A DNA stretch of 64,000 nt from Methanomassiliicoccales archaeon (lineage in GTDB: Archaea; Thermoplasmatota; Thermoplasmata; Methanomassiliicoccales; UBA472): positions 140,886-204,885 of the forward strand of contig DATJOX010000059.1 in assembly GCA_035506675.1 (NCBI GenBank), in the 5' to 3' direction. The position numbers and the translations under genes are program-made. Shown here piece by piece: positions 1-64,000 of this stretch. The notes below the pieces were generated by a model, which saw nothing but the letters and a program-made list of their open reading frames with translations, had not been told where the DNA came from and made no database searches. Each line of letters begins with the position of its first letter. Within the stretch, counting starts at the first letter, position 1.

Positions 1-14
1 CACACCCGATCCTT

Positions 15-38
15 GTTATGTTCATAACATTTATATTA
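15..38 (+). promoter_or_regulatory. Putative operator plus TATA-like box upstream of the NikR-like gene
   Basis: Perfect inverted repeat GTTATG-tt-CATAAC (15-28) directly abuts the A/T-rich box TTTATATTA (30-38), about 57 nt before the ATG at 95. NikR-family operators are typically palindromic. The window edge truncates the upstream context. Confidence 0.35.
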
Positions 39-42
39 CTTC

Positions 43-85
43 CTATTAACAAGCATGACAACATTCATATCTCTGCTATTAACAA
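43..85. repeat. Direct repeat CTATTAACAA x2 (43-52 and 76-85) in the NikR-like leader
   Basis: An identical 10-mer was read twice, 33 nt apart, between the TATA-like box and the start codon. Function is unknown. Confidence 0.5.
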
Positions 86-94
86 TTCCCGTTC

Positions 95-487
95 ATGAGT
101 AAAATGACCGTGATCAGCGTTTCCTTGACGGAGAAGAATATCGAAGACCTTGACAAGCTTCAGAGCATGCTCGGACTTGCGGGAAGGAGCGAGGCCATCC
201 GGGTGTGCCTCAGATCAGCGGAGACTGAGATTCGGGAAAGGGAAATGATGAGCGGCGAGCTCGAGGGCATCTTGATCGCTGTGCACAAGGCGGAGGACGG
301 CCACGGTCTTGACGAGTCACGTCACCGTTACCAGGCGAATATCACCACCCAGGTCCATTCGCACCTGAAGAACGGCAAGTGCCTGGATGTGTTCCTTATG
401 GGCGGCGACTCAGGAGTGATAAAGGGCGCAATCGCCGACTTCCAGAAGGATGACGCCATCGAATACATCAAGTTCGTTCGGTCATGA
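95..487 (+). CDS. NikR/CopG-family ribbon-helix-helix metalloregulator (NikR-like paralog 1)
   Basis: 130 aa. N-terminal RHH (VISVSLTEKNIEDLDKL...RSEAIRVCL). C-terminal ACT-like domain with a His/Cys cluster (HKAEDGH...QVHSHLKNGKC). Confidence 0.75.
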   Translation: MSKMTVISVSLTEKNIEDLDKLQSMLGLAGRSEAIRVCLRSAETEIREREMMSGELEGILIAVHKAEDGHGLDESRHRYQANITTQVHSHLKNGKCLDVFLMGGDSGVIKGAIADFQKDDAIEYIKFVRS

Positions 488-710
488 AGCGGCTGTCGCA
501 CGAGGACGAGAACCCGTTCCCTGTTCGAGATGGAAATCGGTCCGATGGCAAAATCGCTCGGAAGAAGACGCGGATTGACCTCGATTGGATTGATTGAGTG
601 CGCGTGTAAGTATTCCTCTCCAACCATCTTGTCACACTAGGTCGACCCGTGAAATAGCGTAACGAACATCAACAAGCACGTTTAACCCAACGAAATGAGA
701 TTACTGGTCA

Positions 711-1580
711 ATGAGCGTCGGAATAGCTACGAAGAGAGCTAGGAGCGATGGTGTCGGCGAGCAATACTTCCACATAGATCATCGCCCGCATCGCAAGCTT
801 ACGCTCGGTCTGGGCGCGGTTGGGGTATCCCTAGGCATCCTCATATGGTGGGTCTTGTCTGCCCTGGTCAGAACGGCCTACTTGCCTTCACCGTATGCCG
901 TGGCGGTCACGCTCTACAATCTGTTCACAGGCTACGATCACATCAGCGGACTGACCATGTGGCAACTTATTTCGGACACCCTTTCGCATTATTTCCCAGC
1001 CTTCATCCTCGCATTCCTGCTGGCATTGCCCATCGGAATGCTCATCGGAATAAGCAGGGTCGCTGATAGCCTCTCAAGGCCGTTCGTGGAGGTCCTTCGT
1101 CCCATCGCCCCCATAGTCTTCGGGCCCTTGTTCTTGATCGTGCTTGGGCAGGGGCAAGGAGTCTTCATGATCGTGTTCTTGGGGGTGTTCATACCTCTCG
1201 TCTCGCAGATACAATTCGGGGTACAACACATCGACCCTTTGGTCCTTGACCTTGGGCAGACGATGGGTGCGCATGGGTGGACTCTGTTCCGCAAGGTCAT
1301 CATTCCGTCGATCGCGCCCAATATCCTTGCCGGCTTGAAGGTGGCTATAGGGATCGGCTGGATCTGCATCATCGAGGGCGAGCTAATACTGGGAACGCCG
1401 GGAATTGGTGCTTTTGTGCTATGGAACAGTCAACTGGGATTATATTCGCAGATGTTCGCTGGAATAGTCCTGATATCGGTAATAGGCATCCTCACCTATG
1501 CAGTCGGATGGACGGTTGAGCACATGGTCTCAAAGAAGCTTGGAATGATACTGGAGAGCGCGCCGGTCACGCACTGCTAG
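711..1580 (+). CDS. ABC transporter permease, NitT/TauT (SsuC/TauC-like) family
   Basis: 289 aa with multiple hydrophobic helices and a binding-protein-dependent permease signature region (ALPIGMLIGISRVADSLSRPFVEVLRPIAPI). No ATPase or substrate-binding partner lies in the window. Confidence 0.75.
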   Translation: MSVGIATKRARSDGVGEQYFHIDHRPHRKLTLGLGAVGVSLGILIWWVLSALVRTAYLPSPYAVAVTLYNLFTGYDHISGLTMWQLISDTLSHYFPAFILAFLLALPIGMLIGISRVADSLSRPFVEVLRPIAPIVFGPLFLIVLGQGQGVFMIVFLGVFIPLVSQIQFGVQHIDPLVLDLGQTMGAHGWTLFRKVIIPSIAPNILAGLKVAIGIGWICIIEGELILGTPGIGAFVLWNSQLGLYSQMFAGIVLISVIGILTYAVGWTVEHMVSKKLGMILESAPVTHC

Positions 1581-1871
1581 TCTAGCATTCCCATAGGCAC
1601 TGCTCGTTCGGGCAACTACTCGCCCCCGTATACAAGCTTCCAAGAGATTCGGTTCTTGGCCATCCGGGCTAAGCTTTGCTACGGTTTGCCAGGAAGCACT
1701 TACCGATTCCATGGAGCACCTCGTGGTTGTTTGCAACAGACGATAGGCTGATCAGGGTCCCCACCCTTTGGTGCGCCGCGTGCTGTGCTTCATTGTAATG
1801 AATAGAACAGCACGATCCGGAAGTCCCTCCCTAATGATTATTAGCCTGATCGTGCCCATTAACTGGTTGAG

Positions 1872-4037
1872 ATGGCCACCCTGCAAGGCACTGCGACTAA
1901 TAATGTGCGACGCTCGCGGAAATCTCGTGGCCTCAGAGCAACTGGCATAGAAGTTATAGGCGATGTGCCTTGGGGAACGCACTTCTGCCAATTCTACCAG
2001 GATAGCCAAGATCTGGTTGAGATCCTAGTGCCCTATTTCAAAGCTGGACTTGACGCGAATGAGTTCTGCATGTGGGTGACGTCTGAGCCACTCAGAGTTG
2101 AAAAGGCCACGGAGGCTTTGAAGAGGGCTGTCCCCAACCTCGAGGTAGCCCTCGACAAGGGCCAGATCGAGATCCTTGATTACAAGGATTGGTACATGAA
2201 AGGTGGCAAGTTCGAGTCTTCACGGGTCCTCGATGGATGGGTGACGAAGCTCGAGGAATCGAGAAAGAAAGGATTCGAAGGTCTGCGCCTGACCGGAAAC
2301 ACACATTGGCTCGAGGAAACCCAATGGAATGATTTCGAGCAGTACGAAGCCAGCGTCAATAGCGTCATCGGCAAGCATCGCATGATCGCACTGTGCACGT
2401 ACTCAATCGAGCGCTGCGGGGCGAACGAGATTCTGGACGTCGTTGCCAACCATCAATTCGCGCTCGTGAGACGTCACGGTGATTGGAGCCTGATCGAGGG
2501 TTCGCACGATGCACGTACCCGAGAAGCGCTTAAAGAAAGCGAAGAATTGTACAGGCACATCCTTCAGTACGCTCCCACCGCCATTTACGAGATTGACTAT
2601 GCTGGCCCCAGGTTCAAGAGCGTCAACGAAGCGATGTGCCTGCTCACTGGTTACACCCGCGAGGAATTGCTGGCAAAGAATCCAAACGAACTCCTCGACG
2701 CACAAAGCAGACACAGATTCCAGGAAAGGATAAGAAGAGGGATGGCTGGAGAGAACCTAGCGGGCGGCGTTGAATACAAAGCAATGAAGAAGGATGGGAG
2801 CGAGCTCTGGGTCATTCTAAACGTTAAACCGACATACAAGGATGGCAAGCTAGACGGAGCACTCGTTGTTGGAAACGACATCACAGAAAGGAAGCGAGCA
2901 GAATCGGCAATAAGAGAAAGCGAGGCTAAGTTCAGATCGCTGTTCGAGTACTCGTCTGAAGGAATGGCTCTCCACGAATTAGTCAATGACGAGCATGGCG
3001 AGCCAATCGATTACCGAATTCTTGATGTCAATTCTGTGTTTACGACGATCACGAGAATCTCCAGAGGCGAAGCCGTCGGCAAGCTTGCATCCGAACTCTA
3101 TGGAACTGGCAAACCACCCTATCTGGATATCTACGCAGAAGTGGCAAGGACCGGGAAGGCTGCTTGCTTTGAGACATACTTCCAGCCCATGGACAAGCAT
3201 TTCATCATTTCCGCATTCTCGCCCATGAATGGCAGATTCGCTACTGCGTTCCTGGATGTCAGTCGCCAGAAGAAGCTGGAAGGAGAACTTGAAAGAAGAC
3301 TGAGGGACCTTGCTCGATCGAATGATGAACTGCAGCAGTTCGCGTACGTCGCTTCTCATGATCTGCAGGAACCCCTCCGAATGGTGCTGGCATATCTTGC
3401 CTTGCTCGATAGCAAGTATAGAGACCAGCTAGGCTCCAAGGCCAAGGAGTACGTCGACTTCGCCATGGAGGGTGGCAATCGAATGCGAAGGCTGATCGAC
3501 GACCTCTTGGAGTACTCAAGGGTGGACACAAGAGGAAAGCCGTTCAGCCGAGTCGATATGAACTCGGTTGCCGCAAAGACTCTGGAAGTACTGAAAGTGC
3601 CATTGGAGGAGACCAGAGCGGATATTGTCATAAACCATCTCCCGGATGTCCTCGCGGACGAGTCCCAGATGATCCAGGTGATGCAGAATCTGATTGGCAA
3701 CGCGATCAAATTCCACGGAGCGGAAGTGCCGCAGATCCACATCTCGGCTTCCAAGGCCGCCAATGAATGGGTCTTCGCCGTCAAAGACAATGGCATCGGA
3801 TTGAACATGGAGCACGCTGACAAGATATTCCTAATGTTCCAGCGTCTGCATGCCCACGATGAGTATCCCGGCACAGGCGTCGGCTTGGCCGTTACGAAGA
3901 AGATTATCGAGCGACATGGCGGGCGAATCTGGGTTGAAAGCGAAGAGGGGAAAGGGGCTACGTTCTACTTCTCTATTCCACTCAGAGAAAAAAGCAGTTC
4001 AACAGTAGGGAACCACGTCGTTCAAACACACCAATAA
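1872..4037 (+). CDS. Sensor histidine kinase: MEDS domain, two PAS domains, HisKA and HATPase_c
   Basis: 721 aa. N-terminal MEDS-like motif (WGTHFCQFYQDSQDLVEILVPYFKAGLDANEFCMWVTSEP). PAS segments. H-box FAYVASHDLQEPLR. N/G boxes (NLIGNAIKF, DNGIGL, GTGVGLA). Confidence 0.85.
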   Translation: MATLQGTATNNVRRSRKSRGLRATGIEVIGDVPWGTHFCQFYQDSQDLVEILVPYFKAGLDANEFCMWVTSEPLRVEKATEALKRAVPNLEVALDKGQIEILDYKDWYMKGGKFESSRVLDGWVTKLEESRKKGFEGLRLTGNTHWLEETQWNDFEQYEASVNSVIGKHRMIALCTYSIERCGANEILDVVANHQFALVRRHGDWSLIEGSHDARTREALKESEELYRHILQYAPTAIYEIDYAGPRFKSVNEAMCLLTGYTREELLAKNPNELLDAQSRHRFQERIRRGMAGENLAGGVEYKAMKKDGSELWVILNVKPTYKDGKLDGALVVGNDITERKRAESAIRESEAKFRSLFEYSSEGMALHELVNDEHGEPIDYRILDVNSVFTTITRISRGEAVGKLASELYGTGKPPYLDIYAEVARTGKAACFETYFQPMDKHFIISAFSPMNGRFATAFLDVSRQKKLEGELERRLRDLARSNDELQQFAYVASHDLQEPLRMVLAYLALLDSKYRDQLGSKAKEYVDFAMEGGNRMRRLIDDLLEYSRVDTRGKPFSRVDMNSVAAKTLEVLKVPLEETRADIVINHLPDVLADESQMIQVMQNLIGNAIKFHGAEVPQIHISASKAANEWVFAVKDNGIGLNMEHADKIFLMFQRLHAHDEYPGTGVGLAVTKKIIERHGGRIWVESEEGKGATFYFSIPLREKSSSTVGNHVVQTHQ

Positions 4038-4300
4038 AATCCAATCATGTATATTAAAGAAAGCGACTCCCCACTGGCCCCAATCGTAAGCATTAAATAT
4101 GGGACATTTCGCGGAATTGTATACTACCCCTGCACTCTCGTGAATCCGCCGATTTCGCAACCGCGGGCATCGAGTTCCGGGATTGGCGGCTAACGAAGGC
4201 CGTTTTCCTTGGTGATCCTTGTGGGTGCGACGTGCGACCTCGACCATTCAAATACCGGCACTTCAATTGATTTCTGGTCGAGTGAGGAAGAGACAATCTC

Positions 4301-5161
4301 ATGGGAATCCTAGACGAGTCGTACCGCCTGGAAAACGGCGTCAGAGTGCCGAAGATCGGGCTGGGAACGTGGCATATGCCCGATGGAAGAACCACCTACG
4401 ACGCAGTTTCCTTTGCCTTGGCAAATGGATACAGACACATTGACACCGCTCATGGCTACGGCAACGAAGCGAGCGTTGGCAGCGCTGTCCGTGACTGTGG
4501 AATCGAGAGAAAGGAGATCTTCGTCACCTCCAAGCTCCCAGCCGACGTCAAGAACTACGAGGGTGCGCTGAAGAGCTTCGAAGGCACCATGGAGAGGCTA
4601 GGTCTCGAGTACCTGGACCTATACCTCATCCACGCGCCGTGGCCATGGAACAAGGCTGGTCTCGATTTCAGAGCGGAGAACAGCAGGGTATGGAAAGCGC
4701 TTGAGATGATCTACAAGAGCGGCCGGTGCCGTGCGATCGGGGTCTCGAATTTCGATATTTCCGACCTCACCTCCCTCATCCAGGACTGCGAGATCGAACC
4801 AATGGCGAACCAGATCAAGTTCCACGTTGGCAACACGCAGGAAAGTCTCACGCGGTACTGCCAACAGAACCGCATGCTGGTGGAGGGCTACTCACCTCTG
4901 GCCACCGGGGCAATCCTCGGCGATGATGCCATTGCCGCCGTAGCCGAGAAGTATGATTCGACCGTCGCCAAGATTTGCATACGCTATGTTCTTCAAAGAG
5001 GGGTGCTCCCGCTTCCCAAATCCGTACATCCAGAATACATTCTACAGAACGCCGATGTTGATTTCGAGATCAGAGCAGACGACATGGCCCTCCTCGACAA
5101 CATGAAGAACACCGCGAGAGAAGGTCGGGTAAGAAAGGGCCTTCGTATGATCCTACAGTGA
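4301..5161 (+). CDS. Aldo/keto reductase (2,5-diketo-D-gluconate reductase-like)
   Basis: 286 aa. AKR motifs GLGTW, GYRHIDTAHGYGNE, LDLYLIHAPWP, IGVSNF. Confidence 0.9.
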   Translation: MGILDESYRLENGVRVPKIGLGTWHMPDGRTTYDAVSFALANGYRHIDTAHGYGNEASVGSAVRDCGIERKEIFVTSKLPADVKNYEGALKSFEGTMERLGLEYLDLYLIHAPWPWNKAGLDFRAENSRVWKALEMIYKSGRCRAIGVSNFDISDLTSLIQDCEIEPMANQIKFHVGNTQESLTRYCQQNRMLVEGYSPLATGAILGDDAIAAVAEKYDSTVAKICIRYVLQRGVLPLPKSVHPEYILQNADVDFEIRADDMALLDNMKNTAREGRVRKGLRMILQ

Positions 5162-5198
5162 GGGGTCGAGGTTGAGAGCAAGTGGTTGCCGCGTCGAT

Positions 5199-5561
5199 TC
5201 ATTCACGAGGGCGCTTCTCGCAGACGATCGCCACGGCAGCAGCCATGGTGTCTGAATGAGTTAGGCTGATCTTGATTTCAAAAGCCCTCACTCTCTTATC
5301 CAGGATTGCGACGAATGGTATTCCGCGTCTCCGGTTCAGTATCTCAATCTTGTTCAGGGGGACCCTGATCCCGTAGCATTGGAGCGCCTTCACGACCGCC
5401 TCTTTCCCAGCAAATCGCGCCGCGTAGTGTTGCGTTGGATGCAATTTGCTCTCGCAGTACCTTATCTCCTTCTCGGTGAAGACCTTCTTCAGAATGCTGC
5501 TTTTCGAAAGGATATCATGACTGAACCTGGATAGCTCAACACTGTCGATTCCGATCTCCAG
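5199..5561 (-). CDS. acpS: Holo-(acyl carrier protein) synthase, AcpS-type 4'-phosphopantetheinyl transferase (start uncertain)
   Basis: The track ORF (5199-5444, TTG start) carries the AcpS C-terminal half (ARFAGKEAVVKAL...SLTHSD). The same frame stays open upstream to 5599 and encodes the conserved N-terminal GxD motif (LEIGIDSVELSRF...VFTEKEIRYC). No ATG, GTG or TTG lies upstream of 5444 in that frame. 5561 is a CTG and gives a typical ~120-aa AcpS. Confidence 0.65.
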   Translation of the reverse strand: MEIGIDSVELSRFSHDILSKSSILKKVFTEKEIRYCESKLHPTQHYAARFAGKEAVVKALQCYGIRVPLNKIEILNRRRGIPFVAILDKRVRAFEIKISLTHSDTMAAAVAIVCEKRPRE

Positions 5562-5602
5562 ACCACCACTCTCACTCTGATTGAATTGAAATCGCTGCTT
5601 CT

Positions 5603-6649
5603 CTATATATCCATGTCACCTGCGAAGAAACGCCAATTCGCCTCATCCAGTAGATAGGATTGATCTGCAAGACCGTCAGGATACAAGACAACTCTCGTCT
5701 TGTCGTTAACATTCACGAAATTGAACCTCCTGAGCTTCTTTGGAATGTCACTATTGCCCATGTAGCGAATCGCAATCGCACCTGTGCCTTCTTCTCTTTG
5801 ATGCCGAATGAAATTGGCCAGGAGAGAGTCGAACAAGTCATCAGATGGTAAGAACAACATGTCGTCAACGTAGCAGACGTTGTCTTTCACTCGATAGACC
5901 AGGTAACCGCCGATCTCGTCCTTGTCATCTAGGACGCAGAATATTCTATAGTAGACATACGATCGCGAATATCTCCAGTTCAAGAATCTGGAGGTTCGCT
6001 CTCCAGCAATCCCGAATTGCTTCGATGTCCTCTCCCACAGCACGTCAAATCTCTCGTCGAAAGACCCTGGCATATCAAGCGAGTGACTGAACCGACTGCT
6101 TATGCGCTTCTCTCTTGAAAACACGTCACTGCATGAATCCACCACTCTCAGGACTCCTTTTGACCTGAGATACTTGGGAATAAGATGCGATGGCACACGC
6201 GCCAGGTTCAAGGGTTTCACGAATACCCTGGCCCTGCCCACCTCCTTGTATCCTATGCGAAAGAAAACCGGACTTGATTCCTCGTTTGGTGTTTCGTATA
6301 GCAGGTAGCTTCCAGAAGCGCCCGTATCTGACACTATCGCCCTCATCAGCTTGACGGCTGGCCCAAATCCTCTGTGGCCTCGGTCGATGGAGAAATCACC
6401 GATGACCCCTGCGAGCACCGACCTGTCGCCGATCTTCAATCTCCGTGGAAAGAGTGATGCCGAACCGACTAGAGGCCCCGATGGCCCATACTTCGCAAGC
6501 CAGCATGATGCGTTCCCATAAGGACCATGTTTGTAACTCCAGTCGTAGCGTTGAGAGGAGTACGCAACACTGAGGTTCCTGTGCACCAGTGAGAGGATGG
6601 CCTCTTTGTCGCCTTCTATGTCCCCCTTGATCACGGTGTAATTATTCAT
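5603..6649 (-). CDS. Two-lobed GNAT-type acyltransferase (FemAB/CelD-like)
   Basis: 348 aa. The N-terminal lobe has a GNAT-like core (VIGDFSIDRGHRGFGPAVKLMRAIV). The C-terminal lobe has FLNWRY...GGYLVY, typical of the Acetyltransf_6/FemAB-related family. Its start overlaps the upstream gene by 4 nt. Confidence 0.6.
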   Translation of the reverse strand: MNNYTVIKGDIEGDKEAILSLVHRNLSVAYSSQRYDWSYKHGPYGNASCWLAKYGPSGPLVGSASLFPRRLKIGDRSVLAGVIGDFSIDRGHRGFGPAVKLMRAIVSDTGASGSYLLYETPNEESSPVFFRIGYKEVGRARVFVKPLNLARVPSHLIPKYLRSKGVLRVVDSCSDVFSREKRISSRFSHSLDMPGSFDERFDVLWERTSKQFGIAGERTSRFLNWRYSRSYVYYRIFCVLDDKDEIGGYLVYRVKDNVCYVDDMLFLPSDDLFDSLLANFIRHQREEGTGAIAIRYMGNSDIPKKLRRFNFVNVNDKTRVVLYPDGLADQSYLLDEANWRFFAGDMDI

Positions 6650-7641
6650 TCAATCCCGAGTTTTCTCTGGACCAAAGCGATGGTCTCAGGATCCTCAATC
6701 TCTTCGATGCGTTCTAGCGCAGATTTCCTATCCAGACAACCCTCGCGGACCAGGTTCGCGAGTTCCAAGGAGTAGGGGTGAAAATGAAACTGATCCTTGT
6801 GGACTATGTTCGCGTATGAGTTCAGGAGGCAATTGGTGGAGTTGGCATCTGTGTCGCGTGGTGCTTCCCATCCATACCCGCGAATCGTTTCGTATATCTT
6901 CTCTTCGTCGTAGCCCAAGAACGCAAGCGGGTTGATGGTATAGGGGAACAGCTCAGGGCTATTGAATTGCTCTTCGTCAAGGAAGTAAGGGTTTATCGCG
7001 TCACCAGCAATCCTGTGAAGCGGATCGTATACCGATTTCTGCATCATCCTTGTCATTTGGGGGTTGTTCTTCATGATTGACGAGGTGATTGGAGCCTGAC
7101 CCGGAGACCAGCCATATGTGACAAATGGGATCCTCTTTTCAATCGCCAAGCGGAGCGCATGGTACTTGATCATCCCCATGCAAGACGTGCAGATCGCGCT
7201 CGCTCGCTCGATGGTTATTGGTGGGAATGGATTGGCTTTGGCGCATTCGGAGAAGATCGTCTTCAGAACGTCAAATCGTGGTTTCACGAAAATATGGTCG
7301 ATTCCCAGATTCTCGACGACGGTCCTGATGTTGCGAAAGGTCTGTTCGGGGACGAAACCGTTGTCGAATGTGATCGCGAGTATGTTCAGTTTATATTCGT
7401 TCTTCAAGATAATACTGGTGTAAGTGCTGTCTTTGCCTCCGCTGTAGCTCATGAGTGCATCGTAGTCGCCGAGTCCCCTGTGTTTGTCAACCAAATCGGC
7501 GAATTTGCGCCTGTATTCGGACATCCTGTCTTCTAGGTGGTCAATGCCCCTGAACTCGAGGCAGTAGTTGCAGACGCCTTCCTTGTTGAATCGTATTCCT
7601 GGAAAGGTCTCAGGCAGTATGCATCTTGTGCATCGATTCAT
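6646..7641 (-). CDS. PP-loop ATP pyrophosphatase, N-acetyl-sugar amidotransferase-like (WbuX/PseA/AglX type)
   Basis: 331 aa. N-terminal Cys pairs (CTRCILPETFPGIRFNKEGVCNYC) are followed by the PP-loop SYSGGKDSTY. This is the hallmark layout of acetamidino-sugar amidotransferases. Confidence 0.7.
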   Translation of the reverse strand: MNRCTRCILPETFPGIRFNKEGVCNYCLEFRGIDHLEDRMSEYRRKFADLVDKHRGLGDYDALMSYSGGKDSTYTSIILKNEYKLNILAITFDNGFVPEQTFRNIRTVVENLGIDHIFVKPRFDVLKTIFSECAKANPFPPITIERASAICTSCMGMIKYHALRLAIEKRIPFVTYGWSPGQAPITSSIMKNNPQMTRMMQKSVYDPLHRIAGDAINPYFLDEEQFNSPELFPYTINPLAFLGYDEEKIYETIRGYGWEAPRDTDANSTNCLLNSYANIVHKDQFHFHPYSLELANLVREGCLDRKSALERIEEIEDPETIALVQRKLGIE

Positions 7642-7651
7642 AGGTCCATCT

Positions 7652-8620
7652 TCAGGCTTCTAGGAGATTGGGGGGTGACTCCCTTAAATGCTTTGTAGAA
7701 TTGTGTTTATTGGCGATCTCTCTGAATGCCCTAGCGACCTGCTGCTCTTCCAGGTCCAGCGCTTCGCAAACCTCTGGAATCCCGATCTTATTCTCCCAAG
7801 CGTACAACAGGAGATCCAGAACATCGTACGGCATTCGGAAGTAGAACTCCTCGTCGCTCACTTCGTAGCTGAACGTGTCTGGACTGGGGACCCTATCGAG
7901 TATCTCTTTCATCACTCCCAAGCGCCTTGAGATTTGGTAGACTTGTGTCTTGTACAGGTGCGCGATCGGTTCGATGTCAACCCCCCCATCCCCGTACTTG
8001 ACGAAGAATCCCTGCATCTGCTCACTTCTGTTGGTAGTGCCGCAAACGAGATAATTATTCATCTCTGCATAATAATAAAGTTGCATCATTCTCGTCCTCT
8101 GCTTGGTGTCGGTGGCGGCAACGATGCCATTTAACGTGGCCTTGTTCAGCCGGCAGGAGCTTACTTCGCCATTGCGGCGCATTATGTTCAGGGTAAAGAA
8201 ATTGTATGCGTCCCTCGCAAGGAGATTTCCGGGCAGGGTGATCTTGATCCTGCTATCAGGCTCATAGTCCGGAACCATCTTCCTTATTATGGCATCTCTC
8301 TTCTCGTAAGTTCCGAAGCCTTCAAGCACTGGCGTAATGTCGATTTCCAAGATCTTGATGCCGAGCCTTCGAGCGTGTTTCTTCGCATATTGAGCACTGA
8401 TGGGGTTCGATTCCTTTTCTGGGAGGATGAGACCAAGCACCGATTCTTTGCCCAGTGCCTCCACGCAAAGCGAGGAGGACAGTGCCGAGTCGATGCCTCC
8501 GCTCAATCCCACAACGACTCCTTCCCGCTTCATGGAAGTCGTTTGCTGTTTGATGAACGAACAGATCCGCTCGATCTCCCTATCGCAATCCAGATCCAAT
8601 GCCTCTCTTCTGAATTTCAT
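7652..8620 (-). CDS. NAD+ synthetase (NadE)-family PP-loop amidotransferase-like protein
   Basis: 322 aa. PP-loop GLSGGIDSA and NadE-type motifs (TTNRSEQMQGFFVKYGDGGVDIEPIAHLYKTQV). Carries an internal insertion relative to a minimal NadE. Confidence 0.7.
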   Translation of the reverse strand: MKFRREALDLDCDREIERICSFIKQQTTSMKREGVVVGLSGGIDSALSSSLCVEALGKESVLGLILPEKESNPISAQYAKKHARRLGIKILEIDITPVLEGFGTYEKRDAIIRKMVPDYEPDSRIKITLPGNLLARDAYNFFTLNIMRRNGEVSSCRLNKATLNGIVAATDTKQRTRMMQLYYYAEMNNYLVCGTTNRSEQMQGFFVKYGDGGVDIEPIAHLYKTQVYQISRRLGVMKEILDRVPSPDTFSYEVSDEEFYFRMPYDVLDLLLYAWENKIGIPEVCEALDLEEQQVARAFREIANKHNSTKHLRESPPNLLEA

Positions 8621-8641
8621 ATCGGCAACCTCGTACCTTGG

Positions 8642-10186
8642 TCATTCATTTCCTTCGTGCTCTTGGGAAACGCCAACGGCGATCTTTCCAGTCGGCGTTC
8701 TGGGCAATTGCTCTCGTATCTCTACATGCTTTGGAACCATGCATCGTTCCAGTTTCCTAGTGCAGAGACGCATGATCTCTTCTTTAGTCAGCTTCGATCC
8801 CTTTCTAAGAGCGACAACTGCCTTGACCGCCTGTCCCAGGACATCATCTGGAATCCCCAGGACTCCTGCTTCGACGACGTCATCGATCTCGTAAAGAGCA
8901 TCCTCCACTTCCTTGGGGCTCACGATCCCCCCGGCCGTCTTTATCATATTGTCCTTGCGCGCAACGAAGTAGAGGTAGGCGTCTTCGTCCATCTTGAACA
9001 GATCTCCCGTGAACAGGTTCGTTTCGCCGGGATACAGTCCGATTCTCAGTTTCTTGGCGCTCTCCTCTGGTAGATTCCAATATCCCTTCATGACATTGGA
9101 TCCTCTGACCACGAGCTCGCCGACCTCGCCGGCCTTGGTGATCATCTCCCCTCGCTCATTCACGAGGTATGTCTCGACGTTCGGCATCGCTTTCCCGACC
9201 GAAGATGGCCTCCTGGAGAGTTCCTCTGGAGGCAGATACGACACCCTCTTGCATTCGGTCAGACCGTACATCGAGAATATCTTCACGTTTGGGAGAGCCT
9301 TCTGAAGCTGAACTATGTACTTCACTGGGAAGACCTGGGCCGTGCTTGTGATATACCGCAGCCTCGAGAAATCGTACTCTGCCAGATTCTTGTTTTTCAG
9401 AAGAATGGCGGCAATGGGTGGCACTATGGGAAAGCCCGTTACCTCTTCCCTGATGATAGACTCGATGATATGATACGGATAGAGGAATGATTTCTCTAGG
9501 ACCACTGTCCCGCCGAATTTGAAAGCCATCAGGACTTGGTACAGACCATAGTCGAACGACAGTGGCAGACAATCCATAATGATGTCCTTGTCAGTGTTCT
9601 CTAGATACTCAATGATCGAGTTCGCTGCTGAGACCACGTTCAAATGAGTCAGCATTACCCCTTTTGGAGTGCCGGTCGAACCCGAAGTGTAAATGAGAAT
9701 GGCCAGATCGATATCGATAGAACGGTTCGGTGGAGGCGTGTTTGGGTATTTCATTGCCTCTTTGTAGCCGCAAAGCAGCATACCGTCATCTTCGTGCTCA
9801 TCGACTGATATCGCTCCTCTCAGGTGAGGATGGCCTTCAGCATTTCCAGAGATTTCCGCGAGGTGCTTCGAATCTGTGATCAGAATCTTGACCTGACAGT
9901 CGTTCAATATGTATCCCAGTTTCTTTGATTTCACCTGTGGATTGACTATGACGAATATGCCCGATGCTTTCAGAATCCCGAATACGGAAACGACTGATTC
10001 AATCGAATTCTCCAGGTAGATGGCGACTCGATCCTGCCTCTGTATGCCGTTTGCGATTAGGGCATTGGCAAGCGAGTTGGCTGCGTTGTCCACCTGGGCA
10101 TATGTTAACCTTTTCTTGTGAGCAATTAGGGCTACCTTGTCGGGGTGTTCTCTCGCGCTGTTCTCTAGGAACTCACCTACCAACAT
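8642..10186 (-). CDS. ANL-superfamily adenylating enzyme (AMP-dependent synthetase/ligase, DltA- or acyl-CoA-ligase-like)
   Basis: 514 aa. Motifs A3 YTSGSTGTPKGV, A5-like, A8 GDLFKMDEDAYLYFVARKDNMIKTAG, A10 PRTPTGKI. Confidence 0.9.
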   Translation of the reverse strand: MLVGEFLENSAREHPDKVALIAHKKRLTYAQVDNAANSLANALIANGIQRQDRVAIYLENSIESVVSVFGILKASGIFVIVNPQVKSKKLGYILNDCQVKILITDSKHLAEISGNAEGHPHLRGAISVDEHEDDGMLLCGYKEAMKYPNTPPPNRSIDIDLAILIYTSGSTGTPKGVMLTHLNVVSAANSIIEYLENTDKDIIMDCLPLSFDYGLYQVLMAFKFGGTVVLEKSFLYPYHIIESIIREEVTGFPIVPPIAAILLKNKNLAEYDFSRLRYITSTAQVFPVKYIVQLQKALPNVKIFSMYGLTECKRVSYLPPEELSRRPSSVGKAMPNVETYLVNERGEMITKAGEVGELVVRGSNVMKGYWNLPEESAKKLRIGLYPGETNLFTGDLFKMDEDAYLYFVARKDNMIKTAGGIVSPKEVEDALYEIDDVVEAGVLGIPDDVLGQAVKAVVALRKGSKLTKEEIMRLCTRKLERCMVPKHVEIREQLPRTPTGKIAVGVSQEHEGNE

Positions 10187-10457
10187 GTCGTAGCTTCCTT
10201 GATATGAACTTCTCCAACTTGTCCAGGGAATCCAGATTATCGGGAATCAGGTCTTCGTCTTCGACTTTGATATGATAGGTTTCTTCGATGAACCCGACAA
10301 GCTCCAGGACTCCAGTCGAATCGATCAACCCTCTCTCGAGGAAGGAATCGTGGGCGTCTAAGGCGATGTTTTTATTTCCGGACATAAATCTATCTCTTAT
10401 GAAGGCTTTCAGCTCCTTTTCAATATCGGCAGGGGACACCTTTCTTGTCTTGCTCAT
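10173..10457 (-). CDS. Acyl/peptidyl carrier protein
   Basis: About 94 aa from the ATG at 10457; the track ORF starts at an upstream TTG at 10469. Phosphopantetheine attachment motif GLIDSTGVLELVGFIE. The 3' end overlaps the adenylase start by 14 nt. Confidence 0.8.
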   Translation of the reverse strand: MSKTRKVSPADIEKELKAFIRDRFMSGNKNIALDAHDSFLERGLIDSTGVLELVGFIEETYHIKVEDEDLIPDNLDSLDKLEKFISRKLRHVGR

Positions 10458-10729
10458 GTGCAAATCCAACCTTTGCCTATGGAACCGAAGACTACGCTAG
10501 TCATGATTTATGGCACTAGATAAGACTTTGTTGACGACTTGGCATGGATGGCAAACAGGAGACACAAGGAAGCTTCCACCAGACCCACCTAAGACGCGCA
10601 CAAGACAAGACTGGTCCTCTCCCACGTAAGCAGATGGGCGCAAACTGGGCGTCAACAAGTGATCTGCTTAGAGAAACATGAACGTCAACTCGCAAAGACC
10701 TTCTACCGATAAGGCGTTCACAGGCTGAG

Positions 10730-10945
10730 TTGGCTCGGACGAGTGGTCCCGTGAAGTGCTACAAGTGCGAGTGGGAAGGGAGGGAAGAGGACCTGGTCGA
10801 AAAGCCCGGGGACCTCATGTTCTACGACTACGTCGCTGCCAACACTTTGATGATTGATGTAACCCGCACCAACTACCTGTGCCCGAAATGCGGAACGATG
10901 CTGAAGAGCCATCGCGTGGTGGGCGGGATGGTGCTAGATCAGTAG
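10730..10945 (+). CDS. Small zinc-ribbon protein (hypothetical)
   Basis: 71-aa ORF from a TTG start, or 64 aa from an internal GTG. Two CxxC pairs (CYKC...CPKC). It ends 47 nt before the URO-D-family gene. Confidence 0.4.
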   Translation: MARTSGPVKCYKCEWEGREEDLVEKPGDLMFYDYVAANTLMIDVTRTNYLCPKCGTMLKSHRVVGGMVLDQ

Positions 10946-10992
10946 CTGCGAATGGATTCGCCGCGAAGATAGGATATACAGAAGGTTTGAGA

Positions 10993-12117
10993 ATGACCGA
11001 AGGAATCGAAGCCATACTACCTCCACCGAATCAAAAATGGCATGAACACGCAGAGCAGAGATTCGCGAGCCCGTTCATGGGTTCGAAGTTCGATCGGATT
11101 GACGTCGATGCGATGATGCTCTCCCATGCGGCGGTGATTTCCGGATTTACCATAAACGACTTCTACACTAAACCAGACCTCGGCGCGGCTTGCGTCGCAA
11201 ACGCGTCCGAGATGTACGATCTGATTCCGATGACCCATTGGTATTTCTCCCTCCCGTGGGTCGCGGAGATGGGCGCGGAGGTGCAATTCCGACGGCTTCT
11301 TCCGCCCGTTGTCAAGGAGCCCTCTATCACGGACCTTGAGGGGGTAGACCGGCTCGAAGTCCCCGACCTCAAAGAAATGGAGAATGGCTTCACCGGCAAA
11401 CTGATGATCACTGCACAGGACTACATCCAGCAGAAGACGCCGAAGAAGTTCGTCCCCATGACCTATACCTCCGATCTGACGGGCGGCGGGGCGCAGCTCT
11501 GCGGAATCGAGAACTTCATCATATGGTCCTTGACCGAGCGCGAATCGGCCAAGAAGCTGGTGTCCAAGTACACCGAGGTGGCGGTCAACGGCGCGGAGCT
11601 TATCGCGAATCGCTATGGGATGGCGATGATCTCGACCGGTTCGGTTCTCGCCAACAACGACATCTTCTCCGATTCGGACGTCCACGAACTGTCGATCAAG
11701 TTCCTGCACGGCTTCGTAACGAAAGCCTTGGAGAAGGGCGCCGGACCACAGGTCCTCTATCACCTGTGCGGCAATCACGAGACCGACTACAAGCTGTTCA
11801 AGGATGAGCTGATCTTCACCCCCTTCACCATATTCCACGTGGGCTATATGGGACGGAACGTGTTCCCCTCAGACCTCTTGGCCAAGGAGTTCGGGGATGT
11901 GGCCACGATCATGGGATCGGTCGACACGAAGATGATGATCCTGCCAAACCCCTTGAGGATCTACGAGCAAGCCAAGCAGCAGCTGATCGGGGGGAGGGAC
12001 AGCAAGAACGGGTACATCCTCGGCACGGCCTGCGAACTGCCCCCGGATGCCCTTCCTGCGAACGTGTTCGCTCTGGTCCAGGCGGCCAGGGACTACGGGA
12101 CCTATGGAAGTTGGTGA
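10993..12117 (+). CDS. Uroporphyrinogen-decarboxylase-fold methyltransferase (MtaA/CmuA family)
   Basis: 374 aa from the ATG at 10993; the track ORF extends to 10879 through a low-complexity Arg/Gly region. URO-D family pattern with a putative Zn triad (YHLCGNHE ... GTACELP). Confidence 0.75.
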   Translation: MTEGIEAILPPPNQKWHEHAEQRFASPFMGSKFDRIDVDAMMLSHAAVISGFTINDFYTKPDLGAACVANASEMYDLIPMTHWYFSLPWVAEMGAEVQFRRLLPPVVKEPSITDLEGVDRLEVPDLKEMENGFTGKLMITAQDYIQQKTPKKFVPMTYTSDLTGGGAQLCGIENFIIWSLTERESAKKLVSKYTEVAVNGAELIANRYGMAMISTGSVLANNDIFSDSDVHELSIKFLHGFVTKALEKGAGPQVLYHLCGNHETDYKLFKDELIFTPFTIFHVGYMGRNVFPSDLLAKEFGDVATIMGSVDTKMMILPNPLRIYEQAKQQLIGGRDSKNGYILGTACELPPDALPANVFALVQAARDYGTYGSW

Positions 12118-12125
12118 AGGACCCG

Positions 12126-12473
12126 TCAATCGCCGCGGAGGTCGAGACCGACCGCCTGCCCGAAGTAGTAGGACAGGACCTTGAGGTCGATCTCGTCTAC
12201 GCTGCTCATCCTTAGGTTCTTTGACCTCTTGCCCACTCCTTCCAAGAGACCGAATCGATCATCGAATTCCGCCCCACGCGAGAATGCCAGGGTGATCCCC
12301 TTCTTCGTAGGGCTGATGACCGCCACGATGTGCTTCTTCCTGAACGCGAGAATGCCGTAGCTGATCTCTTCAGAAAGCGCAGGGAAATCGGTTCGCACGA
12401 ACCGCCTTATCGCAGCGACGATCGGCCGGTATTGAGGCAGCACCTTCTTCTCGACGAACTCCTCGACGTTCAT
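12126..12473 (-). CDS. DUF1801 (YdhG-like) domain protein
   Basis: 115 aa from the ATG at 12473. The pattern FVEKKVLPQYRPIVAAIRRFV...ISYGILAFRKK...ITLAFSRG is typical of the family. Confidence 0.6.
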   Translation of the reverse strand: MNVEEFVEKKVLPQYRPIVAAIRRFVRTDFPALSEEISYGILAFRKKHIVAVISPTKKGITLAFSRGAEFDDRFGLLEGVGKRSKNLRMSSVDEIDLKVLSYYFGQAVGLDLRGD

Positions 12474-12540
12474 CGTTCGCAATGATGGCGATTCCAGACG
12501 AAAATCCCTGCGGGCCCGGGTCGAGGCTCACGAAATGGTT

Positions 12541-12547
12541 CTTAATA
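12541..12547 (+). promoter_or_regulatory. TATA-like box (CTTAATA) about 28 nt upstream of the ATG at 12572
   Basis: The spacing fits archaeal leaderless or short-leader promoters seen repeatedly in this window. Confidence 0.35.
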
Positions 12548-12571
12548 CCTGTTATCCGATTGGAAAGCAGA

Positions 12572-14548
12572 ATGGCAGACGACGATGGCACTAGCGCGAA
12601 CCCACCGCTTGAACACCCGGCCAAGGACACGAAGGGCTCGAACGCCGCATCGATTCGCAGACTGCGGTCCTTCCTCGTATCGAATTGGCGTCTGATAGCC
12701 GCCGCCTTGGTCCTTCTGGTCGCGCTCTTCTTGACCTCGCTGTACACGTTCCTCCTATTTCACAGCCTGATCGAGGTGGGAATAGCGGTGACGGGATTCT
12801 CGGTATTCCTGGTGGCCGCGACCTCAAGGCGCTATTTAGAGAACAACTACCTGCTGTTTGTCGGCCTCGCCTTTCTCCCCATCTCTTTCCTTGGCCTCGT
12901 CCACATGCTGGCATTCGATGGCATGGGAGTCTTCGGGAACAACACCGCCAATCTCGCGACGCAGCTGTGGCTCGCGACACGCTACCTGGGCGCGGCGGCC
13001 CTCCTGATCGCCCCCATGATCATCTATCGCAAGATGAATTGGACCGCGGTTACCGTTGGGTTCTGCTCGGCCGCGGCGCTGCTCATCGCGCTCATCTTCC
13101 TCGGATACTTCCCCACCGCCTACACGGACGCCACTGGACTTACGCCTTTCAAGATCTACAGCGAGTACGCAATCTCGATCGTGCTCGGCTTGTCCATGAT
13201 TGTCCTTTACACAAGAAGGAGCTGGTTCGAGAAGAGCGTGTTCCAGCTTGTGATAGGCGCGAGCGCCTTGCAGATCCTTGCTGAGCTCACCTTCACCGGC
13301 TACGTCAAGGTCAACGACCCGGTCAACATGCTCGGGCACCTTCTCATCCTGGCCTCGTTCGGGCTGCTCCTCATCGCCTTGGTGAGGACCGGGATCGAAA
13401 AACCCTATGCGCTCGTCTTCCGGTCCCTCAAGGCCAGTGAGACCGCTCTGCGCGAGGAAAGGGACTTCGCAAACAGCATCATTAACAACACCCAGGCTGT
13501 CGTCATGGTGGTAGATCGCGGCGGCACCATCCTTACAATGAACCCATTCGGCCAGCGATTGCTGGGGGCGAACGAGCGATCGATGCGCGGCTCGAACTGG
13601 ATATCGGCGATGATCCCGGTGGAGGAGGGCGAAGCGTGCCGCACGGTGTTCCAGAACGCGGCGAACGGTTCGGAAACGGTTCACTACTCGGGAAGGATGA
13701 TAACGCAGAGCAACCAGGAACGGTGGATGAGCTGGAGCATGGGGGCGCTCAAGAACGACGTGGATGAGGTTGCGGGCGTTCTCCTACTCGGCAACGACAT
13801 GACCGAGCTCCGCCGATTGGAGGGGGAATTAGTGTGCCGAGCGGAAGAGCTGTCCCGCTCCAACGATGACCTGCAGCGCTTCGCATACGTCGCATCGCAC
13901 GACCTTCGCGAGCCTCTACGAATGATCTCGGTGTATCTTGAGCTCCTCAACGCCAAGCACGGAGGGGAGCTGGACGCGGAGGCGAAGGAGTACATATCGA
14001 TAGCCACCGAGGGCGCCGGGCGAATGCGCGAGATGATCGATGGTCTCCTGAACCTATCCAGGGTGGACACGAGAGGCGCGCCCATGAACCCAGAGTCCCT
14101 AGAGACGAGCCTGCAGGCCGCATTGACGAACCTGGGACCCTCCATCGACGAGGCTAAGGCAAGAGTTGCACGCGACCCGATGCCAATCGCCCGGATTGAT
14201 CCTACCCAAATGACCCAGGTGTTCCAGAATCTGATCGGGAACGCGCTCAAGTTCAGACGCGACGTTCCTCCGTCAATTCAAATCTCCGCGAGGCAAACGG
14301 GAACGGAGTGGGTAATCTCGGTCGCGGACAACGGCATCGGGATTTCGAAGGAAAGCCAGCCCGGCATCTTCGATCTCTTCAATCGGGTGAATCCCGATTT
14401 GGACTACCCGGGCGCCGGGATCGGCCTGGCCACTTGCAAGAAGATCGTCGAGCGGCACGGGGGCAAGATCTGGGTGGAGTCCGAGGTTGGCAAGGGATCG
14501 ACATTCTTCTTCAGCCTGCCCGATCTAGCGACGACCGGTGCGGTCTGA
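12572..14548 (+). CDS. Membrane sensor histidine kinase: multi-TM sensor, PAS, HisKA and HATPase_c
   Basis: The ATG at 12572 (MADDDGTS...) is preferred over 12482. About 7-8 hydrophobic helices, then PAS. H-box FAYVASHDLREPLR. N/G boxes NLIGNALKF, DNGIGI, GAGIGLA. The kinase core is closely paralogous to the kinase at 1872-4037. Confidence 0.85.
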   Translation: MADDDGTSANPPLEHPAKDTKGSNAASIRRLRSFLVSNWRLIAAALVLLVALFLTSLYTFLLFHSLIEVGIAVTGFSVFLVAATSRRYLENNYLLFVGLAFLPISFLGLVHMLAFDGMGVFGNNTANLATQLWLATRYLGAAALLIAPMIIYRKMNWTAVTVGFCSAAALLIALIFLGYFPTAYTDATGLTPFKIYSEYAISIVLGLSMIVLYTRRSWFEKSVFQLVIGASALQILAELTFTGYVKVNDPVNMLGHLLILASFGLLLIALVRTGIEKPYALVFRSLKASETALREERDFANSIINNTQAVVMVVDRGGTILTMNPFGQRLLGANERSMRGSNWISAMIPVEEGEACRTVFQNAANGSETVHYSGRMITQSNQERWMSWSMGALKNDVDEVAGVLLLGNDMTELRRLEGELVCRAEELSRSNDDLQRFAYVASHDLREPLRMISVYLELLNAKHGGELDAEAKEYISIATEGAGRMREMIDGLLNLSRVDTRGAPMNPESLETSLQAALTNLGPSIDEAKARVARDPMPIARIDPTQMTQVFQNLIGNALKFRRDVPPSIQISARQTGTEWVISVADNGIGISKESQPGIFDLFNRVNPDLDYPGAGIGLATCKKIVERHGGKIWVESEVGKGSTFFFSLPDLATTGAV

Positions 14549-14609
14549 TGCGGCCTTTTGGTTCGGGCTATCAAGAAGGCATATCCACTGAGACCGCGCT
14601 TCTAGGAGC

Positions 14610-14999
14610 GTGCAGGCCGCAGAATTCCTCGATAGGACGAGCATCGAGTTCAGTGTGTCCAACGACAGGTACAGCATCACTGAGACGACCGACCCACCTG
14701 AGGCGCGGTCTGCTTTTGCAATCGTCAATAGAGCGGGCACGTTCACGGTGGTGAAGAAAGAAGAGCATCCTGGAGGTGGCTCGCACCGAATCATCACTTT
14801 CGAAGCGGACCTGCCAAACGACCTGACCGGGTTTCTGGCAATCGTCTCGGAAGCGCTGGCGGTTGCGCAAGTTCCCATCTTTGTTGTCTCTTCGTTCCGT
14901 ACCGACCACGTGCTGGTCAGGGAGGAAGACGTTCGCAGGGCGAGAAACGCACTCGCGTCGACCGGCTTCAAGGAGCGCAAAGAACCGAAGAACGATTGA
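14610..14999 (+). CDS. ACT-domain-containing protein (ACT_7-like)
   Basis: 129 aa. FTVVKKEE...ITFEADLPNDLTGFLAIVSEALAVAQVPIFVVSSFRTDHVLVREEDVRRARNAL matches the small ligand-binding ACT fold family. Confidence 0.6.
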   Translation: MQAAEFLDRTSIEFSVSNDRYSITETTDPPEARSAFAIVNRAGTFTVVKKEEHPGGGSHRIITFEADLPNDLTGFLAIVSEALAVAQVPIFVVSSFRTDHVLVREEDVRRARNALASTGFKERKEPKND

Positions 15000-15119
15000 T
15001 TTCGATGACGAGCATCCTGAATCCGCCTCCAGCTAGAGACTCGACCTGCTGGAGCGATGTCGTGTTCCGCAAAGGTTAAATACGGAAATTCTCCTGAACG
15101 CCATCAGGAGCACTGAATC

Positions 15120-15425
15120 TTGCCTAGGTATAGAACCGAGCGATCCGATTTTCAGAGGGAACAGGGAGCAAGAACTAGAGTCGCAATGTTGAACGTCAGA
15201 AGGATGGGCGTTTTCAAGTACGATATCCGCGCGGTCCTCAGGGACACGCGCGTGGATGAGGCGCTCGCGAGCACCATCGTCGCGAACGTGATTGCAAAAG
15301 CATCGAGAGTCTCGATCAACGAAGCCAAGTCGTATGTGCGCGAGGTCGAGACCAAGGGCGGGCTGCAGAAGGACGCCTCAGACTATATTTGCCAACTTCT
15401 CGACAAATACACCCTCTGGCGCTGA
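15120..15425 (+). CDS. Hypothetical small protein
   Basis: 101-aa ORF with a TTG start. The ATG at 15186 would give 79 aa. No motif recognised. Confidence 0.35.
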   Translation: MPRYRTERSDFQREQGARTRVAMLNVRRMGVFKYDIRAVLRDTRVDEALASTIVANVIAKASRVSINEAKSYVREVETKGGLQKDASDYICQLLDKYTLWR

Positions 15426-15426
15426 A

Positions 15427-16842
15427 TCATCTTCGCTGCAGGGGCTCGAAGGTGAGCTTCTTGCCCTTGAAGCTCGAGTTTCTCATCGCGCTCATCGTCC
15501 TTAGCGCGACCTCCTTGTGCACCTCGACGACGCTGCTCTCCTCGTCGATCTCGATATGACCGACGGCGAACTCGCTGATGCGGGAGCTCCGCGTTATCAG
15601 GTCGGAAAGGTCGGCGCTGGTTGCTTTGTCCCTTCTTCCCAGGTTGATTCGGAACTTGACCATGCCGAACACGTCGGACGTCTCGTCGAAGTCCAACACC
15701 TTTCTGACCGTCTCCCGACCCTCAATCTCGGGCACTTCCTCCTTCTTCACGCCCACGCCCGAGAAGTCCTTGATGCCGCTCAGCAGGTGCTGCTCGTCGG
15801 TCGTGACGAACGTGATCGCCTTGCCGATGTGCCCCGCCCGCCCAGTCCGGCCGATGCGATGAACATAGACCTCGGGGTTCTCTGGTACGTCGTAGTTGAT
15901 GACGTGCGTCACTCCTTCGATGTCCAACCCTCTCGCGGCGACGTCGGTCGCCACAAGGAGCATGATCTTGCCTTCGCGGAAGTCCTGCAGCACCTTCTCG
16001 CGTCTCGCTTGGGTGAGGTCTCCATGAAGCGCGGCCGCCGGATATCCGTATGACACCAGCCCCTTCGTCAAGATGTCGACCATCCGCTTCGTCGAACAGA
16101 AGATGATTGCCTTCGGCTTCTCTCGGTCCAAGACCCGGCAGAGCGCCCAGATCTTGTTCCTCCGCCCGACGTTGAAGTAGACCTGCTCGGTGTTCGGCAG
16201 GACGAGCTCATCCTCGCTGATGATCAGAGTCTCGGGCTCGTGCATGTGCTTCGCGGCCAGCTCCCTCACTGTGCCGGGGATCGTGGCCGAGAACAGCATC
16301 GTCTGCCGGTTCCGCGGCAGCTTCGAGAGGATGTAACGAATGTCGTCGATGAACCCCATGTCGAGCATACGGTCCGCTTCGTCGAGTACGAGATAGTACA
16401 GATCGCGGAGGTCCAGGGTCCCTCGTTTCATGTGGTCGATGACTCTCCCCGGTGTGCCGACGACGATGTCGATGCCCTTCTGCAGCTCCGCGATCTGGTT
16501 CTCGATCGAAGCGCCGCCATAAACGGCTAGCACCCTCCGGTCCATGAACTCGCCCAGGCGGGAGATCTCGTCCGCCACTTGCACTCCGAGCTCCCTCGTT
16601 GGCACTAGGACCAATGCCTTGGGTTTCTTTCCTTTCCTCAGGCTCTGCAGGATGGGAATGCCGAACGCCGCGGTCTTGCCCGTCCCGGTCTGGGCCTGGG
16701 CCATGACGTCCCTGCCCTTAAGGATCAGGGGGATCGCGGCCACCTGGACGGGCGTCGGCTCCTGCCAGCCCATCTTCTCTATGGCCTGGAGGACGCGCTC
16801 GTCTATCTTCAGTGATATGAAAGCCTCGTTCATAGCGCTCAC
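15427..16842 (-). CDS. DEAD-box ATP-dependent RNA helicase with a DbpA-type C-terminal RNA-binding domain
   Basis: 471 aa. Q-motif, AQTGTGKTAAF, DEAD (VLDEADRM), SAT, HRIGRTGRAG. C-terminal KFRINLGRRD...GHIEIDEESSVVEV. Confidence 0.92.
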   Translation of the reverse strand: MSAMNEAFISLKIDERVLQAIEKMGWQEPTPVQVAAIPLILKGRDVMAQAQTGTGKTAAFGIPILQSLRKGKKPKALVLVPTRELGVQVADEISRLGEFMDRRVLAVYGGASIENQIAELQKGIDIVVGTPGRVIDHMKRGTLDLRDLYYLVLDEADRMLDMGFIDDIRYILSKLPRNRQTMLFSATIPGTVRELAAKHMHEPETLIISEDELVLPNTEQVYFNVGRRNKIWALCRVLDREKPKAIIFCSTKRMVDILTKGLVSYGYPAAALHGDLTQARREKVLQDFREGKIMLLVATDVAARGLDIEGVTHVINYDVPENPEVYVHRIGRTGRAGHIGKAITFVTTDEQHLLSGIKDFSGVGVKKEEVPEIEGRETVRKVLDFDETSDVFGMVKFRINLGRRDKATSADLSDLITRSSRISEFAVGHIEIDEESSVVEVHKEVALRTMSAMRNSSFKGKKLTFEPLQRR

Positions 16843-16917
16843 GCTGAGTGCACACCGATTAAAGAGCCTGCCTATATGATTTGCCCTGGTGCAAAGGACT
16901 GGGCTGGAATGACCTTC

Positions 16918-17358
16918 CTACTTCTTTCTCGAGACTGGCTTCTTTCCTTCCATCACTGAGATGAAGAAGTCGTGGTGCTCCTCTTCCTGCTCCAGGATGC
17001 CCTCGAAGATGAATCGGGTCGTGACGTCGCCCTCGGCCTCGGCGATTTCCTCTATGTGCTTGTACATCTCGATCGCATCCGCCTCGGCCTTCGCATCGTA
17101 CTCGATCATTTCGTAGAGTTCGCCGCCGACCGTGATCTGAGCTGGCTTCGTGGTCGGGACCCCTCCGAGATACCACAGCCTCTCCGCTATCTTCTCGGCA
17201 TGCTTCATTTCCTCGATCGCGATCTCCTCGAGCTTGTCGGCGACCGCGTAGTGCTCGACCCCCGACCACTGCACGTGCTGCCACATGTATTGGATGCTGA
17301 CCTGCATTTCCGCCGCGATTGCCTTGTTCAACCATTCCAGAAGCTTCTGTGATGCCAT
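16918..17358 (-). CDS. Bacterioferritin/ferritin-like di-iron protein
   Basis: 146 aa. Four-helix ferritin-like pattern (AEMQVSIQYMWQH...EEMKHAEKIAERL...EEEHHDFF). Confidence 0.8.
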   Translation of the reverse strand: MASQKLLEWLNKAIAAEMQVSIQYMWQHVQWSGVEHYAVADKLEEIAIEEMKHAEKIAERLWYLGGVPTTKPAQITVGGELYEMIEYDAKAEADAIEMYKHIEEIAEAEGDVTTRFIFEGILEQEEEHHDFFISVMEGKKPVSRKK

Positions 17359-17454
17359 CTGCTTTCCACCTCGGTGTCTGCTACCCCAGATGCTGAGATT
17401 ATTCTAGGGTTGGCTAAATAAATCTTTTGCGAGCGCTCCAGCAGATCCGGGAGC

Positions 17455-18633
17455 TTACTTGTGATCCTGCTTATGGGCCGATCGCCTCAGGCCAGCCTCA
17501 TCGTGTGCGAGAACGGCGGTGTCCGCGGCGCCGTGTGGGATGATGACCTTCTTCTGCACCCACCACCAGGCGAGAATGGTGGCGTTGACGGTGGCGACCA
17601 CGGTGATAAAGGTGTACCACATCAGGGTCCGGTCGTCCAATCCAGCTATCGAGCCGAAGAAGGTGGCGATCGTGTTGGGCACGAGGAGCGCCGTGCCGAG
17701 AATGGTGAGCCACGCGACGGCGAGCGTCATCCGGTTGTTCAGCGTCTGCAGCTGGTTGTTGTAAAGCGACTGCAAGACCTCGAGCCCGGAGGCAAGGACT
17801 TCCGAAGTGTGCTCCGCGAGCGAGATCTGGCGGTTCACGTCCTCGATGAGCAGCGTCACCTTGGAGAGCACCTTGGGGTTGTCGGTTATGGAGTGGGCAT
17901 CACCGTACCGCAGCGAGTTAAGCACGTCCAGGGTCGCCCAGAGATTACTAAGGTAAGTGATCAAGCTGTGCTTCATTTCATAGATCTTCCGTCCGAGTGC
18001 CTCCCGCGGAGTCTTTGGGTCTGAAAGCTCCTCGCTGAGCCAGTCAGCCTGCTCCTCGATGGTCCGAAGCTGCTCAAAGTTGCGATTGTTGTTCTCGTCG
18101 AGGATGCGCACGAGCATGTTGGTGAGCTTGTCCTCGGCGGGCATGCTGTCCGGCAGCTTGCGCAGGAAGACGTCCGCGTATCTCGAGAATTGGATGAAAC
18201 GGGTGACCTCCTCGTTGTGGATCGTGAGGATAAGTCCCTTTCGCAAGAGAACGATGAGGTTGAAGGTCTTGACCTCCATGCCCCGGATCCTCACCGCGGG
18301 GACGAGCAGCCCGAGCTCCACATCGCGGTCTTCGTAGTTGGAGTACCTTCCTTGGAGCAGGGTCGCGACCATTGTGTCGCTGAACCCCAGCTTGGCCGCG
18401 ACCTCGGTGCCATCCTTCTCCGGGTCCGGGAGGGCGAAGTTGATCCAGGCGAGCGAGGACGATTGCAGCGCCGGCAGGAACTCGAGGGGGGTGTCCCCGT
18501 GCACCCGGATCGGCTTGCCGTCGTGCTGAAGGGCTACGCAGACTCCTTTCGGCTTCTTGACGTCGTTCGCCGTGGCTGCCGTCCCGTTGCCCTGCGCCGC
18601 GCCCGGCGTACCTAGATTCGCCCCCGATTCCAT
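17455..18633 (-). CDS. CorA-family divalent cation transporter-like protein (non-canonical, no GMN)
   Basis: 392 aa. CorA-like cytoplasmic domain plus two C-terminal TM helices. The position of YGMNF reads FFGSIAG. Confidence 0.6.
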   Translation of the reverse strand: MESGANLGTPGAAQGNGTAATANDVKKPKGVCVALQHDGKPIRVHGDTPLEFLPALQSSSLAWINFALPDPEKDGTEVAAKLGFSDTMVATLLQGRYSNYEDRDVELGLLVPAVRIRGMEVKTFNLIVLLRKGLILTIHNEEVTRFIQFSRYADVFLRKLPDSMPAEDKLTNMLVRILDENNNRNFEQLRTIEEQADWLSEELSDPKTPREALGRKIYEMKHSLITYLSNLWATLDVLNSLRYGDAHSITDNPKVLSKVTLLIEDVNRQISLAEHTSEVLASGLEVLQSLYNNQLQTLNNRMTLAVAWLTILGTALLVPNTIATFFGSIAGLDDRTLMWYTFITVVATVNATILAWWWVQKKVIIPHGAADTAVLAHDEAGLRRSAHKQDHK

Positions 18634-18738
18634 ATTTCTCCTCCCCTGGATGCAACCGCGTCAGCAGCCCGCACCTGTATGCCGATTATCAAATGAATAC
18701 TTCGCTCTGGAACGTGGATGCTGAGCGACTTCTCGTGC

Positions 18739-19809
18739 CTAATGCCGCGTGTAGCGGAATGCGATGTTGCAGCTGCCCTCGCGGCTGACCATGCACGGGC
18801 CCATCGGTCGCTTCGGGCTGCAACCATTCCCGAAAACGGGGCATTCTCTCGACTCGATGATTCCACGAAGGACCTCCCCGCAGCGGCAGCCCCCCATCTC
18901 CTCCTTCACCGATGGCGCCTTGGCGATGATGTCGCCGAAGACCACGCGAGCGTTGCGCGCGTCGAATTCCTCGCGGGGTTCGAGGGCGCTCTTCGGGATC
19001 ACTGCGAAGCCGCGCCAGGCCCGATCCACCGGCTTGAACACCTCGTGGATCATCGCCAGGGCCTTGGGGTTGCCCTCCGGCTTCACCACCCTGGAGTACT
19101 CGTTCTCAACCTCATGCCGACCTTCCGCCATCTGTCGGACCATCATGTAGATCGCGACCATTAGATCGAGAGGCTCGAAGCCGGCGACGGCCTGCGGGAT
19201 CTTCCGTTCCTTCGAGAAGCGACGGAACGGCTCGAGCCCTATTATCGTCGCTACGTGCCCGGGTTGAATCAGCCCGTCGATGTGCACTTCGCCGAGATCA
19301 AAGAGCGCGTCGAGGGCGGGAGGCAAGATGCGATGGCAGCTCAGAATCGAGAAATTCCTCGGGAGCTCAGTGAGCATGATCGAAGCGGTCGTGGGGCTGG
19401 TCGTTTCGAAGCCGATTGCCATGAAGACGACGCTCTTGACCAGCGGAGCCAACTTGACTGCGTCCTCCACGGAATAGACGACGCGCACGTCTGCCCCCTC
19501 TGCCTTCGCGTCGGCGAGCGAGCCTATGGGGGTCGGGACGGTCATCATGTCCCCGAACACCGCCACCGTCTGGCCGCTCTTCGCCAGAGTGATGCCTTCG
19601 ACGATCTCCTTGGTCGTGGTGACGCAGACTGGACATCCAGGCCCCTGGCCGATGTGGACGCCTGCATCCTCGAGCATCTCTTGGATGCCAAACCGCACGA
19701 GCGTGTCTTGATGCGTCCCGCAAACGTGCATGAACCTTGCCTTGATGCCGTATTCGGCGATCGAGGCGACGATCTTCTTCGCCGTGGCTTCATCCCGGAA
19801 CCTGAACAT
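18739..19809 (-). CDS. hypD: [NiFe]-hydrogenase maturation protein HypD
   Basis: 356 aa from the ATG at 19809 (MFRFRDEA...), which forms a TGATG overlap with the hypA stop. Motifs CGTHQD and GPGCPVCVT. The longer track ORF (to 19959) overlaps hypA and is rejected. Confidence 0.9.
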   Translation of the reverse strand: MFRFRDEATAKKIVASIAEYGIKARFMHVCGTHQDTLVRFGIQEMLEDAGVHIGQGPGCPVCVTTTKEIVEGITLAKSGQTVAVFGDMMTVPTPIGSLADAKAEGADVRVVYSVEDAVKLAPLVKSVVFMAIGFETTSPTTASIMLTELPRNFSILSCHRILPPALDALFDLGEVHIDGLIQPGHVATIIGLEPFRRFSKERKIPQAVAGFEPLDLMVAIYMMVRQMAEGRHEVENEYSRVVKPEGNPKALAMIHEVFKPVDRAWRGFAVIPKSALEPREEFDARNARVVFGDIIAKAPSVKEEMGGCRCGEVLRGIIESRECPVFGNGCSPKRPMGPCMVSREGSCNIAFRYTRH

Positions 19810-20183
19810 CAGCGCTCCACCACCTTGATCGACGTCACTCCGCAGCTCTTGCCCTTGGTGATCTCGACCCCTGAGCCGCACTTCGGGCAGACGAGGTTCG
19901 GGATGACCATGTGGTCCGCGCTCGATCCAATATAGTCCACTGGGCCGACGTAGCCGCACGCGTGACAGCCCACCTCGATCTTCTCCTGCGAGATGTTGAG
20001 CTTGGCGTTCTCAAGCGCGTTCCCCCGGCTGAGCACCTCAAAGGCGAAGCGCAACTGCTCCTCGCCCAGAAAAGTCAGTTCTCCGATGACGAGGTCAACC
20101 TCTTCAACGCTCAAGACGTCATGCTTCGCCAGCTCAGCGAGCACGCTGTCGATTATGCTGGCCATGACCGAGACCTCGTGCAC
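19809..20183 (-). CDS. hypA: Hydrogenase nickel-insertion protein HypA
   Basis: 124 aa. N-terminal MHE motif from a GTG start. Zn ribbon CHACG...CPKCG. Confidence 0.9.
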   Translation of the reverse strand: MHEVSVMASIIDSVLAELAKHDVLSVEEVDLVIGELTFLGEEQLRFAFEVLSRGNALENAKLNISQEKIEVGCHACGYVGPVDYIGSSADHMVIPNLVCPKCGSGVEITKGKSCGVTSIKVVER

Positions 20184-20221
20184 GTCAACAGATTCCAGAC
20201 CGGATATTTATGCGCTTCCCG

Positions 20222-20956
20222 TCATGCTTCGCCGCCCCGGGGATCTGCCAGTGTTCTTCCCTTGGAGTCTCTTCTCGCACTCGTCCCGCTCTTCCGAGGC
20301 GGTTCCGGCCGGTACTTGGCATAGAGGTCACAACATTCCGTCAGCGGACATTCCCAGCAGTGCGGGCCGCGGGGCAAGCACACCTTCTGACCGAATCTCA
20401 CGAAGAGGGAGTTGATGTCGATCCAGAGGTCCTTCGGCACCTGATCCATCAACTGCTCCTCAGTCCTCTCCGGGTCCTCGGACTTCACGAGGCCGATGCG
20501 ATTGCTGATCCTGTGGACGTGAGTGTCAACGCACACGGACGGTATGTGGAACGCGTAGGCGCGAACGCAGTTGGCGGTCTTCCTTCCGACCATGGGGAGT
20601 GTCATCAATTCATCGATCTCGGAAGGCACCTTCCCATTGTAGTCCTCGACTATCCTTCTGGCAATCTCCTTGATCGCCTTGGCCTTCGCTTTTGGAAATC
20701 CCGCGGGCCTCACCAATCGCTCTATGATGGCCAGCTTCGCGCTCATCAGCTCGGAAGGGGTGTCGAAGCGGGCGAACAATCGTGAGGAGGCGACGTGAGT
20801 GTTCTGGTCTCGCGTGCGCTGCGACAGCACGGTCGAAATCAGAACGTGGAATGGGTCAGGGTCCCAGGATGCAGTCCGTCCAGCATGCCTGCCCGGAAAC
20901 GCGCCCTCGCCGCAAAGCTCTCTCACCCGCTCGATGATCTGCCTAGCGGGCTTCAT
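20222..20956 (-). CDS. nth: Endonuclease III (HhH-GPD DNA glycosylase with a 4Fe-4S cluster)
   Basis: 244 aa. HhH-GPD motif (LMTLPMVGRKTANCV). FeS Cys cluster (CLPRGPHCWECPLTECC). Confidence 0.88.
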   Translation of the reverse strand: MKPARQIIERVRELCGEGAFPGRHAGRTASWDPDPFHVLISTVLSQRTRDQNTHVASSRLFARFDTPSELMSAKLAIIERLVRPAGFPKAKAKAIKEIARRIVEDYNGKVPSEIDELMTLPMVGRKTANCVRAYAFHIPSVCVDTHVHRISNRIGLVKSEDPERTEEQLMDQVPKDLWIDINSLFVRFGQKVCLPRGPHCWECPLTECCDLYAKYRPEPPRKSGTSARRDSKGRTLADPRGGEA

Positions 20957-22232
20957 GTCCTTCCCACCAAGCCTTCGCCTCGCCCACCGTGTACAATGAA
21001 CCCGTGACGATTATCACGTCGTCCTCGCTCGCGGACGCCACCGCCATGCTGAGGGCTTCTGCGACCGAAGGGGCTTCACGCACGTCTGTAATGTACCGAT
21101 GCAACGCAGTCCCGGTCTCGTGGGCAGAAAAGGCGCGGTTAGAGGCAGGAGAGACGGCGATAGCCTTGTTGGATATGGATGAGAAGGCCTTTGCGATGCC
21201 GTCGAGGTCCTTGTCGTTCAGGACGCCAAGGATCAAGAGCGCCTCGTCTCCGAACAGATGACGGACATCACTCGCCACCGCCTTGGCGCCATCCGGGGTG
21301 TGGGAGACGTCGAATATCACTGTCGGCCTCCGATGAACCAGCTCCAACCTCCCCGGCCACTTCACGCGGCGCAATCCCTCCAGGATCGCTTGCTCGCCGA
21401 CTTCCACCCCCCTTCTTGGAAGCTCGATGGCGATGCCATAGGCCAAGGCGGCGTTCTCGGATTGGAAACTTCCCAACAGCGGCAATGTCACTGTTGGAAG
21501 GCTTCCCAGCCTCACGGTCGTGCCGTCAATCGTCGACTCGACCATGTCAACCTGGATCTCAGCGCCGACCCTTCGCAAAGGAGCTTTCCGCTCCGCCGCG
21601 ATCTGCTCTATCACCCCGAGGGCTTCGCGTCCATCCTCGGCGGTCACGACCGGCACTCCGTGCTTGATGATTCCCGCCTTTTCAGCTGCGATCTTCTCGA
21701 GCGTGTCCCCGAGATACTGGGTGTGCTCGAGGGAGATGCGGGTAATGGCAGTGCAATCTGGTTGGATGACGTTCGTCGCGTCGAGCCTGCCTCCCATGCC
21801 AACCTCGACGACCCCTTCCTCCACCCCCGCCTCCGCGAAGTGGGCGAAGGCGATCGCGGTGGTGACCTCGAAGAAAGTAGGGTACGATTCCTTCGAGACG
21901 AGGGCCATATCCTCCACGTGCCCCCTCACTTCTTCAGCCAAACGGCACAACTGCCCTTGGGATATTTGCGTGCCGGATGTCTGGATTCGCTCTGTGAAAT
22001 CGACCAAATGAGGAGAGGTGTACAGGCCGGTCGCGTATCCATGACTGCGCAGAATGGATTCCGTCATCGCGCACACCGAGCCCTTGCCGTTCGTCCCGGC
22101 GACGTGCACGCTGCGGAACTGCCGATGGGGATCGCCCATCCGCCTCAATAGCTCGGTCACGTTGTGGAGCCCGAGCTTGATGCCCATCGTCTCGAGTCCG
22201 TAGAGCCACGACAGCGTCTCCTCGTATCGCAT
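20943..22232 (-). CDS. folC: Folylpolyglutamate synthase/dihydrofolate synthase (FolC, Mur ligase family)
   Basis: 429 aa from the ATG at 22232 (MRYEETLSWLY); the track ORF begins at a GTG at 22250. P-loop HVAGTNGKGS. Confidence 0.85.
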   Translation of the reverse strand: MRYEETLSWLYGLETMGIKLGLHNVTELLRRMGDPHRQFRSVHVAGTNGKGSVCAMTESILRSHGYATGLYTSPHLVDFTERIQTSGTQISQGQLCRLAEEVRGHVEDMALVSKESYPTFFEVTTAIAFAHFAEAGVEEGVVEVGMGGRLDATNVIQPDCTAITRISLEHTQYLGDTLEKIAAEKAGIIKHGVPVVTAEDGREALGVIEQIAAERKAPLRRVGAEIQVDMVESTIDGTTVRLGSLPTVTLPLLGSFQSENAALAYGIAIELPRRGVEVGEQAILEGLRRVKWPGRLELVHRRPTVIFDVSHTPDGAKAVASDVRHLFGDEALLILGVLNDKDLDGIAKAFSSISNKAIAVSPASNRAFSAHETGTALHRYITDVREAPSVAEALSMAVASASEDDVIIVTGSLYTVGEAKAWWEGHEAR

Positions 22233-22258
22233 TCGAAGAAGACGGAACACCTGCGAGA

Positions 22259-23041
22259 TTATACAGTTTCTCGGCGACGACGAAGCGAGCCGACGAGGTC
22301 GATGGTGGCCACGCCCCGCTTGCGCGCCTCCGCCTTGATGACCTTCATCACCCCGCTGCCGTATTGTGCAGCCTTCTTCTCCCGACCGACGACGACGTCA
22401 AGCCCGAGGTTCGCGGCCGCGTCCCGGAGAATCGCCTTTCTCACCGAACCCCGCAGGCATTCGGACGTCGGAAGGGTCCGTGCGAACGCCACGACGTTCG
22501 GATCAAGGAAAGGATGATGGATCTCCTTCGAGAACCTGCGCGCGATTGCCCGCTCCATCGCGACCCCGTTGCTCAGCAAGGCGTCCAGGTCCTCATTCAT
22601 CCTGGCCCTCAGCTCGGGCGACGGCAATGAGAGGTATCGCATGTATCCAGCGAACAGCTCGTCTGCCCCCTGGCCGCTGAGAAAGTCATTCTCACGAGCA
22701 CGTTCGCAAACGAAGTAGAGAGGGAGCTCGAAAGAGAGCGTGAGCGGGCTGTCCGTGCCTATGATCTCCGAGAGTGGGACCAGGGCATCCACAATCTCCC
22801 TGTCCGAGAGAAGCAGCGGCTTCCATTCGAGCCCCAACAATTCTGCTGTCTCCTCCGCCACCATCAGGTCGTGCGAGCCTGAGGTTCCGATCGTGTAGAG
22901 GCGTACCGGCCCGACGCGCCCAGCGAGATGCGCGATGACGGTGCTGTCCAGACCGCCTGAGAAGAGAACGCCTCTCTCAGTTTTGCTAGCTCCGTCAATC
23001 GCCTTCCTAAGGTGTCTGACCAGCTCCTCTGCGAGCGTCAC
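22259..23041 (-). CDS. Asparagine-synthase-domain PP-loop protein
   Basis: PP-loop LFSGGLDSTV and the AsnB C-domain motif GQGADELFAGY. The GTG at 23041 is preferred because a TTAAATAT box (23063-23070) sits about 26 nt upstream. The track ORF extends to 23104. Confidence 0.75.
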   Translation of the reverse strand: MTLAEELVRHLRKAIDGASKTERGVLFSGGLDSTVIAHLAGRVGPVRLYTIGTSGSHDLMVAEETAELLGLEWKPLLLSDREIVDALVPLSEIIGTDSPLTLSFELPLYFVCERARENDFLSGQGADELFAGYMRYLSLPSPELRARMNEDLDALLSNGVAMERAIARRFSKEIHHPFLDPNVVAFARTLPTSECLRGSVRKAILRDAAANLGLDVVVGREKKAAQYGSGVMKVIKAEARKRGVATIDLVGSLRRRRETV

Positions 23042-23062
23042 GCCCGAAGCATCCCCCTCGCC

Positions 23063-23070
23063 ATATTTAA
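23063..23070 (-). promoter_or_regulatory. TATA box (TTAAATAT on the minus strand) for the Asn-synthase-like gene
   Basis: An A/T octamer in GC-rich divergent intergenic DNA, about 26 nt upstream of the in-frame GTG at 23041. Confidence 0.4.
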
Positions 23071-23129
23071 CTCGTCCGCGGGGCGAGGCGTGGTGCATGT
23101 GCACACGGGTCGCTCAAGTGTTAAGTGCC

Positions 23130-24563
23130 ATGGCGAGCATGGATGGCCGGATGGCGCTCGACAAGCTGTTCCATCCTGACACAGTGGCTGTGTTGGGAGC
23201 CTCGGACACGGCGGGCAAGATCGGGAACATCATCACCAAGCACCTGATCGAAGGGGGGCTGAAAGTCTACCCCGTGAACCCGAACGAGGAAGAGGTGCTC
23301 GGGGTTCGAGCGCTAAAGTCGATTCTGGATTCTCCGAAGCACGTCGAGGTCGCGATCCTTGCCATCTCCGCCAAGAACGCGGTGGACGGGGTTCGAGATT
23401 GCGTGCGAGCGAAGGTCGATTACGTGATCCCGGTAGCAGGTGGGTTCTCGGAGATCGGTGAGGCTGGCAAGGAAATCCAGGACCAGATGGCCGCCGAGGC
23501 GAAGGGTTCGGCAACGAGGATCCTCGGACCGAACACGATGGGGGTCATGGTCCCAGGAGGCATCGACACGTTCTTCATTCCGAAGGAAAAGAGCCCAAGG
23601 CCTCATCTGGGCTCGATATCGCTGATATCGCAGAGCGGCTCCGTGCTCATCGGAGTGTACGAGAAGGCCGAGGTGGAGGGCGTCGGAATCCGCGCCTGCG
23701 TGGGCATCGGAAACCGAGCGGACCTGGGCGAGGACGAACTCCTGCGCTATTTCGGAGAGGAAGAGGGCACGAAGTGCATCGCCATGTACCTCGAGGCTTT
23801 CCAGAACGGAACGTCTTTCCACGAGCTTGCGAAGATCGTCTCTGCTACCAAGCCAATCGTCGTCGCCAAAGTGGGCTCGACGCCGAGGGGGGCAAGGGCG
23901 GCGATGTCGCACACAGGGGCGCTCGCCGAGTCCTCCAACGCGCTCGTGAGCGGGGTACTGCGACAGGCCGGGGTGCTCAGGGTCAATGACGAACGCGAGC
24001 TGCTCGACGCGGCGAAGGCCCTAGCCGCTCTCAGACCGATGATGGGCGACAGGGTCGCGGTCGTGGGCAGTGCCGGAGGGTTCGGCGTGATTGCTACCGA
24101 CTACGTCACCTCGACCAGCATCGGCTACGGGTTGCAGATGGCCGAGCTGAGCCCAGTGTCCAGGGAGAAGATACGTGGCATCGGTCCCTATTTCGGATCG
24201 GCCGACAATCCGATCGACCTCACGGGCGCGGTCACAGACATGATGTACGACGATGTGCTCGACATCGTTGACAAGGACCCAGGGGTGGATGGCATCGTGC
24301 TGTTCCTTCAGTTCGAACCCCCTGCGATGACCCCAGCGCTGGCGGATATCGTGGAGAAGTGGGCACGGCAGGGGACGAAACCGATGACGGTCTGCTGTGT
24401 GGGAGGGAGCTTCCCGCTGCCGGTGATGAAGCGGCTGGACGCAAAGGGCATTCCTACTTACGGAACGATCAAGCGCTCAGTGTTCGCGCTCTCGTGCGTG
24501 CGGGAACGGGGCAGATTCCTGCAGCGCATCTCAAAGCAAGGTATTTCTCCGTTGAAGGCGTGA
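23130..24563 (+). CDS. Acetate--CoA ligase (ADP-forming) alpha-type subunit / CoA-binding protein
   Basis: 477 aa from the ATG at 23130 (MASMDGRMALDKLFHPDTVAVLGAS). CoA-binding and succinyl-CoA-ligase-like flavodoxin domains. No ATP-grasp beta subunit is adjacent. Confidence 0.8.
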   Translation: MASMDGRMALDKLFHPDTVAVLGASDTAGKIGNIITKHLIEGGLKVYPVNPNEEEVLGVRALKSILDSPKHVEVAILAISAKNAVDGVRDCVRAKVDYVIPVAGGFSEIGEAGKEIQDQMAAEAKGSATRILGPNTMGVMVPGGIDTFFIPKEKSPRPHLGSISLISQSGSVLIGVYEKAEVEGVGIRACVGIGNRADLGEDELLRYFGEEEGTKCIAMYLEAFQNGTSFHELAKIVSATKPIVVAKVGSTPRGARAAMSHTGALAESSNALVSGVLRQAGVLRVNDERELLDAAKALAALRPMMGDRVAVVGSAGGFGVIATDYVTSTSIGYGLQMAELSPVSREKIRGIGPYFGSADNPIDLTGAVTDMMYDDVLDIVDKDPGVDGIVLFLQFEPPAMTPALADIVEKWARQGTKPMTVCCVGGSFPLPVMKRLDAKGIPTYGTIKRSVFALSCVRERGRFLQRISKQGISPLKA

Positions 24564-24571
24564 GCGTTTCG

Positions 24572-25036
24572 ATGAGCCACGTATCGCGCATCGGGGTCTC
24601 TATCGAGCCTGAGCTGCTGGAGAAGCTCGATGAGATGGTGGAGGAGAAGGGTTATCCGGCGCGGTCAGAGGCGATCCGCGACTTGGTGCGACGAGCGCTC
24701 ACCGAGGAACGATTGAAGGATCCGTCGGCCCCAGCGATAGGCACGATCACGTTGGTCTACGAGCACCACAAGGGTGGGGTCAAGGAGCGCCTGATGGACG
24801 TTCAGCACGAGAACCACCACCTCATCTCATCGTCGATCCACGTGCACTTGGACCTCGAACGTTGCCTCGAGGTGCTGGTCGTGAAAGGGAGGATGGAGGA
24901 TCTGCACGAGCTCACGGAGCAGATCACATCGGTGAAAGGCGTCTTGCACGCATCGCCGGTCACAATCGTGGACGAGTCGTCCACGAGCGAGAACGCACAC
25001 GTTCACAAGCATGCTGGCCACGAGCACGACCATTAG
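24572..25036 (+). CDS. nikR: Nickel-responsive regulator NikR (paralog 2) with a His-rich tail
   Basis: 154 aa. RHH (RIGVSIEPELLEKLDEMV...RSEAIRDLVRRAL). C-domain His/Cys ligand pattern (YEHHKGG...HENHHL...HVHLDLERC). Tail HVHKHAGHEHDH. Confidence 0.85.
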   Translation: MSHVSRIGVSIEPELLEKLDEMVEEKGYPARSEAIRDLVRRALTEERLKDPSAPAIGTITLVYEHHKGGVKERLMDVQHENHHLISSSIHVHLDLERCLEVLVVKGRMEDLHELTEQITSVKGVLHASPVTIVDESSTSENAHVHKHAGHEHDH

Positions 25037-25062
25037 CGGACGGCGCTTCTTTGAGCCTAGCT

Positions 25063-25070
25063 TTTTATAA
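25063..25070 (+). promoter_or_regulatory. TATA box (TTTTATAA) about 29 nt upstream of the topA ATG
   Basis: The only A/T block in the 58-nt gap before 25095. The spacing implies a leaderless or near-leaderless mRNA. Confidence 0.5.
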
Positions 25071-25094
25071 TTCCTCAACCTTCGACGCTTTCCG

Positions 25095-27512
25095 ATGAGA
25101 AAGCTGGTCATCTCGGAGAAGTCGAATGCCGCGGCGCGGATCGCTTACATTCTGTCGCGAGGGAATTCGAAATCCTCGAGGCAGAGCGGCGTTCAAGTCT
25201 TCACATTCTCCTCTGGCGACGATGAGTATGCAGTAGTCGGGTTGCGAGGGCACATCCTCGAGCTGGACTATCCTCACGCGCTCAACGACTGGGAGAAGAC
25301 GCCGCCGAAGGAACTCGTCTACGCGGATCCCGAGAAGCGCGTCACCGCGCGTAACATCGTGACCGTTCTGCAGGAACTCTCCCGACAATCGGACGAGATC
25401 ATCATCGCCACCGACTTCGATCGCGAGGGGGAACTCATCGGCCTCGAGACGGTCGAGCTACTGGACAAGGAAGGGCCGAATGTCAAGCGCTCTCGATTCA
25501 GCGCGCTGACCAGGGCGGAGATCGAGAACGCCTTCGCGAACCTCACCCATCCCGATGAACGGCTTGCAGAGTCCGCTGAATGCAGGCAGATCATCGACCT
25601 TGCCTGGGGAGCGGCCCTGACCAGATTCATCTCGCTGGCATCCGGGCAGGTGGGGAGCAATTTCCTTTCGGTCGGACGGGTGCAGAGCCCTACCCTCTCA
25701 CTCATCGTCGACCGCCACCTTGAGATCGCTAACTTCGTTCCGAAGCCGTTCTGGAACGTAAAGGCAAAGCTCGAGAAGGGAGCCGAATTCGTCGCCGAGC
25801 ATGCCTCCAATCCTTTCTGGGAGGAGGAGAAGGCGAAGAGCGTTCTGCAGGCATGCTCGAATGCCACGACTGGCAAGGTGAAGGAGTTCGAGGCGACGAC
25901 CAAGGACGAATACCCACCGGCCCCGTTCAACACCACGACTATGCTCGCAGAAGCGGTCCGCATGGGGATGTCCGCAAGCCTCGCAATGAAGATCGCTGAG
26001 GACCTCTACACCTCCGGCTACATCTCGTATCCGAGGACGGACAACACCGTCTACCCTCGTTCTCTTGGCCTTCGCGGGGTTCTGGAGAAACTTCGGGAAT
26101 CGGACTTCAGGAGCGAGGCGGAGGAACTGCTCGCGCAGGAACAGATCCGGCCATCCCGTGGAAGAGTGGAGACGACGGACCATCCACCCATCTACCCGAC
26201 CGAAGGGGCGACGGAGAAGCAGCTGAAGGGTGAGAAGTGGAGGCTGTACGAATTGGTAGTGCGGCGCTTCCTTGCGACCGTGGCGCCAAGCGGGAAGGCC
26301 GAGCTGAAGAACGCCAGCATCGACGTCAATGAGCAAACATTCAGAGCGAAAGGGTACCGCGTTGTGAGTCCCGGCTGGAGGAAGTACTACCCCTACATCC
26401 GCGCGTACGAGACGACGCTGCCCGACCTGAACGTCGGCGAGGATGTGCGCGTTCTCGGCGTATCGTCGGACCGCTTAGAGACCCAGCCGCCCCGCCGCTA
26501 CACGCAAGGGACGCTGATCCAGGAGATGGAGAAGCTCGGCCTCGGCACCAAGAGCACGAGGCACGAGATCGTGCAGAAACTTTACGACCGAAAGTACGCG
26601 ATCGGGAACGACCTGGTGCCCACGCTGACGGGGATAGCGGTCGCGGGCGCGCTCGAACGCCATGCCAAGGCGATCACCGAGAGCAAGATGACCGCGCACC
26701 TCGAGGAGGACATGGAGGAGATCGCCGACGGCAAGGCCTTCCTCGCTGAAGTGGTTCGCGAGTCGCAGGACATGCTCTCCGACGTCATCGATACCCTGAC
26801 GAAGCACCGGGAGCAGGTGGGTCAGGAGATCCGAGACGCCCTGATGGCACAGAGCTACATTGGGATCTGCCCAGCGTGCAAAGGCGAGCTACGCGTTCGG
26901 CGATCACGCAAGGGCGAGTTCATCAGCTGCTCGAACTACCCTGAATGCAAGCAGGCGTATCCAAAACCGAAAGGGGCGAAGGTGGAGGCGACCGAGCTCG
27001 TCTGCGAGGTCTGCTCCACGCCCAAGGTCAAGGTGATTCGGCGTGGCGTCCCGCCCGCGATCGTCTGCCTAAACCCGGACTGCGAATCGAACAGACACCT
27101 CTCCGATATGGGAATCTGCCCGGAGTGTGGTTCGAATTTGCGCCTGCTGTACTCTCGCGCCGGAAAGAGATTCCTAGGCTGCACGGCGTATCCCAACTGC
27201 AAGCGCACCTACCCCCTCCCGCAGTACGGCGAAATCCGACCGACCGGAGAGAAGTGCGAATACTGCTCCGCGCCTCTTATGATCACATCTCACAAGGGGA
27301 GGCCGTGGCGGTTCTGCGTGAACATCGAGTGCCCGCGCAAGACCAAGAACGGCAAGAAGAAGGCGAAGCAAAAGGGAGAGAAGGCGGAGAAGAAGGTCGT
27401 GAAGAAGAAGACGAAGAAGTCCACATCAACCGCCAAGGCGAAACCGAAGACGACCGCATCTCGAGCCAAGAAGCCCGTAAAGAAGGCCGCCAAGAAGTTG
27501 ACCGCGGCCTAA
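25095..27512 (+). CDS. topA: DNA topoisomerase I (type IA) with C-terminal zinc ribbons and a lysine-rich tail
   Basis: 805 aa. TOPRIM (LVISEKSNAA...IIATDFDREGE), a type IA core with the active-site region ISYPRTDN, four CxxC...CxxC ribbons, and a terminal KKKAKQKGEKAEKKVVKKKTKK... tail. Confidence 0.92.
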   Translation: MRKLVISEKSNAAARIAYILSRGNSKSSRQSGVQVFTFSSGDDEYAVVGLRGHILELDYPHALNDWEKTPPKELVYADPEKRVTARNIVTVLQELSRQSDEIIIATDFDREGELIGLETVELLDKEGPNVKRSRFSALTRAEIENAFANLTHPDERLAESAECRQIIDLAWGAALTRFISLASGQVGSNFLSVGRVQSPTLSLIVDRHLEIANFVPKPFWNVKAKLEKGAEFVAEHASNPFWEEEKAKSVLQACSNATTGKVKEFEATTKDEYPPAPFNTTTMLAEAVRMGMSASLAMKIAEDLYTSGYISYPRTDNTVYPRSLGLRGVLEKLRESDFRSEAEELLAQEQIRPSRGRVETTDHPPIYPTEGATEKQLKGEKWRLYELVVRRFLATVAPSGKAELKNASIDVNEQTFRAKGYRVVSPGWRKYYPYIRAYETTLPDLNVGEDVRVLGVSSDRLETQPPRRYTQGTLIQEMEKLGLGTKSTRHEIVQKLYDRKYAIGNDLVPTLTGIAVAGALERHAKAITESKMTAHLEEDMEEIADGKAFLAEVVRESQDMLSDVIDTLTKHREQVGQEIRDALMAQSYIGICPACKGELRVRRSRKGEFISCSNYPECKQAYPKPKGAKVEATELVCEVCSTPKVKVIRRGVPPAIVCLNPDCESNRHLSDMGICPECGSNLRLLYSRAGKRFLGCTAYPNCKRTYPLPQYGEIRPTGEKCEYCSAPLMITSHKGRPWRFCVNIECPRKTKNGKKKAKQKGEKAEKKVVKKKTKKSTSTAKAKPKTTASRAKKPVKKAAKKLTAA

Positions 27513-27949
27513 TGATGATGCTCGTGGTCGTGCTCGTGATCGGCTTCGCAGGCGTGCGACGGATCGATGTCCTCTAGCTTCGCTTTGCCACCATGCTTCG
27601 ATGCGACGTTCTCAGCCACGTCGTGAACGATGTCCTCGACCCTTGCCCTGTCCAGGCCGTAGATCAGCACATTGAGGATGACGCTGAGGTGACGAGACCC
27701 GTCCGACAGCTCTCCCCGGCACGCCGCATCCGCCTTCTCGTCAACGACGCTGCAGGCGATGTACTTCCCGTCCTCGACCTCCGCGATGCATTTGATGTGC
27801 CCGATGAGTCGAGTGCCCGCTGCGATACATTCCTTCGCGACCTGTGAAACGGTTTCGGAGACGACCGCCTTCATCTGAACGCCGCTCTTGGCCTTCGGGA
27901 ACTCGATGGCGAGTTTTCCTGCGAACGCCGTGAAATCCTCAGTGATCAT
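27509..27949 (-). CDS. CobW_C-like domain protein with a His-rich tail (C-terminal half of a split COG0523 protein)
   Basis: 146 aa. GHIKCIAEVEDGKYIACSVV...SVILNVLIYGLDRARVEDIV resembles the CobW C-domain pattern. It ends ...ADHEHDHEHHH. Its start overlaps the upstream G-domain gene. Confidence 0.55.
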   Translation of the reverse strand: MITEDFTAFAGKLAIEFPKAKSGVQMKAVVSETVSQVAKECIAAGTRLIGHIKCIAEVEDGKYIACSVVDEKADAACRGELSDGSRHLSVILNVLIYGLDRARVEDIVHDVAENVASKHGGKAKLEDIDPSHACEADHEHDHEHHH

Positions 27950-28542
27950 CAGCTCACCAACGCTTCGACGACCTGCTCGAGATTGGTCCCGTTCGTTGCG
28001 GACGCGCGGATGACCTTAGTGGCCAATCCCAAGTCCCGGACGCTCTTCTCGACGTCTTTGAGCGCTTGCTCGTCCACCCCGTCCATCTTGTTCACAATGA
28101 TGACGTCGGCGGCCTTGAGCTGGTTGAGCAGGGGTCGATTGAGCGCCTTCAGGATCACCGGGAATCTCACGGCGTCCAGAATAATCGCGATCCTGGTCAT
28201 CCCGATCGGCCCTTGATACAGCTTCAGCGTATCGTAGATCGCGATCGGGTCCGCCACGCCAGTTGGCTCGATGATCACTAGGTCGGGGTTGAAGGAAGCC
28301 TGCACGTTGTTCAAGGTCGCCAAGAGGTCCGAGCCGAGTGTGCAGCAAATGCAACCGCTCGGCATCTCTCTCACTTTCAGCCCGTACTTCTCCATGACCT
28401 TCCCATCGATCCCGATCTGGCCGAAATCGTTCACGATGACCACGACCTTCTTGTGCTTCCTCTTGATGATCTCGTCGATGGTGGAGAGGATCATTGTCGT
28501 CTTGCCAGAACCTAGGAATCCCGAGATGAGCAGTAAGTCCAT
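27949..28542 (-). CDS. COG0523/CobW-family G3E GTPase, G-domain only
   Basis: 197 aa. P-loop GFLGSGKTT, CxCC metal motif (GCICC), NKxD (VNKMD). It lacks its own C-terminal domain. Confidence 0.85.
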   Translation of the reverse strand: MDLLLISGFLGSGKTTMILSTIDEIIKRKHKKVVVIVNDFGQIGIDGKVMEKYGLKVREMPSGCICCTLGSDLLATLNNVQASFNPDLVIIEPTGVADPIAIYDTLKLYQGPIGMTRIAIILDAVRFPVILKALNRPLLNQLKAADVIIVNKMDGVDEQALKDVEKSVRDLGLATKVIRASATNGTNLEQVVEALVS

Positions 28543-28657
28543 TCGCGCGCACCCTCGCTTGCTTGTAGCTTTCTGATAAAACGGACCCTATTTAAATCTA
28601 GGTCATGGAATGGATGAGATTTCGAGAATAAGCTGCATCCGCATTGGCTAGGCAGCG

Positions 28658-29011
28658 TCACTGGATGGTCTGATCAGCCTCTTCCAGCTCGAGGCCGAGG
28701 AATTGGGCGTTGAGTTCCTCCATCTCGTGTGAGATGCGTTCGTTGCGGCACGCGCGGCACTCCACCACCTTACCAAGCGACCTCTTCCTCGACGCCATCG
28801 CTGAATCGAAGTCTGCGATCGCACCGCAAGAGCACAAGATCTTCCTTCTCGGAGTGTCCCCGAACATCGCTCCCACCCAGGCGGCTCGGCTGACGTCTGC
28901 GCGCATCGGGAGGGAGACGACAAGACATGCTTGCTCGTTCACGCCCGTGGACTTCTCCGCCACCGAGCGCTCGTGAACGAGCGCGAGAGCATCCGCTATT
29001 TGTTGGTTCAT
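28658..29011 (-). CDS. Hypothetical Cys-containing protein
   Basis: 117-aa ORF with an ATG start. CSC...CRAC residues. No family recognised. Confidence 0.4.
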   Translation of the reverse strand: MNQQIADALALVHERSVAEKSTGVNEQACLVVSLPMRADVSRAAWVGAMFGDTPRRKILCSCGAIADFDSAMASRKRSLGKVVECRACRNERISHEMEELNAQFLGLELEEADQTIQ

Positions 29012-29272
29012 GTCTATTCCTCTCCCCCAAACCGGATAAGATGCAAAGCCAGTCTATGTGTCTCGCGCCGCTCCGTAGAGCCAGCGCGATAGGCGACGCT
29101 TGCGCATTTCTCCGAGCAAAAAGCAATAACAGGACCTGCGCACTTAAACATTTCGCCCCTGTTTTTGAGCGCATCCAGACTGTCTGACGAACAGCGTCCG
29201 ACGAGGGTCGGACCGATGGCCCATTTCGATGCATTGCGGCATCGTCTTCCTTACGCCCGAGGACCGAGAACA

Positions 29273-29280
29273 TTTATTAT
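29273..29280 (+). promoter_or_regulatory. TATA-like box (TTTATTAT) about 28 nt upstream of the ATG at 29305
   Basis: An A/T octamer with spacing consistent with the other promoters in the window. Confidence 0.4.
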
Positions 29281-29304
29281 GTCGCAGGTAGGAATCCCGA
29301 GACC

Positions 29305-29535
29305 ATGAAAACCTTCACCAGAGAGGAGCTGGCCAAGTACAATGGCAAGAACGGCATGCCTGCATACATCGCCCACGAGGGCAAGGTCTACGATGCCACT
29401 GGCAGCTCTCTTTGGGAGATGGGCGAGCATCAGGGAATGCACGTCGCTGGCCAGGATCTCACCAAGGATGTCCTGGACGCGCCTCACGAAGAGGATGTCC
29501 TCACGCGCCTTCCACTGGTCGGCGATCTCGTCTAA
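29305..29535 (+). CDS. Cytochrome b5-like heme/steroid-binding domain protein
   Basis: 76 aa. FTREELAKYNGKNGMPAYIAHEGKVYDAT matches the Cyt-b5/MAPR-type small-protein signature. Confidence 0.7.
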   Translation: MKTFTREELAKYNGKNGMPAYIAHEGKVYDATGSSLWEMGEHQGMHVAGQDLTKDVLDAPHEEDVLTRLPLVGDLV

Positions 29536-29593
29536 ATGCTGAGAATCATTCCGTCGCAAAGTCTATCTCAGACGCGCACGTAGAATCATCCGA

Positions 29594-30091
29594 ATGTCCA
29601 AGGATCGCACGCTGCGCTTCCTGGACCCGCGCCGGGAGCGGCTCTACCGCAAGCTGGATAGGGTCATGGGCAGGATCGACGAGGGGGACCTGCCGATGCA
29701 CGTCAAGGAGGTGCACCTGTTCGGCAGCTTCCTTCGGGACAAGAAAAGCCCCACCGATATCGACATCCTCGTCATCTATGACTCAGACGCCACCCTCCAG
29801 ATGTACGAAGGCAAGAACAGAAGGGGACAGCCTCAGTGGCGTTTTTGGGAGGTGCGCCGGTCACCTGCGCGGTTGAGGGGTTGCTTGAAGAGCAACGCGG
29901 AGAAGTCGGTTGACATCAACATCTGCCCGTCGATGGAGGAGTTCCGTCGCGACCTTGCTTATGAGATGGACGTTTCCCTGCTCATCTGGACCCTGGGCGA
30001 TCGCGACTGGCACAACAAGTTGATCAGGCACTTCACTCAAGCGCGGCCAATTCCACTTGTACTGGTATCCCCTGCTTCACGCTCTGGCTGA
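29594..30091 (+). CDS. Nucleotidyltransferase-domain protein (Pol-beta/MNT-like)
   Basis: 165 aa. Minimal NTase motif HLFGSFLRDKKSPTDIDILVIYD. The 3' end overlaps the convergent OsmC gene by about 59 nt. No HEPN partner was seen. Confidence 0.6.
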   Translation: MSKDRTLRFLDPRRERLYRKLDRVMGRIDEGDLPMHVKEVHLFGSFLRDKKSPTDIDILVIYDSDATLQMYEGKNRRGQPQWRFWEVRRSPARLRGCLKSNAEKSVDINICPSMEEFRRDLAYEMDVSLLIWTLGDRDWHNKLIRHFTQARPIPLVLVSPASRSG

Positions 30092-30467
30092 CGATGCAGA
30101 AATCCTCGAAAATGTCGCGGCAGCGCTCGAGCTTCTTCGGGTCATCGAGCTTGTAGTTTAGCACGACGCGGATGCTCGTGATGCGCAGCCGACCGCGCTC
30201 GTTTCGTTCTAGCTTTGTCAGTACGTCTGCTTTCATCGCGCGTACCTCCGCCCTCGCCTTTCGCAGGCAGTAGGTGAGCGAGGCTGCCAAGCAGTTCCCC
30301 ACGGAAGCGGCCAGCACCAGGCCCGCGTTCGGGAACTCGCCGTCTCCCACAGGCTCGGGCTCATCCATCCAAAGTGACGGAAGCTCATCGCGGAAGGTCA
30401 CCTTGAACTGGTATCCTTCCATTAGCTCAATCCTCACACGGAAGTCCTGCTCCTCGATCTCCGCCAT
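30033..30467 (-). CDS. OsmC/Ohr-family peroxiredoxin-like protein
   Basis: 144 aa. OsmC pattern (LVLAASVGNCLAASLTYCLRKA ... FCIVSQSV). Confidence 0.8.
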   Translation of the reverse strand: MAEIEEQDFRVRIELMEGYQFKVTFRDELPSLWMDEPEPVGDGEFPNAGLVLAASVGNCLAASLTYCLRKARAEVRAMKADVLTKLERNERGRLRITSIRVVLNYKLDDPKKLERCRDIFEDFCIVSQSVKQGIPVQVELAALE

Positions 30468-30469
30468 GC

Positions 30470-30856
30470 CTAATCCTCCACAATGCCCAACTGCTCGATC
30501 ACGGATGCCCGGATCTCCTTCTCGCTGCGAGGGAGCTTGAGACGCCTACCGTTGCGCATCAGCTCTATGAGAGCGGGCTCCATTTTTTCTCCGCATCCGC
30601 AGAGGGGAACCTCGGAGTCGGAGAGAGCGACTTCGAACTCCAGATAGTTCCGGCAACGGAACAGGTGCTTGCGAGCGCTGAACTTCCCCCTCTTGCCTAC
30701 TGGCATGCCGTCCTTCTCCCCGATGTCCATCGCGAAATCGATTGTCGGCGCGTTCGAGAGGCATGTCTCCATTCCGAACCAATCCACGCCCAAGTCGGTG
30801 GTGCCCCCTGCCAGTATCTCTTCGTCCGAGGCGGTGAAGAAACGTTTCAATCTCAT
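30470..30856 (-). CDS. Small protein with NAPRTase-like termini only (possible internally deleted nicotinate phosphoribosyltransferase)
   Basis: 128 aa. The N-terminus FTASDEEILAGGTTD and the C-terminal DFAMDIGE..G.PVGKRGKFSARKHLFRC...CGCGEKMEPALIELMRNG resemble, from memory, the two ends of ~390-aa archaeal NAPRTases. The central barrel is absent. Its start overlaps the eno stop by 4 nt. Confidence 0.45.
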   Translation of the reverse strand: MRLKRFFTASDEEILAGGTTDLGVDWFGMETCLSNAPTIDFAMDIGEKDGMPVGKRGKFSARKHLFRCRNYLEFEVALSDSEVPLCGCGEKMEPALIELMRNGRRLKLPRSEKEIRASVIEQLGIVED

Positions 30857-32139
30857 TCCACCCGTGGCTTCCGATAGAGCGCAAGTCCCGGGAACCTCGC
30901 TTTGTCGCCGAGGATCTCCTCGATGCGCAGCAGGCGATTGTACTTCGCTGTCCTCTCGCCTCTGGCCGGCGCGCCGGTCTTGATCTGACCGCCGCCCATC
31001 GCGACAGCGATATCGGCGATGGACGTGTCCTCGGTCTCGCCGGAACGGTGGCTGACGACAATGCCATACCCAGAATTCGTCGATATCTCAGCGGCCTCGA
31101 ACGCCTCCGTCACCGTGCCGATCTGATTGACCTTGATGAGCGTGGCGTTGCCCGCCTTGAGGCCGATCGCTTTCTTGATGCGCTCTGGATTCGTGACGAA
31201 CATGTCATCGCCTATCAGCTGCATCCTCTTGCCCATGCGCATAGTCATGAGGGACATCTGGTCGAAGGCATCCTCACTCACTGGGTCCTCGATGCTCACG
31301 AGTGGGTAGTCGCGCTTGAGGGCGGAGTAGAAATCGAGCAGCTCTTGCGGCCCGATGCGGCGACTGTCGATCGCGTAGACGCCGCGGTCGCAGAACTCCG
31401 AGGCGGCGCAGTCCAAGGCGAGGAATGCTTCCTTGCCCGGCTCGTATCCCGCCTTCTCGATCGCTTTCACGATCATGTCCATCGCCTGCCTGGTGTTGGT
31501 GAAGGGGGGAGCGAAGCCGCCCTCGTCGCCGACGTTGATTGCCGAAGGCCCATAGGTCTCTTTGAGTAGGGTCCTCAAGCTCTGGTAGATCTCAGCTCCC
31601 ATCCGGAGCGCCTCGGAGAACGAGGGCGCTCCCGCGGGCACGACCATGAACTCCTGGATCTTGAGGTCGGTGCCAGCGTGCTTGCCGCCGTTGATGATGT
31701 TCATCATCGGGACAGGAAGAAGATCGCTGCTAGGCTTGAGGTGCTCGAAAAGCTCGACCCCCTCGGCCATCGCGCCCGCCTTGGCGACCGCTAGAGATAC
31801 GGCAGTGGTCGCGTTCCCGCCCAGCTTGCCCTTGTTCGGGGTGCCATCGAGCTTGATCATCGCCTCGTCGACGGCTCTCTGGTCGGTGCAATCCATCCCT
31901 TTCAGCTTAGCAGAAATGAGCTTGTCGACGTTCTCCACCGCCTTCAGCACTCCCTTACCGCCGAAGCGCTTGCCCCCATCCCTCAGCTCCAAGACCTCGT
32001 GTGAACCCGTCGATGCTCCGGAGGGCGCGATGGCGCCCGCCCGGAACGACGATGTCTCCACGATCGCCTCAATCGTCGGGTTGCCCCTGCTGTCGAGAAC
32101 CTCCCTTGCTCGGACGCGAACGATCCTAGAATCTGCCAT
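30853..32139 (-). CDS. eno: Enolase (2-phosphoglycerate dehydratase)
   Basis: 428 aa. Canonical motifs (SRGNPT, GASTG, IKVNQIGT, SHRSGETED). Confidence 0.95.
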   Translation of the reverse strand: MADSRIVRVRAREVLDSRGNPTIEAIVETSSFRAGAIAPSGASTGSHEVLELRDGGKRFGGKGVLKAVENVDKLISAKLKGMDCTDQRAVDEAMIKLDGTPNKGKLGGNATTAVSLAVAKAGAMAEGVELFEHLKPSSDLLPVPMMNIINGGKHAGTDLKIQEFMVVPAGAPSFSEALRMGAEIYQSLRTLLKETYGPSAINVGDEGGFAPPFTNTRQAMDMIVKAIEKAGYEPGKEAFLALDCAASEFCDRGVYAIDSRRIGPQELLDFYSALKRDYPLVSIEDPVSEDAFDQMSLMTMRMGKRMQLIGDDMFVTNPERIKKAIGLKAGNATLIKVNQIGTVTEAFEAAEISTNSGYGIVVSHRSGETEDTSIADIAVAMGGGQIKTGAPARGERTAKYNRLLRIEEILGDKARFPGLALYRKPRVE

Positions 32140-32180
32140 TTCCCTTGACCCCCAGTCGGAACGCCAGGGAATCGACGCGC

Positions 32181-33146
32181 CTACCTAATAGGTTTCGCAG
32201 CCTGAGAGGGCATGTCGTCGATGACCTCCATGTTCCTTTCCAGGAGCGCCATCTGCCTGGTGTCGAGGGTCCTCGGGTCCACCGAGATGATCAGCCGCGA
32301 CTTGTACTCCATCGTCGCCTCCGCGACATGGTGGATCATGCGCAGCACCTTCTCGTAGTCGTTGTTGACGACGAGGAACTCGATGCCGTCGATGAGGACC
32401 ACGCTGTCCCCGCTCTTCTCTATGAACCTGATGATCGTGTCGGAGAGGATGCCGATGTTGGTCGGGTTGACATACACCTTGCCGACCTGATTGCTGAGCC
32501 AGATGATCGGAGTCTTCTCCAGCCCCCACTTCTTGCGCAGGACCTGCGGGTGCTCGCGCGTGATACAGAGGCCTTGGATGTTGTGCGTCACCTGATCGAC
32601 GAACATCTCGAAGGACTTCTCCGGCTTCAGCTCCTTCACGACATAGCCAAAGCCCTTCCGCAACTCGTACTTCATCGCCGTCTTGCGTGCTTTCTCCATG
32701 CCCGCGGGCGTCTCCTTCTTTGGCTTGAAGAGCTTCGAGAACAGCCCAGACTCTTTCGGCTGCTCGGGGGCTGGCTCCAAGGTGAGGGTCTCACCCGTCT
32801 CCAGGATCTCCTTGATCTTCAGTCCGAGCTCGTTGTTCTGGAAAGGCTTGCGGATGTATCCCGCCACGACGTCCTGCAGCCCGAAGATGTCGGTGCCGAT
32901 GTCGGTGTAGGCCGTGAGCATCATCACCTTGATCTTGTCCGTGAGGCCTTCTTGTTTGAGAGTCCGAAGAACGCTCCAGCCGTCGATATCAGGCATGTTG
33001 ATGTCGAGGAGGATCAGGTCCGGGTTCTCGCTCTTGGCCTTCTCGATCGCTTCCTTGCCGCCAGACGCGGTCACGGCCCGATAGCCCTGAGCGGAAACCA
33101 GCTCAGAAACGATGTCAAGCACATCGTGATTGTCGTCGACGATCAA
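32181..33146 (-). CDS. Response regulator receiver fused to a DUF835 domain
   Basis: 321 aa from a TTG start. REC (IVDDN...DLILLDINMPDIDG...MLTA). The C-terminal DUF835-like block is GLCITREHP...IIWLSN...VVLIDGIEFLV. Confidence 0.8.
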   Translation of the reverse strand: MIVDDNHDVLDIVSELVSAQGYRAVTASGGKEAIEKAKSENPDLILLDINMPDIDGWSVLRTLKQEGLTDKIKVMMLTAYTDIGTDIFGLQDVVAGYIRKPFQNNELGLKIKEILETGETLTLEPAPEQPKESGLFSKLFKPKKETPAGMEKARKTAMKYELRKGFGYVVKELKPEKSFEMFVDQVTHNIQGLCITREHPQVLRKKWGLEKTPIIWLSNQVGKVYVNPTNIGILSDTIIRFIEKSGDSVVLIDGIEFLVVNNDYEKVLRMIHHVAEATMEYKSRLIISVDPRTLDTRQMALLERNMEVIDDMPSQAAKPIR

Positions 33147-33294
33147 TACCGTCTTGATGCGGAAGCCTCCAGCGGTCCGGTGCCACTAAATCCGGTTGCT
33201 CCACTAAAAAGCTATCCACAAGGTGTGCGAACGGCGCAAGTCTCGTTTGAGCGATCAGAAACGGAACATGCGCCAGCGAGCGATGGTATGGCGC

Positions 33295-33444
33295 CTACGC
33301 CTTACGGGACTCCTTCGCCTTTGGGCGGAGGTTCGTGTAACCGCACTTGCGGCAGCGCGTGGCTTTCGCGGCGTTCCTCGCGTAGCAGTTCATGCAAATC
33401 ATCTTGTTGAGGAGCCTCGCGTCCGCCTCTTTGAACCTTGCCAT
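33295..33444 (-). CDS. rpl40e: Ribosomal protein L40e
   Basis: 49 aa, [45 protein letters not shown], with a C4 zinc ribbon. The track ORF is longer, but the internal ATG at 33444 fits the family length. Confidence 0.85.
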
Positions 33445-33523
33445 CGTATCACTCTGCCGTGGAAACAAGGAGGGACTATAAATATATTGGCCAACTGCGA
33501 AGCATCGAATCGCAATCTGGACC

Positions 33524-34543
33524 TCACGCCTTGCGCGAGCTGGTGGAGCCGACCAGGACAAGGTACGCCAGCAGAGACTCCAGCTGGATCCTTTCGTTGC
33601 TTCCCTCGACCAGGCGGAACTCGACCTCTCCCGCCCTGTCGACCAGCCTCACCTTCTCCAGGTCGGGGATCGCCAGGTCGAAGATCGCCTTGTGAATCTG
33701 CCTGATGATGTCTTCGCCCGAGAGCCCGTATGCGATCATCAGTTCGTCCAGCTGATTCCGCGCTCCGATGAAATCACCACTCAATGCTCTCTCAAGCAGC
33801 TTGCGCACCTCTTCTGGCTTGGCGGTACCAGTCATCTCGTAGATGACGTCGACCGTTATCTCCCGCCCGGAGGCCGCTGCCACCTGAAGCGAGTTCACCG
33901 CCTTGCGCATGTCGCCTCCGGCCACATGCACGATGGCATCCACGCCATCCTCTGACAGGTCAAGCTTCTCGTTCTTCGCTATCGTCTTCAGGTAACCCTT
34001 GACGTCGTCGGCCTTCAGTGGGCGGAATCTGAAGACCGCAGTCCTCGATTGGATCGGCTCGATGATGCGCGATGAGAAGTTGCAGGACAGGATGAAGCGG
34101 CAGGTCTTCGAGTAGCGCTCCATCGTTCGCCTGAGCGCTGCCTGAGCGTCCGAGGTGAGCGCATCCGCCTCGTCCAGGAAGATTATCTTGAAATCCGCTC
34201 CGGCTATCGGGGCGGTCCTGGCGAACTCCTTGATCTTGCCGCGAACGACATCGATTCCTCGCTCGTCCGAGGCGTTCAGCTCGACGAAGTTCGATTTCCA
34301 CATGTCGCCGAACATCTCCTTAGCCAAGGCCAGGGCGCAGGTCGTCTTTCCCGTCCCCGCGGGACCGGCGAACATCAGGTGCGGGATGTTCTGGGCCTTG
34401 ACGTATGCCTGAAGGCGCTCGACTATGTCCTTCTGGCCGATGACCTCCTTGAGCGCTTTCGGGCGGTACTTCTCGATCCAGATCTCCCGCATCTCTTTCA
34501 TCGCGCGCTTAAGCTCAATGGGCGGTGAAATACTTTGTCCCAT
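33524..34543 (-). CDS. rfcS: Replication factor C small subunit
   Basis: 339 aa. WIEKYRPK, Walker [14 protein letters not shown]-like [11 protein letters not shown]-region [17 protein letters not shown]. The box GTTAAAC (34567-34573, minus sense) sits about 27 nt upstream of the ATG at 34543. Confidence 0.92.
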
Positions 34544-34554
34544 GCGGCCCGAAG

Positions 34555-35517
34555 ATGAGTGGTGAAACGTTTAACTCGCGGCAATGGCTGTGGTGGAACG
34601 TGGCGACCTGCATCAAGTGCGACCGGGAGGCGATCACGTTCATCCGCTACAACGGCTCGCACCTCTGCGATAGGCACTTCCTAGAGTTCGTCGAGAAGCG
34701 CGTGCACAAGGAGGTCCGCCGGCAGGTCGACCTGAACGGAAAGCATCGGCTCGCTGTCGCGCTCTCCGGAGGCAAGGACAGCTCCGTCGCGCTCACCATC
34801 CTGCGCGAGTCGCTCCGGGGAAGGAGGGACCTTGAGCTGCTCGCGATCCTCGTGGACGAAGGAATCGTTTCGTACCGCCCGAAGACAATTGAGACCGCCG
34901 AGGCGCTCTGCAACCTACTAGATGTCGAGCTCCACGTCGTACGCCAGAAGGACGTCGTCGGCAAGACCATGGACGAGATAGCGCCGAGATGCGAAGACAA
35001 GACGCCTTGCTCCTATTGCGGCGTCATAAGGCGCAAGTGCATGAACAAGCTGGCACGGGAGCTGGGAGCGGACGTCCTCGCCACCGGCCTCAACCTCGAT
35101 GATACCGCCCAATCGATCCTCATGAACTTCACGAAGGGAGATGTGGAGAAGATGGCGAGGCTCGGGCCGCACACCCGCATCCAAGCGGGGCTCGTGCCCA
35201 GGATCCAGCCTCTGAGATCGATCCCGGAGAAGGAGTCATACCTCTACGCGATAGTCCGCGACCTTCCGTTCTCAGATGCCGAGTGCCCCTATGCAGAGGC
35301 GGCGATGCGCAACGAATATCGCCAGATAATCGACCAGCTGGAATCCAATCATCCGGGAACGAGACATTCAATAGTCGCGAGCTACGACGCGATCCAACCG
35401 CTGCTCGCGGAAGCGCACCCACCGGCCGAGCTGCACGAGTGCGAGTGCGGCGAGCCGACGAAGAACCCGCGCTGCAAGAGCTGCGAGATGCTCGAAGAAG
35501 TGAAGGGATGGAAGTAA
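34555..35517 (+). CDS. tRNA 2-thiolation PP-loop ATPase (TtuA/NcsA/Ctu1 family)
   Basis: About 320 aa from the ATG at 34555; a GTG at 34525 is also possible. N-terminal CxxC...C..H zinc finger, PP-loop ALSGGKDSSV, CSYCGVIRR, C-terminal CECG...CKSC. Confidence 0.8.
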   Translation: MSGETFNSRQWLWWNVATCIKCDREAITFIRYNGSHLCDRHFLEFVEKRVHKEVRRQVDLNGKHRLAVALSGGKDSSVALTILRESLRGRRDLELLAILVDEGIVSYRPKTIETAEALCNLLDVELHVVRQKDVVGKTMDEIAPRCEDKTPCSYCGVIRRKCMNKLARELGADVLATGLNLDDTAQSILMNFTKGDVEKMARLGPHTRIQAGLVPRIQPLRSIPEKESYLYAIVRDLPFSDAECPYAEAAMRNEYRQIIDQLESNHPGTRHSIVASYDAIQPLLAEAHPPAELHECECGEPTKNPRCKSCEMLEEVKGWK

Positions 35518-35523
35518 GGGGTT

Positions 35524-36801
35524 TCAGACGAGCTCGGGGTACTTGTACGCAGGCTTGCCAGCATGATAGCAGTATTGCACCGTCGCGAAGTGCTTCTTGA
35601 GCTCCTTCACGTCCTCCTTGACCTTTGCTGGAGCTTCCTTCTTCACTGCGACCCGGTGGATCAATGAGGCAACCTGTCTCATTTCCGACTCGGTCATGCC
35701 CAGGCGGGTCATCTCCTGCGTGCCGATGCGGATTCCAGAGGGTCTGATCGAGCTCTCGTCGCCAGGCAGCATGTTCTTGTTGGTGATGATGTTCGCCGCC
35801 TCGAGGTCCTTTGCCACCTGATCGCCGCCGCCGTGCTTGGAAACGTTGACCGCGATCGTATGCGACTTGGTGAACCCAAGGTTCGGGCAGAGGACATCCA
35901 TGCCCAGCTCATGCATCGCTTGGCCTAGGGCTTGAGAGTTGGCGACGATCTGCTTGGCGTAGGCCTTACCGAACTCCTCCATCTCGGCCATCGTGACCGC
36001 GAGCGCGGCCATGGCGTGGAGGTGGTGCGATGACGTAACGCCTGGGAACACCGCGCGCCTCAGCTTCTTCTCCTGGTCGTCCGTCAAGTTGTTGCCGAGC
36101 AGAAGGCCGTGGTTCGGGCCAGGGAACGTCTTGTGCGTCGACGACGAAACGATGTTCGCGCCCTCGTGCAACGGGTCCTGGAACTGCCCGCCGGCGATGA
36201 GACCGAGGACGTGCGCCGCATCGTACCAGACCGTGCACCCGATCTCTTGGAACGTGTCGCTGAGCTCCCTCAGAGGGACCGGGAACAAGAAGAGGGAAAG
36301 GCCGAACTGTGCGACCTTCGGCCTTGTCTGCAGCAAGACCTTTCGCGCGCCGTCGACGTCGATCGTCATCTTGCTTTCGTCCCAGGGGTAGTTGACCGTC
36401 TTGACGCCCCTGAGGCCGACCGCCCCGAACTGAGCGGTGGAGATGTGTGCGCCGTTGGCCAAGGCGGCGGTTGTGATCGTGTCGCCAGGCTCGGTGAAGG
36501 CGAAGAGGACGGCCATGTTCGCGACCGTGCCCGAGGTCGGGCGGGTGTCGACGAACGGCACTTTGAACAAGCGGGACCCAATCTCCATGCAGCGGCTCTC
36601 GACCTTGTCGACGTAGATGTTGCCTTGGTAGTACCGCTTGCCAGGCATTCCCTCGGCGTAGCGGTCGTGGAAGTCGGAGATCATCATTTCCTTCGCAAGC
36701 GGCGACATGAGGTTCTCCGACGCGATGGTCGGGATCGACTCCTCGAACCACTTGCTGTGTGCCTTCACTTGGTCCCTTATCCAGTAGGCATCGTCCTTCA
36801 T
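35524..36801 (-). CDS. glyA: Serine hydroxymethyltransferase
   Basis: 425 aa. PLP-lysine motif SSTHKTFPGPNHG. Confidence 0.93.
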   Translation of the reverse strand: MKDDAYWIRDQVKAHSKWFEESIPTIASENLMSPLAKEMMISDFHDRYAEGMPGKRYYQGNIYVDKVESRCMEIGSRLFKVPFVDTRPTSGTVANMAVLFAFTEPGDTITTAALANGAHISTAQFGAVGLRGVKTVNYPWDESKMTIDVDGARKVLLQTRPKVAQFGLSLFLFPVPLRELSDTFQEIGCTVWYDAAHVLGLIAGGQFQDPLHEGANIVSSSTHKTFPGPNHGLLLGNNLTDDQEKKLRRAVFPGVTSSHHLHAMAALAVTMAEMEEFGKAYAKQIVANSQALGQAMHELGMDVLCPNLGFTKSHTIAVNVSKHGGGDQVAKDLEAANIITNKNMLPGDESSIRPSGIRIGTQEMTRLGMTESEMRQVASLIHRVAVKKEAPAKVKEDVKELKKHFATVQYCYHAGKPAYKYPELV

Positions 36802-36960
36802 ACGGTCACGGAAACGGGATAATGGAGGGCTCTAAAATAGTTATCAGTGGGAGATTGACCAGGATGTGCACTTTGTAGCCCTAAGGAATCAGATTGCGGT
36901 AAGCCCCAGGAGAGCAATCATTGCGGGCTTTCGCAAGGAAGTTCTCAGGATTGGGGAGGC

Positions 36961-37998
36961 TCACTTCATCCGTTCTTTCAATGCCTGGATGGAAGAGACT
37001 GGGCTCGGATCCACGTTCCTGAGCACAGCCAAATAGAACGAGACAAGGTCCCCGAGGGCCACGCCCATCAACGATGTTTCGAGAAGACTTCTGCCGCTTA
37101 GCTCGACAACGATCGGGTCCAGCATCGATTCCCTCATCAATTGCGCCGACCCCTCGATCCGTTCCCCGATCTTCTTCGACGGCGCCGAGCTCCTTAGGAA
37201 TACCGGGACCATGTCCTTGCAGCGCTCTCCCTCCACCCATCCGACGATGTGATTGTGGTTCATCTCAGGATACTCGCCACTGAAAGCCAAAGTCTTCGAG
37301 TTCTCGTTGATCTGGGTCATCCACCGCATGGCGACCGAGCGAATCGTGCGCGGAGCGTAGATCACCGGCACCTTGCCGATCAAGCGCTCTGCGAGCCGCT
37401 TTGCCATGTTCGTCGCCGTCGGAACGCCAGGAGAGAGATTCTGGATCAGGTCGGCGACCGCAGGCACGGCCTTGCTAAGGTCGCGCCGCGCAGGAGCGAC
37501 ATCAGCCTCATCGATTACGACGCCAGTTGCGCCGAGGAGGTAACCCAGAGCAGCGCGCGGCTGCGCTCCGGAGGGCACCTTCATGTTCGGCACGCCCTCG
37601 GCCTCCATCCTCTCTAGAAGCTTGCCTCCCGAAGTGATTCCGAACAAGGAAGAACCGCGCTTCTTGGCGACATCGTACAATTCTAGCGTCTCCCATGTGT
37701 TCCCCGAGTAGCTCATGAACACGGTCAGGGTGTGCTCGTCCACCCATTTCGGTAGGTCGAGGCCCCGCACCACGGTAATGGGTATCTCAGAGATCTCGGC
37801 GCAGTAGTCGGAGAGTATGTCCGCGCCAATCGCGGAGCCGCCCATGCCGACAACGCACACCTTCTCCGCAGGCCCCTCCACCCCCGCAGGCACCTGAAGC
37901 ATCTCCCCGATCATCGAGGGGAACGCAAGCATCTGCTGCAACATCCCGGACTTGTCAACCTCGGCGATCCTTTCCCTCTGGTCCAGGGGGCCCGACAT
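36961..37998 (-). CDS. Bifunctional phosphoglucose/phosphomannose isomerase (SIS domains)
   Basis: 345 aa. Archaeal PGI/PMI pattern (VVGMGGSAIGADIL..., SYSGNTWETL). TTATAA (38022-38027) sits about 27 nt upstream of the ATG. Confidence 0.85.
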   Translation of the reverse strand: MSGPLDQRERIAEVDKSGMLQQMLAFPSMIGEMLQVPAGVEGPAEKVCVVGMGGSAIGADILSDYCAEISEIPITVVRGLDLPKWVDEHTLTVFMSYSGNTWETLELYDVAKKRGSSLFGITSGGKLLERMEAEGVPNMKVPSGAQPRAALGYLLGATGVVIDEADVAPARRDLSKAVPAVADLIQNLSPGVPTATNMAKRLAERLIGKVPVIYAPRTIRSVAMRWMTQINENSKTLAFSGEYPEMNHNHIVGWVEGERCKDMVPVFLRSSAPSKKIGERIEGSAQLMRESMLDPIVVELSGRSLLETSLMGVALGDLVSFYLAVLRNVDPSPVSSIQALKERMK

Positions 37999-38107
37999 GC
38001 CGAGTGAATCAGACTCATTGCTTATAAGGGGTGCAGCCTAGTTGCGACGTCTCGCGAATCTGCTGGCTCGCACGCACTTCTACTCCCGGGTTGGTAGTTA
38101 CAAAGAG

Positions 38108-38115
38108 ATTAATAT
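38108..38115 (+). promoter_or_regulatory. TATA-like box (ATTAATAT) about 31 nt upstream of ribB
   Basis: An A/T block in the GC-rich divergent intergenic region between the PGI gene and ribB. Confidence 0.4.
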
Positions 38116-38142
38116 CGTCACCTAGGATTCTGCGGGGAAGCC

Positions 38143-38846
38143 ATGTCCACTGCGGTCGACAAAGCGATCGATTGCCTCAAGGAAGGCCGGTTCGTCCTCG
38201 TGTACGATTTCGACAATCGCGAGCGCGAGACGGACATGGTGATCGCCTCGGAGTTCGTGACCCCCGCGGCAATCAGGACGATGAGGAAGGATGCGGGCGG
38301 GTTGATCTGCACGACCGCGAGCTTCGAGATCTCGCAGAAGCTGCACCTGCCGTTCCTTGTGGACGTCCTGGCATGCAACTACCGCAGCCATCCAATGCTC
38401 AAAAAGCTCGCGCCCAATGACATTCCTTACGATACCAAGTCGGCGTTCTCGATCACCATCAATCATCGAAAGACGTTCACTGGCATCACGGACAACGACC
38501 GAGCGATGACCACTTCTGAATTCGCGAAGCTGGCTCGGTTCGCTCTGAACAACGGGGAGGAAGCCGCGAGGGACGAGTTCGGCCGCAACTTCCGCTCGCC
38601 CGGGCACGTGCATCTTCTCAACTCCAGCAAGGAGCTACTAGTGGCGCGCAAGGGGCACACCGAGCTCTGCACCGCTCTGGTGACGATGGCCAAGCTCACG
38701 CCCACCGCCACGATCTGCGAGATGATGGGAGACGATGGCAATGCCCTCACCAAAGAGAAGGCGAGGGAATACGCCAAGAACCACAACCTCTGCTTCCTGG
38801 AAGGGCAGGAGATCATCGACGCCTGGAGAGGCGCAGGGAGCGCCAA

Positions 38847-38850
<4 letters not shown>
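38143..38850 (+). CDS. ribB: 3,4-dihydroxy-2-butanone-4-phosphate synthase
   Basis: 235 aa. Archaeal RibB motifs (VLVYDFDNRERETDMVIASE, GGLICT, RSPGHVHLL). Confidence 0.9.
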
Positions 38851-39763
<913 letters not shown>

Positions 39764-39767
39764 GAGA

Positions 39768-40175
39768 ATGAAGAAGTACAACATCGGAGTGGTGATGTCG
39801 GAGTTCAACTTCGACATCACGTCAATGATGCTGGAACGGGCGAAGGCGCACGCGCAGTTCCTGGATGTCAACATCGCGAAGGTGATGACGGTCCCGGGCG
39901 TGTTCGACATGCCCTTGGCCGTGAAGAGGCTCGTGCGGGACAAGTCGATCGACGGCGTGATCACGCTCGGAGCGGTCATCGAGGGCGAGACCGACCATGA
40001 CCAGATCGTGATGCAGAACGCCGCGAGGAAGATCGCCGACCTGGCGGTGGAGTATGACAAGCCAGTGACGCTGGGAATCAGCGGGCCGGGCGAGACGCGA
40101 CTTCAGGCGCAGGACCGTATCGAGAAGGGCCGCGACGCGCTCGAGAGCTGCGTGAAGCTGCTTCGACTGGAGTAG
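39768..40175 (+). CDS. ribH: 6,7-dimethyl-8-ribityllumazine synthase
   Basis: 135 aa. Lumazine synthase pattern (VVMSEFNFDIT...VPGVFDMPLAVKRL...DGVITLGAVIEGETDH). Confidence 0.9.
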   Translation: MKKYNIGVVMSEFNFDITSMMLERAKAHAQFLDVNIAKVMTVPGVFDMPLAVKRLVRDKSIDGVITLGAVIEGETDHDQIVMQNAARKIADLAVEYDKPVTLGISGPGETRLQAQDRIEKGRDALESCVKLLRLE

Positions 40176-40232
40176 AAGAAACGAGAAAGCCGATGAGGCG
40201 AGGTCGCTCGTCCATCGGCGAGATTGGTTTTT

Positions 40233-41459
40233 CTACGCGTTCTTGCGCATGAAACTGTCCACGCGGTTGAACGCGTCATCGAGGACTTCAACCGGCGGCA
40301 GGAACACAGACCGGAAGTGCCAGGCGCCGTAGGTCGTGTCGAAACCGGAGCCGTGAACGAAGAGCACGTGCGTCTCCTTGAGCACGTCGAGCACCCAATC
40401 CTTGTCAGACTTCCACTTCTTCGATTCGATCCTCGGGAACATGTAGAAGGCGCCCTTGGGCTTGGTCGTGCTGATGCCCTTGATCTCGTTCAGCCTGCGG
40501 TGCGCGAACTCGCCGCGCTCCTTGAGCTTGCGCCGCGTGACCTCCATGTGGTCCTGCGGACCCTTCAAGGCCTCGATGACCGCCAGCTGACATGGATGGT
40601 TCGCACACAGCCTTAGACGAAGCTGCTTCACGAACCCCTCGCGGATCTCGTCCATCTTGCCGTTCGGGTCGCGGAAGCACGAATAGCCGAGCCTCCAGCC
40701 CGGGAGCAAATCGACCTTCGAGAATCCGTTGAACAGAATCACCGGAAGATCGGGCGCGAGCGTAGCGGGGGAGTGGTGCTCTCCCTCGAACGTCATCAGG
40801 TCGTAGATCTCATCGGACATGATGAACATGTCATGCTCGCCGGCGATGTCCGTCATGCCCTTCAGGATCTTGCGCGAGTAGAGCGCTCCGGTCGGGTTGT
40901 TCGGATTGATGATGACCATCGACTTAGTCTTGCTGCTGACCTTCTTGCGAATGTCGTCGAGGTCGGGCTGCCAGTCGTTCGCCTCGTCGGTCTTGTAGGC
41001 GACCGGCGTCCCGCCGAAGTATTTGACGTACTCGATGTAGGATGGATACGAAGGACCGGGAACGAGCACCTCATCACCAGGGTTCACCGAGGCCGCCATC
41101 ATGTCGAGGATGCTCTCGCTCACGCCGTTCGTGATGTAGATGTCCTCCGGGGTGACGTCGATCTTGTTCTTCTTGCGTTCCTTTTGCATAAGGGCCTCGC
41201 GCAGCTCGTGCACGCCCTCCTCGGCAGTGTACCCGTTGTCGCACTCCTCCACCGCCCTGCAAAGTGCTGCGCGAACGTGCTTCGGGGTCTCGAAGTCCCA
41301 CTTATTGGGGTCCCCGATGTTGAGCTTCACAATCTTCACGCCTTGCTTCTCCAGCTCCCTTGCGGGGACCGTGACTTCGCGGATGGCGTAGTCGATGTTC
41401 AGCGCACGTTGCGTGGCCCGCATGACAATCCGTCTCAGGGCGGTTAGTAACGTACTCAT
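40233..41459 (-). CDS. Class I/II PLP-dependent aminotransferase (alanine/aspartate aminotransferase-like)
   Basis: 408 aa; the start could instead be the internal ATG at 41423. LNIGDP, NPNNPTG, SFSKV-type lysine region (NGFSKVDLLPGWRLGY). Confidence 0.88.
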   Translation of the reverse strand: MSTLLTALRRIVMRATQRALNIDYAIREVTVPARELEKQGVKIVKLNIGDPNKWDFETPKHVRAALCRAVEECDNGYTAEEGVHELREALMQKERKKNKIDVTPEDIYITNGVSESILDMMAASVNPGDEVLVPGPSYPSYIEYVKYFGGTPVAYKTDEANDWQPDLDDIRKKVSSKTKSMVIINPNNPTGALYSRKILKGMTDIAGEHDMFIMSDEIYDLMTFEGEHHSPATLAPDLPVILFNGFSKVDLLPGWRLGYSCFRDPNGKMDEIREGFVKQLRLRLCANHPCQLAVIEALKGPQDHMEVTRRKLKERGEFAHRRLNEIKGISTTKPKGAFYMFPRIESKKWKSDKDWVLDVLKETHVLFVHGSGFDTTYGAWHFRSVFLPPVEVLDDAFNRVDSFMRKNA

Positions 41460-41535
41460 ATTTCAGTGATTCGTACCAGTCGCCTGGGGCTCACCAGAGC
41501 AGGTTTTAATAGTCGCCCGCTAACTCGCGGGCTGA

Positions 41536-43461
41536 ATGAGCCTGGTGATGTTGGGCAAGCTCGTCCTGCGCTGGTGTAGGGAATGCAACCTGCCGGTGCT
41601 GGAGGACGAACGGTGCGGGAGATGCGGCGGCGCAACATACGAAGTGAAGCTGACCCCTCCGGGCGACGTTAGACCGGCGTTCGCGAAGGACCTCGATACG
41701 ATCAGGTCGGTCATCGACAAGCAGTTCGGGAAGGGCACTGGCGAGGCGGTTCTTCCCGATTCAGAGATCTTCATTCTGAACAAGATCCCCGCCATCGACC
41801 GGATGGAGGAGGTGATCGGCGAAGGCGAGGTGATTGGCACCCTCAGGTACGACCTCGGCAGAGGGTACCGCTTCCTGAGCCGCATGCCCGCCGCCAGGAG
41901 GATGCAGGGGCGGATGTCGCGAGGCTTCGTGCGCGCCGAGGAAGGCGCGGTCCCGTTCATTCTCCAAGGCCTGAACCTGATGGCCCCAGGGGTCGCAGAT
42001 GTGCATGAGGAGGTCGTGGCGGGCGACGAGGTGGTCGTTATCGACCCTCAGAGCAGAGCGATATGCACCGGGACCGCAAGGATGTCCGCATCGGCGCTCG
42101 CTATCGAGAAGAAGGGGCTCGCGGTGAAGGCGAGATGGCAGGCGGAGCCACAGAGCTCGCACGACGCTCGCACGCCAACGTCCTGGAACGACGCCATCGA
42201 AGCGAACAAGCAGGCGATGTCGAGGCGCGTGGACGAAGCGGTCACGTTCATTCACCGGACGATCGAGAAGTACGACCTCCCGACGATGGTCTCCTTCTCG
42301 GGAGGAAAGGACTCTCTTGCCACGCTTCTCCTCACTCTCGACGCGAAGCTAGACCTTCCTGTCTTCTTCGTGAACACCGGTCTTGAATTCCCGGAGACGG
42401 TAGAGCACGTAAGGGCAGTTGCCATAAGACACGGACTGGGGCTGATCGAAGAGACAGCCCCGGAGGCCGCTTTCTTCGGAAACCTAGACTACTTCGGCCC
42501 GCCTGGTCGGGACTTCCGATGGTGCTGCAAGACCAACAAGCTCGGGCCGACAGTGAGCGCCATCCTCAAGCACTACCCCGAAGGCGTGCTCTCGTTCATC
42601 GGACAGAGGAGGTACGAATCCGAGCAGAGGGCCGACAAGCCCCGCGTCTGGAAGAACCCTTGGACCCCCGGACAGATAGGCGCCTCGCCAATCCAGGATT
42701 GGACCGCGCTGCATGTCTGGCTCTACATCTTCTCGAAAGGGGAAGCGTACAATGTCTGGTACGACCGGGGGTTGGATAGGATCGGCTGCTATCTCTGTCC
42801 CGCGTCGGATGTCGCCGAGACGCAGATCGTGCTCCAAGACTTCCCCGGCTCAAATCACTACATCGCCTATCTCAGGAATTATGCGGATAAGCGGGGACTC
42901 CCTGAAGCGTGGCTGAGGTTCGCCCTCCATCGGTGGAGACGACTTCCTGACTCGGTGCGCAAGGAGCTGGAAACGCTCGGAATAGGTCCAGAGGAGCTGC
43001 GCGCGAAGGCAACGAGCGTGAGCGACGACAGCTCCCTGAGGCTGAAGATGCAGTCTGGAGCAAGTCCCTGCGTGCTCGGATTCAGCATCGAGGGTGCGTT
43101 CAATCGCGCGATCGATCTGAGCAGGGCCGCCGAGCTCCTCAATCAGGCCGGGGAGGTCAGCTTGAACGAGGAGGAAGGCTGGTGCTTCGTGAACAACGTC
43201 CGACTGTTCGCCGAAGGCGCGCTGGTCGCGAAGGGGAAGGACCAGCAAGAGATCAGAAAGAATGTAGAAAGGGTGCGGCGAGCGGTGGTCAAGGCCGAGG
43301 AGTGCGTCGGGTGCGGGGTCTGCATCGCCAAATGCGATGAGGGTGCACTCACGCTGGTCCAGGGCAGGGTCCACTTATCCAAGGATCTCTGCATCCACTG
43401 TGGCAGATGCATCGAGCCCTGCCCTGCACTGGCTTTCGGCGATTCCGCTTTCGAGATGTGA
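41536..43461 (+). CDS. Multidomain PAPS-reductase-family protein (Zn ribbon, PUA, PP-loop/PAPS_reduct and 2x[4Fe-4S] ferredoxin)
   Basis: 641 aa. N-terminal CRECN...CGRCG, a PUA-like region, SFSGGKDSLA, and C-terminal CVGCGVCIAKC...CIHCGRCIEPCP. Confidence 0.75.
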   Translation: MSLVMLGKLVLRWCRECNLPVLEDERCGRCGGATYEVKLTPPGDVRPAFAKDLDTIRSVIDKQFGKGTGEAVLPDSEIFILNKIPAIDRMEEVIGEGEVIGTLRYDLGRGYRFLSRMPAARRMQGRMSRGFVRAEEGAVPFILQGLNLMAPGVADVHEEVVAGDEVVVIDPQSRAICTGTARMSASALAIEKKGLAVKARWQAEPQSSHDARTPTSWNDAIEANKQAMSRRVDEAVTFIHRTIEKYDLPTMVSFSGGKDSLATLLLTLDAKLDLPVFFVNTGLEFPETVEHVRAVAIRHGLGLIEETAPEAAFFGNLDYFGPPGRDFRWCCKTNKLGPTVSAILKHYPEGVLSFIGQRRYESEQRADKPRVWKNPWTPGQIGASPIQDWTALHVWLYIFSKGEAYNVWYDRGLDRIGCYLCPASDVAETQIVLQDFPGSNHYIAYLRNYADKRGLPEAWLRFALHRWRRLPDSVRKELETLGIGPEELRAKATSVSDDSSLRLKMQSGASPCVLGFSIEGAFNRAIDLSRAAELLNQAGEVSLNEEEGWCFVNNVRLFAEGALVAKGKDQQEIRKNVERVRRAVVKAEECVGCGVCIAKCDEGALTLVQGRVHLSKDLCIHCGRCIEPCPALAFGDSAFEM

Positions 43462-43533
43462 AACGACGGCCTTGCGGCCGCCGCGTCACTGGACGCACGC
43501 TCGAATGCCCCCTCCGCTCGGCACCCAGTTTGC

Positions 43534-44730
43534 CTAGCGGACGAAGTCTATGCCGTCGTCCTCGTCCCTGCGAGCGCCACCGGATGGGGCGGGACCGCCG
43601 CCGACCTTCGGCCTCGGCTGATCCATCACTCCGAGCTTCCCGCGGCCGTCGTCCTTCCCGAGCATGTACTTCGACTGCGCCCCGGTCAGGATGAGCAGGA
43701 TCTTGATGGTGCCTTCGAGCTCTGGCTCGATTGAGCATCCCCAGATGATCCTCGCCCGGTCCGCGACGCTGCTCGTGACGATCTCCGCCGCCTTCTGCGC
43801 CTCGCCGACGGTCATGTCCGGTCCGCCGACGACGCGGATGAGCGCGCCAGCAGCCTGCTTCAGGTTGATCTCTCCGAGCAGCGGGCTGTGCAGCGCCTCA
43901 TTGACGGCAGACTTCACACGGTCGTCGTCGTCAGCGTTCGCTTCGCCGATGCCCACGAAGGCGACGCCGCCTTCGTTCATGACGGTCATTATGTCAGCGT
44001 AGTCGAGGTTCACGAGACCTGGCTTCGTTATGATCTCGGTCAGGCCCTTGATCGTCTGCATGAGGACTTCATCGGCGACCTTGAACGCCGCATCAACTGG
44101 CAGCTTCGGAACGAGCTCCAGGAGCTTGTCGTTCGGGATGACGATGGTGGTGTCGGTGATGCGCCTGAGCTTGTCCAGCCCGGCCATCGCGTTCTCCATG
44201 CGCACCGTTCCTTCGGCCTTGAATGGAAGAGTGACGACCCCGATGGTGAGCGCGCGGATCTGCTCCTTCGCGATGCGCGCGACATAGTGAGCGGAACCGG
44301 TGCCGGTGCCGCCTCCCATACCGGCGGTCACGAAGACGATGTTCGCGCCGTTCAGGAACTCACGGATCTCCATGTCGTTCTCGCGCGCCGCCTGTTCCCC
44401 GACCTCGGGGATGGCACCGGCACCGAGACCTCTCGTCGCGGTCTTCCCGATCAGGATCTTCTTCGGGGCGCGGATGGTCAGCAGGTGCTTCGCGTCCGTG
44501 TTGATCGCGCACAGCTGCGCGCCGCTGATCCCCGCGTCGACGCAGCGGTTGATGGTGTTCGAGCCGCCTCCACCGCAACCGACTATCTTGATGCAGACGT
44601 CGAGCTGCGAGGCGATCTTCTTCAGCTCCTCGTCCACCGCGGAGTTCGCCGCAGGGGCGGGTTGCGCAGTCGCTTTCTCCTTATCGTCCTTGTAGTTGGC
44701 TAGAGCATTCTTTACCAACGAATTTGGCAT
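43534..44730 (-). CDS. ftsZ: Cell division GTPase FtsZ
   Basis: 398 aa from the ATG at 44730. [12 protein letters not shown] and the tubulin signature [11 protein letters not shown]. The longer track ORF (to 44862) is rejected. Confidence 0.93.
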
Positions 44731-44767
44731 GAGTGCATCCCTCTGCCTACGAGAACGCCTATCCTGG

Positions 44768-44777
44768 ATATAAATAT
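44768..44777 (-). promoter_or_regulatory. TATA box (ATATTTATAT, minus sense) upstream of ftsZ
   Basis: An A/T decamer about 42 nt upstream of the ftsZ ATG. A GAGGGATG Shine-Dalgarno-like element lies between them. Confidence 0.45.
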
Positions 44778-44828
44778 TGTGTGCATCCAGTAGTTTTCTG
44801 CGACTATCTGGATTGAACGAAATTCCGC

Positions 44829-46034
44829 CTAGGAGACGGCAACGAGGACGGCCTCGGGCCAAGGAACGACGTGAATGCTCGGTTCGATCTCGAGCGCGCG
44901 CAGATGCTTCTGATAGAGGTCTTCGGCCGCCTGAGGAAGCATTCCCGAGGCGAGCTTGAGGGCGGTGATGGTGAGCGCGTAGGCAGTCATCTGGGCCGAG
45001 GGATCGTTCTCATCGAGTCGCCCCCTCACCTCTTCGAAGAACTTGACGAAATCGTCCTTGAGGTAGGCGTCCAGCGCGGCCAGTCCCGCCTCCCGGTTCC
45101 CGGCGAGCGTTTGCGACGTGACCGCCTGCATTATCGGCCGCATGCGCGCTATCGCCCAGACGTCCACTCCTTGCATCTGGTCGAACGGAAGGTCGGGGCG
45201 GTCCTTGGTGGTCGTTTGTAGGGTCCTTCCCGCCTTTGCCAGGGCTCCGCGGATCGACGCCTCGGTCCTTCTTTGGCTTATTATGTCGGAGGTCTCATCG
45301 ATGACATGCGACTTGCTCGCGGAAATTGCGCGCTTCAACGAGGACTCGACGCCCTCGCTGTATGCTCCGATCCTCGTCAGGTCAGGCGCCATCCTCAGCA
45401 CCTCCGAGACATAGACCTTGAGCGTGCTCGCCACCCGGTGACGATGCTTGACGAGGTCGAGCGAGGCCGCGATGTCCTGTAGCGCCTCCATCGGCTCGCC
45501 ATCCAACAGCGAGTCCTTCGACGTCTCTGCCAGCGCCTCGATATCGTCGACAGGGATGTCCTTGTTGCGCGCCATCGCGATCAACAGCGCCGTGTTCTCA
45601 TAGAAGGACGCATAGGTCACCGCGTGCATGCCGTTCTTCGACTTGAGAAACTCAACCGCCGCTCGGCGCACCTCGCGATTGGGGTGGGCCAGATTGTCGA
45701 GCACTCCCTTCATCCCGGCGCGCTCCTCGGTCACTTGCTCGAGGATCGCGCGTGCCTCGCGCGCTACCCGCTTGCTATTGTGGAAGTAGCTTTTGAGAAT
45801 GATCGCCGTGATCTCCGCCGGGTCCGTCTTTGCCGTCCTCAGCAGCTTGCGCCTGAACCTGTCCCTCTCCATCGGCAAGCGCAGCGCTCTTGGAAGTCCC
45901 GCTTCGAGGCGGGCAAGCTGCCTGCGCCGTTTCGCGGCCGCTGCAGAATACCCCTCTCCGTCCATCCCGTCCCATTCCTGAATGGAATATTGGATTAAAA
46001 TCGTTTTGCCGATGTCACTGGCGCGGCCCGACAT
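44829..46034 (-). CDS. Hypothetical all-alpha protein with a HEAT-like repeat
   Basis: 401 aa with an ATG start. It reads as helical throughout. One clear HEAT/PBS-lyase-type motif (LAHPNREVRRAAVEFLKSK). No other family recognised. Confidence 0.55.
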   Translation of the reverse strand: MSGRASDIGKTILIQYSIQEWDGMDGEGYSAAAAKRRRQLARLEAGLPRALRLPMERDRFRRKLLRTAKTDPAEITAIILKSYFHNSKRVAREARAILEQVTEERAGMKGVLDNLAHPNREVRRAAVEFLKSKNGMHAVTYASFYENTALLIAMARNKDIPVDDIEALAETSKDSLLDGEPMEALQDIAASLDLVKHRHRVASTLKVYVSEVLRMAPDLTRIGAYSEGVESSLKRAISASKSHVIDETSDIISQRRTEASIRGALAKAGRTLQTTTKDRPDLPFDQMQGVDVWAIARMRPIMQAVTSQTLAGNREAGLAALDAYLKDDFVKFFEEVRGRLDENDPSAQMTAYALTITALKLASGMLPQAAEDLYQKHLRALEIEPSIHVVPWPEAVLVAVS

Positions 46035-46046
46035 CTGGGTCGCAAG

Positions 46047-46054
46047 TTTTTTAT
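46047..46054 (+). promoter_or_regulatory. TATA box (TTTTTTAT) in the 70-nt divergent region before the Roadblock gene
   Basis: The only A/T block between 46034 and 46106. It is about 55 nt upstream of the ATG at 46106, with GAAGGAAGG between them. Confidence 0.35.
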
Positions 46055-46105
46055 GTCTCCGCCGGTATGGTCAGCAACTGGGTAACGAAGGAAGGGCACT
46101 GGCAG

Positions 46106-46465
46106 ATGGGAGAGCTGACTCAGGTCCGGACTATTCTGGAAGAAATAAAGCGAATCGAGCACGTTCAGGACGTGTCCCTGGTGTCTCGTAGCGGCATGTA
46201 CATCCTTGGGGAGAGCCCGAAGGGAGTGCATCAGGAGACGTACGCCGCGATGTCTGGAATCCTAGTGGGAGCGGCGGAGACCACCGCGGCGGAGATGAAA
46301 GACCTGCTGCGCAACGTCATGGTCAAGCTGAACGGCCGGAGCCTGCTCCTCGTGGCCACCAACGGGCGGTACATTTTCGCGATCACCACCGACGACAAGG
46401 CGGACCTCGACAAGGTCTACAAGGAAGCGTCCGTCCTCGCGCAGAAAGCGGACCTGGACTTCTAG
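46106..46465 (+). CDS. Roadblock/LC7 (MglB-like) domain protein
   Basis: 119 aa from the ATG at 46106; the ATG at 46067 is also possible. ILEEIKRIEHVQDVSLVSRSGMYIL...AAMSGILVGAAE...LLLVATNGRYIFAI is the typical Robl_LC7 pattern. Confidence 0.75.
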   Translation: MGELTQVRTILEEIKRIEHVQDVSLVSRSGMYILGESPKGVHQETYAAMSGILVGAAETTAAEMKDLLRNVMVKLNGRSLLLVATNGRYIFAITTDDKADLDKVYKEASVLAQKADLDF

Positions 46466-47128
46466 CTACAATCGTCTGAAGCCCCTCGCGCCCCATTGGC
46501 CGATGGCCTTGATTCCGTACCGGAATGTCTCCCGGAACAGTCTTCCGTGCCCGCCTAGTCGAACGTTCTTGCGCAGTAACGAGGCCACGATCGCATCCGC
46601 GTCCGTGCAGTCGCTAGGGAAGTCGCAGAAGGCGGAGCCTACAAGCTCTGGTCGATGCGCGTCCGAACCGCCGGTCGTCGGCAGGTCCAATTCCACCGCC
46701 AGAAGCTGACCGCGACGGTTGCTGCGATCGGTATTCCGCCCGTTCATGGTCTCCAGCGCATCGAACCTGTTGGCCCTGATGACGTCCGCCCCCAGCCCGG
46801 ACCAGAACCGGAATGGATGGGCCGCCACCGCGATCCCGCCTCGGTCATGAACCAGGTCGATCGTCTCCGCGGCGGAGCGGTCCCTAGGGACCGCCTCGCT
46901 GATGTTGTAGGCAAGGATGTGCCCGTCCGCCGAAGTGATCTCCATGGCGGGCACGATGATCAAGCCAGGGAGCTTCAGACGCAGCGCCTCTTCCGAGCCC
47001 CGCAGCGAATTGTGGTCCGTGATGGCCACGACGCCGATCCCTCTCGCCCGGCACGCCTCGAGCAACTGCTCCACGCTCTGCGGCGAGTCGCCCGAGTGGC
47101 TCGAGTGCGTGTGCAGGTCGGCCTTCAT
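46466..47128 (-). CDS. PHP-domain metal-dependent phosphoesterase
   Basis: 220 aa. ADLHTHSSHS...VVAITDHN...GGSDAH motifs. ATGA overlap with the metG stop. Confidence 0.85.
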   Translation of the reverse strand: MKADLHTHSSHSGDSPQSVEQLLEACRARGIGVVAITDHNSLRGSEEALRLKLPGLIIVPAMEITSADGHILAYNISEAVPRDRSAAETIDLVHDRGGIAVAAHPFRFWSGLGADVIRANRFDALETMNGRNTDRSNRRGQLLAVELDLPTTGGSDAHRPELVGSAFCDFPSDCTDADAIVASLLRKNVRLGGHGRLFRETFRYGIKAIGQWGARGFRRL

Positions 47129-49335
47129 CTCACTGGAGCCCCGTCCTCGATCTCCCCGTCGACCGTAATCGCCACGCCGGTGCTCGTGACCAGCGGAAGC
47201 GCGACCTGCGCGTCGGGAGTCGGAAGGTAGACAGCGACCTTGCCGGAGACAGATGCACCCTTCGGCGCCTTCAGCTCCACCTCACGCCCAATGGTCACTT
47301 TCCCGTTGCTCGCAGTGCCGATGCGAAGGGTGAGCTTCTGGAAGTCGGAGAACGAGATCTGCTTCTCGCCCTGGGCCATGCCGCTGTTCACGGGATCGCC
47401 TGGGTTCGATGCGCCCGAGGGGGTGAGCACCTTGACCTTGCCGCCGGACTCGGCCGCGAGCAACATCCCCATGGACTCGACGCCTCGCAGCTTCGCGGGC
47501 TGGAGGTTGCTGACGACCACGATGCTCTTCCCTTTGAGCTCTTCGCCGGGGTAGTACGCCCGCAATCCCGCCACGAGCTGGATCTTCGTCCCGATGTCGA
47601 CGTCGATCACCAGCAGCTTCTCTGCGTTCGGGTGCGGTCGGACCTCTAGCACCTTTCCCACCTTGAGGTTGAGCGCCTCGAACCCCTTGAAAACATCGTC
47701 CATTTTCTCCACCACCATCCTGTTGAACAAAGGCTTCGGCTCTGGTAGCGCTGTCCCCGCGACGAGCGGTCTATCCATCCAGGCCAGTCCCATCAGGTAC
47801 ATACCTTCTTTCTCGCCCAGCTGAGCCCACAGTCTTTCCGAAGAGAATGGCAGGAAGGCGTGGGATAGGAGGGCGAGCGCCCTCACGATCCTGAGGTTGA
47901 GATTCAGGGCGGCACCGCACTTCTCGCGGTCGGTCTTGACCAGCGCCCAGGGAGCCATCCGATCGAAGAACTGGTTGCCGAACTGGGCGAGGTCCATCAC
48001 CGCCTTGAGCGCAGGCTTGAACTGACAACCAGAGATCGACTCGTCGACCTGCTGGCGGCAGCGAGAGATGGCCTCAGCGACCATGCGCTCCTCTTCCCCG
48101 AAGCCGACGAATGTCGGAACGCTCCCGAAGTTCTTGTGAGTGAAGCTGAGAACTCGGTGATAGTAGTTGCCGAGCGTCGCCACCAGCTCATTGTTCACCT
48201 TCGCCTCGAAGTCATCTAGCGAGAAGTCAGTGTCTCGGTTCTCGGGCATGTTGGAGGCGATGTAGTAGCGGATGACGTCCGGGTCGAAACGCTCTACCAA
48301 GGAGGGCACGTCCACGCCTACCCCGCGACTCTTCGAGAACGCCTCTCCCTTGAACGTCAGGAACTCGTTGGCGGGCACATCGTACGGCAGGTTCAGACCT
48401 CCGTACCCCATGAGCATCGACGGCCAGATTATCGTGTGGAAGGGGATGTTGTCCTTCCCGAGGAAGTAATAGCCCTTCGTTTCAGGGTCCTGCCAGAATC
48501 CCTTCCAGGCATCGGGCGTTCCTCTAAGCTTGGCCCACTCCTTCGAGGCTGAAAGATATCCGATCACGGCCTCGAACCAGACGTAGATGACCTTGCCGTC
48601 CCAACCCTCGAGCGGCACTGGCACACCCCACGACATATCTCTCGTGATCGCTCGGTCCTTGAGCCCCGCCTCGAGCCAGTTCTGCGTGAACACCTTCACG
48701 TTCGAGCGCCAGTGGTCCATTCCTTGCACGTATCTCAAGAGCGGCTCCTGGAACGCGCTGAGCTTGAAGAAGAAGTGCTCGGTCTCGCGGAGCTCGGGGG
48801 CTGTTCCGCAAGTCGTGCAGCGTACGCCATCCAGTTCTCCTGCCTCATAGGTCGCGCCGCACTTCTCGCATTGATCCCCGCGCGCTCGTTCGTTGCCGCA
48901 GCGCTTGCACGTGCCCTCGACGTAGCGGTCGGGAAGGAACTTGGCTTCCTTGGGGCAGAAGTATTGCATCGTCCCCTTCTTGTAGAGGTAATCGTTTTCC
49001 AGTAGCGTCCGGAAAACGTCGTGTACGACCTCGTAGTGGTGCGGGTTGTGGGTCTTGGTGAACAGGTCGAATTGGATGCCGAGGTCTCTGATGGCCTTGG
49101 AATTGATGCGGTGGTAGCGCTCCGCGATCTCCTCCGCGCTCACCCCTTCCTTCTCCGCCTTGACCGTCACGGGCGTGCCATGCTGGTCCGAGCCGGAGAC
49201 CATGAGCACCTCGTCTCCCTTCAATCGGTGGTATCGGGCGAAGATGTCCGGCCCAAGTAGCGAGCCCGCGATATGACCGAGATGGAGGGCCCCGTTCGCG
49301 TAGGGCCAAGCCGCGCATACCAGCACTCTTGCCAT
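47125..49335 (-). CDS. metG: Methionyl-tRNA synthetase with a C-terminal tRNA-binding (Trbp111/EMAP-like) domain
   Basis: 736 aa. HIGH (HLGH), a Zn knuckle (CKRCG...CEKCG), KMSKS-like (KFSKS) and an OB-fold tRNA-binding domain (LKVGKVLEV...HPNAEKLLV). Confidence 0.93.
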   Translation of the reverse strand: MARVLVCAAWPYANGALHLGHIAGSLLGPDIFARYHRLKGDEVLMVSGSDQHGTPVTVKAEKEGVSAEEIAERYHRINSKAIRDLGIQFDLFTKTHNPHHYEVVHDVFRTLLENDYLYKKGTMQYFCPKEAKFLPDRYVEGTCKRCGNERARGDQCEKCGATYEAGELDGVRCTTCGTAPELRETEHFFFKLSAFQEPLLRYVQGMDHWRSNVKVFTQNWLEAGLKDRAITRDMSWGVPVPLEGWDGKVIYVWFEAVIGYLSASKEWAKLRGTPDAWKGFWQDPETKGYYFLGKDNIPFHTIIWPSMLMGYGGLNLPYDVPANEFLTFKGEAFSKSRGVGVDVPSLVERFDPDVIRYYIASNMPENRDTDFSLDDFEAKVNNELVATLGNYYHRVLSFTHKNFGSVPTFVGFGEEERMVAEAISRCRQQVDESISGCQFKPALKAVMDLAQFGNQFFDRMAPWALVKTDREKCGAALNLNLRIVRALALLSHAFLPFSSERLWAQLGEKEGMYLMGLAWMDRPLVAGTALPEPKPLFNRMVVEKMDDVFKGFEALNLKVGKVLEVRPHPNAEKLLVIDVDIGTKIQLVAGLRAYYPGEELKGKSIVVVSNLQPAKLRGVESMGMLLAAESGGKVKVLTPSGASNPGDPVNSGMAQGEKQISFSDFQKLTLRIGTASNGKVTIGREVELKAPKGASVSGKVAVYLPTPDAQVALPLVTSTGVAITVDGEIEDGAPVR

Positions 49336-49391
49336 TGTATCGGCTGCAAATAGTGGAAGTTGGATTTAATGCTTGACGGCTGGCGCCACCC

Positions 49392-50948
49392 CTAAGCGTG
49401 CCCCTGCAGATCGGACTCCTGAGGCATGCCGATGGGCACCTCGCGGCTCTGCCTCTTCGCCTCCTCCCAGTACGCGATGTTGTTTACGCAGCCCGGGTCA
49501 GGGCCGAGCGGGTCATCGAAGTAGGCGATCGCGCGCGCTCTGCAACCACCGCAGATGTAGCGGTTCTCGCACTCGGGGCAATGACCTTTGAGCAGGTCCT
49601 TGTCGCGCAGGTCCTGGAGCAGCTCGTTCTGCCTCCAAATCGCTTCGAAATCGTCACGGACCAGATTACCTACGCGGAGCTGCGGGGTGTGCGGGAAGAA
49701 GACACATGGATAGACGTCCCCGTTCGGCTCTACGGCCAAATAGAAACGACCGGCGCCGCAGCCGCCGATGAAGTCGGACAGCGCACCCATCCGGTCGTTC
49801 TCCAGAGCCACGTTGTAGAAGTGCGTCGGCACCACCAGCTCCCCCGAACCGGCCGAGAGCTTCTTCGCCACGGGTGCGTACTGAGGTGCGGTGGAGAGCA
49901 CCTGCATCGCCTCGCAGTTCGCTGCGAAAGCGGTCTCCAACGCCGCCCTGCGCTCGTGCGGGCTCAGGTCCATGTCGATCATCTCCTTTCCCCGGCCGGT
50001 CGGGATGAAGTTGTAGAGCATGCACCACTTCGCTCCGAGACCGCGACTGAAATCGAGCATACCAGGCAGCTCGGCGCGGTTGTGATTGGTGACCGTGGTC
50101 GAGATGCAGGTGGTGACCCCTTCGGCCACGCAATTCTTCACCGCCGTGACCGCCGCGTTCCACGAGCCCGAAACGCCTCGGAACCCATCATGCACCTCCG
50201 CCGACAGCCCATCGATGCTTATCTGCGCGAACCCGAGTCCAGCGGCCTTGAACCGAGCGACCGTCTCCCGATCCGAGAACCTCACCCCATTGGTCGCGAT
50301 GGAGACGTAAAGGCCCGCGTCCTTCGCGTGACCTATGAAATCGAGGATCGAAGGATGGAGCGTGGGCTCGCCGCCGCTGAATGCGAGCGAGGAAACGTTC
50401 GCCCTGGAGATGACGTCGATGCCCCTGAGCACGTCCTCGTCCTTGAGCTCGTCCGCGCCGCGACGCCCTGCGTTCTCGTAGCAATGCTTGCACTTCAGAT
50501 TGCACGCACGAGTGATGTTCCACACCACTTGGAACGGCGCGCCCGGCACGAACGGCCTTCGAACTCCGAAGTCCGAGAGCCCGGTCATGACGTTCACTAG
50601 TCCCTTCTTCCAGTAGGGGTCGGCAAGCTGTTTGCGCACGTCCGCTTCCTCGACCCCGAAAGCCTTCGCGCCCCTCTTGATGAGCATCGAGGCGAGCCGG
50701 GAGGTGAAGCGACAGGACGTACAGGCGCTCTCCCTCTCGCCGCTGAGAAGATCCAATCCGACCTCGATCTTGCGCCCGCCGTCGCGGTGACAGTAGGCGG
50801 TCGCGCGTCTGAGCATGAACCTCGAGAAGGGGTTCTCGACAACGCTTTCGAAGGTGCCGAGAACGTCGCTCATCGAACCGTCCTTCGATTCCGTGTCGTG
50901 CCCGAGCTGAGTGGCGACGGTGTTGTCGGTATCTTCCGAACTCGACAT
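49392..50948 (-). CDS. Radical SAM/SPASM-domain protein (AhbD/NirJ/anSME-like) with an N-terminal extension
   Basis: 518 aa. CxxxCxxC (CNLKCKHCY) at about residue 140, a GGEP motif, and a C-terminal SPASM Cys cluster (GGCGAG...PCVF...CPECENRYICGGCRA). Confidence 0.8.
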   Translation of the reverse strand: MSSSEDTDNTVATQLGHDTESKDGSMSDVLGTFESVVENPFSRFMLRRATAYCHRDGGRKIEVGLDLLSGERESACTSCRFTSRLASMLIKRGAKAFGVEEADVRKQLADPYWKKGLVNVMTGLSDFGVRRPFVPGAPFQVVWNITRACNLKCKHCYENAGRRGADELKDEDVLRGIDVISRANVSSLAFSGGEPTLHPSILDFIGHAKDAGLYVSIATNGVRFSDRETVARFKAAGLGFAQISIDGLSAEVHDGFRGVSGSWNAAVTAVKNCVAEGVTTCISTTVTNHNRAELPGMLDFSRGLGAKWCMLYNFIPTGRGKEMIDMDLSPHERRAALETAFAANCEAMQVLSTAPQYAPVAKKLSAGSGELVVPTHFYNVALENDRMGALSDFIGGCGAGRFYLAVEPNGDVYPCVFFPHTPQLRVGNLVRDDFEAIWRQNELLQDLRDKDLLKGHCPECENRYICGGCRARAIAYFDDPLGPDPGCVNNIAYWEEAKRQSREVPIGMPQESDLQGHA

Positions 50949-51140
50949 CTGCCGCGCTCCTGAGCAGGCCTAGGGGCACTTGCCCAAGGCCCGCCTTCAA
51001 AGCGTTTAGGTCTCAGCATCCCCTATTTAATCCTCACGCGTCGACGCGGCGGATTTGCCAAGCTCCGAACAAACCGACTTGACGAAGCCAGACGTGCAAC
51101 TGCGCGAGCCTTCCCAGCTCAGTCCCGCGTCTCAATCACC

Positions 51141-51147
51141 TTTTTAT
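51141..51147 (+). promoter_or_regulatory. TATA box (TTTTTAT) about 28 nt upstream of the ABCE1 ATG
   Basis: An A/T heptamer whose spacing implies a leaderless mRNA starting at or near 51172. Confidence 0.45.
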
Positions 51148-51171
51148 CGGACCTCACAGTTGCTCAGCCGT

Positions 51172-52941
51172 ATGCGGATAGCCGCCCTGCTGAAGGACCG
51201 TTGCCAACCCAAGAAGTGCAACTCCGAGTGCCTGCGATACTGCCCTAAGGTTCGCACCGGAGTGCAGACGATCGTCATCGGCGAGAAGGGCAAGCCGGAG
51301 ATAACGGAGCAGCTCTGCGCCGGCTGCGGCATCTGCGTGCACAAGTGTCCCTTCGAAGCCATAAAGATCATCGGGCTGCCGGACGAGCTCGAGGGCGAGA
51401 TCGTCCATCAGTATGGCCTGAACGGCTTCCGCCTCTATCGGCTTCCAGTGCCGAAGAGCGGGCTCGTGACCGGAGTCCTCGGCCCGAACGGAATAGGGAA
51501 GTCGACGTCGTTCCGATTGCTGTCGGGTCAGGAGATTCCGAACCTGGGCAAATATGATGCCCCGCCGACGAAGGATGACGTGCTCATGCGCTACGCCGGT
51601 ACCGAACTGGGCGATTATCTCAAGCACGTCTACGACGGCAAGGTGAGCACAGCGGTCAAGCCACAGTATGTCGACAAGCTCCCAGGGGTGCACAAGGGAG
51701 TTGTACGTGAGCTGCTCGGAAAGGTCACCGATCGCATGACGATCAAGGAGGCGGCCGAGCTCCTCGAGCTCTCCGACGTCGTCGACCGCCCATTGAACGA
51801 GCTGTCCGGAGGAGAGCTTCAAAGGGTCGCCATCGCCGCGACGATGATGAAGGATGCGGACGTGTATTTCTTTGACGAGCCTTCGTCATATCTGGACATC
51901 TATCAAAGGATCAAGATCGCGAGGCTCATCCAGTCTCTGAGCGAGCGCAAGCAGGTCGTAGTGATCGAGCACGACATCGCGGTTCTCGATTTCCTCGCGG
52001 ACAACGTGTATCTGGTCTACGGCAGCGAAGGTGCGTTCGGGGTCTACGCCCAGCCGAGACAGGTGCGGGTCGCGATCAACACCTACCTGGATGGCTATAT
52101 GAGGGAGGAGAACATCCGCTTCCGCGAGTACCCGATAGTCTTCGAGGACAGACCGCCCAGGGACCAGTGGCAGACCGTCAACCTCCTCGAGTACCCGCAG
52201 ATCGAATGCCTATATCCGAGCTTCCGGCTGAGGGTGGAGCCCGGGGCGATACGGGTGGGAGAGTCGGTCGGGGTCGTTGGCCCGAACGCGATCGGGAAGA
52301 CGACGTTCGTAAAGGTGCTTGCGGGGGCGATCGAGCCGTCTTCTGGCGAGGTGCAGAAGAACGTCGCCGTCAGCTACAAGCCACAATACATCAACCCCGA
52401 GTTCGACGGCACGGTCAGCGAGCTGTTCTACACGACCGTCAAGGACTTTTTCCAATCCAGCTTCTTCGAGTCCGAGATTGCGCATCCATTGACGCTGAAG
52501 AACCTCTACGAGAAGAGCCTCGTCAACCTGTCTGGAGGGGAGTTGCAGCGAGTCGCGATTGCGCTCTGCCTCGCGAGGGAAGCGGACGTGTACCTCCTGG
52601 ACGAGCCTTCCGCGTACCTGGACTCCAACCAGCGGATGGAGGCGGCAAAGACCATCAGGAGAGTGATGGAGAAGCGGGGCCGCAGCGCGCTCGTCGTCGA
52701 CCACGACACCTACTTCCTCGACATGGTCTCGGACTCGATGATGGTGTTCTCCGGCGTCCCGGGACGAGAGGGGATCGGTCAGGGGCCGTTCGACATGCGC
52801 CAAGGGATGAACATGTTCCTGCGCTCCGTTGACGTCACCTTCCGCCGTGACAACGATACCAATCGCCCGCGAATCAACAAGCCCGGCTCCCGTTTGGACA
52901 AGGAGCAGAAGGAGAAGGGCGAGTACTACTACTCCGCCTGA
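51172..52941 (+). CDS. ABCE1 / RNase L inhibitor-type ribosome recycling ATPase
   Basis: 589 aa from the ATG at 51172 (MRIAALLKDRCQPKKCNSECLRYCP...). N-terminal 2x[4Fe-4S] domain, two ABC cassettes (GPNGIGKST, LSGGELQR twice). Confidence 0.93.
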   Translation: MRIAALLKDRCQPKKCNSECLRYCPKVRTGVQTIVIGEKGKPEITEQLCAGCGICVHKCPFEAIKIIGLPDELEGEIVHQYGLNGFRLYRLPVPKSGLVTGVLGPNGIGKSTSFRLLSGQEIPNLGKYDAPPTKDDVLMRYAGTELGDYLKHVYDGKVSTAVKPQYVDKLPGVHKGVVRELLGKVTDRMTIKEAAELLELSDVVDRPLNELSGGELQRVAIAATMMKDADVYFFDEPSSYLDIYQRIKIARLIQSLSERKQVVVIEHDIAVLDFLADNVYLVYGSEGAFGVYAQPRQVRVAINTYLDGYMREENIRFREYPIVFEDRPPRDQWQTVNLLEYPQIECLYPSFRLRVEPGAIRVGESVGVVGPNAIGKTTFVKVLAGAIEPSSGEVQKNVAVSYKPQYINPEFDGTVSELFYTTVKDFFQSSFFESEIAHPLTLKNLYEKSLVNLSGGELQRVAIALCLAREADVYLLDEPSAYLDSNQRMEAAKTIRRVMEKRGRSALVVDHDTYFLDMVSDSMMVFSGVPGREGIGQGPFDMRQGMNMFLRSVDVTFRRDNDTNRPRINKPGSRLDKEQKEKGEYYYSA

Positions 52942-53567
52942 TCCTTCTCCTTTTGTCGGTTCCTGCGCCTATTCCTCCGCGAGTAGAAGAAGTAGGCGAC
53001 GGCCGCGACGAGCGCGACGACGACCAGGATCTCGAACTCTTGGAATGAGCCCTCGAGGGATTGCCAATTCTCTCCTAGGACGTAACCGATGTAGGCGAGC
53101 AAGGCGCACCAGGGGAGTGACCCCAGGGTGCTCAGCGTCACGAAACGCCAGAACGGCATCTTTGCGATCCCCGCGGGAAGCGAGATGAACGTGCGGACGA
53201 TGGGAAGAAGGCGGCTCCCGAACACCGCCCAATCGCCATACTTCTTGAACCAGCGCTCGGTCGCGTCGACGTGACCTTGGTTCAGAAAGAGGTACTTGCC
53301 GTACCTGGTGATGAACGGCCTTCCGCCCTTCTCGCCGATCTTGTAGGCCACCACCGACCCTAAGGTGCAACCCACCGTTCCGGCGACAACCACCAGCACG
53401 AGGTTGAACCCGCCGTTGAAGGCTAGCCAGCCGGCGAAGGGCATGACCACCTCGCTCGGGATGGGCAGGCAGGCGCTCTCCAAGCCCATGAGGAGGACCA
53501 GCCCCGGATAGCCGAGACCCGAGATGATGTTCTTTATCACCTCGACCCCCCAAGCGATGATGTCCAT
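52929..53567 (-). CDS. DedA-family (SNARE-associated) membrane protein
   Basis: 212 aa from the ATG at 53567. GYPGLVLLMGLESACLPIPSEVVMPFAG, RLLPIVRTFISLPAG. Confidence 0.85.
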   Translation of the reverse strand: MDIIAWGVEVIKNIISGLGYPGLVLLMGLESACLPIPSEVVMPFAGWLAFNGGFNLVLVVVAGTVGCTLGSVVAYKIGEKGGRPFITRYGKYLFLNQGHVDATERWFKKYGDWAVFGSRLLPIVRTFISLPAGIAKMPFWRFVTLSTLGSLPWCALLAYIGYVLGENWQSLEGSFQEFEILVVVALVAAVAYFFYSRRNRRRNRQKEKDQAE

Positions 53568-53677
53568 TGCTGGTGCAACAGCGTTCTTGTTTAAGCAACT
53601 TGGGGAGTGCCTGGCAACGAACACTCGCTGAGCCAGAAAGGAATTCTATTTAAGGGTGCGAGGGTTTCCTACCCCAG

Positions 53678-54589
53678 ATGGGGAGCCGCGCCGACCTGCA
53701 TGTGCACACCAAGTATTCTGGGCTCGCGCGTCTCGGTTTCCTTCGCTTCCCTGAATCCGTGAGCGAGCCGCGCGACGTTGTCAAGCAGGCGAATCGCAAG
53801 GGTCTGAGCGTGGTCTGCGTGACCGACCACAACACCATCCGAGGGGGGGTGCTGGCCAAGGACCACGCGAAGGAATTCCCCGGCACGGAGGTGGTGATCG
53901 GCGAGGAGATAAGCACCCTCGACGGGGAGCTCATCGGCCTCTTCCTGAACGAGACCGTGCCCAAGGACCTGAGCGCAGCAGAAAGCGTCGATCGCATTCG
54001 CGCTCAAGGTGGGTTAACGGTAGCGCCTCACCCCTTCAGCGCGCACGTACCTGGACTAGGAAGCCGGGTGGACACGCTCAATCTCGACGCTCTCGAAGTG
54101 CTCAATGGCGGGCACGTCGACGGCTATGCGAATGACAAGGCGGCGGAGCACGCGCGCAGCGGACGTTGGGCCACAGTGGGAGGGAGCGACTCGCACTCCT
54201 TGCCACCGATAGGCTGCTCGTACACCGAGTTCGATGGACAAGGAGCCGAGGGGCTGCGCAAGTCCGTCCTGAACAAGAGCACCAAAGCGGGCGGCAGCCC
54301 GATGCCGATAGGTCTCCACGTAGCGTGGAGCGTCGAGGTCGCCTTCGCCTCCGACAGGCTGTTGATCGGCTCGCTGCTGGGTCGCAGCGTGGAAGTCGAC
54401 GAATATGACGTCACGATGAAGAAGGTGCGTGATATCGGCACCGGAAAGAAGATCCTCGCGATCGCCGGCTCGATTGTTTTCTTCGTTCCCCCGATACCCT
54501 ACCTTGTAGGCATCATCGGTCAGCGACGCATCCGCATGATGAACAGCGGCCCTATGCACGAAGAGGACTCGAGGAAGCGGCTGATCTAG
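53678..54589 (+). CDS. PHP-domain phosphoesterase with a C-terminal membrane anchor
   Basis: 303 aa. ADLHVHTKYS...VCVTDHN...GGSDSH. Hydrophobic stretch ILAIAGSIVFFVPPIPYLVGII near the C-terminus. Confidence 0.8.
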   Translation: MGSRADLHVHTKYSGLARLGFLRFPESVSEPRDVVKQANRKGLSVVCVTDHNTIRGGVLAKDHAKEFPGTEVVIGEEISTLDGELIGLFLNETVPKDLSAAESVDRIRAQGGLTVAPHPFSAHVPGLGSRVDTLNLDALEVLNGGHVDGYANDKAAEHARSGRWATVGGSDSHSLPPIGCSYTEFDGQGAEGLRKSVLNKSTKAGGSPMPIGLHVAWSVEVAFASDRLLIGSLLGRSVEVDEYDVTMKKVRDIGTGKKILAIAGSIVFFVPPIPYLVGIIGQRRIRMMNSGPMHEEDSRKRLI

Positions 54590-55977
54590 GCATCGTGGTG
54601 ATGAGTAGGGTCGACAAGGTTGGCGAATGCGTTCACGACCACCTCGCTGAGCGCAGGGTGGATGGTCTGGCTTCTGGCGATCGGAGTGTATGTTTGATCG
54701 GCGCAGTTCATCAGATACACCAGCGGTTGCACGAGCAGGGAGGCCTGCGGCCCGCATACCGTCGCCCCAAGTATCCGCAGGGTCTCCGCGTCCACGATGA
54801 CCTTTGCGAAACCGTCGTTCTCGTTCATCGCGAACCCTTTCGCCGTGTCGATGTAGCGGCTCGTTCCGACGAAGTAACGACGCCCGCGCTTCTTCGCCTC
54901 CGCCTCCGTCATTCCCACCACTCCCACCTCCGGATAGGTGAAGATGGCATGAGGGACCGCGTGCTCGTCGAACCGCACCTTCACCTTGCCGAAGGCATTG
55001 AACCAGGCGACGTCCGCGGCGTAGTTGGCGGTGTGCCGGAACATGTGACGCCCGATGATGTCGCCGAAGGCCCATATTCCTTGCACCGACGTCTCCAGGT
55101 ATTCGTTCACGACCACGTATCCCTGGGAATCCGTGCCCACATTTGTCGCCCTCACGTCGAGCAGGTCCGCATTGCTCTGCACGCCGGTCGTCACTAGTAT
55201 CTGATCGACCTCGACCTCTTCCACCTCGCCGGTGGCCCGATCACGATATGAGATCGTCTTTCCCGTCGGGCCGGTCCTCACCTGGGTCGTGTCCTTGTTC
55301 GTTCTAGTGGTGAGGTATTCGGACATCTTCCTTGACACCAGGCCGCTGACCTCCGGCTCCTCCCTCGGTAGGAGGACGGGGTTGTGACCGATGATCACGA
55401 CCTCGGCCCCGAACGCCGAGAAGAAGTGCCCGAACTCGCATGCCTTGTAACCACCCCCAAGGATCGCCAGGCGTTCAGGGGGGCGCTCGATGTCGAAGAC
55501 CGTCTCGGACGTGAGGAATCCCGCCTCATTGAGCCCAGGAATCGGCGGGACCCAGGTGCGCACACCGCAGGCGATCATGATCTTCGGAGCACGTATCTGT
55601 TCCTGCCCCACCTGCAGGGTCTTCATGCCGACGAACTTCGCCCTCACGTTGTAGAAACCCAGCTCCGTGTCGGCGGCGACCCCCTGCTCCATTTGGTGGC
55701 GATCGTGCAGCACCAGTTCCCACATGCGTTTGCGCACGAGCTCGAAGTCGACGTTCTCCACCTTTGCCGCGACCCCGATCCCCTTCCCATCGAGCAGCTC
55801 CCGCACGAGAGTGGCTGGTTCAATCATGATCTTGCTTGGGATGCAGCCTCTATTCAGGCACGTCCCGCCCAGGGGACCGTCCTCGACGATTGCGACCCTG
55901 AGGCCGTTCCCGCGCGCGCGAGCGGCGACGTTCATGCCCGCCCCAGTTCCAATGACTATTAGGTCGTATTCCTTCAC
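54586..55977 (-). CDS. Class I pyridine nucleotide-disulfide oxidoreductase (dihydrolipoamide dehydrogenase/mycothione reductase-like)
   Basis: 463 aa. FAD GxGxxG (VIGTGAGM), redox-active GGTCLNRGCIPSK, NAD GGGYKACEF, and a dimerisation domain. Confidence 0.88.
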   Translation of the reverse strand: MKEYDLIVIGTGAGMNVAARARGNGLRVAIVEDGPLGGTCLNRGCIPSKIMIEPATLVRELLDGKGIGVAAKVENVDFELVRKRMWELVLHDRHQMEQGVAADTELGFYNVRAKFVGMKTLQVGQEQIRAPKIMIACGVRTWVPPIPGLNEAGFLTSETVFDIERPPERLAILGGGYKACEFGHFFSAFGAEVVIIGHNPVLLPREEPEVSGLVSRKMSEYLTTRTNKDTTQVRTGPTGKTISYRDRATGEVEEVEVDQILVTTGVQSNADLLDVRATNVGTDSQGYVVVNEYLETSVQGIWAFGDIIGRHMFRHTANYAADVAWFNAFGKVKVRFDEHAVPHAIFTYPEVGVVGMTEAEAKKRGRRYFVGTSRYIDTAKGFAMNENDGFAKVIVDAETLRILGATVCGPQASLLVQPLVYLMNCADQTYTPIARSQTIHPALSEVVVNAFANLVDPTHHHDA

Positions 55978-56288
55978 TGGCAGCCCCTATAGGTAAGGGA
56001 TGGGCGCAGGCTAAATCCTTGTCGCTAATTGGAGACCCTTCGAGCGACAAGGAACACTCAGCAACTATTCCTCCTAGGACTCAGTTTATTCGTTTTGTAC
56101 ATTTGTCTATCTTTTGAGGAATCACTAGCGCATTGTACAGAATCGAAAGCTTCTATTATATGTTTGTCTATCAAATGCCGGAAAATGTCTACAAACGACC
56201 AAGAAATGAGTCCGAATGTGGGCATGCGTCTGGGGTCAGCAGAATGCCGTCCCCGGGCCATTCCAAAATACGGTGTTGAGGTGAACGA

Positions 56289-57518
56289 GTGGCAGTGAAT
56301 CCTGGTGATACGGCTTGGATGCTGATCTCTACCGCCTTGGTGTTCGTGATGACGCCGGCGGTCGGGTTCTTCTACGGTGGCATGTTGCGCAAGCAGAACA
56401 TGCTCTCCATCCTCGGTCAGACGATCATCATCCTGGGGATGGTGACGCTTGTCTGGGTGACGGTGGGCTTCACTCTCGCCTTCGGCGCGTTCAGGGAACC
56501 GCTGATCGGCAATTTTGATTGGGTGATGCTAAAGGGCATCGGCGGAGGTCCACTCGATCAATACGCTCCCACGATCCCTGGCATACTGTACATGATGTTC
56601 CAGGGGATGTTCGCGATCATCACCGTGGCACTCATAATCGGCGGAATCGCAGAGAGGATGAGATTGAAGGCGCTCGTAGTCTTCCTCTTCATCTGGACGT
56701 TCGCCGTCTACATACCGGTCGCGCACTGGGTCTGGGGCGGGGGCTGGCTCGCCGCGTTGGGCGCGCTCGACTTTGCGGGCGGGACAGTCGTGCACATCAC
56801 CGCTGGCATATCCGTGCTCGCCGCCGTCCTCGTGCTTGGCAAAAGGGTGACGGCGAACAACGGCAACCTGGAAACCCCGCACAACATTCCATTTGTGGTC
56901 CTTGGTGGCGCCTTGCTCTGGATCGGTTGGTTCGGATTCAACGGCGGCAGCGCGTTGAGTTCCGGAGAGCTTGCCGCGAATGCCTTCGTAGTCACGCACA
57001 TCGCCGCGGCGACCGCGGCCACGGTCTGGGGGCTGATCTCATGGCTGCATCTCGGTCGACCGGGCGTGCTTGGCATGATCTCAGGGGCGGTTGCTGGGCT
57101 GGTGGCGATCACGCCCGCGTCCGGGTACGTGGACGTTTCCGGGGCGATCGCGATCGGGATTGGCGCAGGAGTGTTCTGCTACGGCGGCATCCTGCTGCGC
57201 AGGAGGCTCGGGTTCGATGATGCGCTCGATGTTTTCGGCGTCCATGGGGTCGGCGGCACGTGGGGAGCGATCGCGACCGGCCTCTTCGCGACGTCATCGG
57301 TCAACTCCGCAGTGATAAACAACGGTCTATTCTACGGCGGCGGCCTAAGTCTGCTCGGATCGCAGATAATCGCGGTAGCCGTGGTATGGGGTTTCGCTTT
57401 CAGCGTGACCTTCGTCCTAATGCACATCCTGAAGCGCGTGATGGCCGTCCGCATGACCAAGGAAGAGGAACGGATCGGTGCTGACATCATCCAGCACGGG
57501 GAGACGGCTTACTCGTGA
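56289..57518 (+). CDS. amt: Ammonium transporter
   Basis: 409 aa from a GTG start. NPGDTAWMLISTALVFVMTP and the DFAGGTVVH signature. Confidence 0.92.
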   Translation: MAVNPGDTAWMLISTALVFVMTPAVGFFYGGMLRKQNMLSILGQTIIILGMVTLVWVTVGFTLAFGAFREPLIGNFDWVMLKGIGGGPLDQYAPTIPGILYMMFQGMFAIITVALIIGGIAERMRLKALVVFLFIWTFAVYIPVAHWVWGGGWLAALGALDFAGGTVVHITAGISVLAAVLVLGKRVTANNGNLETPHNIPFVVLGGALLWIGWFGFNGGSALSSGELAANAFVVTHIAAATAATVWGLISWLHLGRPGVLGMISGAVAGLVAITPASGYVDVSGAIAIGIGAGVFCYGGILLRRRLGFDDALDVFGVHGVGGTWGAIATGLFATSSVNSAVINNGLFYGGGLSLLGSQIIAVAVVWGFAFSVTFVLMHILKRVMAVRMTKEEERIGADIIQHGETAYS

Positions 57519-57528
57519 GGTGCTTGAA

Positions 57529-57858
57529 ATGATGAAGGTTGAGGCGATAATCCGGCCGGAGAAGTTGAACGCGGTCAAGGCGAGCCTGGAGGAGATCGGC
57601 GTGCACGGTATGACCGCCTACCCGGTTCAGGGACGAGGCGAGCAGAAGGGCCTCTGCTTCACGCACCGCGCAGGCAACTACCGCATCGACATGCTCGAGA
57701 AGACCAAGCTGGAGATCGTGGTCTCCGACGACCAGACAGAGAAGGTGGTTGAGACGGTCTGCCAGGCCGCGAGGACCGGGGACGCCGGGGACGGCAAGAT
57801 CTTCGTGTACCCGGTGGCCAGGGTGATACGCGTGCGTACCGGCGAAGAGGTCAAGTGA
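57529..57858 (+). CDS. glnK: P-II nitrogen regulatory protein GlnK
   Basis: 109 aa from the ATG at 57529. MKVEAIIRPEKL...T-loop GRGEQKG...DGKIFVYP. Confidence 0.92.
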   Translation: MMKVEAIIRPEKLNAVKASLEEIGVHGMTAYPVQGRGEQKGLCFTHRAGNYRIDMLEKTKLEIVVSDDQTEKVVETVCQAARTGDAGDGKIFVYPVARVIRVRTGEEVK

Positions 57859-57916
57859 CGATGGCTCTCTGCCAAAACTCTTTCCAAACCCCTTCCCTTT
57901 CTTTCTAGTTCATTCT

Positions 57917-58099
57917 TCAAATCGTCGATCGGCTGTCGGTTCTCTTGGCCTTGCATTTCCAGCAGGACGCGTTCTTACTTACGTTCATCGCGTCGCAGGA
58001 GCTGCACTTCCACATGCTCTTCATGTCATAGGTGTCGCAGACCGCGCATTTCGATGGCACCTTGGCACGCTCCTCTTCATCCGCCACTTTCTCATCCAC
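57917..58099 (-). CDS. Small zinc-finger protein with a RanBP2-type signature
   Basis: 60 aa. WKCSSCDAMNVSKNASCWKC fits W-x-C-x2-C-x3-N-x6-C-x2-C exactly. An extra CAVC pair lies upstream. Confidence 0.6.
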   Translation of the reverse strand: MDEKVADEEERAKVPSKCAVCDTYDMKSMWKCSSCDAMNVSKNASCWKCKAKRTDSRSTI

Positions 58100-58117
58100 C
58101 CTTTAGCGATGGCGATC

Positions 58118-58354
58118 TCAGATGAATATGAGCACGATGAGAGCGACCACGAGCACCAACGTGGCGAGCGAGATGTTGTACGTGTTCTTGATCTGCCGCC
58201 TCAGCTCTTCGTATCCGCCCTCGCGCATCGGCATCGGATATGCCTGCGTCGTCTGCGTTGGCTTCGCTTCAGTCTTGTTGACAGGCTTTCCGCAGTAGCT
58301 GCAATAGGCCGCGTCATCGGGAATCAATCGTCCGCAGTTCCAGCAAGTTGCCAT
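58118..58354 (-). CDS. Zinc-ribbon protein with a C-terminal TM anchor
   Basis: 78 aa. CWNCG...CSYCG, then the hydrophobic tail ISLATLVLVVALIVLIFI. Confidence 0.6.
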   Translation of the reverse strand: MATCWNCGRLIPDDAAYCSYCGKPVNKTEAKPTQTTQAYPMPMREGGYEELRRQIKNTYNISLATLVLVVALIVLIFI

Positions 58355-58475
58355 GTTTACACCGAGAGGCTTCTCTCAGTCGGGTGTATTTGAATTGTGG
58401 CCCCGAGGTCAGAGCATTGGCCGCAAGCTACCACTCTATCGTCTTTGGCGTGTGAACGAGTAGGGTAGTGCTCGA

Positions 58476-59018
58476 TCATCTCAGGGTGCGGATGAGCTTC
58501 ATCGATTCGCGCATGAACGAAGGCAGATCGCCGGGAAATCGCGAGGTGACCAGGTTGCCATCGACAACGACCTCCGCGTCGGCGTACTGTGCTCCTGCGT
58601 TGGTGAGTTCCTGAGGGACTCCGTCCCCCCAGAAGGAGGTCATCTTTCTTCCTCGGACCACGCCCGCTGAGATGAGCGTGTAGGGCCCATGGCATATCGA
58701 TGCCACGGGCTTGTTCTTCTGCATGAACTCGCGAGCGATCGCTTGGGCCTTCGGGTGCTTGCGCACCGTCATGGGGGCCCCGTTTGGATCGCCACCCGGC
58801 AAGAAGAGCACGTCGTAGTCCCCCGGATCGACCTGATCGAACGTCTTCGCCGGCATGAGGCTGTACCCGTGCTCGCCGTTGAGCTGTTCCATCTTCGGTG
58901 CGGCGACATCCGCGTGGATTCCTTCCTCGAGGAGCCTGAAGTAGGGATACAGGACCTCTAGATCTTCGAACTTGTCTGCGGTCAGCATTATGGCTCTTGT
59001 CGCTTCACCGGGGGGCAT
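58476..59018 (-). CDS. DJ-1/PfpI-family protein (class I glutamine amidotransferase-like)
   Basis: 180 aa. Nucleophile elbow ASICHGP. LPGG motif. Confidence 0.88.
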   Translation of the reverse strand: MPPGEATRAIMLTADKFEDLEVLYPYFRLLEEGIHADVAAPKMEQLNGEHGYSLMPAKTFDQVDPGDYDVLFLPGGDPNGAPMTVRKHPKAQAIAREFMQKNKPVASICHGPYTLISAGVVRGRKMTSFWGDGVPQELTNAGAQYADAEVVVDGNLVTSRFPGDLPSFMRESMKLIRTLR

Positions 59019-59106
59019 TCTGTTCTCCTCCCACTGACTCTCGACTAGCCTGGATATAATGATTGGCAGAATTGAGATCGAGATGAGCTATGGAGCCACG
59101 GGCAGA

Positions 59107-59130
59107 ATGAGAGCGGGCGAGTGGGGATTC
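59107..59130. repeat. Partial copy of the tRNA-Arg 3' end (distal att-like repeat)
   Basis: ATGAGAGCGGGCGAGtGGGGATTC matches 60959-60982 at 23 of 24 positions. Weaker similarity continues for about 7 more nt with a 2-nt indel. Confidence 0.8.
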
Positions 59131-59248
59131 ACTCCGGCGAAGATTCAATTCACGATCAAATCGACATTGTGGTCGAATTCCTATTTTGATTCCCCGTTGA
59201 GAATGGATGTCTGGCTAGGAGGATCTCTGGCCCCCCCCCGTGTCCACT

Positions 59249-60376
59249 TCACTTCTCAAACAAGAGGTCCCTCAGCTGACGGAACTGCTCGGGGGTGATC
59301 TCCCCGTTGGTCAATCGCCACTTCAGCTTCTTCATCATTTCATCTTGATCGGTGGAGGGAGACAACCCCTTCTCTGCCCTCGCACCTTTCTTTTTGATCG
59401 TCCAATGGCATGTCCCATCGCCTTTGGTCATCATGCGGTCATACTTGAACTCGTAGGATGGGTCGATTGCTTCGCAGATGCCATTGAAGAATGTTTGGTA
59501 TTGCTCACATATCTCTTTCGGTGAATCGGAGAATGGGCACTTGCAGATCTCCTGCACCGTTCCCACACCATTCTCCTCGAGATTACTCGATTTCTGATGC
59601 GCTCTACAGATCATTGATACGATGTTCGTCAGCGTTTCCTGGTTGGATGATGATTCTCCAATCTTCTTCGCAAGGCGACCTCCTATGGAGAGGCCTGACA
59701 TCCTCATGTAGTGGCCCAGGACGTCCATGGCCTTTTCAGGTCCCGCCCAGTCGCTGAATGCTTTTGCCGACACCACCCAAAACTCTCCATATCCGGCGAG
59801 TTGCCAAAACAATCGCTCCTTAGCGGAGAATTGGCAAGTCGAAATATCATCGAGCGGCTCCGAATCGAAGGTCTCACCATTCTTCACTCTGAATTCGCAA
59901 GATCCGTCGCCGAACGAAAGCGACCTTGTAAGATTCCATTCGAGGCCTGAAGGCAATCCTTCGCGACGAACCATCTCTTCGAAGCAATTGCCACCAGCGT
60001 ACTGGCAATAGCATATGCATGCCTCTCTACACGCACCCCCGGTCGCACATCCTTCAATTCTTACCAATGCTTCCTGGTGACCGACCTTGGCCACAAGTTC
60101 TGCCTCGTGTATCATATTTGGATAGTAAATCGTGCAAAGCACGGCGTCTTTCAGATTGTTTTCGAAATGGCGTTCTGAATCATAGTATCTATCTGCGCCT
60201 ACCATTCCAATAATCTTCCAGTACGGATATAGATGCTTAAGCGCAACCTCCGAACCTGCATTGTCAACGAATGCCTGAGTGGTGGTCAACCACCACTCTC
60301 TAAGCAATCTGACCGATAATTCGTTCTTCTCCTCCTCGGACAACTCCAATGCTGGTTCCTGCCCCATTTGCCCCAT
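59249..60376 (-). CDS. Cys-rich protein with two tandem ATC-hydrolase-like modules and a SHOCT-like C-terminus
   Basis: 375 aa. Two modules end ...SLSFGDGSCEFRV and ...MTKGDGTCHWTI, each preceded by Cys clusters, reminiscent of PF14196-type proteins. The tail MMKKLKWRLTNGEITPEQFRQLRDLL is SHOCT-like. Confidence 0.5.
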   Translation of the reverse strand: MGQMGQEPALELSEEEKNELSVRLLREWWLTTTQAFVDNAGSEVALKHLYPYWKIIGMVGADRYYDSERHFENNLKDAVLCTIYYPNMIHEAELVAKVGHQEALVRIEGCATGGACREACICYCQYAGGNCFEEMVRREGLPSGLEWNLTRSLSFGDGSCEFRVKNGETFDSEPLDDISTCQFSAKERLFWQLAGYGEFWVVSAKAFSDWAGPEKAMDVLGHYMRMSGLSIGGRLAKKIGESSSNQETLTNIVSMICRAHQKSSNLEENGVGTVQEICKCPFSDSPKEICEQYQTFFNGICEAIDPSYEFKYDRMMTKGDGTCHWTIKKKGARAEKGLSPSTDQDEMMKKLKWRLTNGEITPEQFRQLRDLLFEK

Positions 60377-60584
60377 ATTGATTGGCGCTCAGACCCTCAT
60401 TATGACATCGAGGGTAGAAATAAGGAAAGGGTTTGGGTCTATCTCTGACCCTCATACAGGCTCAAGGTCCCAGGATGCACAAAGCGGCACCCAGCCAGCA
60501 GGTTTGCTGAGTGAAAACCCAAAACTCACGGCATTCCTGCGAATTCCCTAGTATCCATGGCCCCATGCCAATCATGGATGTTGA

Positions 60585-60890
60585 ATGGAGATCGGGAAAC
60601 TCAAGTGCCGAGAATGTGGGGCGCCACTTGAACCGCACCAAAAATGGTGCCCTAGTTGCGGAGCTCAACAGATTGACGCCTCAATGGCGGTTCCGATCTT
60701 CTTCATCGCGAACTTCCTTTGCTATCTGGCATTATCATATCTCATGTCAGACTCGTCAGAGCTGCTTGGCTTCATTGTTCGAGCCACATCCTCGGTGGCA
60801 GCTGGAATTGTCGTTCTCGCAATCATCTCATACAGGCCTAGAATTGAGAGATGGTTGAGAGGCTATTCGCGCTCACATTCCTCAAGATGA
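60585..60890 (+). CDS. Zinc-ribbon membrane protein
   Basis: 101 aa. CRECG...CPSCG followed by two hydrophobic helices. Confidence 0.5.
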   Translation: MEIGKLKCRECGAPLEPHQKWCPSCGAQQIDASMAVPIFFIANFLCYLALSYLMSDSSELLGFIVRATSSVAAGIVVLAIISYRPRIERWLRGYSRSHSSR

Positions 60891-60958
60891 TATGCTAAAG
60901 AGTCGCCTCGAACTTCAATCCTTGCTGATTGACGAAAAAGAGAGACTATGTGGCTAAG

Positions 60959-60982
60959 ATGAGAGCGGGCGAGCGGGGATTC
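60959..60982. repeat. Proximal att-like repeat (7 nt downstream flank plus the last 17 nt of tRNA-Arg)
   Basis: ATGAGAGCGGGCGAGcGGGGATTC, the partner of 59107-59130. Confidence 0.8.
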
Positions 60983-61040
60983 GAACCCCGGACCTGCAGC
61001 TTAGGAGGCTGCTGCCATATCCAGTCTAGGCCACTCGCCC
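60966..61040 (-). tRNA. tRNA-Arg (anticodon CCT)
   Basis: Hand-folded 75-nt cloverleaf. Acceptor GGGCGAG/CTCGCCC, anticodon stem GCAGC/GCTGC with loop CTCCTAA, T-arm CGGGG-TTCGAAT-CCCCG, discriminator G. No encoded CCA. TTCTATTA lies about 25-30 nt upstream. Confidence 0.9.
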
Positions 61041-61089
61041 TAATGCAGAGCAGAACGCAGAACTAATAGAAAAGGGAAGGGGGTTAGGC

Positions 61090-61857
61090 TTACTCGCTCG
61101 GGAGCTCTTCCGGCTGGCGTTCCTCTTTCTTCTCTTCAGCCGGCTTCTCCTCTTCCTTCTTCGCGTACTCCTCCACGAAGCGCACCATCTTGGCCCCCAA
61201 CGCCTCGCGCAGGTCGGCCACGATCTTGTACTTCGCGAGCATCCACTTCTGGTCGTACTTGCACACGTCGGGAATCACGACGCTGACGTCCTTGCCGTCC
61301 AGGGTCGGAACGAAGCCCTCCGCGTTGCCGTAGTCCATTTGGATCAGCGCTTGCACCTTCTCGACGTCGTCGATCAGCTTGCACATGATCTTGAACTTGT
61401 ACTTCAGAGTGCGTCCGGCGAACTTGCGGTTGAAGTCCACGCGGACCACGCGCGGCGTGATCGCCACGACCGCGCCGACGCGGTTCTTGATGTTGACGTC
61501 CATACCGATCTTGGGCTCGATCTCCTGGCGCAAGAAATCACGCACCGGGATCTGCTCTACCAGCTTCGGGTCCCGAGCGCCCGCCGCTTTCTCAGGCGGA
61601 ATCGTTATCTCGCGATCCTCGCCGACGAACGAGTTCTGGAGCGCTTCGTCCAGTCCTTCGAAGAGCCTTCCGCCCCCCACAAGGACGGGGATCGCGCCGT
61701 AAGTGACGTTCTCGTTGAACAGCCCTGCCTCTTTCGCGACGTCGGCAATCGAGGTGTCGAAGAGCTCGTCGGTGTCCGCGATCCAACCGCTGTAATCCAG
61801 ACGGATGATATCTCCCTTCGCGATCTTGATTGCGTTCTCGGGCATTTCAGTGGACAT
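61090..61857 (-). CDS. FKBP-type peptidyl-prolyl cis-trans isomerase (long archaeal SlyD-like form)
   Basis: 255 aa. FKBP core with IF insert (GDIIRLDYSGW...LFDTS...IPVLVGGGRLFEGLDEAL). Charged KKEEEKPAEEKKEE tail. Confidence 0.88.
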   Translation of the reverse strand: MSTEMPENAIKIAKGDIIRLDYSGWIADTDELFDTSIADVAKEAGLFNENVTYGAIPVLVGGGRLFEGLDEALQNSFVGEDREITIPPEKAAGARDPKLVEQIPVRDFLRQEIEPKIGMDVNIKNRVGAVVAITPRVVRVDFNRKFAGRTLKYKFKIMCKLIDDVEKVQALIQMDYGNAEGFVPTLDGKDVSVVIPDVCKYDQKWMLAKYKIVADLREALGAKMVRFVEEYAKKEEEKPAEEKKEERQPEELPSE

Positions 61858-61931
61858 GTGATTTCACCAGTAGCCTTGATTGAGCAGTCTCGGGATTTGT
61901 TCGCCACTCTTATATCTTTTGGTCGCGGCGG

Positions 61932-63047
61932 CTACGTGGTGAGCGATTCGACGGTCTTCTTGTCGAGGCGCTTGAGCAGCTCTATGGTGAGCCTGATGCC
62001 GCTCTCGACGTCTCCCAAGTCCAAGACGCCGATGTGCGAGTGTATGTGCCGGACAGGGACTCCCAGATTGAGCGTCGGGCAACCGATGTTCGCCGTGTGT
62101 ATGTAGGCCCCGTCGGTTCCTCCGCCAGTGCTGTGCCCGAGCTGATACGGTATCTTGTTCTCCTCGGCCAGCGAAATCGCCAGTTCCTTCAGCGGCTGGT
62201 TCGGGATCATCATCGCATCGAAAACGGTGATCTCGACCCCGCCTCCTATCTTCGACGGCGCCTGTTGCGGCTCGATCCCGGGCACGTCGCCGGAGATGCC
62301 GACGTCGAGCACGAGCGCGACGTCCGGCTTCACGAGGTTCGCCGCCGTCTTCGCCCCTCTCGCTCCGACCTCCTCCTGGACCGTACCCGCCACGACCACT
62401 CGGTTCGGGTGCATGATCCTCTCTTCGGAGAGCCTTCGCAGCAGCTCCGCGCCCATGAACGCGGAGGCGCGATTGTCGAACGCCTTTCCGAATGCGATCT
62501 TTCTCTCCCCGGCCTCCTTGCCGTCCTTGAAGGCCTTCTTCGTGAGTACCCTGAACGAGGACTCAGGCACCACGGCGTCGCCGATGCGCACGCCCATCGC
62601 TTCGGCCTCTTCCTTGTTGGAGGCTCCGATGTCGATGAGCATCTTGTCCTTCGCGACGACCTTCTTCCTTTCCTCAGCGTCCATGACGTGGGGAGGTTTG
62701 GAGGCGATCAAGCCCTTGACGACGCCCTTCTTCGTCATTACCTGGATTCTCTGCCCCAGGAGGACCTGATCGAACCAGCCGCCGAGCTGTGTGAAATTGA
62801 GATATCCAGCCTGGTTCACGGCCGTTACCAGGAATCCGATCTCGTCCACGTGCGCGGGAACGAGCACGCAGGGACCCTTCTTGTTCCCGTTCTTCTCGAA
62901 GAACAAGTTGCCCAGCTTGTCGCCATACACCGAATCGCTGTAAGGTGTCGCGTATCGCCTTAGCAGCTCCAACGTCTCCTTCTCGAAACCGGAGGGGCCC
63001 GAGCTGTTGCTCAACTCCTCGAAGAACCTCAATGCGTCCGAATCCAT
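61932..63047 (-). CDS. M42-family aminopeptidase (TET/FrvX-like)
   Basis: 371 aa. GPSGFE, AHVDEIGF, and the ...TGGGTDG... metal-site motifs. Confidence 0.9.
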   Translation of the reverse strand: MDSDALRFFEELSNSSGPSGFEKETLELLRRYATPYSDSVYGDKLGNLFFEKNGNKKGPCVLVPAHVDEIGFLVTAVNQAGYLNFTQLGGWFDQVLLGQRIQVMTKKGVVKGLIASKPPHVMDAEERKKVVAKDKMLIDIGASNKEEAEAMGVRIGDAVVPESSFRVLTKKAFKDGKEAGERKIAFGKAFDNRASAFMGAELLRRLSEERIMHPNRVVVAGTVQEEVGARGAKTAANLVKPDVALVLDVGISGDVPGIEPQQAPSKIGGGVEITVFDAMMIPNQPLKELAISLAEENKIPYQLGHSTGGGTDGAYIHTANIGCPTLNLGVPVRHIHSHIGVLDLGDVESGIRLTIELLKRLDKKTVESLTT

Positions 63048-63175
63048 TCCCTCACATCTCGTCCAGGGATTCGAAAGCGACGGTAATATTAGCTTCGCTC
63101 CTGCGCCGATGTCGGCCAGACGCGGACTCTCTCTTGAAAAGTGATAAATCCCTGATGACGCTTACGAAGCGACAG

Positions 63176-63249
63176 GCCACCATAGCTCAGCCTGGCAGAG
63201 CGGCTGACTTGTAATCAGCAGGTCGGGAGTTCAACTCTCCCTGGTGGCT
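63176..63249 (+). tRNA. tRNA-Thr (anticodon TGT)
   Basis: Hand-folded 74-nt cloverleaf. Acceptor GCCACCA/TGGTGGC, D-arm GCTC-AGCCTGGCA-GAGC, anticodon stem GCTGA/TCAGC with loop CTTGTAA, T-arm GGGAG-TTCAACT-CTCCC. Confidence 0.9.
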
Positions 63250-63254
63250 CTCCG

Positions 63255-64000
63255 TCACTTCTTGCCCACTTCCGCAAGCGCCTTCTCGAAGATGTCGAGG
63301 CCAGCATCGATCTGATCCATCGAAGTGTTCAGCGGAGGGATGAAGCGAAGCGTCGAGCGCCCGCACCCGATCAGGATCAAGCCCTTCTTGAACGCCGCCA
63401 TTTCCAAATCGTCGCGCTCCTCGACCGCGTACTCCTTCGTCCCGCGGTCCTTGACCAGCTCCACGCCGATCATCAACCCGTAGCCGCGAACGTCGCCGAT
63501 GAGCTCGTGCTCTTGCATCATCTCTTCGAGACGCTGCTTGAGATGCTTGCCCTTCTTCGCCGCCTGCTGCACCAGCCTCTCTTTCTCGATCACTTCTATC
63601 GTGGCCAGGGAAGCCGCGCAAGCGAGCGCGTTCCCTCCGTAGGTGTTCGAGTGCGCACCCTTCTTGGTCCAGTCGAGCTCACGGCGGAATATCGTCGCCG
63701 CGAATGGCACGCCGGAACCAAGGGCCTTGGCGGAGCACATGATGTCCGGGACGACGTCGTAGTTCTCCATCGCCCACATTCTGCCGCTCCGACCCATCCC
63801 GGCCTGCACCTCGTCGTCAACGAACAGTATCCCATGCTTGCTGCAGATCTTCGCGATCGCCTGCACGAACTCCTTCGGTGGAACGATGTAGCCCCCTTCG
63901 CCCTGAATCGGCTCCATGAAGACCGCGGCCACCTCCTCGGGCGGGAGGTTGTCCTCGAAGTGCACCTCCTCCAGCACCTTGGCGCACAATATCCCGCAGC
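63255..64000 (-). CDS. Class III PLP aminotransferase (GABA/acetylornithine aminotransferase-like), C-terminal part; the N-terminus lies beyond the window
   Basis: The open frame runs off the window end. Motifs EPIQGEGG, FVDDEVQAGMGRSG and the SAKALG lysine region. Confidence 0.88.
   Translation of the reverse strand, partial: CGILCAKVLEEVHFEDNLPPEEVAAVFMEPIQGEGGYIVPPKEFVQAIAKICSKHGILFVDDEVQAGMGRSGRMWAMENYDVVPDIMCSAKALGSGVPFAATIFRRELDWTKKGAHSNTYGGNALACAASLATIEVIEKERLVQQAAKKGKHLKQRLEEMMQEHELIGDVRGYGLMIGVELVKDRGTKEYAVEERDDLEMAAFKKGLILIGCGRSTLRFIPPLNTSMDQIDAGLDIFEKALAEVGKK

Follow-up and report, generated by a model that had tools for sequence, protein, structure and literature searches.

The six genes at positions 5199 to 10457 of the window (the whole 64-kb stretch of DNA analysed, whose host is archaeal and methanogen-like) form a carrier-protein cassette that, judged from sequence, is of a widespread bacterial type linked to EPS and exosortase loci, without an assigned product and not specific to archaea. 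The module probably charges its own carrier protein with an aspartate-like acid, which is amidated, perhaps thio-amidated, before being handed on to a surface sugar. We see about an even chance that it does so by acting on a protein-tethered intermediate to tailor a cell-surface glycan, with tailoring on the carrier followed by N-acylation of an amino sugar.

Layout and maintenance of the cassette

The features considered, in transcription order of the cassette and followed by its flanks, are these:

10173..10457, minus strand: stand-alone carrier protein, 94 aa; phosphopantetheine-attachment Ser47 in GLIDSTGVLELV
8642..10186, minus strand: ANL-superfamily adenylating enzyme, 514 aa; PF00501 (E 1e-91) and PF13193
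7652..8620, minus strand: NadE-family PP-loop enzyme, 322 aa; PF02540 (E 3e-58), PP-loop S40GGIDS45
6646..7641, minus strand: NASAT-fold PP-loop protein (T3573), 331 aa; PP-loop S67GGKDS72
5603..6649, minus strand: double-GNAT N-acyltransferase, 348 aa; weak PF13527 and PF00583 matches
5199..5561, minus strand: AcpS-type 4'-phosphopantetheinyl transferase, about 120 aa; PF01648 (E 1.6e-15)
4301..5161, plus strand: aldo/keto reductase, convergent with AcpS; PF00248 (E 1e-42)
10458..10878, no strand: intergenic region between the cassette and a divergent URO-D-family methyltransferase gene; its sequence was read

The six co-oriented minus-strand ORFs were confirmed as real genes. In the order of transcription, carrier and ANL overlap by 14 nt, ANL and the NadE-like gene lie 21 nt apart and the NadE-like and T3573 genes 10 nt apart, T3573 and GNAT overlap by 4 nt, and 41 nt separate GNAT from AcpS. 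The first-pass annotation had described this same cassette, and all five of its junctions agree exactly with the ORF coordinates; every motif that it quoted was found in the six proteins. Measured against the closest relative (locus L002), all six genes are under purifying selection, with dN/dS values of 0.05-0.09 (0.071 for the carrier, 0.081 for AcpS). GC content is 50.2% in the cassette versus 59.7% over 11-64 kb of the window, and GC3 is 57-65% versus 74-84%. A lower GC had been claimed for the cassette and is borne out, but the reduction spans 1-11 kb of the window rather than the cassette alone.

No terminator-like site was found on the minus strand within the cassette, whose promoter is presumably sited in the intergenic region 10458..10878. 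At the other end, the aldo/keto reductase has a homolog in L002 (78% identity) with position and orientation kept; the other flank of L002 differs. The reductase may be an accessory gene of the cassette in this sub-lineage, a weak link drawn from two genomes only. No glycosyltransferase or CE4 deacetylase gene was found near the cassette, either in the 64-kb window or within reach in L002, and the window contains no exosortase or archaeosortase.

Gene calling on the source contig missed the AcpS gene. No ATG, GTG or TTG precedes its GIDxxE motif; at the place where AcpS homologs start with TTG or ATG, the gene has a CTG (5561-5559, identical in L002), which by this alignment is the apparent start codon. 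The product scores 64 bits against TIGR00556 (cut-off 45). The carrier itself falls slightly short of the PF00550 gathering cut-off (19.8 versus 20.8 bits) and matches two NCBIfam models, ACP_for_OlsHI (E 3e-11) and AmcB ACP (E 2e-9); its IDS(T/M)G(V/F/T)LEL motif, Ser included, is conserved across 21 orthologs. The scarcity of ACP and AcpS in archaea, noted in the initial annotation, is documented (PMC3533463). Among the loci compared, AcpS adjoins the ANL-carrier cassette solely in archaeal copies and in no bacterial one; the archaeal copies bring their own AcpS presumably because archaea normally do without such an enzyme. Cultured Methanomicrobiales also have modules made of carrier, AcpS and ANL.

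Family assignments and predicted specificities

Of the profiles initially suggested for the six proteins, PF00501, PF02540 and PF01648 were matched, but PF00550 and TIGR03573 scored below cut-off and PF13480 gave no match. In the ANL enzyme, the A3 motif occupies residues 166-176 and the A10 lysine is K501. Its best NCBIfam match, TIGR03098, reaches 495 bits, below the cut-off of 592. The top PDB match of its central region is VinN (3WV4/3WVN; 133 bits, the next match scoring 102), ungapped across TECKR; over the full length the match is 205 bits, with modest overall identity. In the alignment, pocket residues D212, Y213, T282, K313 and R314 fall on VinN D230, F231, S299, K330 and R331, and loop length is equal. 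As described for VinN (PMC11253843), the D binds the amino group and the K-R pair binds the free alpha-carboxylate. The pocket thus predicts an Asp-type acid, tethered via its beta-carboxyl, as the substrate, a prediction built on five aligned residues. Specificity varies within the family, because a Planctomycete subset of ANLs has D replaced by G or S and K by A, M or T. The D and K-R residues are present in the ANL of every complete T3573 locus.

The NadE-like protein scores 400 bits against NF002048, the NCBI NAD synthase subfamily (cut-off 313), and among PDB entries it is closest to 2e18, an NH3-dependent NAD synthetase. Having passed the subfamily cut-off, it could, in principle, be a true NadE. 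Here it is predicted to amidate a carboxylate with ATP and NH3; in the loci examined, its gene neighbours GNAT only if the locus has ANL and carrier too.

The T3573 protein carries a predicted Zn-binding tetracysteine (C4/C7/C24/C27) and matches TIGR03573 over its full length, although its 140.6 bits fall short of the 203.2-bit cut-off. Foldseek comparison of its AF2 model (pLDDT 88) placed 8wex at the top (TMq 0.70), followed by TtuA, NcsA and LarE at 0.35-0.40. Public annotations label the protein TilS or QueC. It has an additional Cys triad, C151/C154/C271 (CxxC...C), which is invariant in 22 sequences; the triad is present in the NRPS-linked and ACP-ANL homologs and missing from a canonical NASAT linked to HisH/HisF. 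The triad could bind Zn. Some homologs form part of NRPS proteins, by embedding or fusion; others lie between ACP and ANL genes together with AsnB. No HisH/HisF partner was found for the window protein, though a canonical NASAT locus has one. A standard acetamidino-sugar role is unlikely because of the missing HisH/HisF, the extra Cys triad, the NRPS fusions and the strict co-occurrence with a carrier; together with the sub-threshold TIGR03573 score, these features speak against the WbuX-type acetamidino enzyme proposed in the first-pass annotation.

The acyltransferase had been described as two-lobed and GNAT/FemAB-like. The double-GNAT fold holds: Foldseek matches of its AF2 model (pLDDT 88) are the Eis-like 2hv2, 2i00 and 3n7z and N-myristoyltransferases, at TM 0.57-0.65. 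PF13480 (FemAB) gave no match, and NCBIfam none either; the protein is not of the FemAB family but an Eis/N-myristoyltransferase-like double GNAT. Invariant residues were taken from alignment A1. The N-lobe retains the pantetheine-pyrophosphate motif R93-G-F-G96-P-A98, and the C-lobe has the family motif FDERFDxLW. A search of 5.8 billion proteins yielded just 38 relatives.

Distribution and origin of the module

Dozens of bacterial polysaccharide or exosortase loci keep the order carrier-ANL-(NadE/AsnB/PP-loop)-GNAT; the combination carrier-ANL-(NadE/T3573)-GNAT occurs in Thermoplasmatota, Latescibacterota, Ignavibacteria, Zixibacteria, Nitrospirota, Planctomycetota and others. Co-occurrence was counted in the 57 loci whose upstream sequence spans 5 kb or more. 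GNAT stands alone in 18 of them. Exactly two of NadE, T3573 and AsnB are present in 32 of the 37 loci that contain ANL, and the three are essentially never found without ANL and carrier, being missing from the 18 GNAT-only polysaccharide loci. All complete T3573 loci also have NadE or AsnB.

A CE4 polysaccharide deacetylase is the commonest neighbour of the GNAT gene, often immediately after it; no obvious signal peptide was seen in the CE4 sequences examined. Other neighbours of the cassette are exosortase XrtA/XrtW, GT4, O-antigen-ligase-like proteins, a chain-length determinant and a flippase. Four archaeal loci (L004, L005, L011 and L092) have CE4, GT4, Alg13/14 or an epimerase nearby.

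An unbootstrapped neighbour-joining tree groups the archaeal copies in a single clade, sister to a Latescibacterota copy and nested among bacterial ones. This nesting and the low GC support horizontal acquisition of a bacterial-type module, as had been suggested from composition. The first-pass annotation had allowed for a well-characterised bacterial O-antigen, capsule or exosortase-associated module; the module is indeed widespread in bacteria, but no product has been assigned to it.

Proposed pathway, alternatives and known systems

In the pathway that we envisage, AcpS would convert the apo-carrier to the holo form, as its family and distribution suggest. ANL would then adenylate an Asp-type amino-dicarboxylic acid at the beta-carboxyl and thioester it to the carrier, D212 holding the amino group and K313/R314 the free alpha-carboxylate, as read from the pocket residues. 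From family chemistry and carrier co-occurrence, the NadE-like enzyme would adenylate the free carboxylate and add NH3 to give a carboxamide. The NASAT-fold enzyme, by its motifs and fusions, may activate an amide carbonyl of the tethered group and exchange O for N (amidine) or, given the CtaC/TtuA-like Cys triad, O for S (thioamide). A single free carboxylate does not fully explain why two of the three amidating enzymes recur. Finally, the fold and motif A of the double GNAT point to transfer of the tailored acyl group from the pantetheine arm onto an acceptor amine; from the conserved neighbours, the acceptor would most likely be a CE4-freed amino sugar in a nucleotide- or lipid-linked glycan precursor. 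Methanogen N-glycans carry non-acetyl N-acyl groups, C-6 amides and acetamidino groups on diamino-uronic acids (PMC11407970), and the acetamidino-mannuronic acid with amide-linked Thr in the Methanococcus glycan, correctly named in the first annotation, is described in the same source. That annotation's logic of adenylation, loading, GNAT transfer and amidation on the way to a glycan fits the synteny and the polysaccharide context of the relatives, but not the lack of a nearby glycosyltransferase or deacetylase in the window.

In its original version, somewhat unlikely in our view, the carrier-to-GNAT acylation is kept and the PP-loop enzymes act on the sugar, the NadE-like one making a uronamide (C-6 amide) and the TIGR03573-like one an acetamidino group, on the model of O-antigens and of Methanococcus and Methanoculleus N-glycans. 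Exactly such modifications occur on methanogen glycans (PMC11407970), XrtA EPS loci typically have AsnB-type amidotransferases, and the PP-loop protein has the NASAT fold, the NASAT motifs (PP-loop, tetracysteine) and a full-length TIGR03573 match. The score of that match is nevertheless under the cut-off, canonical NASATs lack the Cys triad and their loci have the HisH/HisF-type partner missing here; the NRPS-fused homologs and the restriction of NadE, T3573 and AsnB to GNAT loci with ANL and carrier, to the exclusion of the 18 GNAT-only loci, also favour action on the carrier. Unlikely, too, is a product other than a glycan, whether a small molecule (for example a compatible solute or a thiotemplated (thio)amide metabolite) or a modified protein, such as an N-acylated surface protein; GNAT would then work on a peptide or small amine in the manner of Eis or N-myristoyltransferase. 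Most loci surround the cassette with GT4, CE4, flippase, Wzz/Wza and O-antigen-ligase-like genes, and GNAT on its own too adjoins CE4 in polysaccharide loci, even if the window and L002 have an aldo/keto reductase instead of glycan genes, the closest folds of GNAT are Eis-like proteins and N-myristoyltransferases, PP-loop relatives sit in NRPS/PKS-type clusters and protein sorting is the business of exosortase loci.

A lipid or N-acyl-amino-acid pathway, with ANL as a fatty-acyl-AMP ligase loading the ACP and GNAT producing an N-acyl amino acid or aminolipid, is very improbable. It would leave two ATP-dependent amidating enzymes without a role, the VinN-type D, K, R pocket suits a polar amino-dicarboxylate, and the six cassette proteins are all free of transmembrane-like hydrophobic segments. 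The carrier's top NCBIfam match is an ornithine-lipid ACP, ANL matches long-chain acyl-CoA ligase models and the GNAT fold is N-myristoyltransferase-like, yet the HMM scores are all far under cut-offs. Such a pathway would be modelled on the N-acyl amino acid synthases associated with exosortase loci; a published tie of these synthases to PEP-CTERM/exosortase systems, which counts in its favour, is cited in PMC11631085. Strongly disfavoured is coincidental adjacency or decay, that is, a housekeeping NAD synthetase, a tRNA/queuosine PP-loop enzyme and a start-less AcpS pseudogene, for which one could invoke the NadE score above the subfamily cut-off, the TilS or QueC labels and the uncalled AcpS without a canonical start. 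The CTG lies at the exact homologous start position and is common to L002. The cassette is not a chance assembly, since more than 30 independent loci across phyla share its gene order, as a synteny search proposed at the outset revealed, and dN/dS is 0.05-0.09 in all six genes, AcpS included.

On-carrier tailoring followed by N-acylation has partial parallels in several systems. In vicenistatin beta-amino-acid loading (VinN/VinL, with VinO), as in the cassette, a stand-alone ANL serves a stand-alone carrier, and the cassette ANL shares with VinN the D, a bulky aromatic beside it, the K-R pair and a shortened beta13-beta14 loop. The cassette has neither the PLP decarboxylase (VinO) nor a PKS; its free carboxylate is predicted to be amidated, not removed, and the product to go to GNAT rather than to a polyketide synthase. 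CtaC, the Fe-S PP-loop/AANH thioamide synthetase of closthioamide, is like the NASAT-fold protein a PP-loop ATP-pyrophosphatase encoded beside carriers, and by its published description it too has N-terminal Zn ligands. CtaC D77/S78, C154, C157 and C284 correspond in order and near-identical spacing to D71/S72, C151, C154 and C271, and the Cys-flanking peptides (from published primers) are only loosely alike. CtaC is active only on carrier-bound substrates and so sets a precedent for Fe-S PP-loop enzymes that depend on a carrier. The nearest solved structure of the window protein is however a NASAT, not TtuA, and the cassette type belongs to glycan/EPS loci, CtaC to an antibiotic cluster; sulfur insertion here is hypothetical. 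With the NASATs (TIGR03573: WbuX, WbpG, PseA, AglX; 8WEX), the window protein shares the fold (TMq 0.70), the SGGKDS PP-loop and a CXXCXn[GN]XCXXC tetracysteine; it differs in its 140.6 bits (cut-off 203.2), extra Cys triad and lack of a HisH/HisF-like partner, and its type is always found with carrier and ANL, with NRPS-fused homologs.

Nod-factor synthesis relies on NodB (a CE4 deacetylase), NodA (an N-acyltransferase) and NodF (a dedicated ACP): a GlcNAc unit is de-N-acetylated and then re-N-acylated from the dedicated acyl-carrier protein. The proposed deacetylation and carrier-fed N-acylation resemble this logic, CE4 being the commonest neighbour of this GNAT family; unlike the Nod system, the cassette has a double GNAT in place of NodA, a predicted acyl group derived from an amino-dicarboxylate instead of a fatty acid, and no CE4 gene in the window. 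The XrtA-associated ACP, acyl-CoA ligase (TIGR03098), PLP decarboxylase (TIGR03099) and amidotransferase (TIGR03108) are comparative-genomics families without an assigned product. Bacterial cassettes adjoin exosortases, EpsI, PEP-CTERM proteins and XrtA-type GT4, chain-length and amidotransferase genes, but all window scores are below the family cut-offs, and NadE-like, NASAT-like and double-GNAT genes stand in place of the decarboxylase and hydrolase genes. In the Dlt system (DltA/DltC/DltB/DltD), too, an ANL charges a small dedicated carrier, with an LxDSxGxxEL-like Ser motif, for surface-polymer decoration. The cassette ANL matches DltA with 68 bits versus 133 for VinN; in place of an MBOAT (DltB) and DltD, the cassette has a predicted cytoplasmic transfer by GNAT, and it adds the amidating enzymes.

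Layout, composition and maintenance of the cassette

The cassette consists of six co-oriented genes, listed here in the order of their transcription.

Genes of the six-gene cassette (window coordinates)
10173-10457, minus strand: carrier protein
8642-10186, minus strand: ANL adenylase
7652-8620, minus strand: NadE-like enzyme
6646-7641, minus strand: PP-loop/TIGR03573-like protein
5603-6649, minus strand: GNAT
5199-5561, minus strand: AcpS

The successive junctions (a 14-nt overlap, a 21-nt gap, a 10-nt gap, a 4-nt overlap and a 41-nt gap) are exactly those described in the first-pass annotation. A promoter/terminator scan based on bacterial models, which are uninformative for an archaeon, returned no minus-strand terminator inside the cassette.

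The GC content of the cassette is 50.2%, as compared to 59.7% for the core genes, with GC3 values of 57-65% and 74-84%, respectively. The lower GC content proposed earlier is thus borne out, but not as a property of the cassette alone, the low-GC stretch spanning 1-11 kb. Window positions 1-5200, which encode a NikR-like protein, an ABC permease, a MEDS/PAS histidine kinase and an aldo/keto reductase, show intermediate values (GC 52-55%, GC3 62-73%), so that the segment of atypical composition extends beyond the cassette. A second low-GC pocket coincides with a 375-aa ORF at 59249-60376 on the minus strand (GC 50%, GC3 59%), near a tRNA-Arg gene (60965-61040). This ORF has no NCBIfam match and matches ATC_hydrolase at sub-threshold level only; inspection for mobile elements revealed neither an integrase nor any other such signature. 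The gene content of the window marks the source as an archaeon (archaeal topoisomerase I, RLI/ABCE1, an arCOG PUA-domain protein) and includes MEDS and MASE3 sensor kinases and a URO-D-family methyltransferase. At 41536-43461 lies a gene for a 641-aa PRK13795-family protein that has a PAPS-reductase-like PP-loop domain as well as a PUA-like region, together with an FrhG-like ferredoxin segment at the C-terminus; this protein is unrelated to the cassette.

The AcpS gene was missed by the gene caller on the source contig. Its ORF is intact, but no ATG, GTG or TTG is found 5' of the catalytic GIDxxE motif. A CTG at window positions 5559-5561 (minus strand) aligns with the TTG or ATG start codon of four homologs, and the same CTG is present (position 11089) in the closest relative, L002, a Methanomassiliicoccales MAG. 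Comparison of the window with L002 gives a dN/dS ratio of 0.081 for AcpS, the other five genes having values of 0.05-0.09; the gene is thus maintained, and its translation probably starts at the CTG.

Predicted activities of the six proteins

The carrier scores just below the gathering cut-off of PF00550 (19.8 versus 20.8 bits) and matches NCBIfam ACP models with E-values of 3e-11 and 2e-9, far under their equivalog cut-offs. Ser47, located within the phosphopantetheine-attachment motif (LIDSTGVLEL), is invariant in 21 orthologs. AcpS, a protein of about 120 aa, is recognized by PF01648 (57.5 bits, cut-off 25) and TIGR00556 (64 bits, cut-off 45), and falls under the cut-off of the equivalog model TIGR00516 (54 versus 59.8 bits). 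Among the loci compared by tblastn, an adjacent AcpS gene accompanies all of the archaeal ANL-carrier cassettes and none of the bacterial ones. Its restriction to the archaeal copies agrees with archaea generally lacking ACP and AcpS (PMC3533463); carrier-protein (thiotemplate) chemistry is rare in archaea. It also shows a way in which an ACP-dependent pathway can move into a host without ACP machinery.

The adenylase matches PF00501 (E 1e-91) and PF13193 (E 4e-18), with the A3 motif YTSGSTGTPKG at residues 166-176 and the A10 catalytic lysine, K501, in PTGKI. It scores 495 bits against TIGR03098, the model for exosortase-A-associated acyl-CoA ligases, below the cut-off of 592; neither the surroundings of the cassette nor the window genes examined revealed an exosortase. 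The best PDB match of its central substrate-binding region is VinN (3WV4/3WVN; 133 bits versus 102 for the next entry), a stand-alone ANL enzyme that loads a carrier in vicenistatin biosynthesis. In the ungapped alignment with 3WV4, residues D212, Y213, T282, K313 and R314 correspond to D230, F231, S299, K330 and R331 of VinN, so that, apart from the F to Y and S to T exchanges, the VinN-type hallmarks are matched. In the original VinN paper, K330 and R331 are said to touch the alpha-carboxylate, which a review supports only in part. The acid that VinN accepts, 3-methylaspartate or Asp, is bound as a beta-amino acid in a pocket formed by D230 (contacting the amino group), the bulky F231, S299 and K330/R331, the last two residues lying on a beta13-beta14 loop one residue shorter than that of alpha-amino-acid A domains (PMC11253843). 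By this likeness, the adenylase is predicted to tether an Asp-type acid via its beta-carboxyl, leaving the alpha-carboxylate free. The D/K-R signature is present in the ANL of every locus carrying a gene like that of the cassette PP-loop protein (T3573). In a mostly Planctomycete subset (L029, L033, L035, L039, L044, L049-L051, L056, L058, L062, L064, L076 and L089), D is replaced by G or S and K by A, M, T or I, with R kept; T3573 is absent from all of these loci. These replacements suggest a different substrate, without an amino group. A specific link to glycine-activating NRPS was discarded, as the 300-bit match to linear gramicidin synthase adds together two domains of 123 and 173 bits.

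The NadE-like enzyme exceeds the cut-offs of NF002048 (400 versus 313 bits) and TIGR00552 (185 versus 64), also matches PF02540, and has S40GGIDS45 as its PP-loop. Its gene sits between those of the ANL and the GNAT in at least 26 loci, an operon context that argues for a carboxylate other than nicotinic acid adenine dinucleotide as the substrate.

The second PP-loop protein aligns over its full length with TIGR03573, the N-acetyl sugar amidotransferase (NASAT) family (residues 1-319 against positions 1-320 of the 344-position model), with a score below cut-off (140.6 versus 203.2 bits). Both NASAT motifs, the PP-loop SGGXDS and the zinc tetracysteine CXXCXn[GN]XCXXC (PMC10607449), are present as S67GGKDS72 and as C4-x-x-C7 plus G-V-C24-N-Y-C27, all invariant in the alignment of relatives. 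Foldseek with the AF2 model (pLDDT 88) ranked 8wex, a Legionella NASAT, first (E 2e-15, TMq 0.70; next families at most 0.40). The consecutive PDB codes 8weu, 8wev and 8wex, which suggested a shared pathway, are apparently coincidental, 8wex coming from a stand-alone study of the Legionella enzyme. Canonical NASATs are encoded alongside HisH/HisF partners, as in the Azospirillum and Massilia examples. In contrast, neither the cassette nor its set of conserved neighbours includes such a HisH/HisF-like ammonia-supplying partner (WbuY/WbuZ, AglY/AglZ). A second difference is an extra invariant cysteine triad, C151-x-x-C154...C271, which is absent from the canonical Azospirillum NASAT and present in all thiotemplate-linked homologs.

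The protein has roughly 3,000 homologs. Full-length ones on plasmids occur in thiotemplate settings: in Roseovarius, embedded in an NRPS; in Streptomyces, where AsnB and an A-PCP protein precede it, as a fusion with a condensation domain; and in Bacillus thuringiensis, encoded between an ACP and two ANL genes, with AsnB in the same cluster. The Roseovarius pelagicus protein (plasmid NZ_CP106737.1, locus L094, 6415-14463) is a 2683-aa NRPS whose locus includes an oligosaccharide flippase and a CMP-nonulosonate-type cytidylyltransferase, apparently another link between thiotemplate chemistry and sugars. The published residue positions of CtaC, the Fe-S PP-loop enzyme of closthioamide biosynthesis, whose thioamidation is confined to substrates bound to a carrier (PMC6772006), allow a comparison: its PP-loop residues are D77/S78 and its [4Fe-4S] ligands C154, C157 and C284 (PMC6772006), and the window protein has D71/S72, C151, C154 and C271, in the same order and with near-equal spacing. 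Short CtaC peptides decoded from mutagenesis primers have only loose similarity to the window motifs and neither confirm nor exclude membership in the CtaC family. A Massilia plasmid match considered as a bridge to CtaC homologs turned out to be a fragmented canonical NASAT beside HisF-like genes.

Profile searches upheld five of the six family assignments of the first-pass annotation, the exception being the GNAT, which it had likened to FemAB: no match to PF02388 or PF13480 was obtained at E ≤0.01, the only matches being to Acetyltransf_9, Acetyltransf_1 and Acetyltransf_17. Genuine PF13480 proteins are encoded by separate genes in some related loci. No curated NCBIfam model matched the GNAT. 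Its AF2 model (pLDDT 88) shows two tandem GNAT lobes, the closest folds being Eis-like proteins (2hv2, 2i00, 3n7z) and N-myristoyltransferases (TM 0.57-0.65, probability 1.0). The N-lobe keeps the pantetheine-pyrophosphate motif R-x-x-G-x-A (R93-G-F-G96-P-A98, with R93 invariant), which would fit a CoA or holo-carrier donor. The family is rare, with 38 matches among 5.8 billion proteins. A one-genome-per-species scan yielded 215 relatives, a few from Thermoplasmatota, one from Methanoregulaceae and the remainder from bacteria (Nitrospirota, Planctomycetota, Ignavibacteria, Zixibacteria, Latescibacterota, Myxococcota and others).

Gene combinations in related loci

To determine cassette arrangements, 89 loci were searched by tblastn with the six proteins. 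The order carrier-ANL-NadE-T3573-GNAT is found in all archaeal loci as well as in Latescibacterota, Ignavibacteria and Zixibacteria; AsnB-carrier-ANL-T3573-GNAT in Nitrospirota, adjoining exosortase XrtW or EpsH, EpsI and PEP-CTERM proteins; and AsnB-carrier-ANL-NadE-GNAT in Planctomycetota. AsnB is not a simple substitute for NadE, as the Planctomycete loci carry both. In an unbootstrapped neighbour-joining tree of ANL, T3573 and GNAT, the archaeal copies form one clade, sister to a Latescibacterota copy. Phyla with the module embedded in EPS/exosortase loci are Nitrospirota, Planctomycetota, Zixibacteria, Latescibacterota and Ignavibacteria; with many uncultured phyla having it in such loci, the product, once worked out, would annotate their surface chemistry.

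Some loci depart from these arrangements. An exosortase W gene (NF038142, 579 bits) lies in or directly beside the cassette in some Nitrospirota-type loci (L020, 8401-9954; L024, 828; L046, 4621), in L020 between the PP-loop gene and the GNAT. A metagenomic variant (L092) has a B12-binding radical SAM enzyme (6394-7953) between the NadE-like and PP-loop genes, which could, for example, C-methylate the tethered acid, 3-methyl-Asp being the native substrate of VinN; the locus also includes a CE4-methyltransferase fusion, two DUF362 genes, a GT4 and, at its far end, AcpS.

Co-occurrence was scored wherever 5 kb or more was available upstream of the GNAT, which was the case for 57 loci. The GNAT stands alone in 18 of these; ANL is accompanied by NadE and AsnB in 17, by NadE and T3573 in nine and by T3573 and AsnB in six. 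Exactly two of the three genes for ATP-dependent amidating-type enzymes (NadE, T3573, AsnB) are present in 32 of the 37 ANL-containing loci; where ANL and carrier are missing, these genes are essentially never found with the GNAT. Since all complete T3573 loci have a carboxylate-amidating NadE or AsnB, the data suggest that the amide is formed first and that the NASAT-fold enzyme activates it next.

AcpS homologs 43-47% identical to the window protein occur in Methanomicrobiales. In the complete genome of Methanofollis formosanus (CP037968.1), AcpS-carrier-ANL adjoins genes for a GNAT relative and a CE4 deacetylase, which makes for a simpler counterpart of the cassette that lacks PP-loop enzymes.

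Methanofollis formosanus module
L090 (CP037968.1, 1264127-1284522): genes at 10001-12164 and 13682-15790 of the locus

The GNAT relative, a 355-aa protein, is distant (hhalign probability 87%, E 4e-6), and the ANL, 29% identical to that of the window, does not belong to the VinN type. Modules for carrier-dependent N-acylation that bring their own PPTase thus occur repeatedly among methanogens, with Methanofollis formosanus as a cultured entry point for experiments.

Proposed route, alternatives and known systems

The route that we propose would begin with conversion of the carrier to its holo form by AcpS. The ANL would then load an Asp-type acid through the beta-carboxyl, the NadE-like enzyme would amidate the free alpha-carboxylate, and the NASAT-fold or CtaC-like enzyme would turn an amide carbonyl into an amidine or a thioamide. 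Finally, the double GNAT would pass the group to an amine, most likely that of a CE4-deacetylated amino sugar of a glycan precursor. The predictions are an Asp-type-specific ANL and NadE-like and NASAT-like enzymes working on carrier-bound substrates, with sulfur insertion a possibility. Transmembrane-like segments are absent from all six cassette proteins, and an obvious signal peptide from the CE4 sequences that were examined, which makes a cytoplasmic order of events resembling that of NodB, NodA and NodF plausible. In methanogen N-glycans, diamino-uronic acids are known to bear amide-linked threonine, acetamidino groups and C-6 amides as well as non-acetyl N-acyl groups (PMC11407970), and an acceptor of this type would be chemically reasonable.

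The most specific form of this proposal is tentative and, taken as a whole, unlikely: a glycan decorated with a beta-linked aspartyl group, whose alpha-carboxylate would be converted on the carrier to an amide by the NadE-family enzyme and to a thioamide by the NASAT-fold enzyme with a CtaC-like [4Fe-4S] cluster, before GNAT transfer to a de-N-acetylated sugar amine. To our knowledge, thioamide chemistry in methanogens is known only from McrA. If the thioamide reading is true, the modification would be one undescribed on any glycan, NadE- and NASAT-family enzymes would be able to use thiotemplated substrates, and thioamide chemistry would reach surface glycans, both in archaea and in the many uncultured bacteria whose EPS loci are exosortase-linked.

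The PP-loop enzymes might instead modify the sugar itself, giving a uronamide and an acetamidino group. The co-occurrence pattern and the NRPS fusions favour tailoring of a carrier-bound group over that of a sugar; they point to the former as the probable target, and direct modification of the sugar is considered doubtful. A non-glycan acceptor, or a small-molecule product, is slightly more doubtful again. In archaeal relatives, the cassette lies beside GT4, Alg13/14-like, GT2, CE4, DUF1616 and epimerase genes; in the window and in L002, only an aldo/keto reductase (78% identity between the two) stands in place of glycan genes. By tblastn, there were no CE4, GT4, GT2, Alg14, DUF1616, FemAB or epimerase homologs in the window; the same search matched the aldo/keto reductase, and the AsnB query gave a weak, unrelated match only.

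Across the loci compared, the commonest conserved neighbour is a CE4 polysaccharide deacetylase, often immediately after the GNAT; the others are XrtA-type GT4, O-antigen-ligase-like, chain-length determinant, flippase and PF13480 FemAB-like proteins. A lipid or N-acyl amino acid pathway is considered very improbable. Chance adjacency or decay of the genes, which the AcpS reading frame lacking a standard start might bring to mind, is hardly credible in view of the low dN/dS ratios throughout the cassette.

No description of the six-gene combination was found in the literature searched, a review on aminolipids being a peripheral precedent only. The Dlt system differs in relying on DltB (an MBOAT) and DltD, neither of which is present in the cassette or its conserved neighbourhood. 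Altogether, the components all belong to known superfamilies, and their logic is foreshadowed by Dlt, the Nod factor genes, VinN/L/O, CtaC and the XrtA-associated ACP/ligase cassette.
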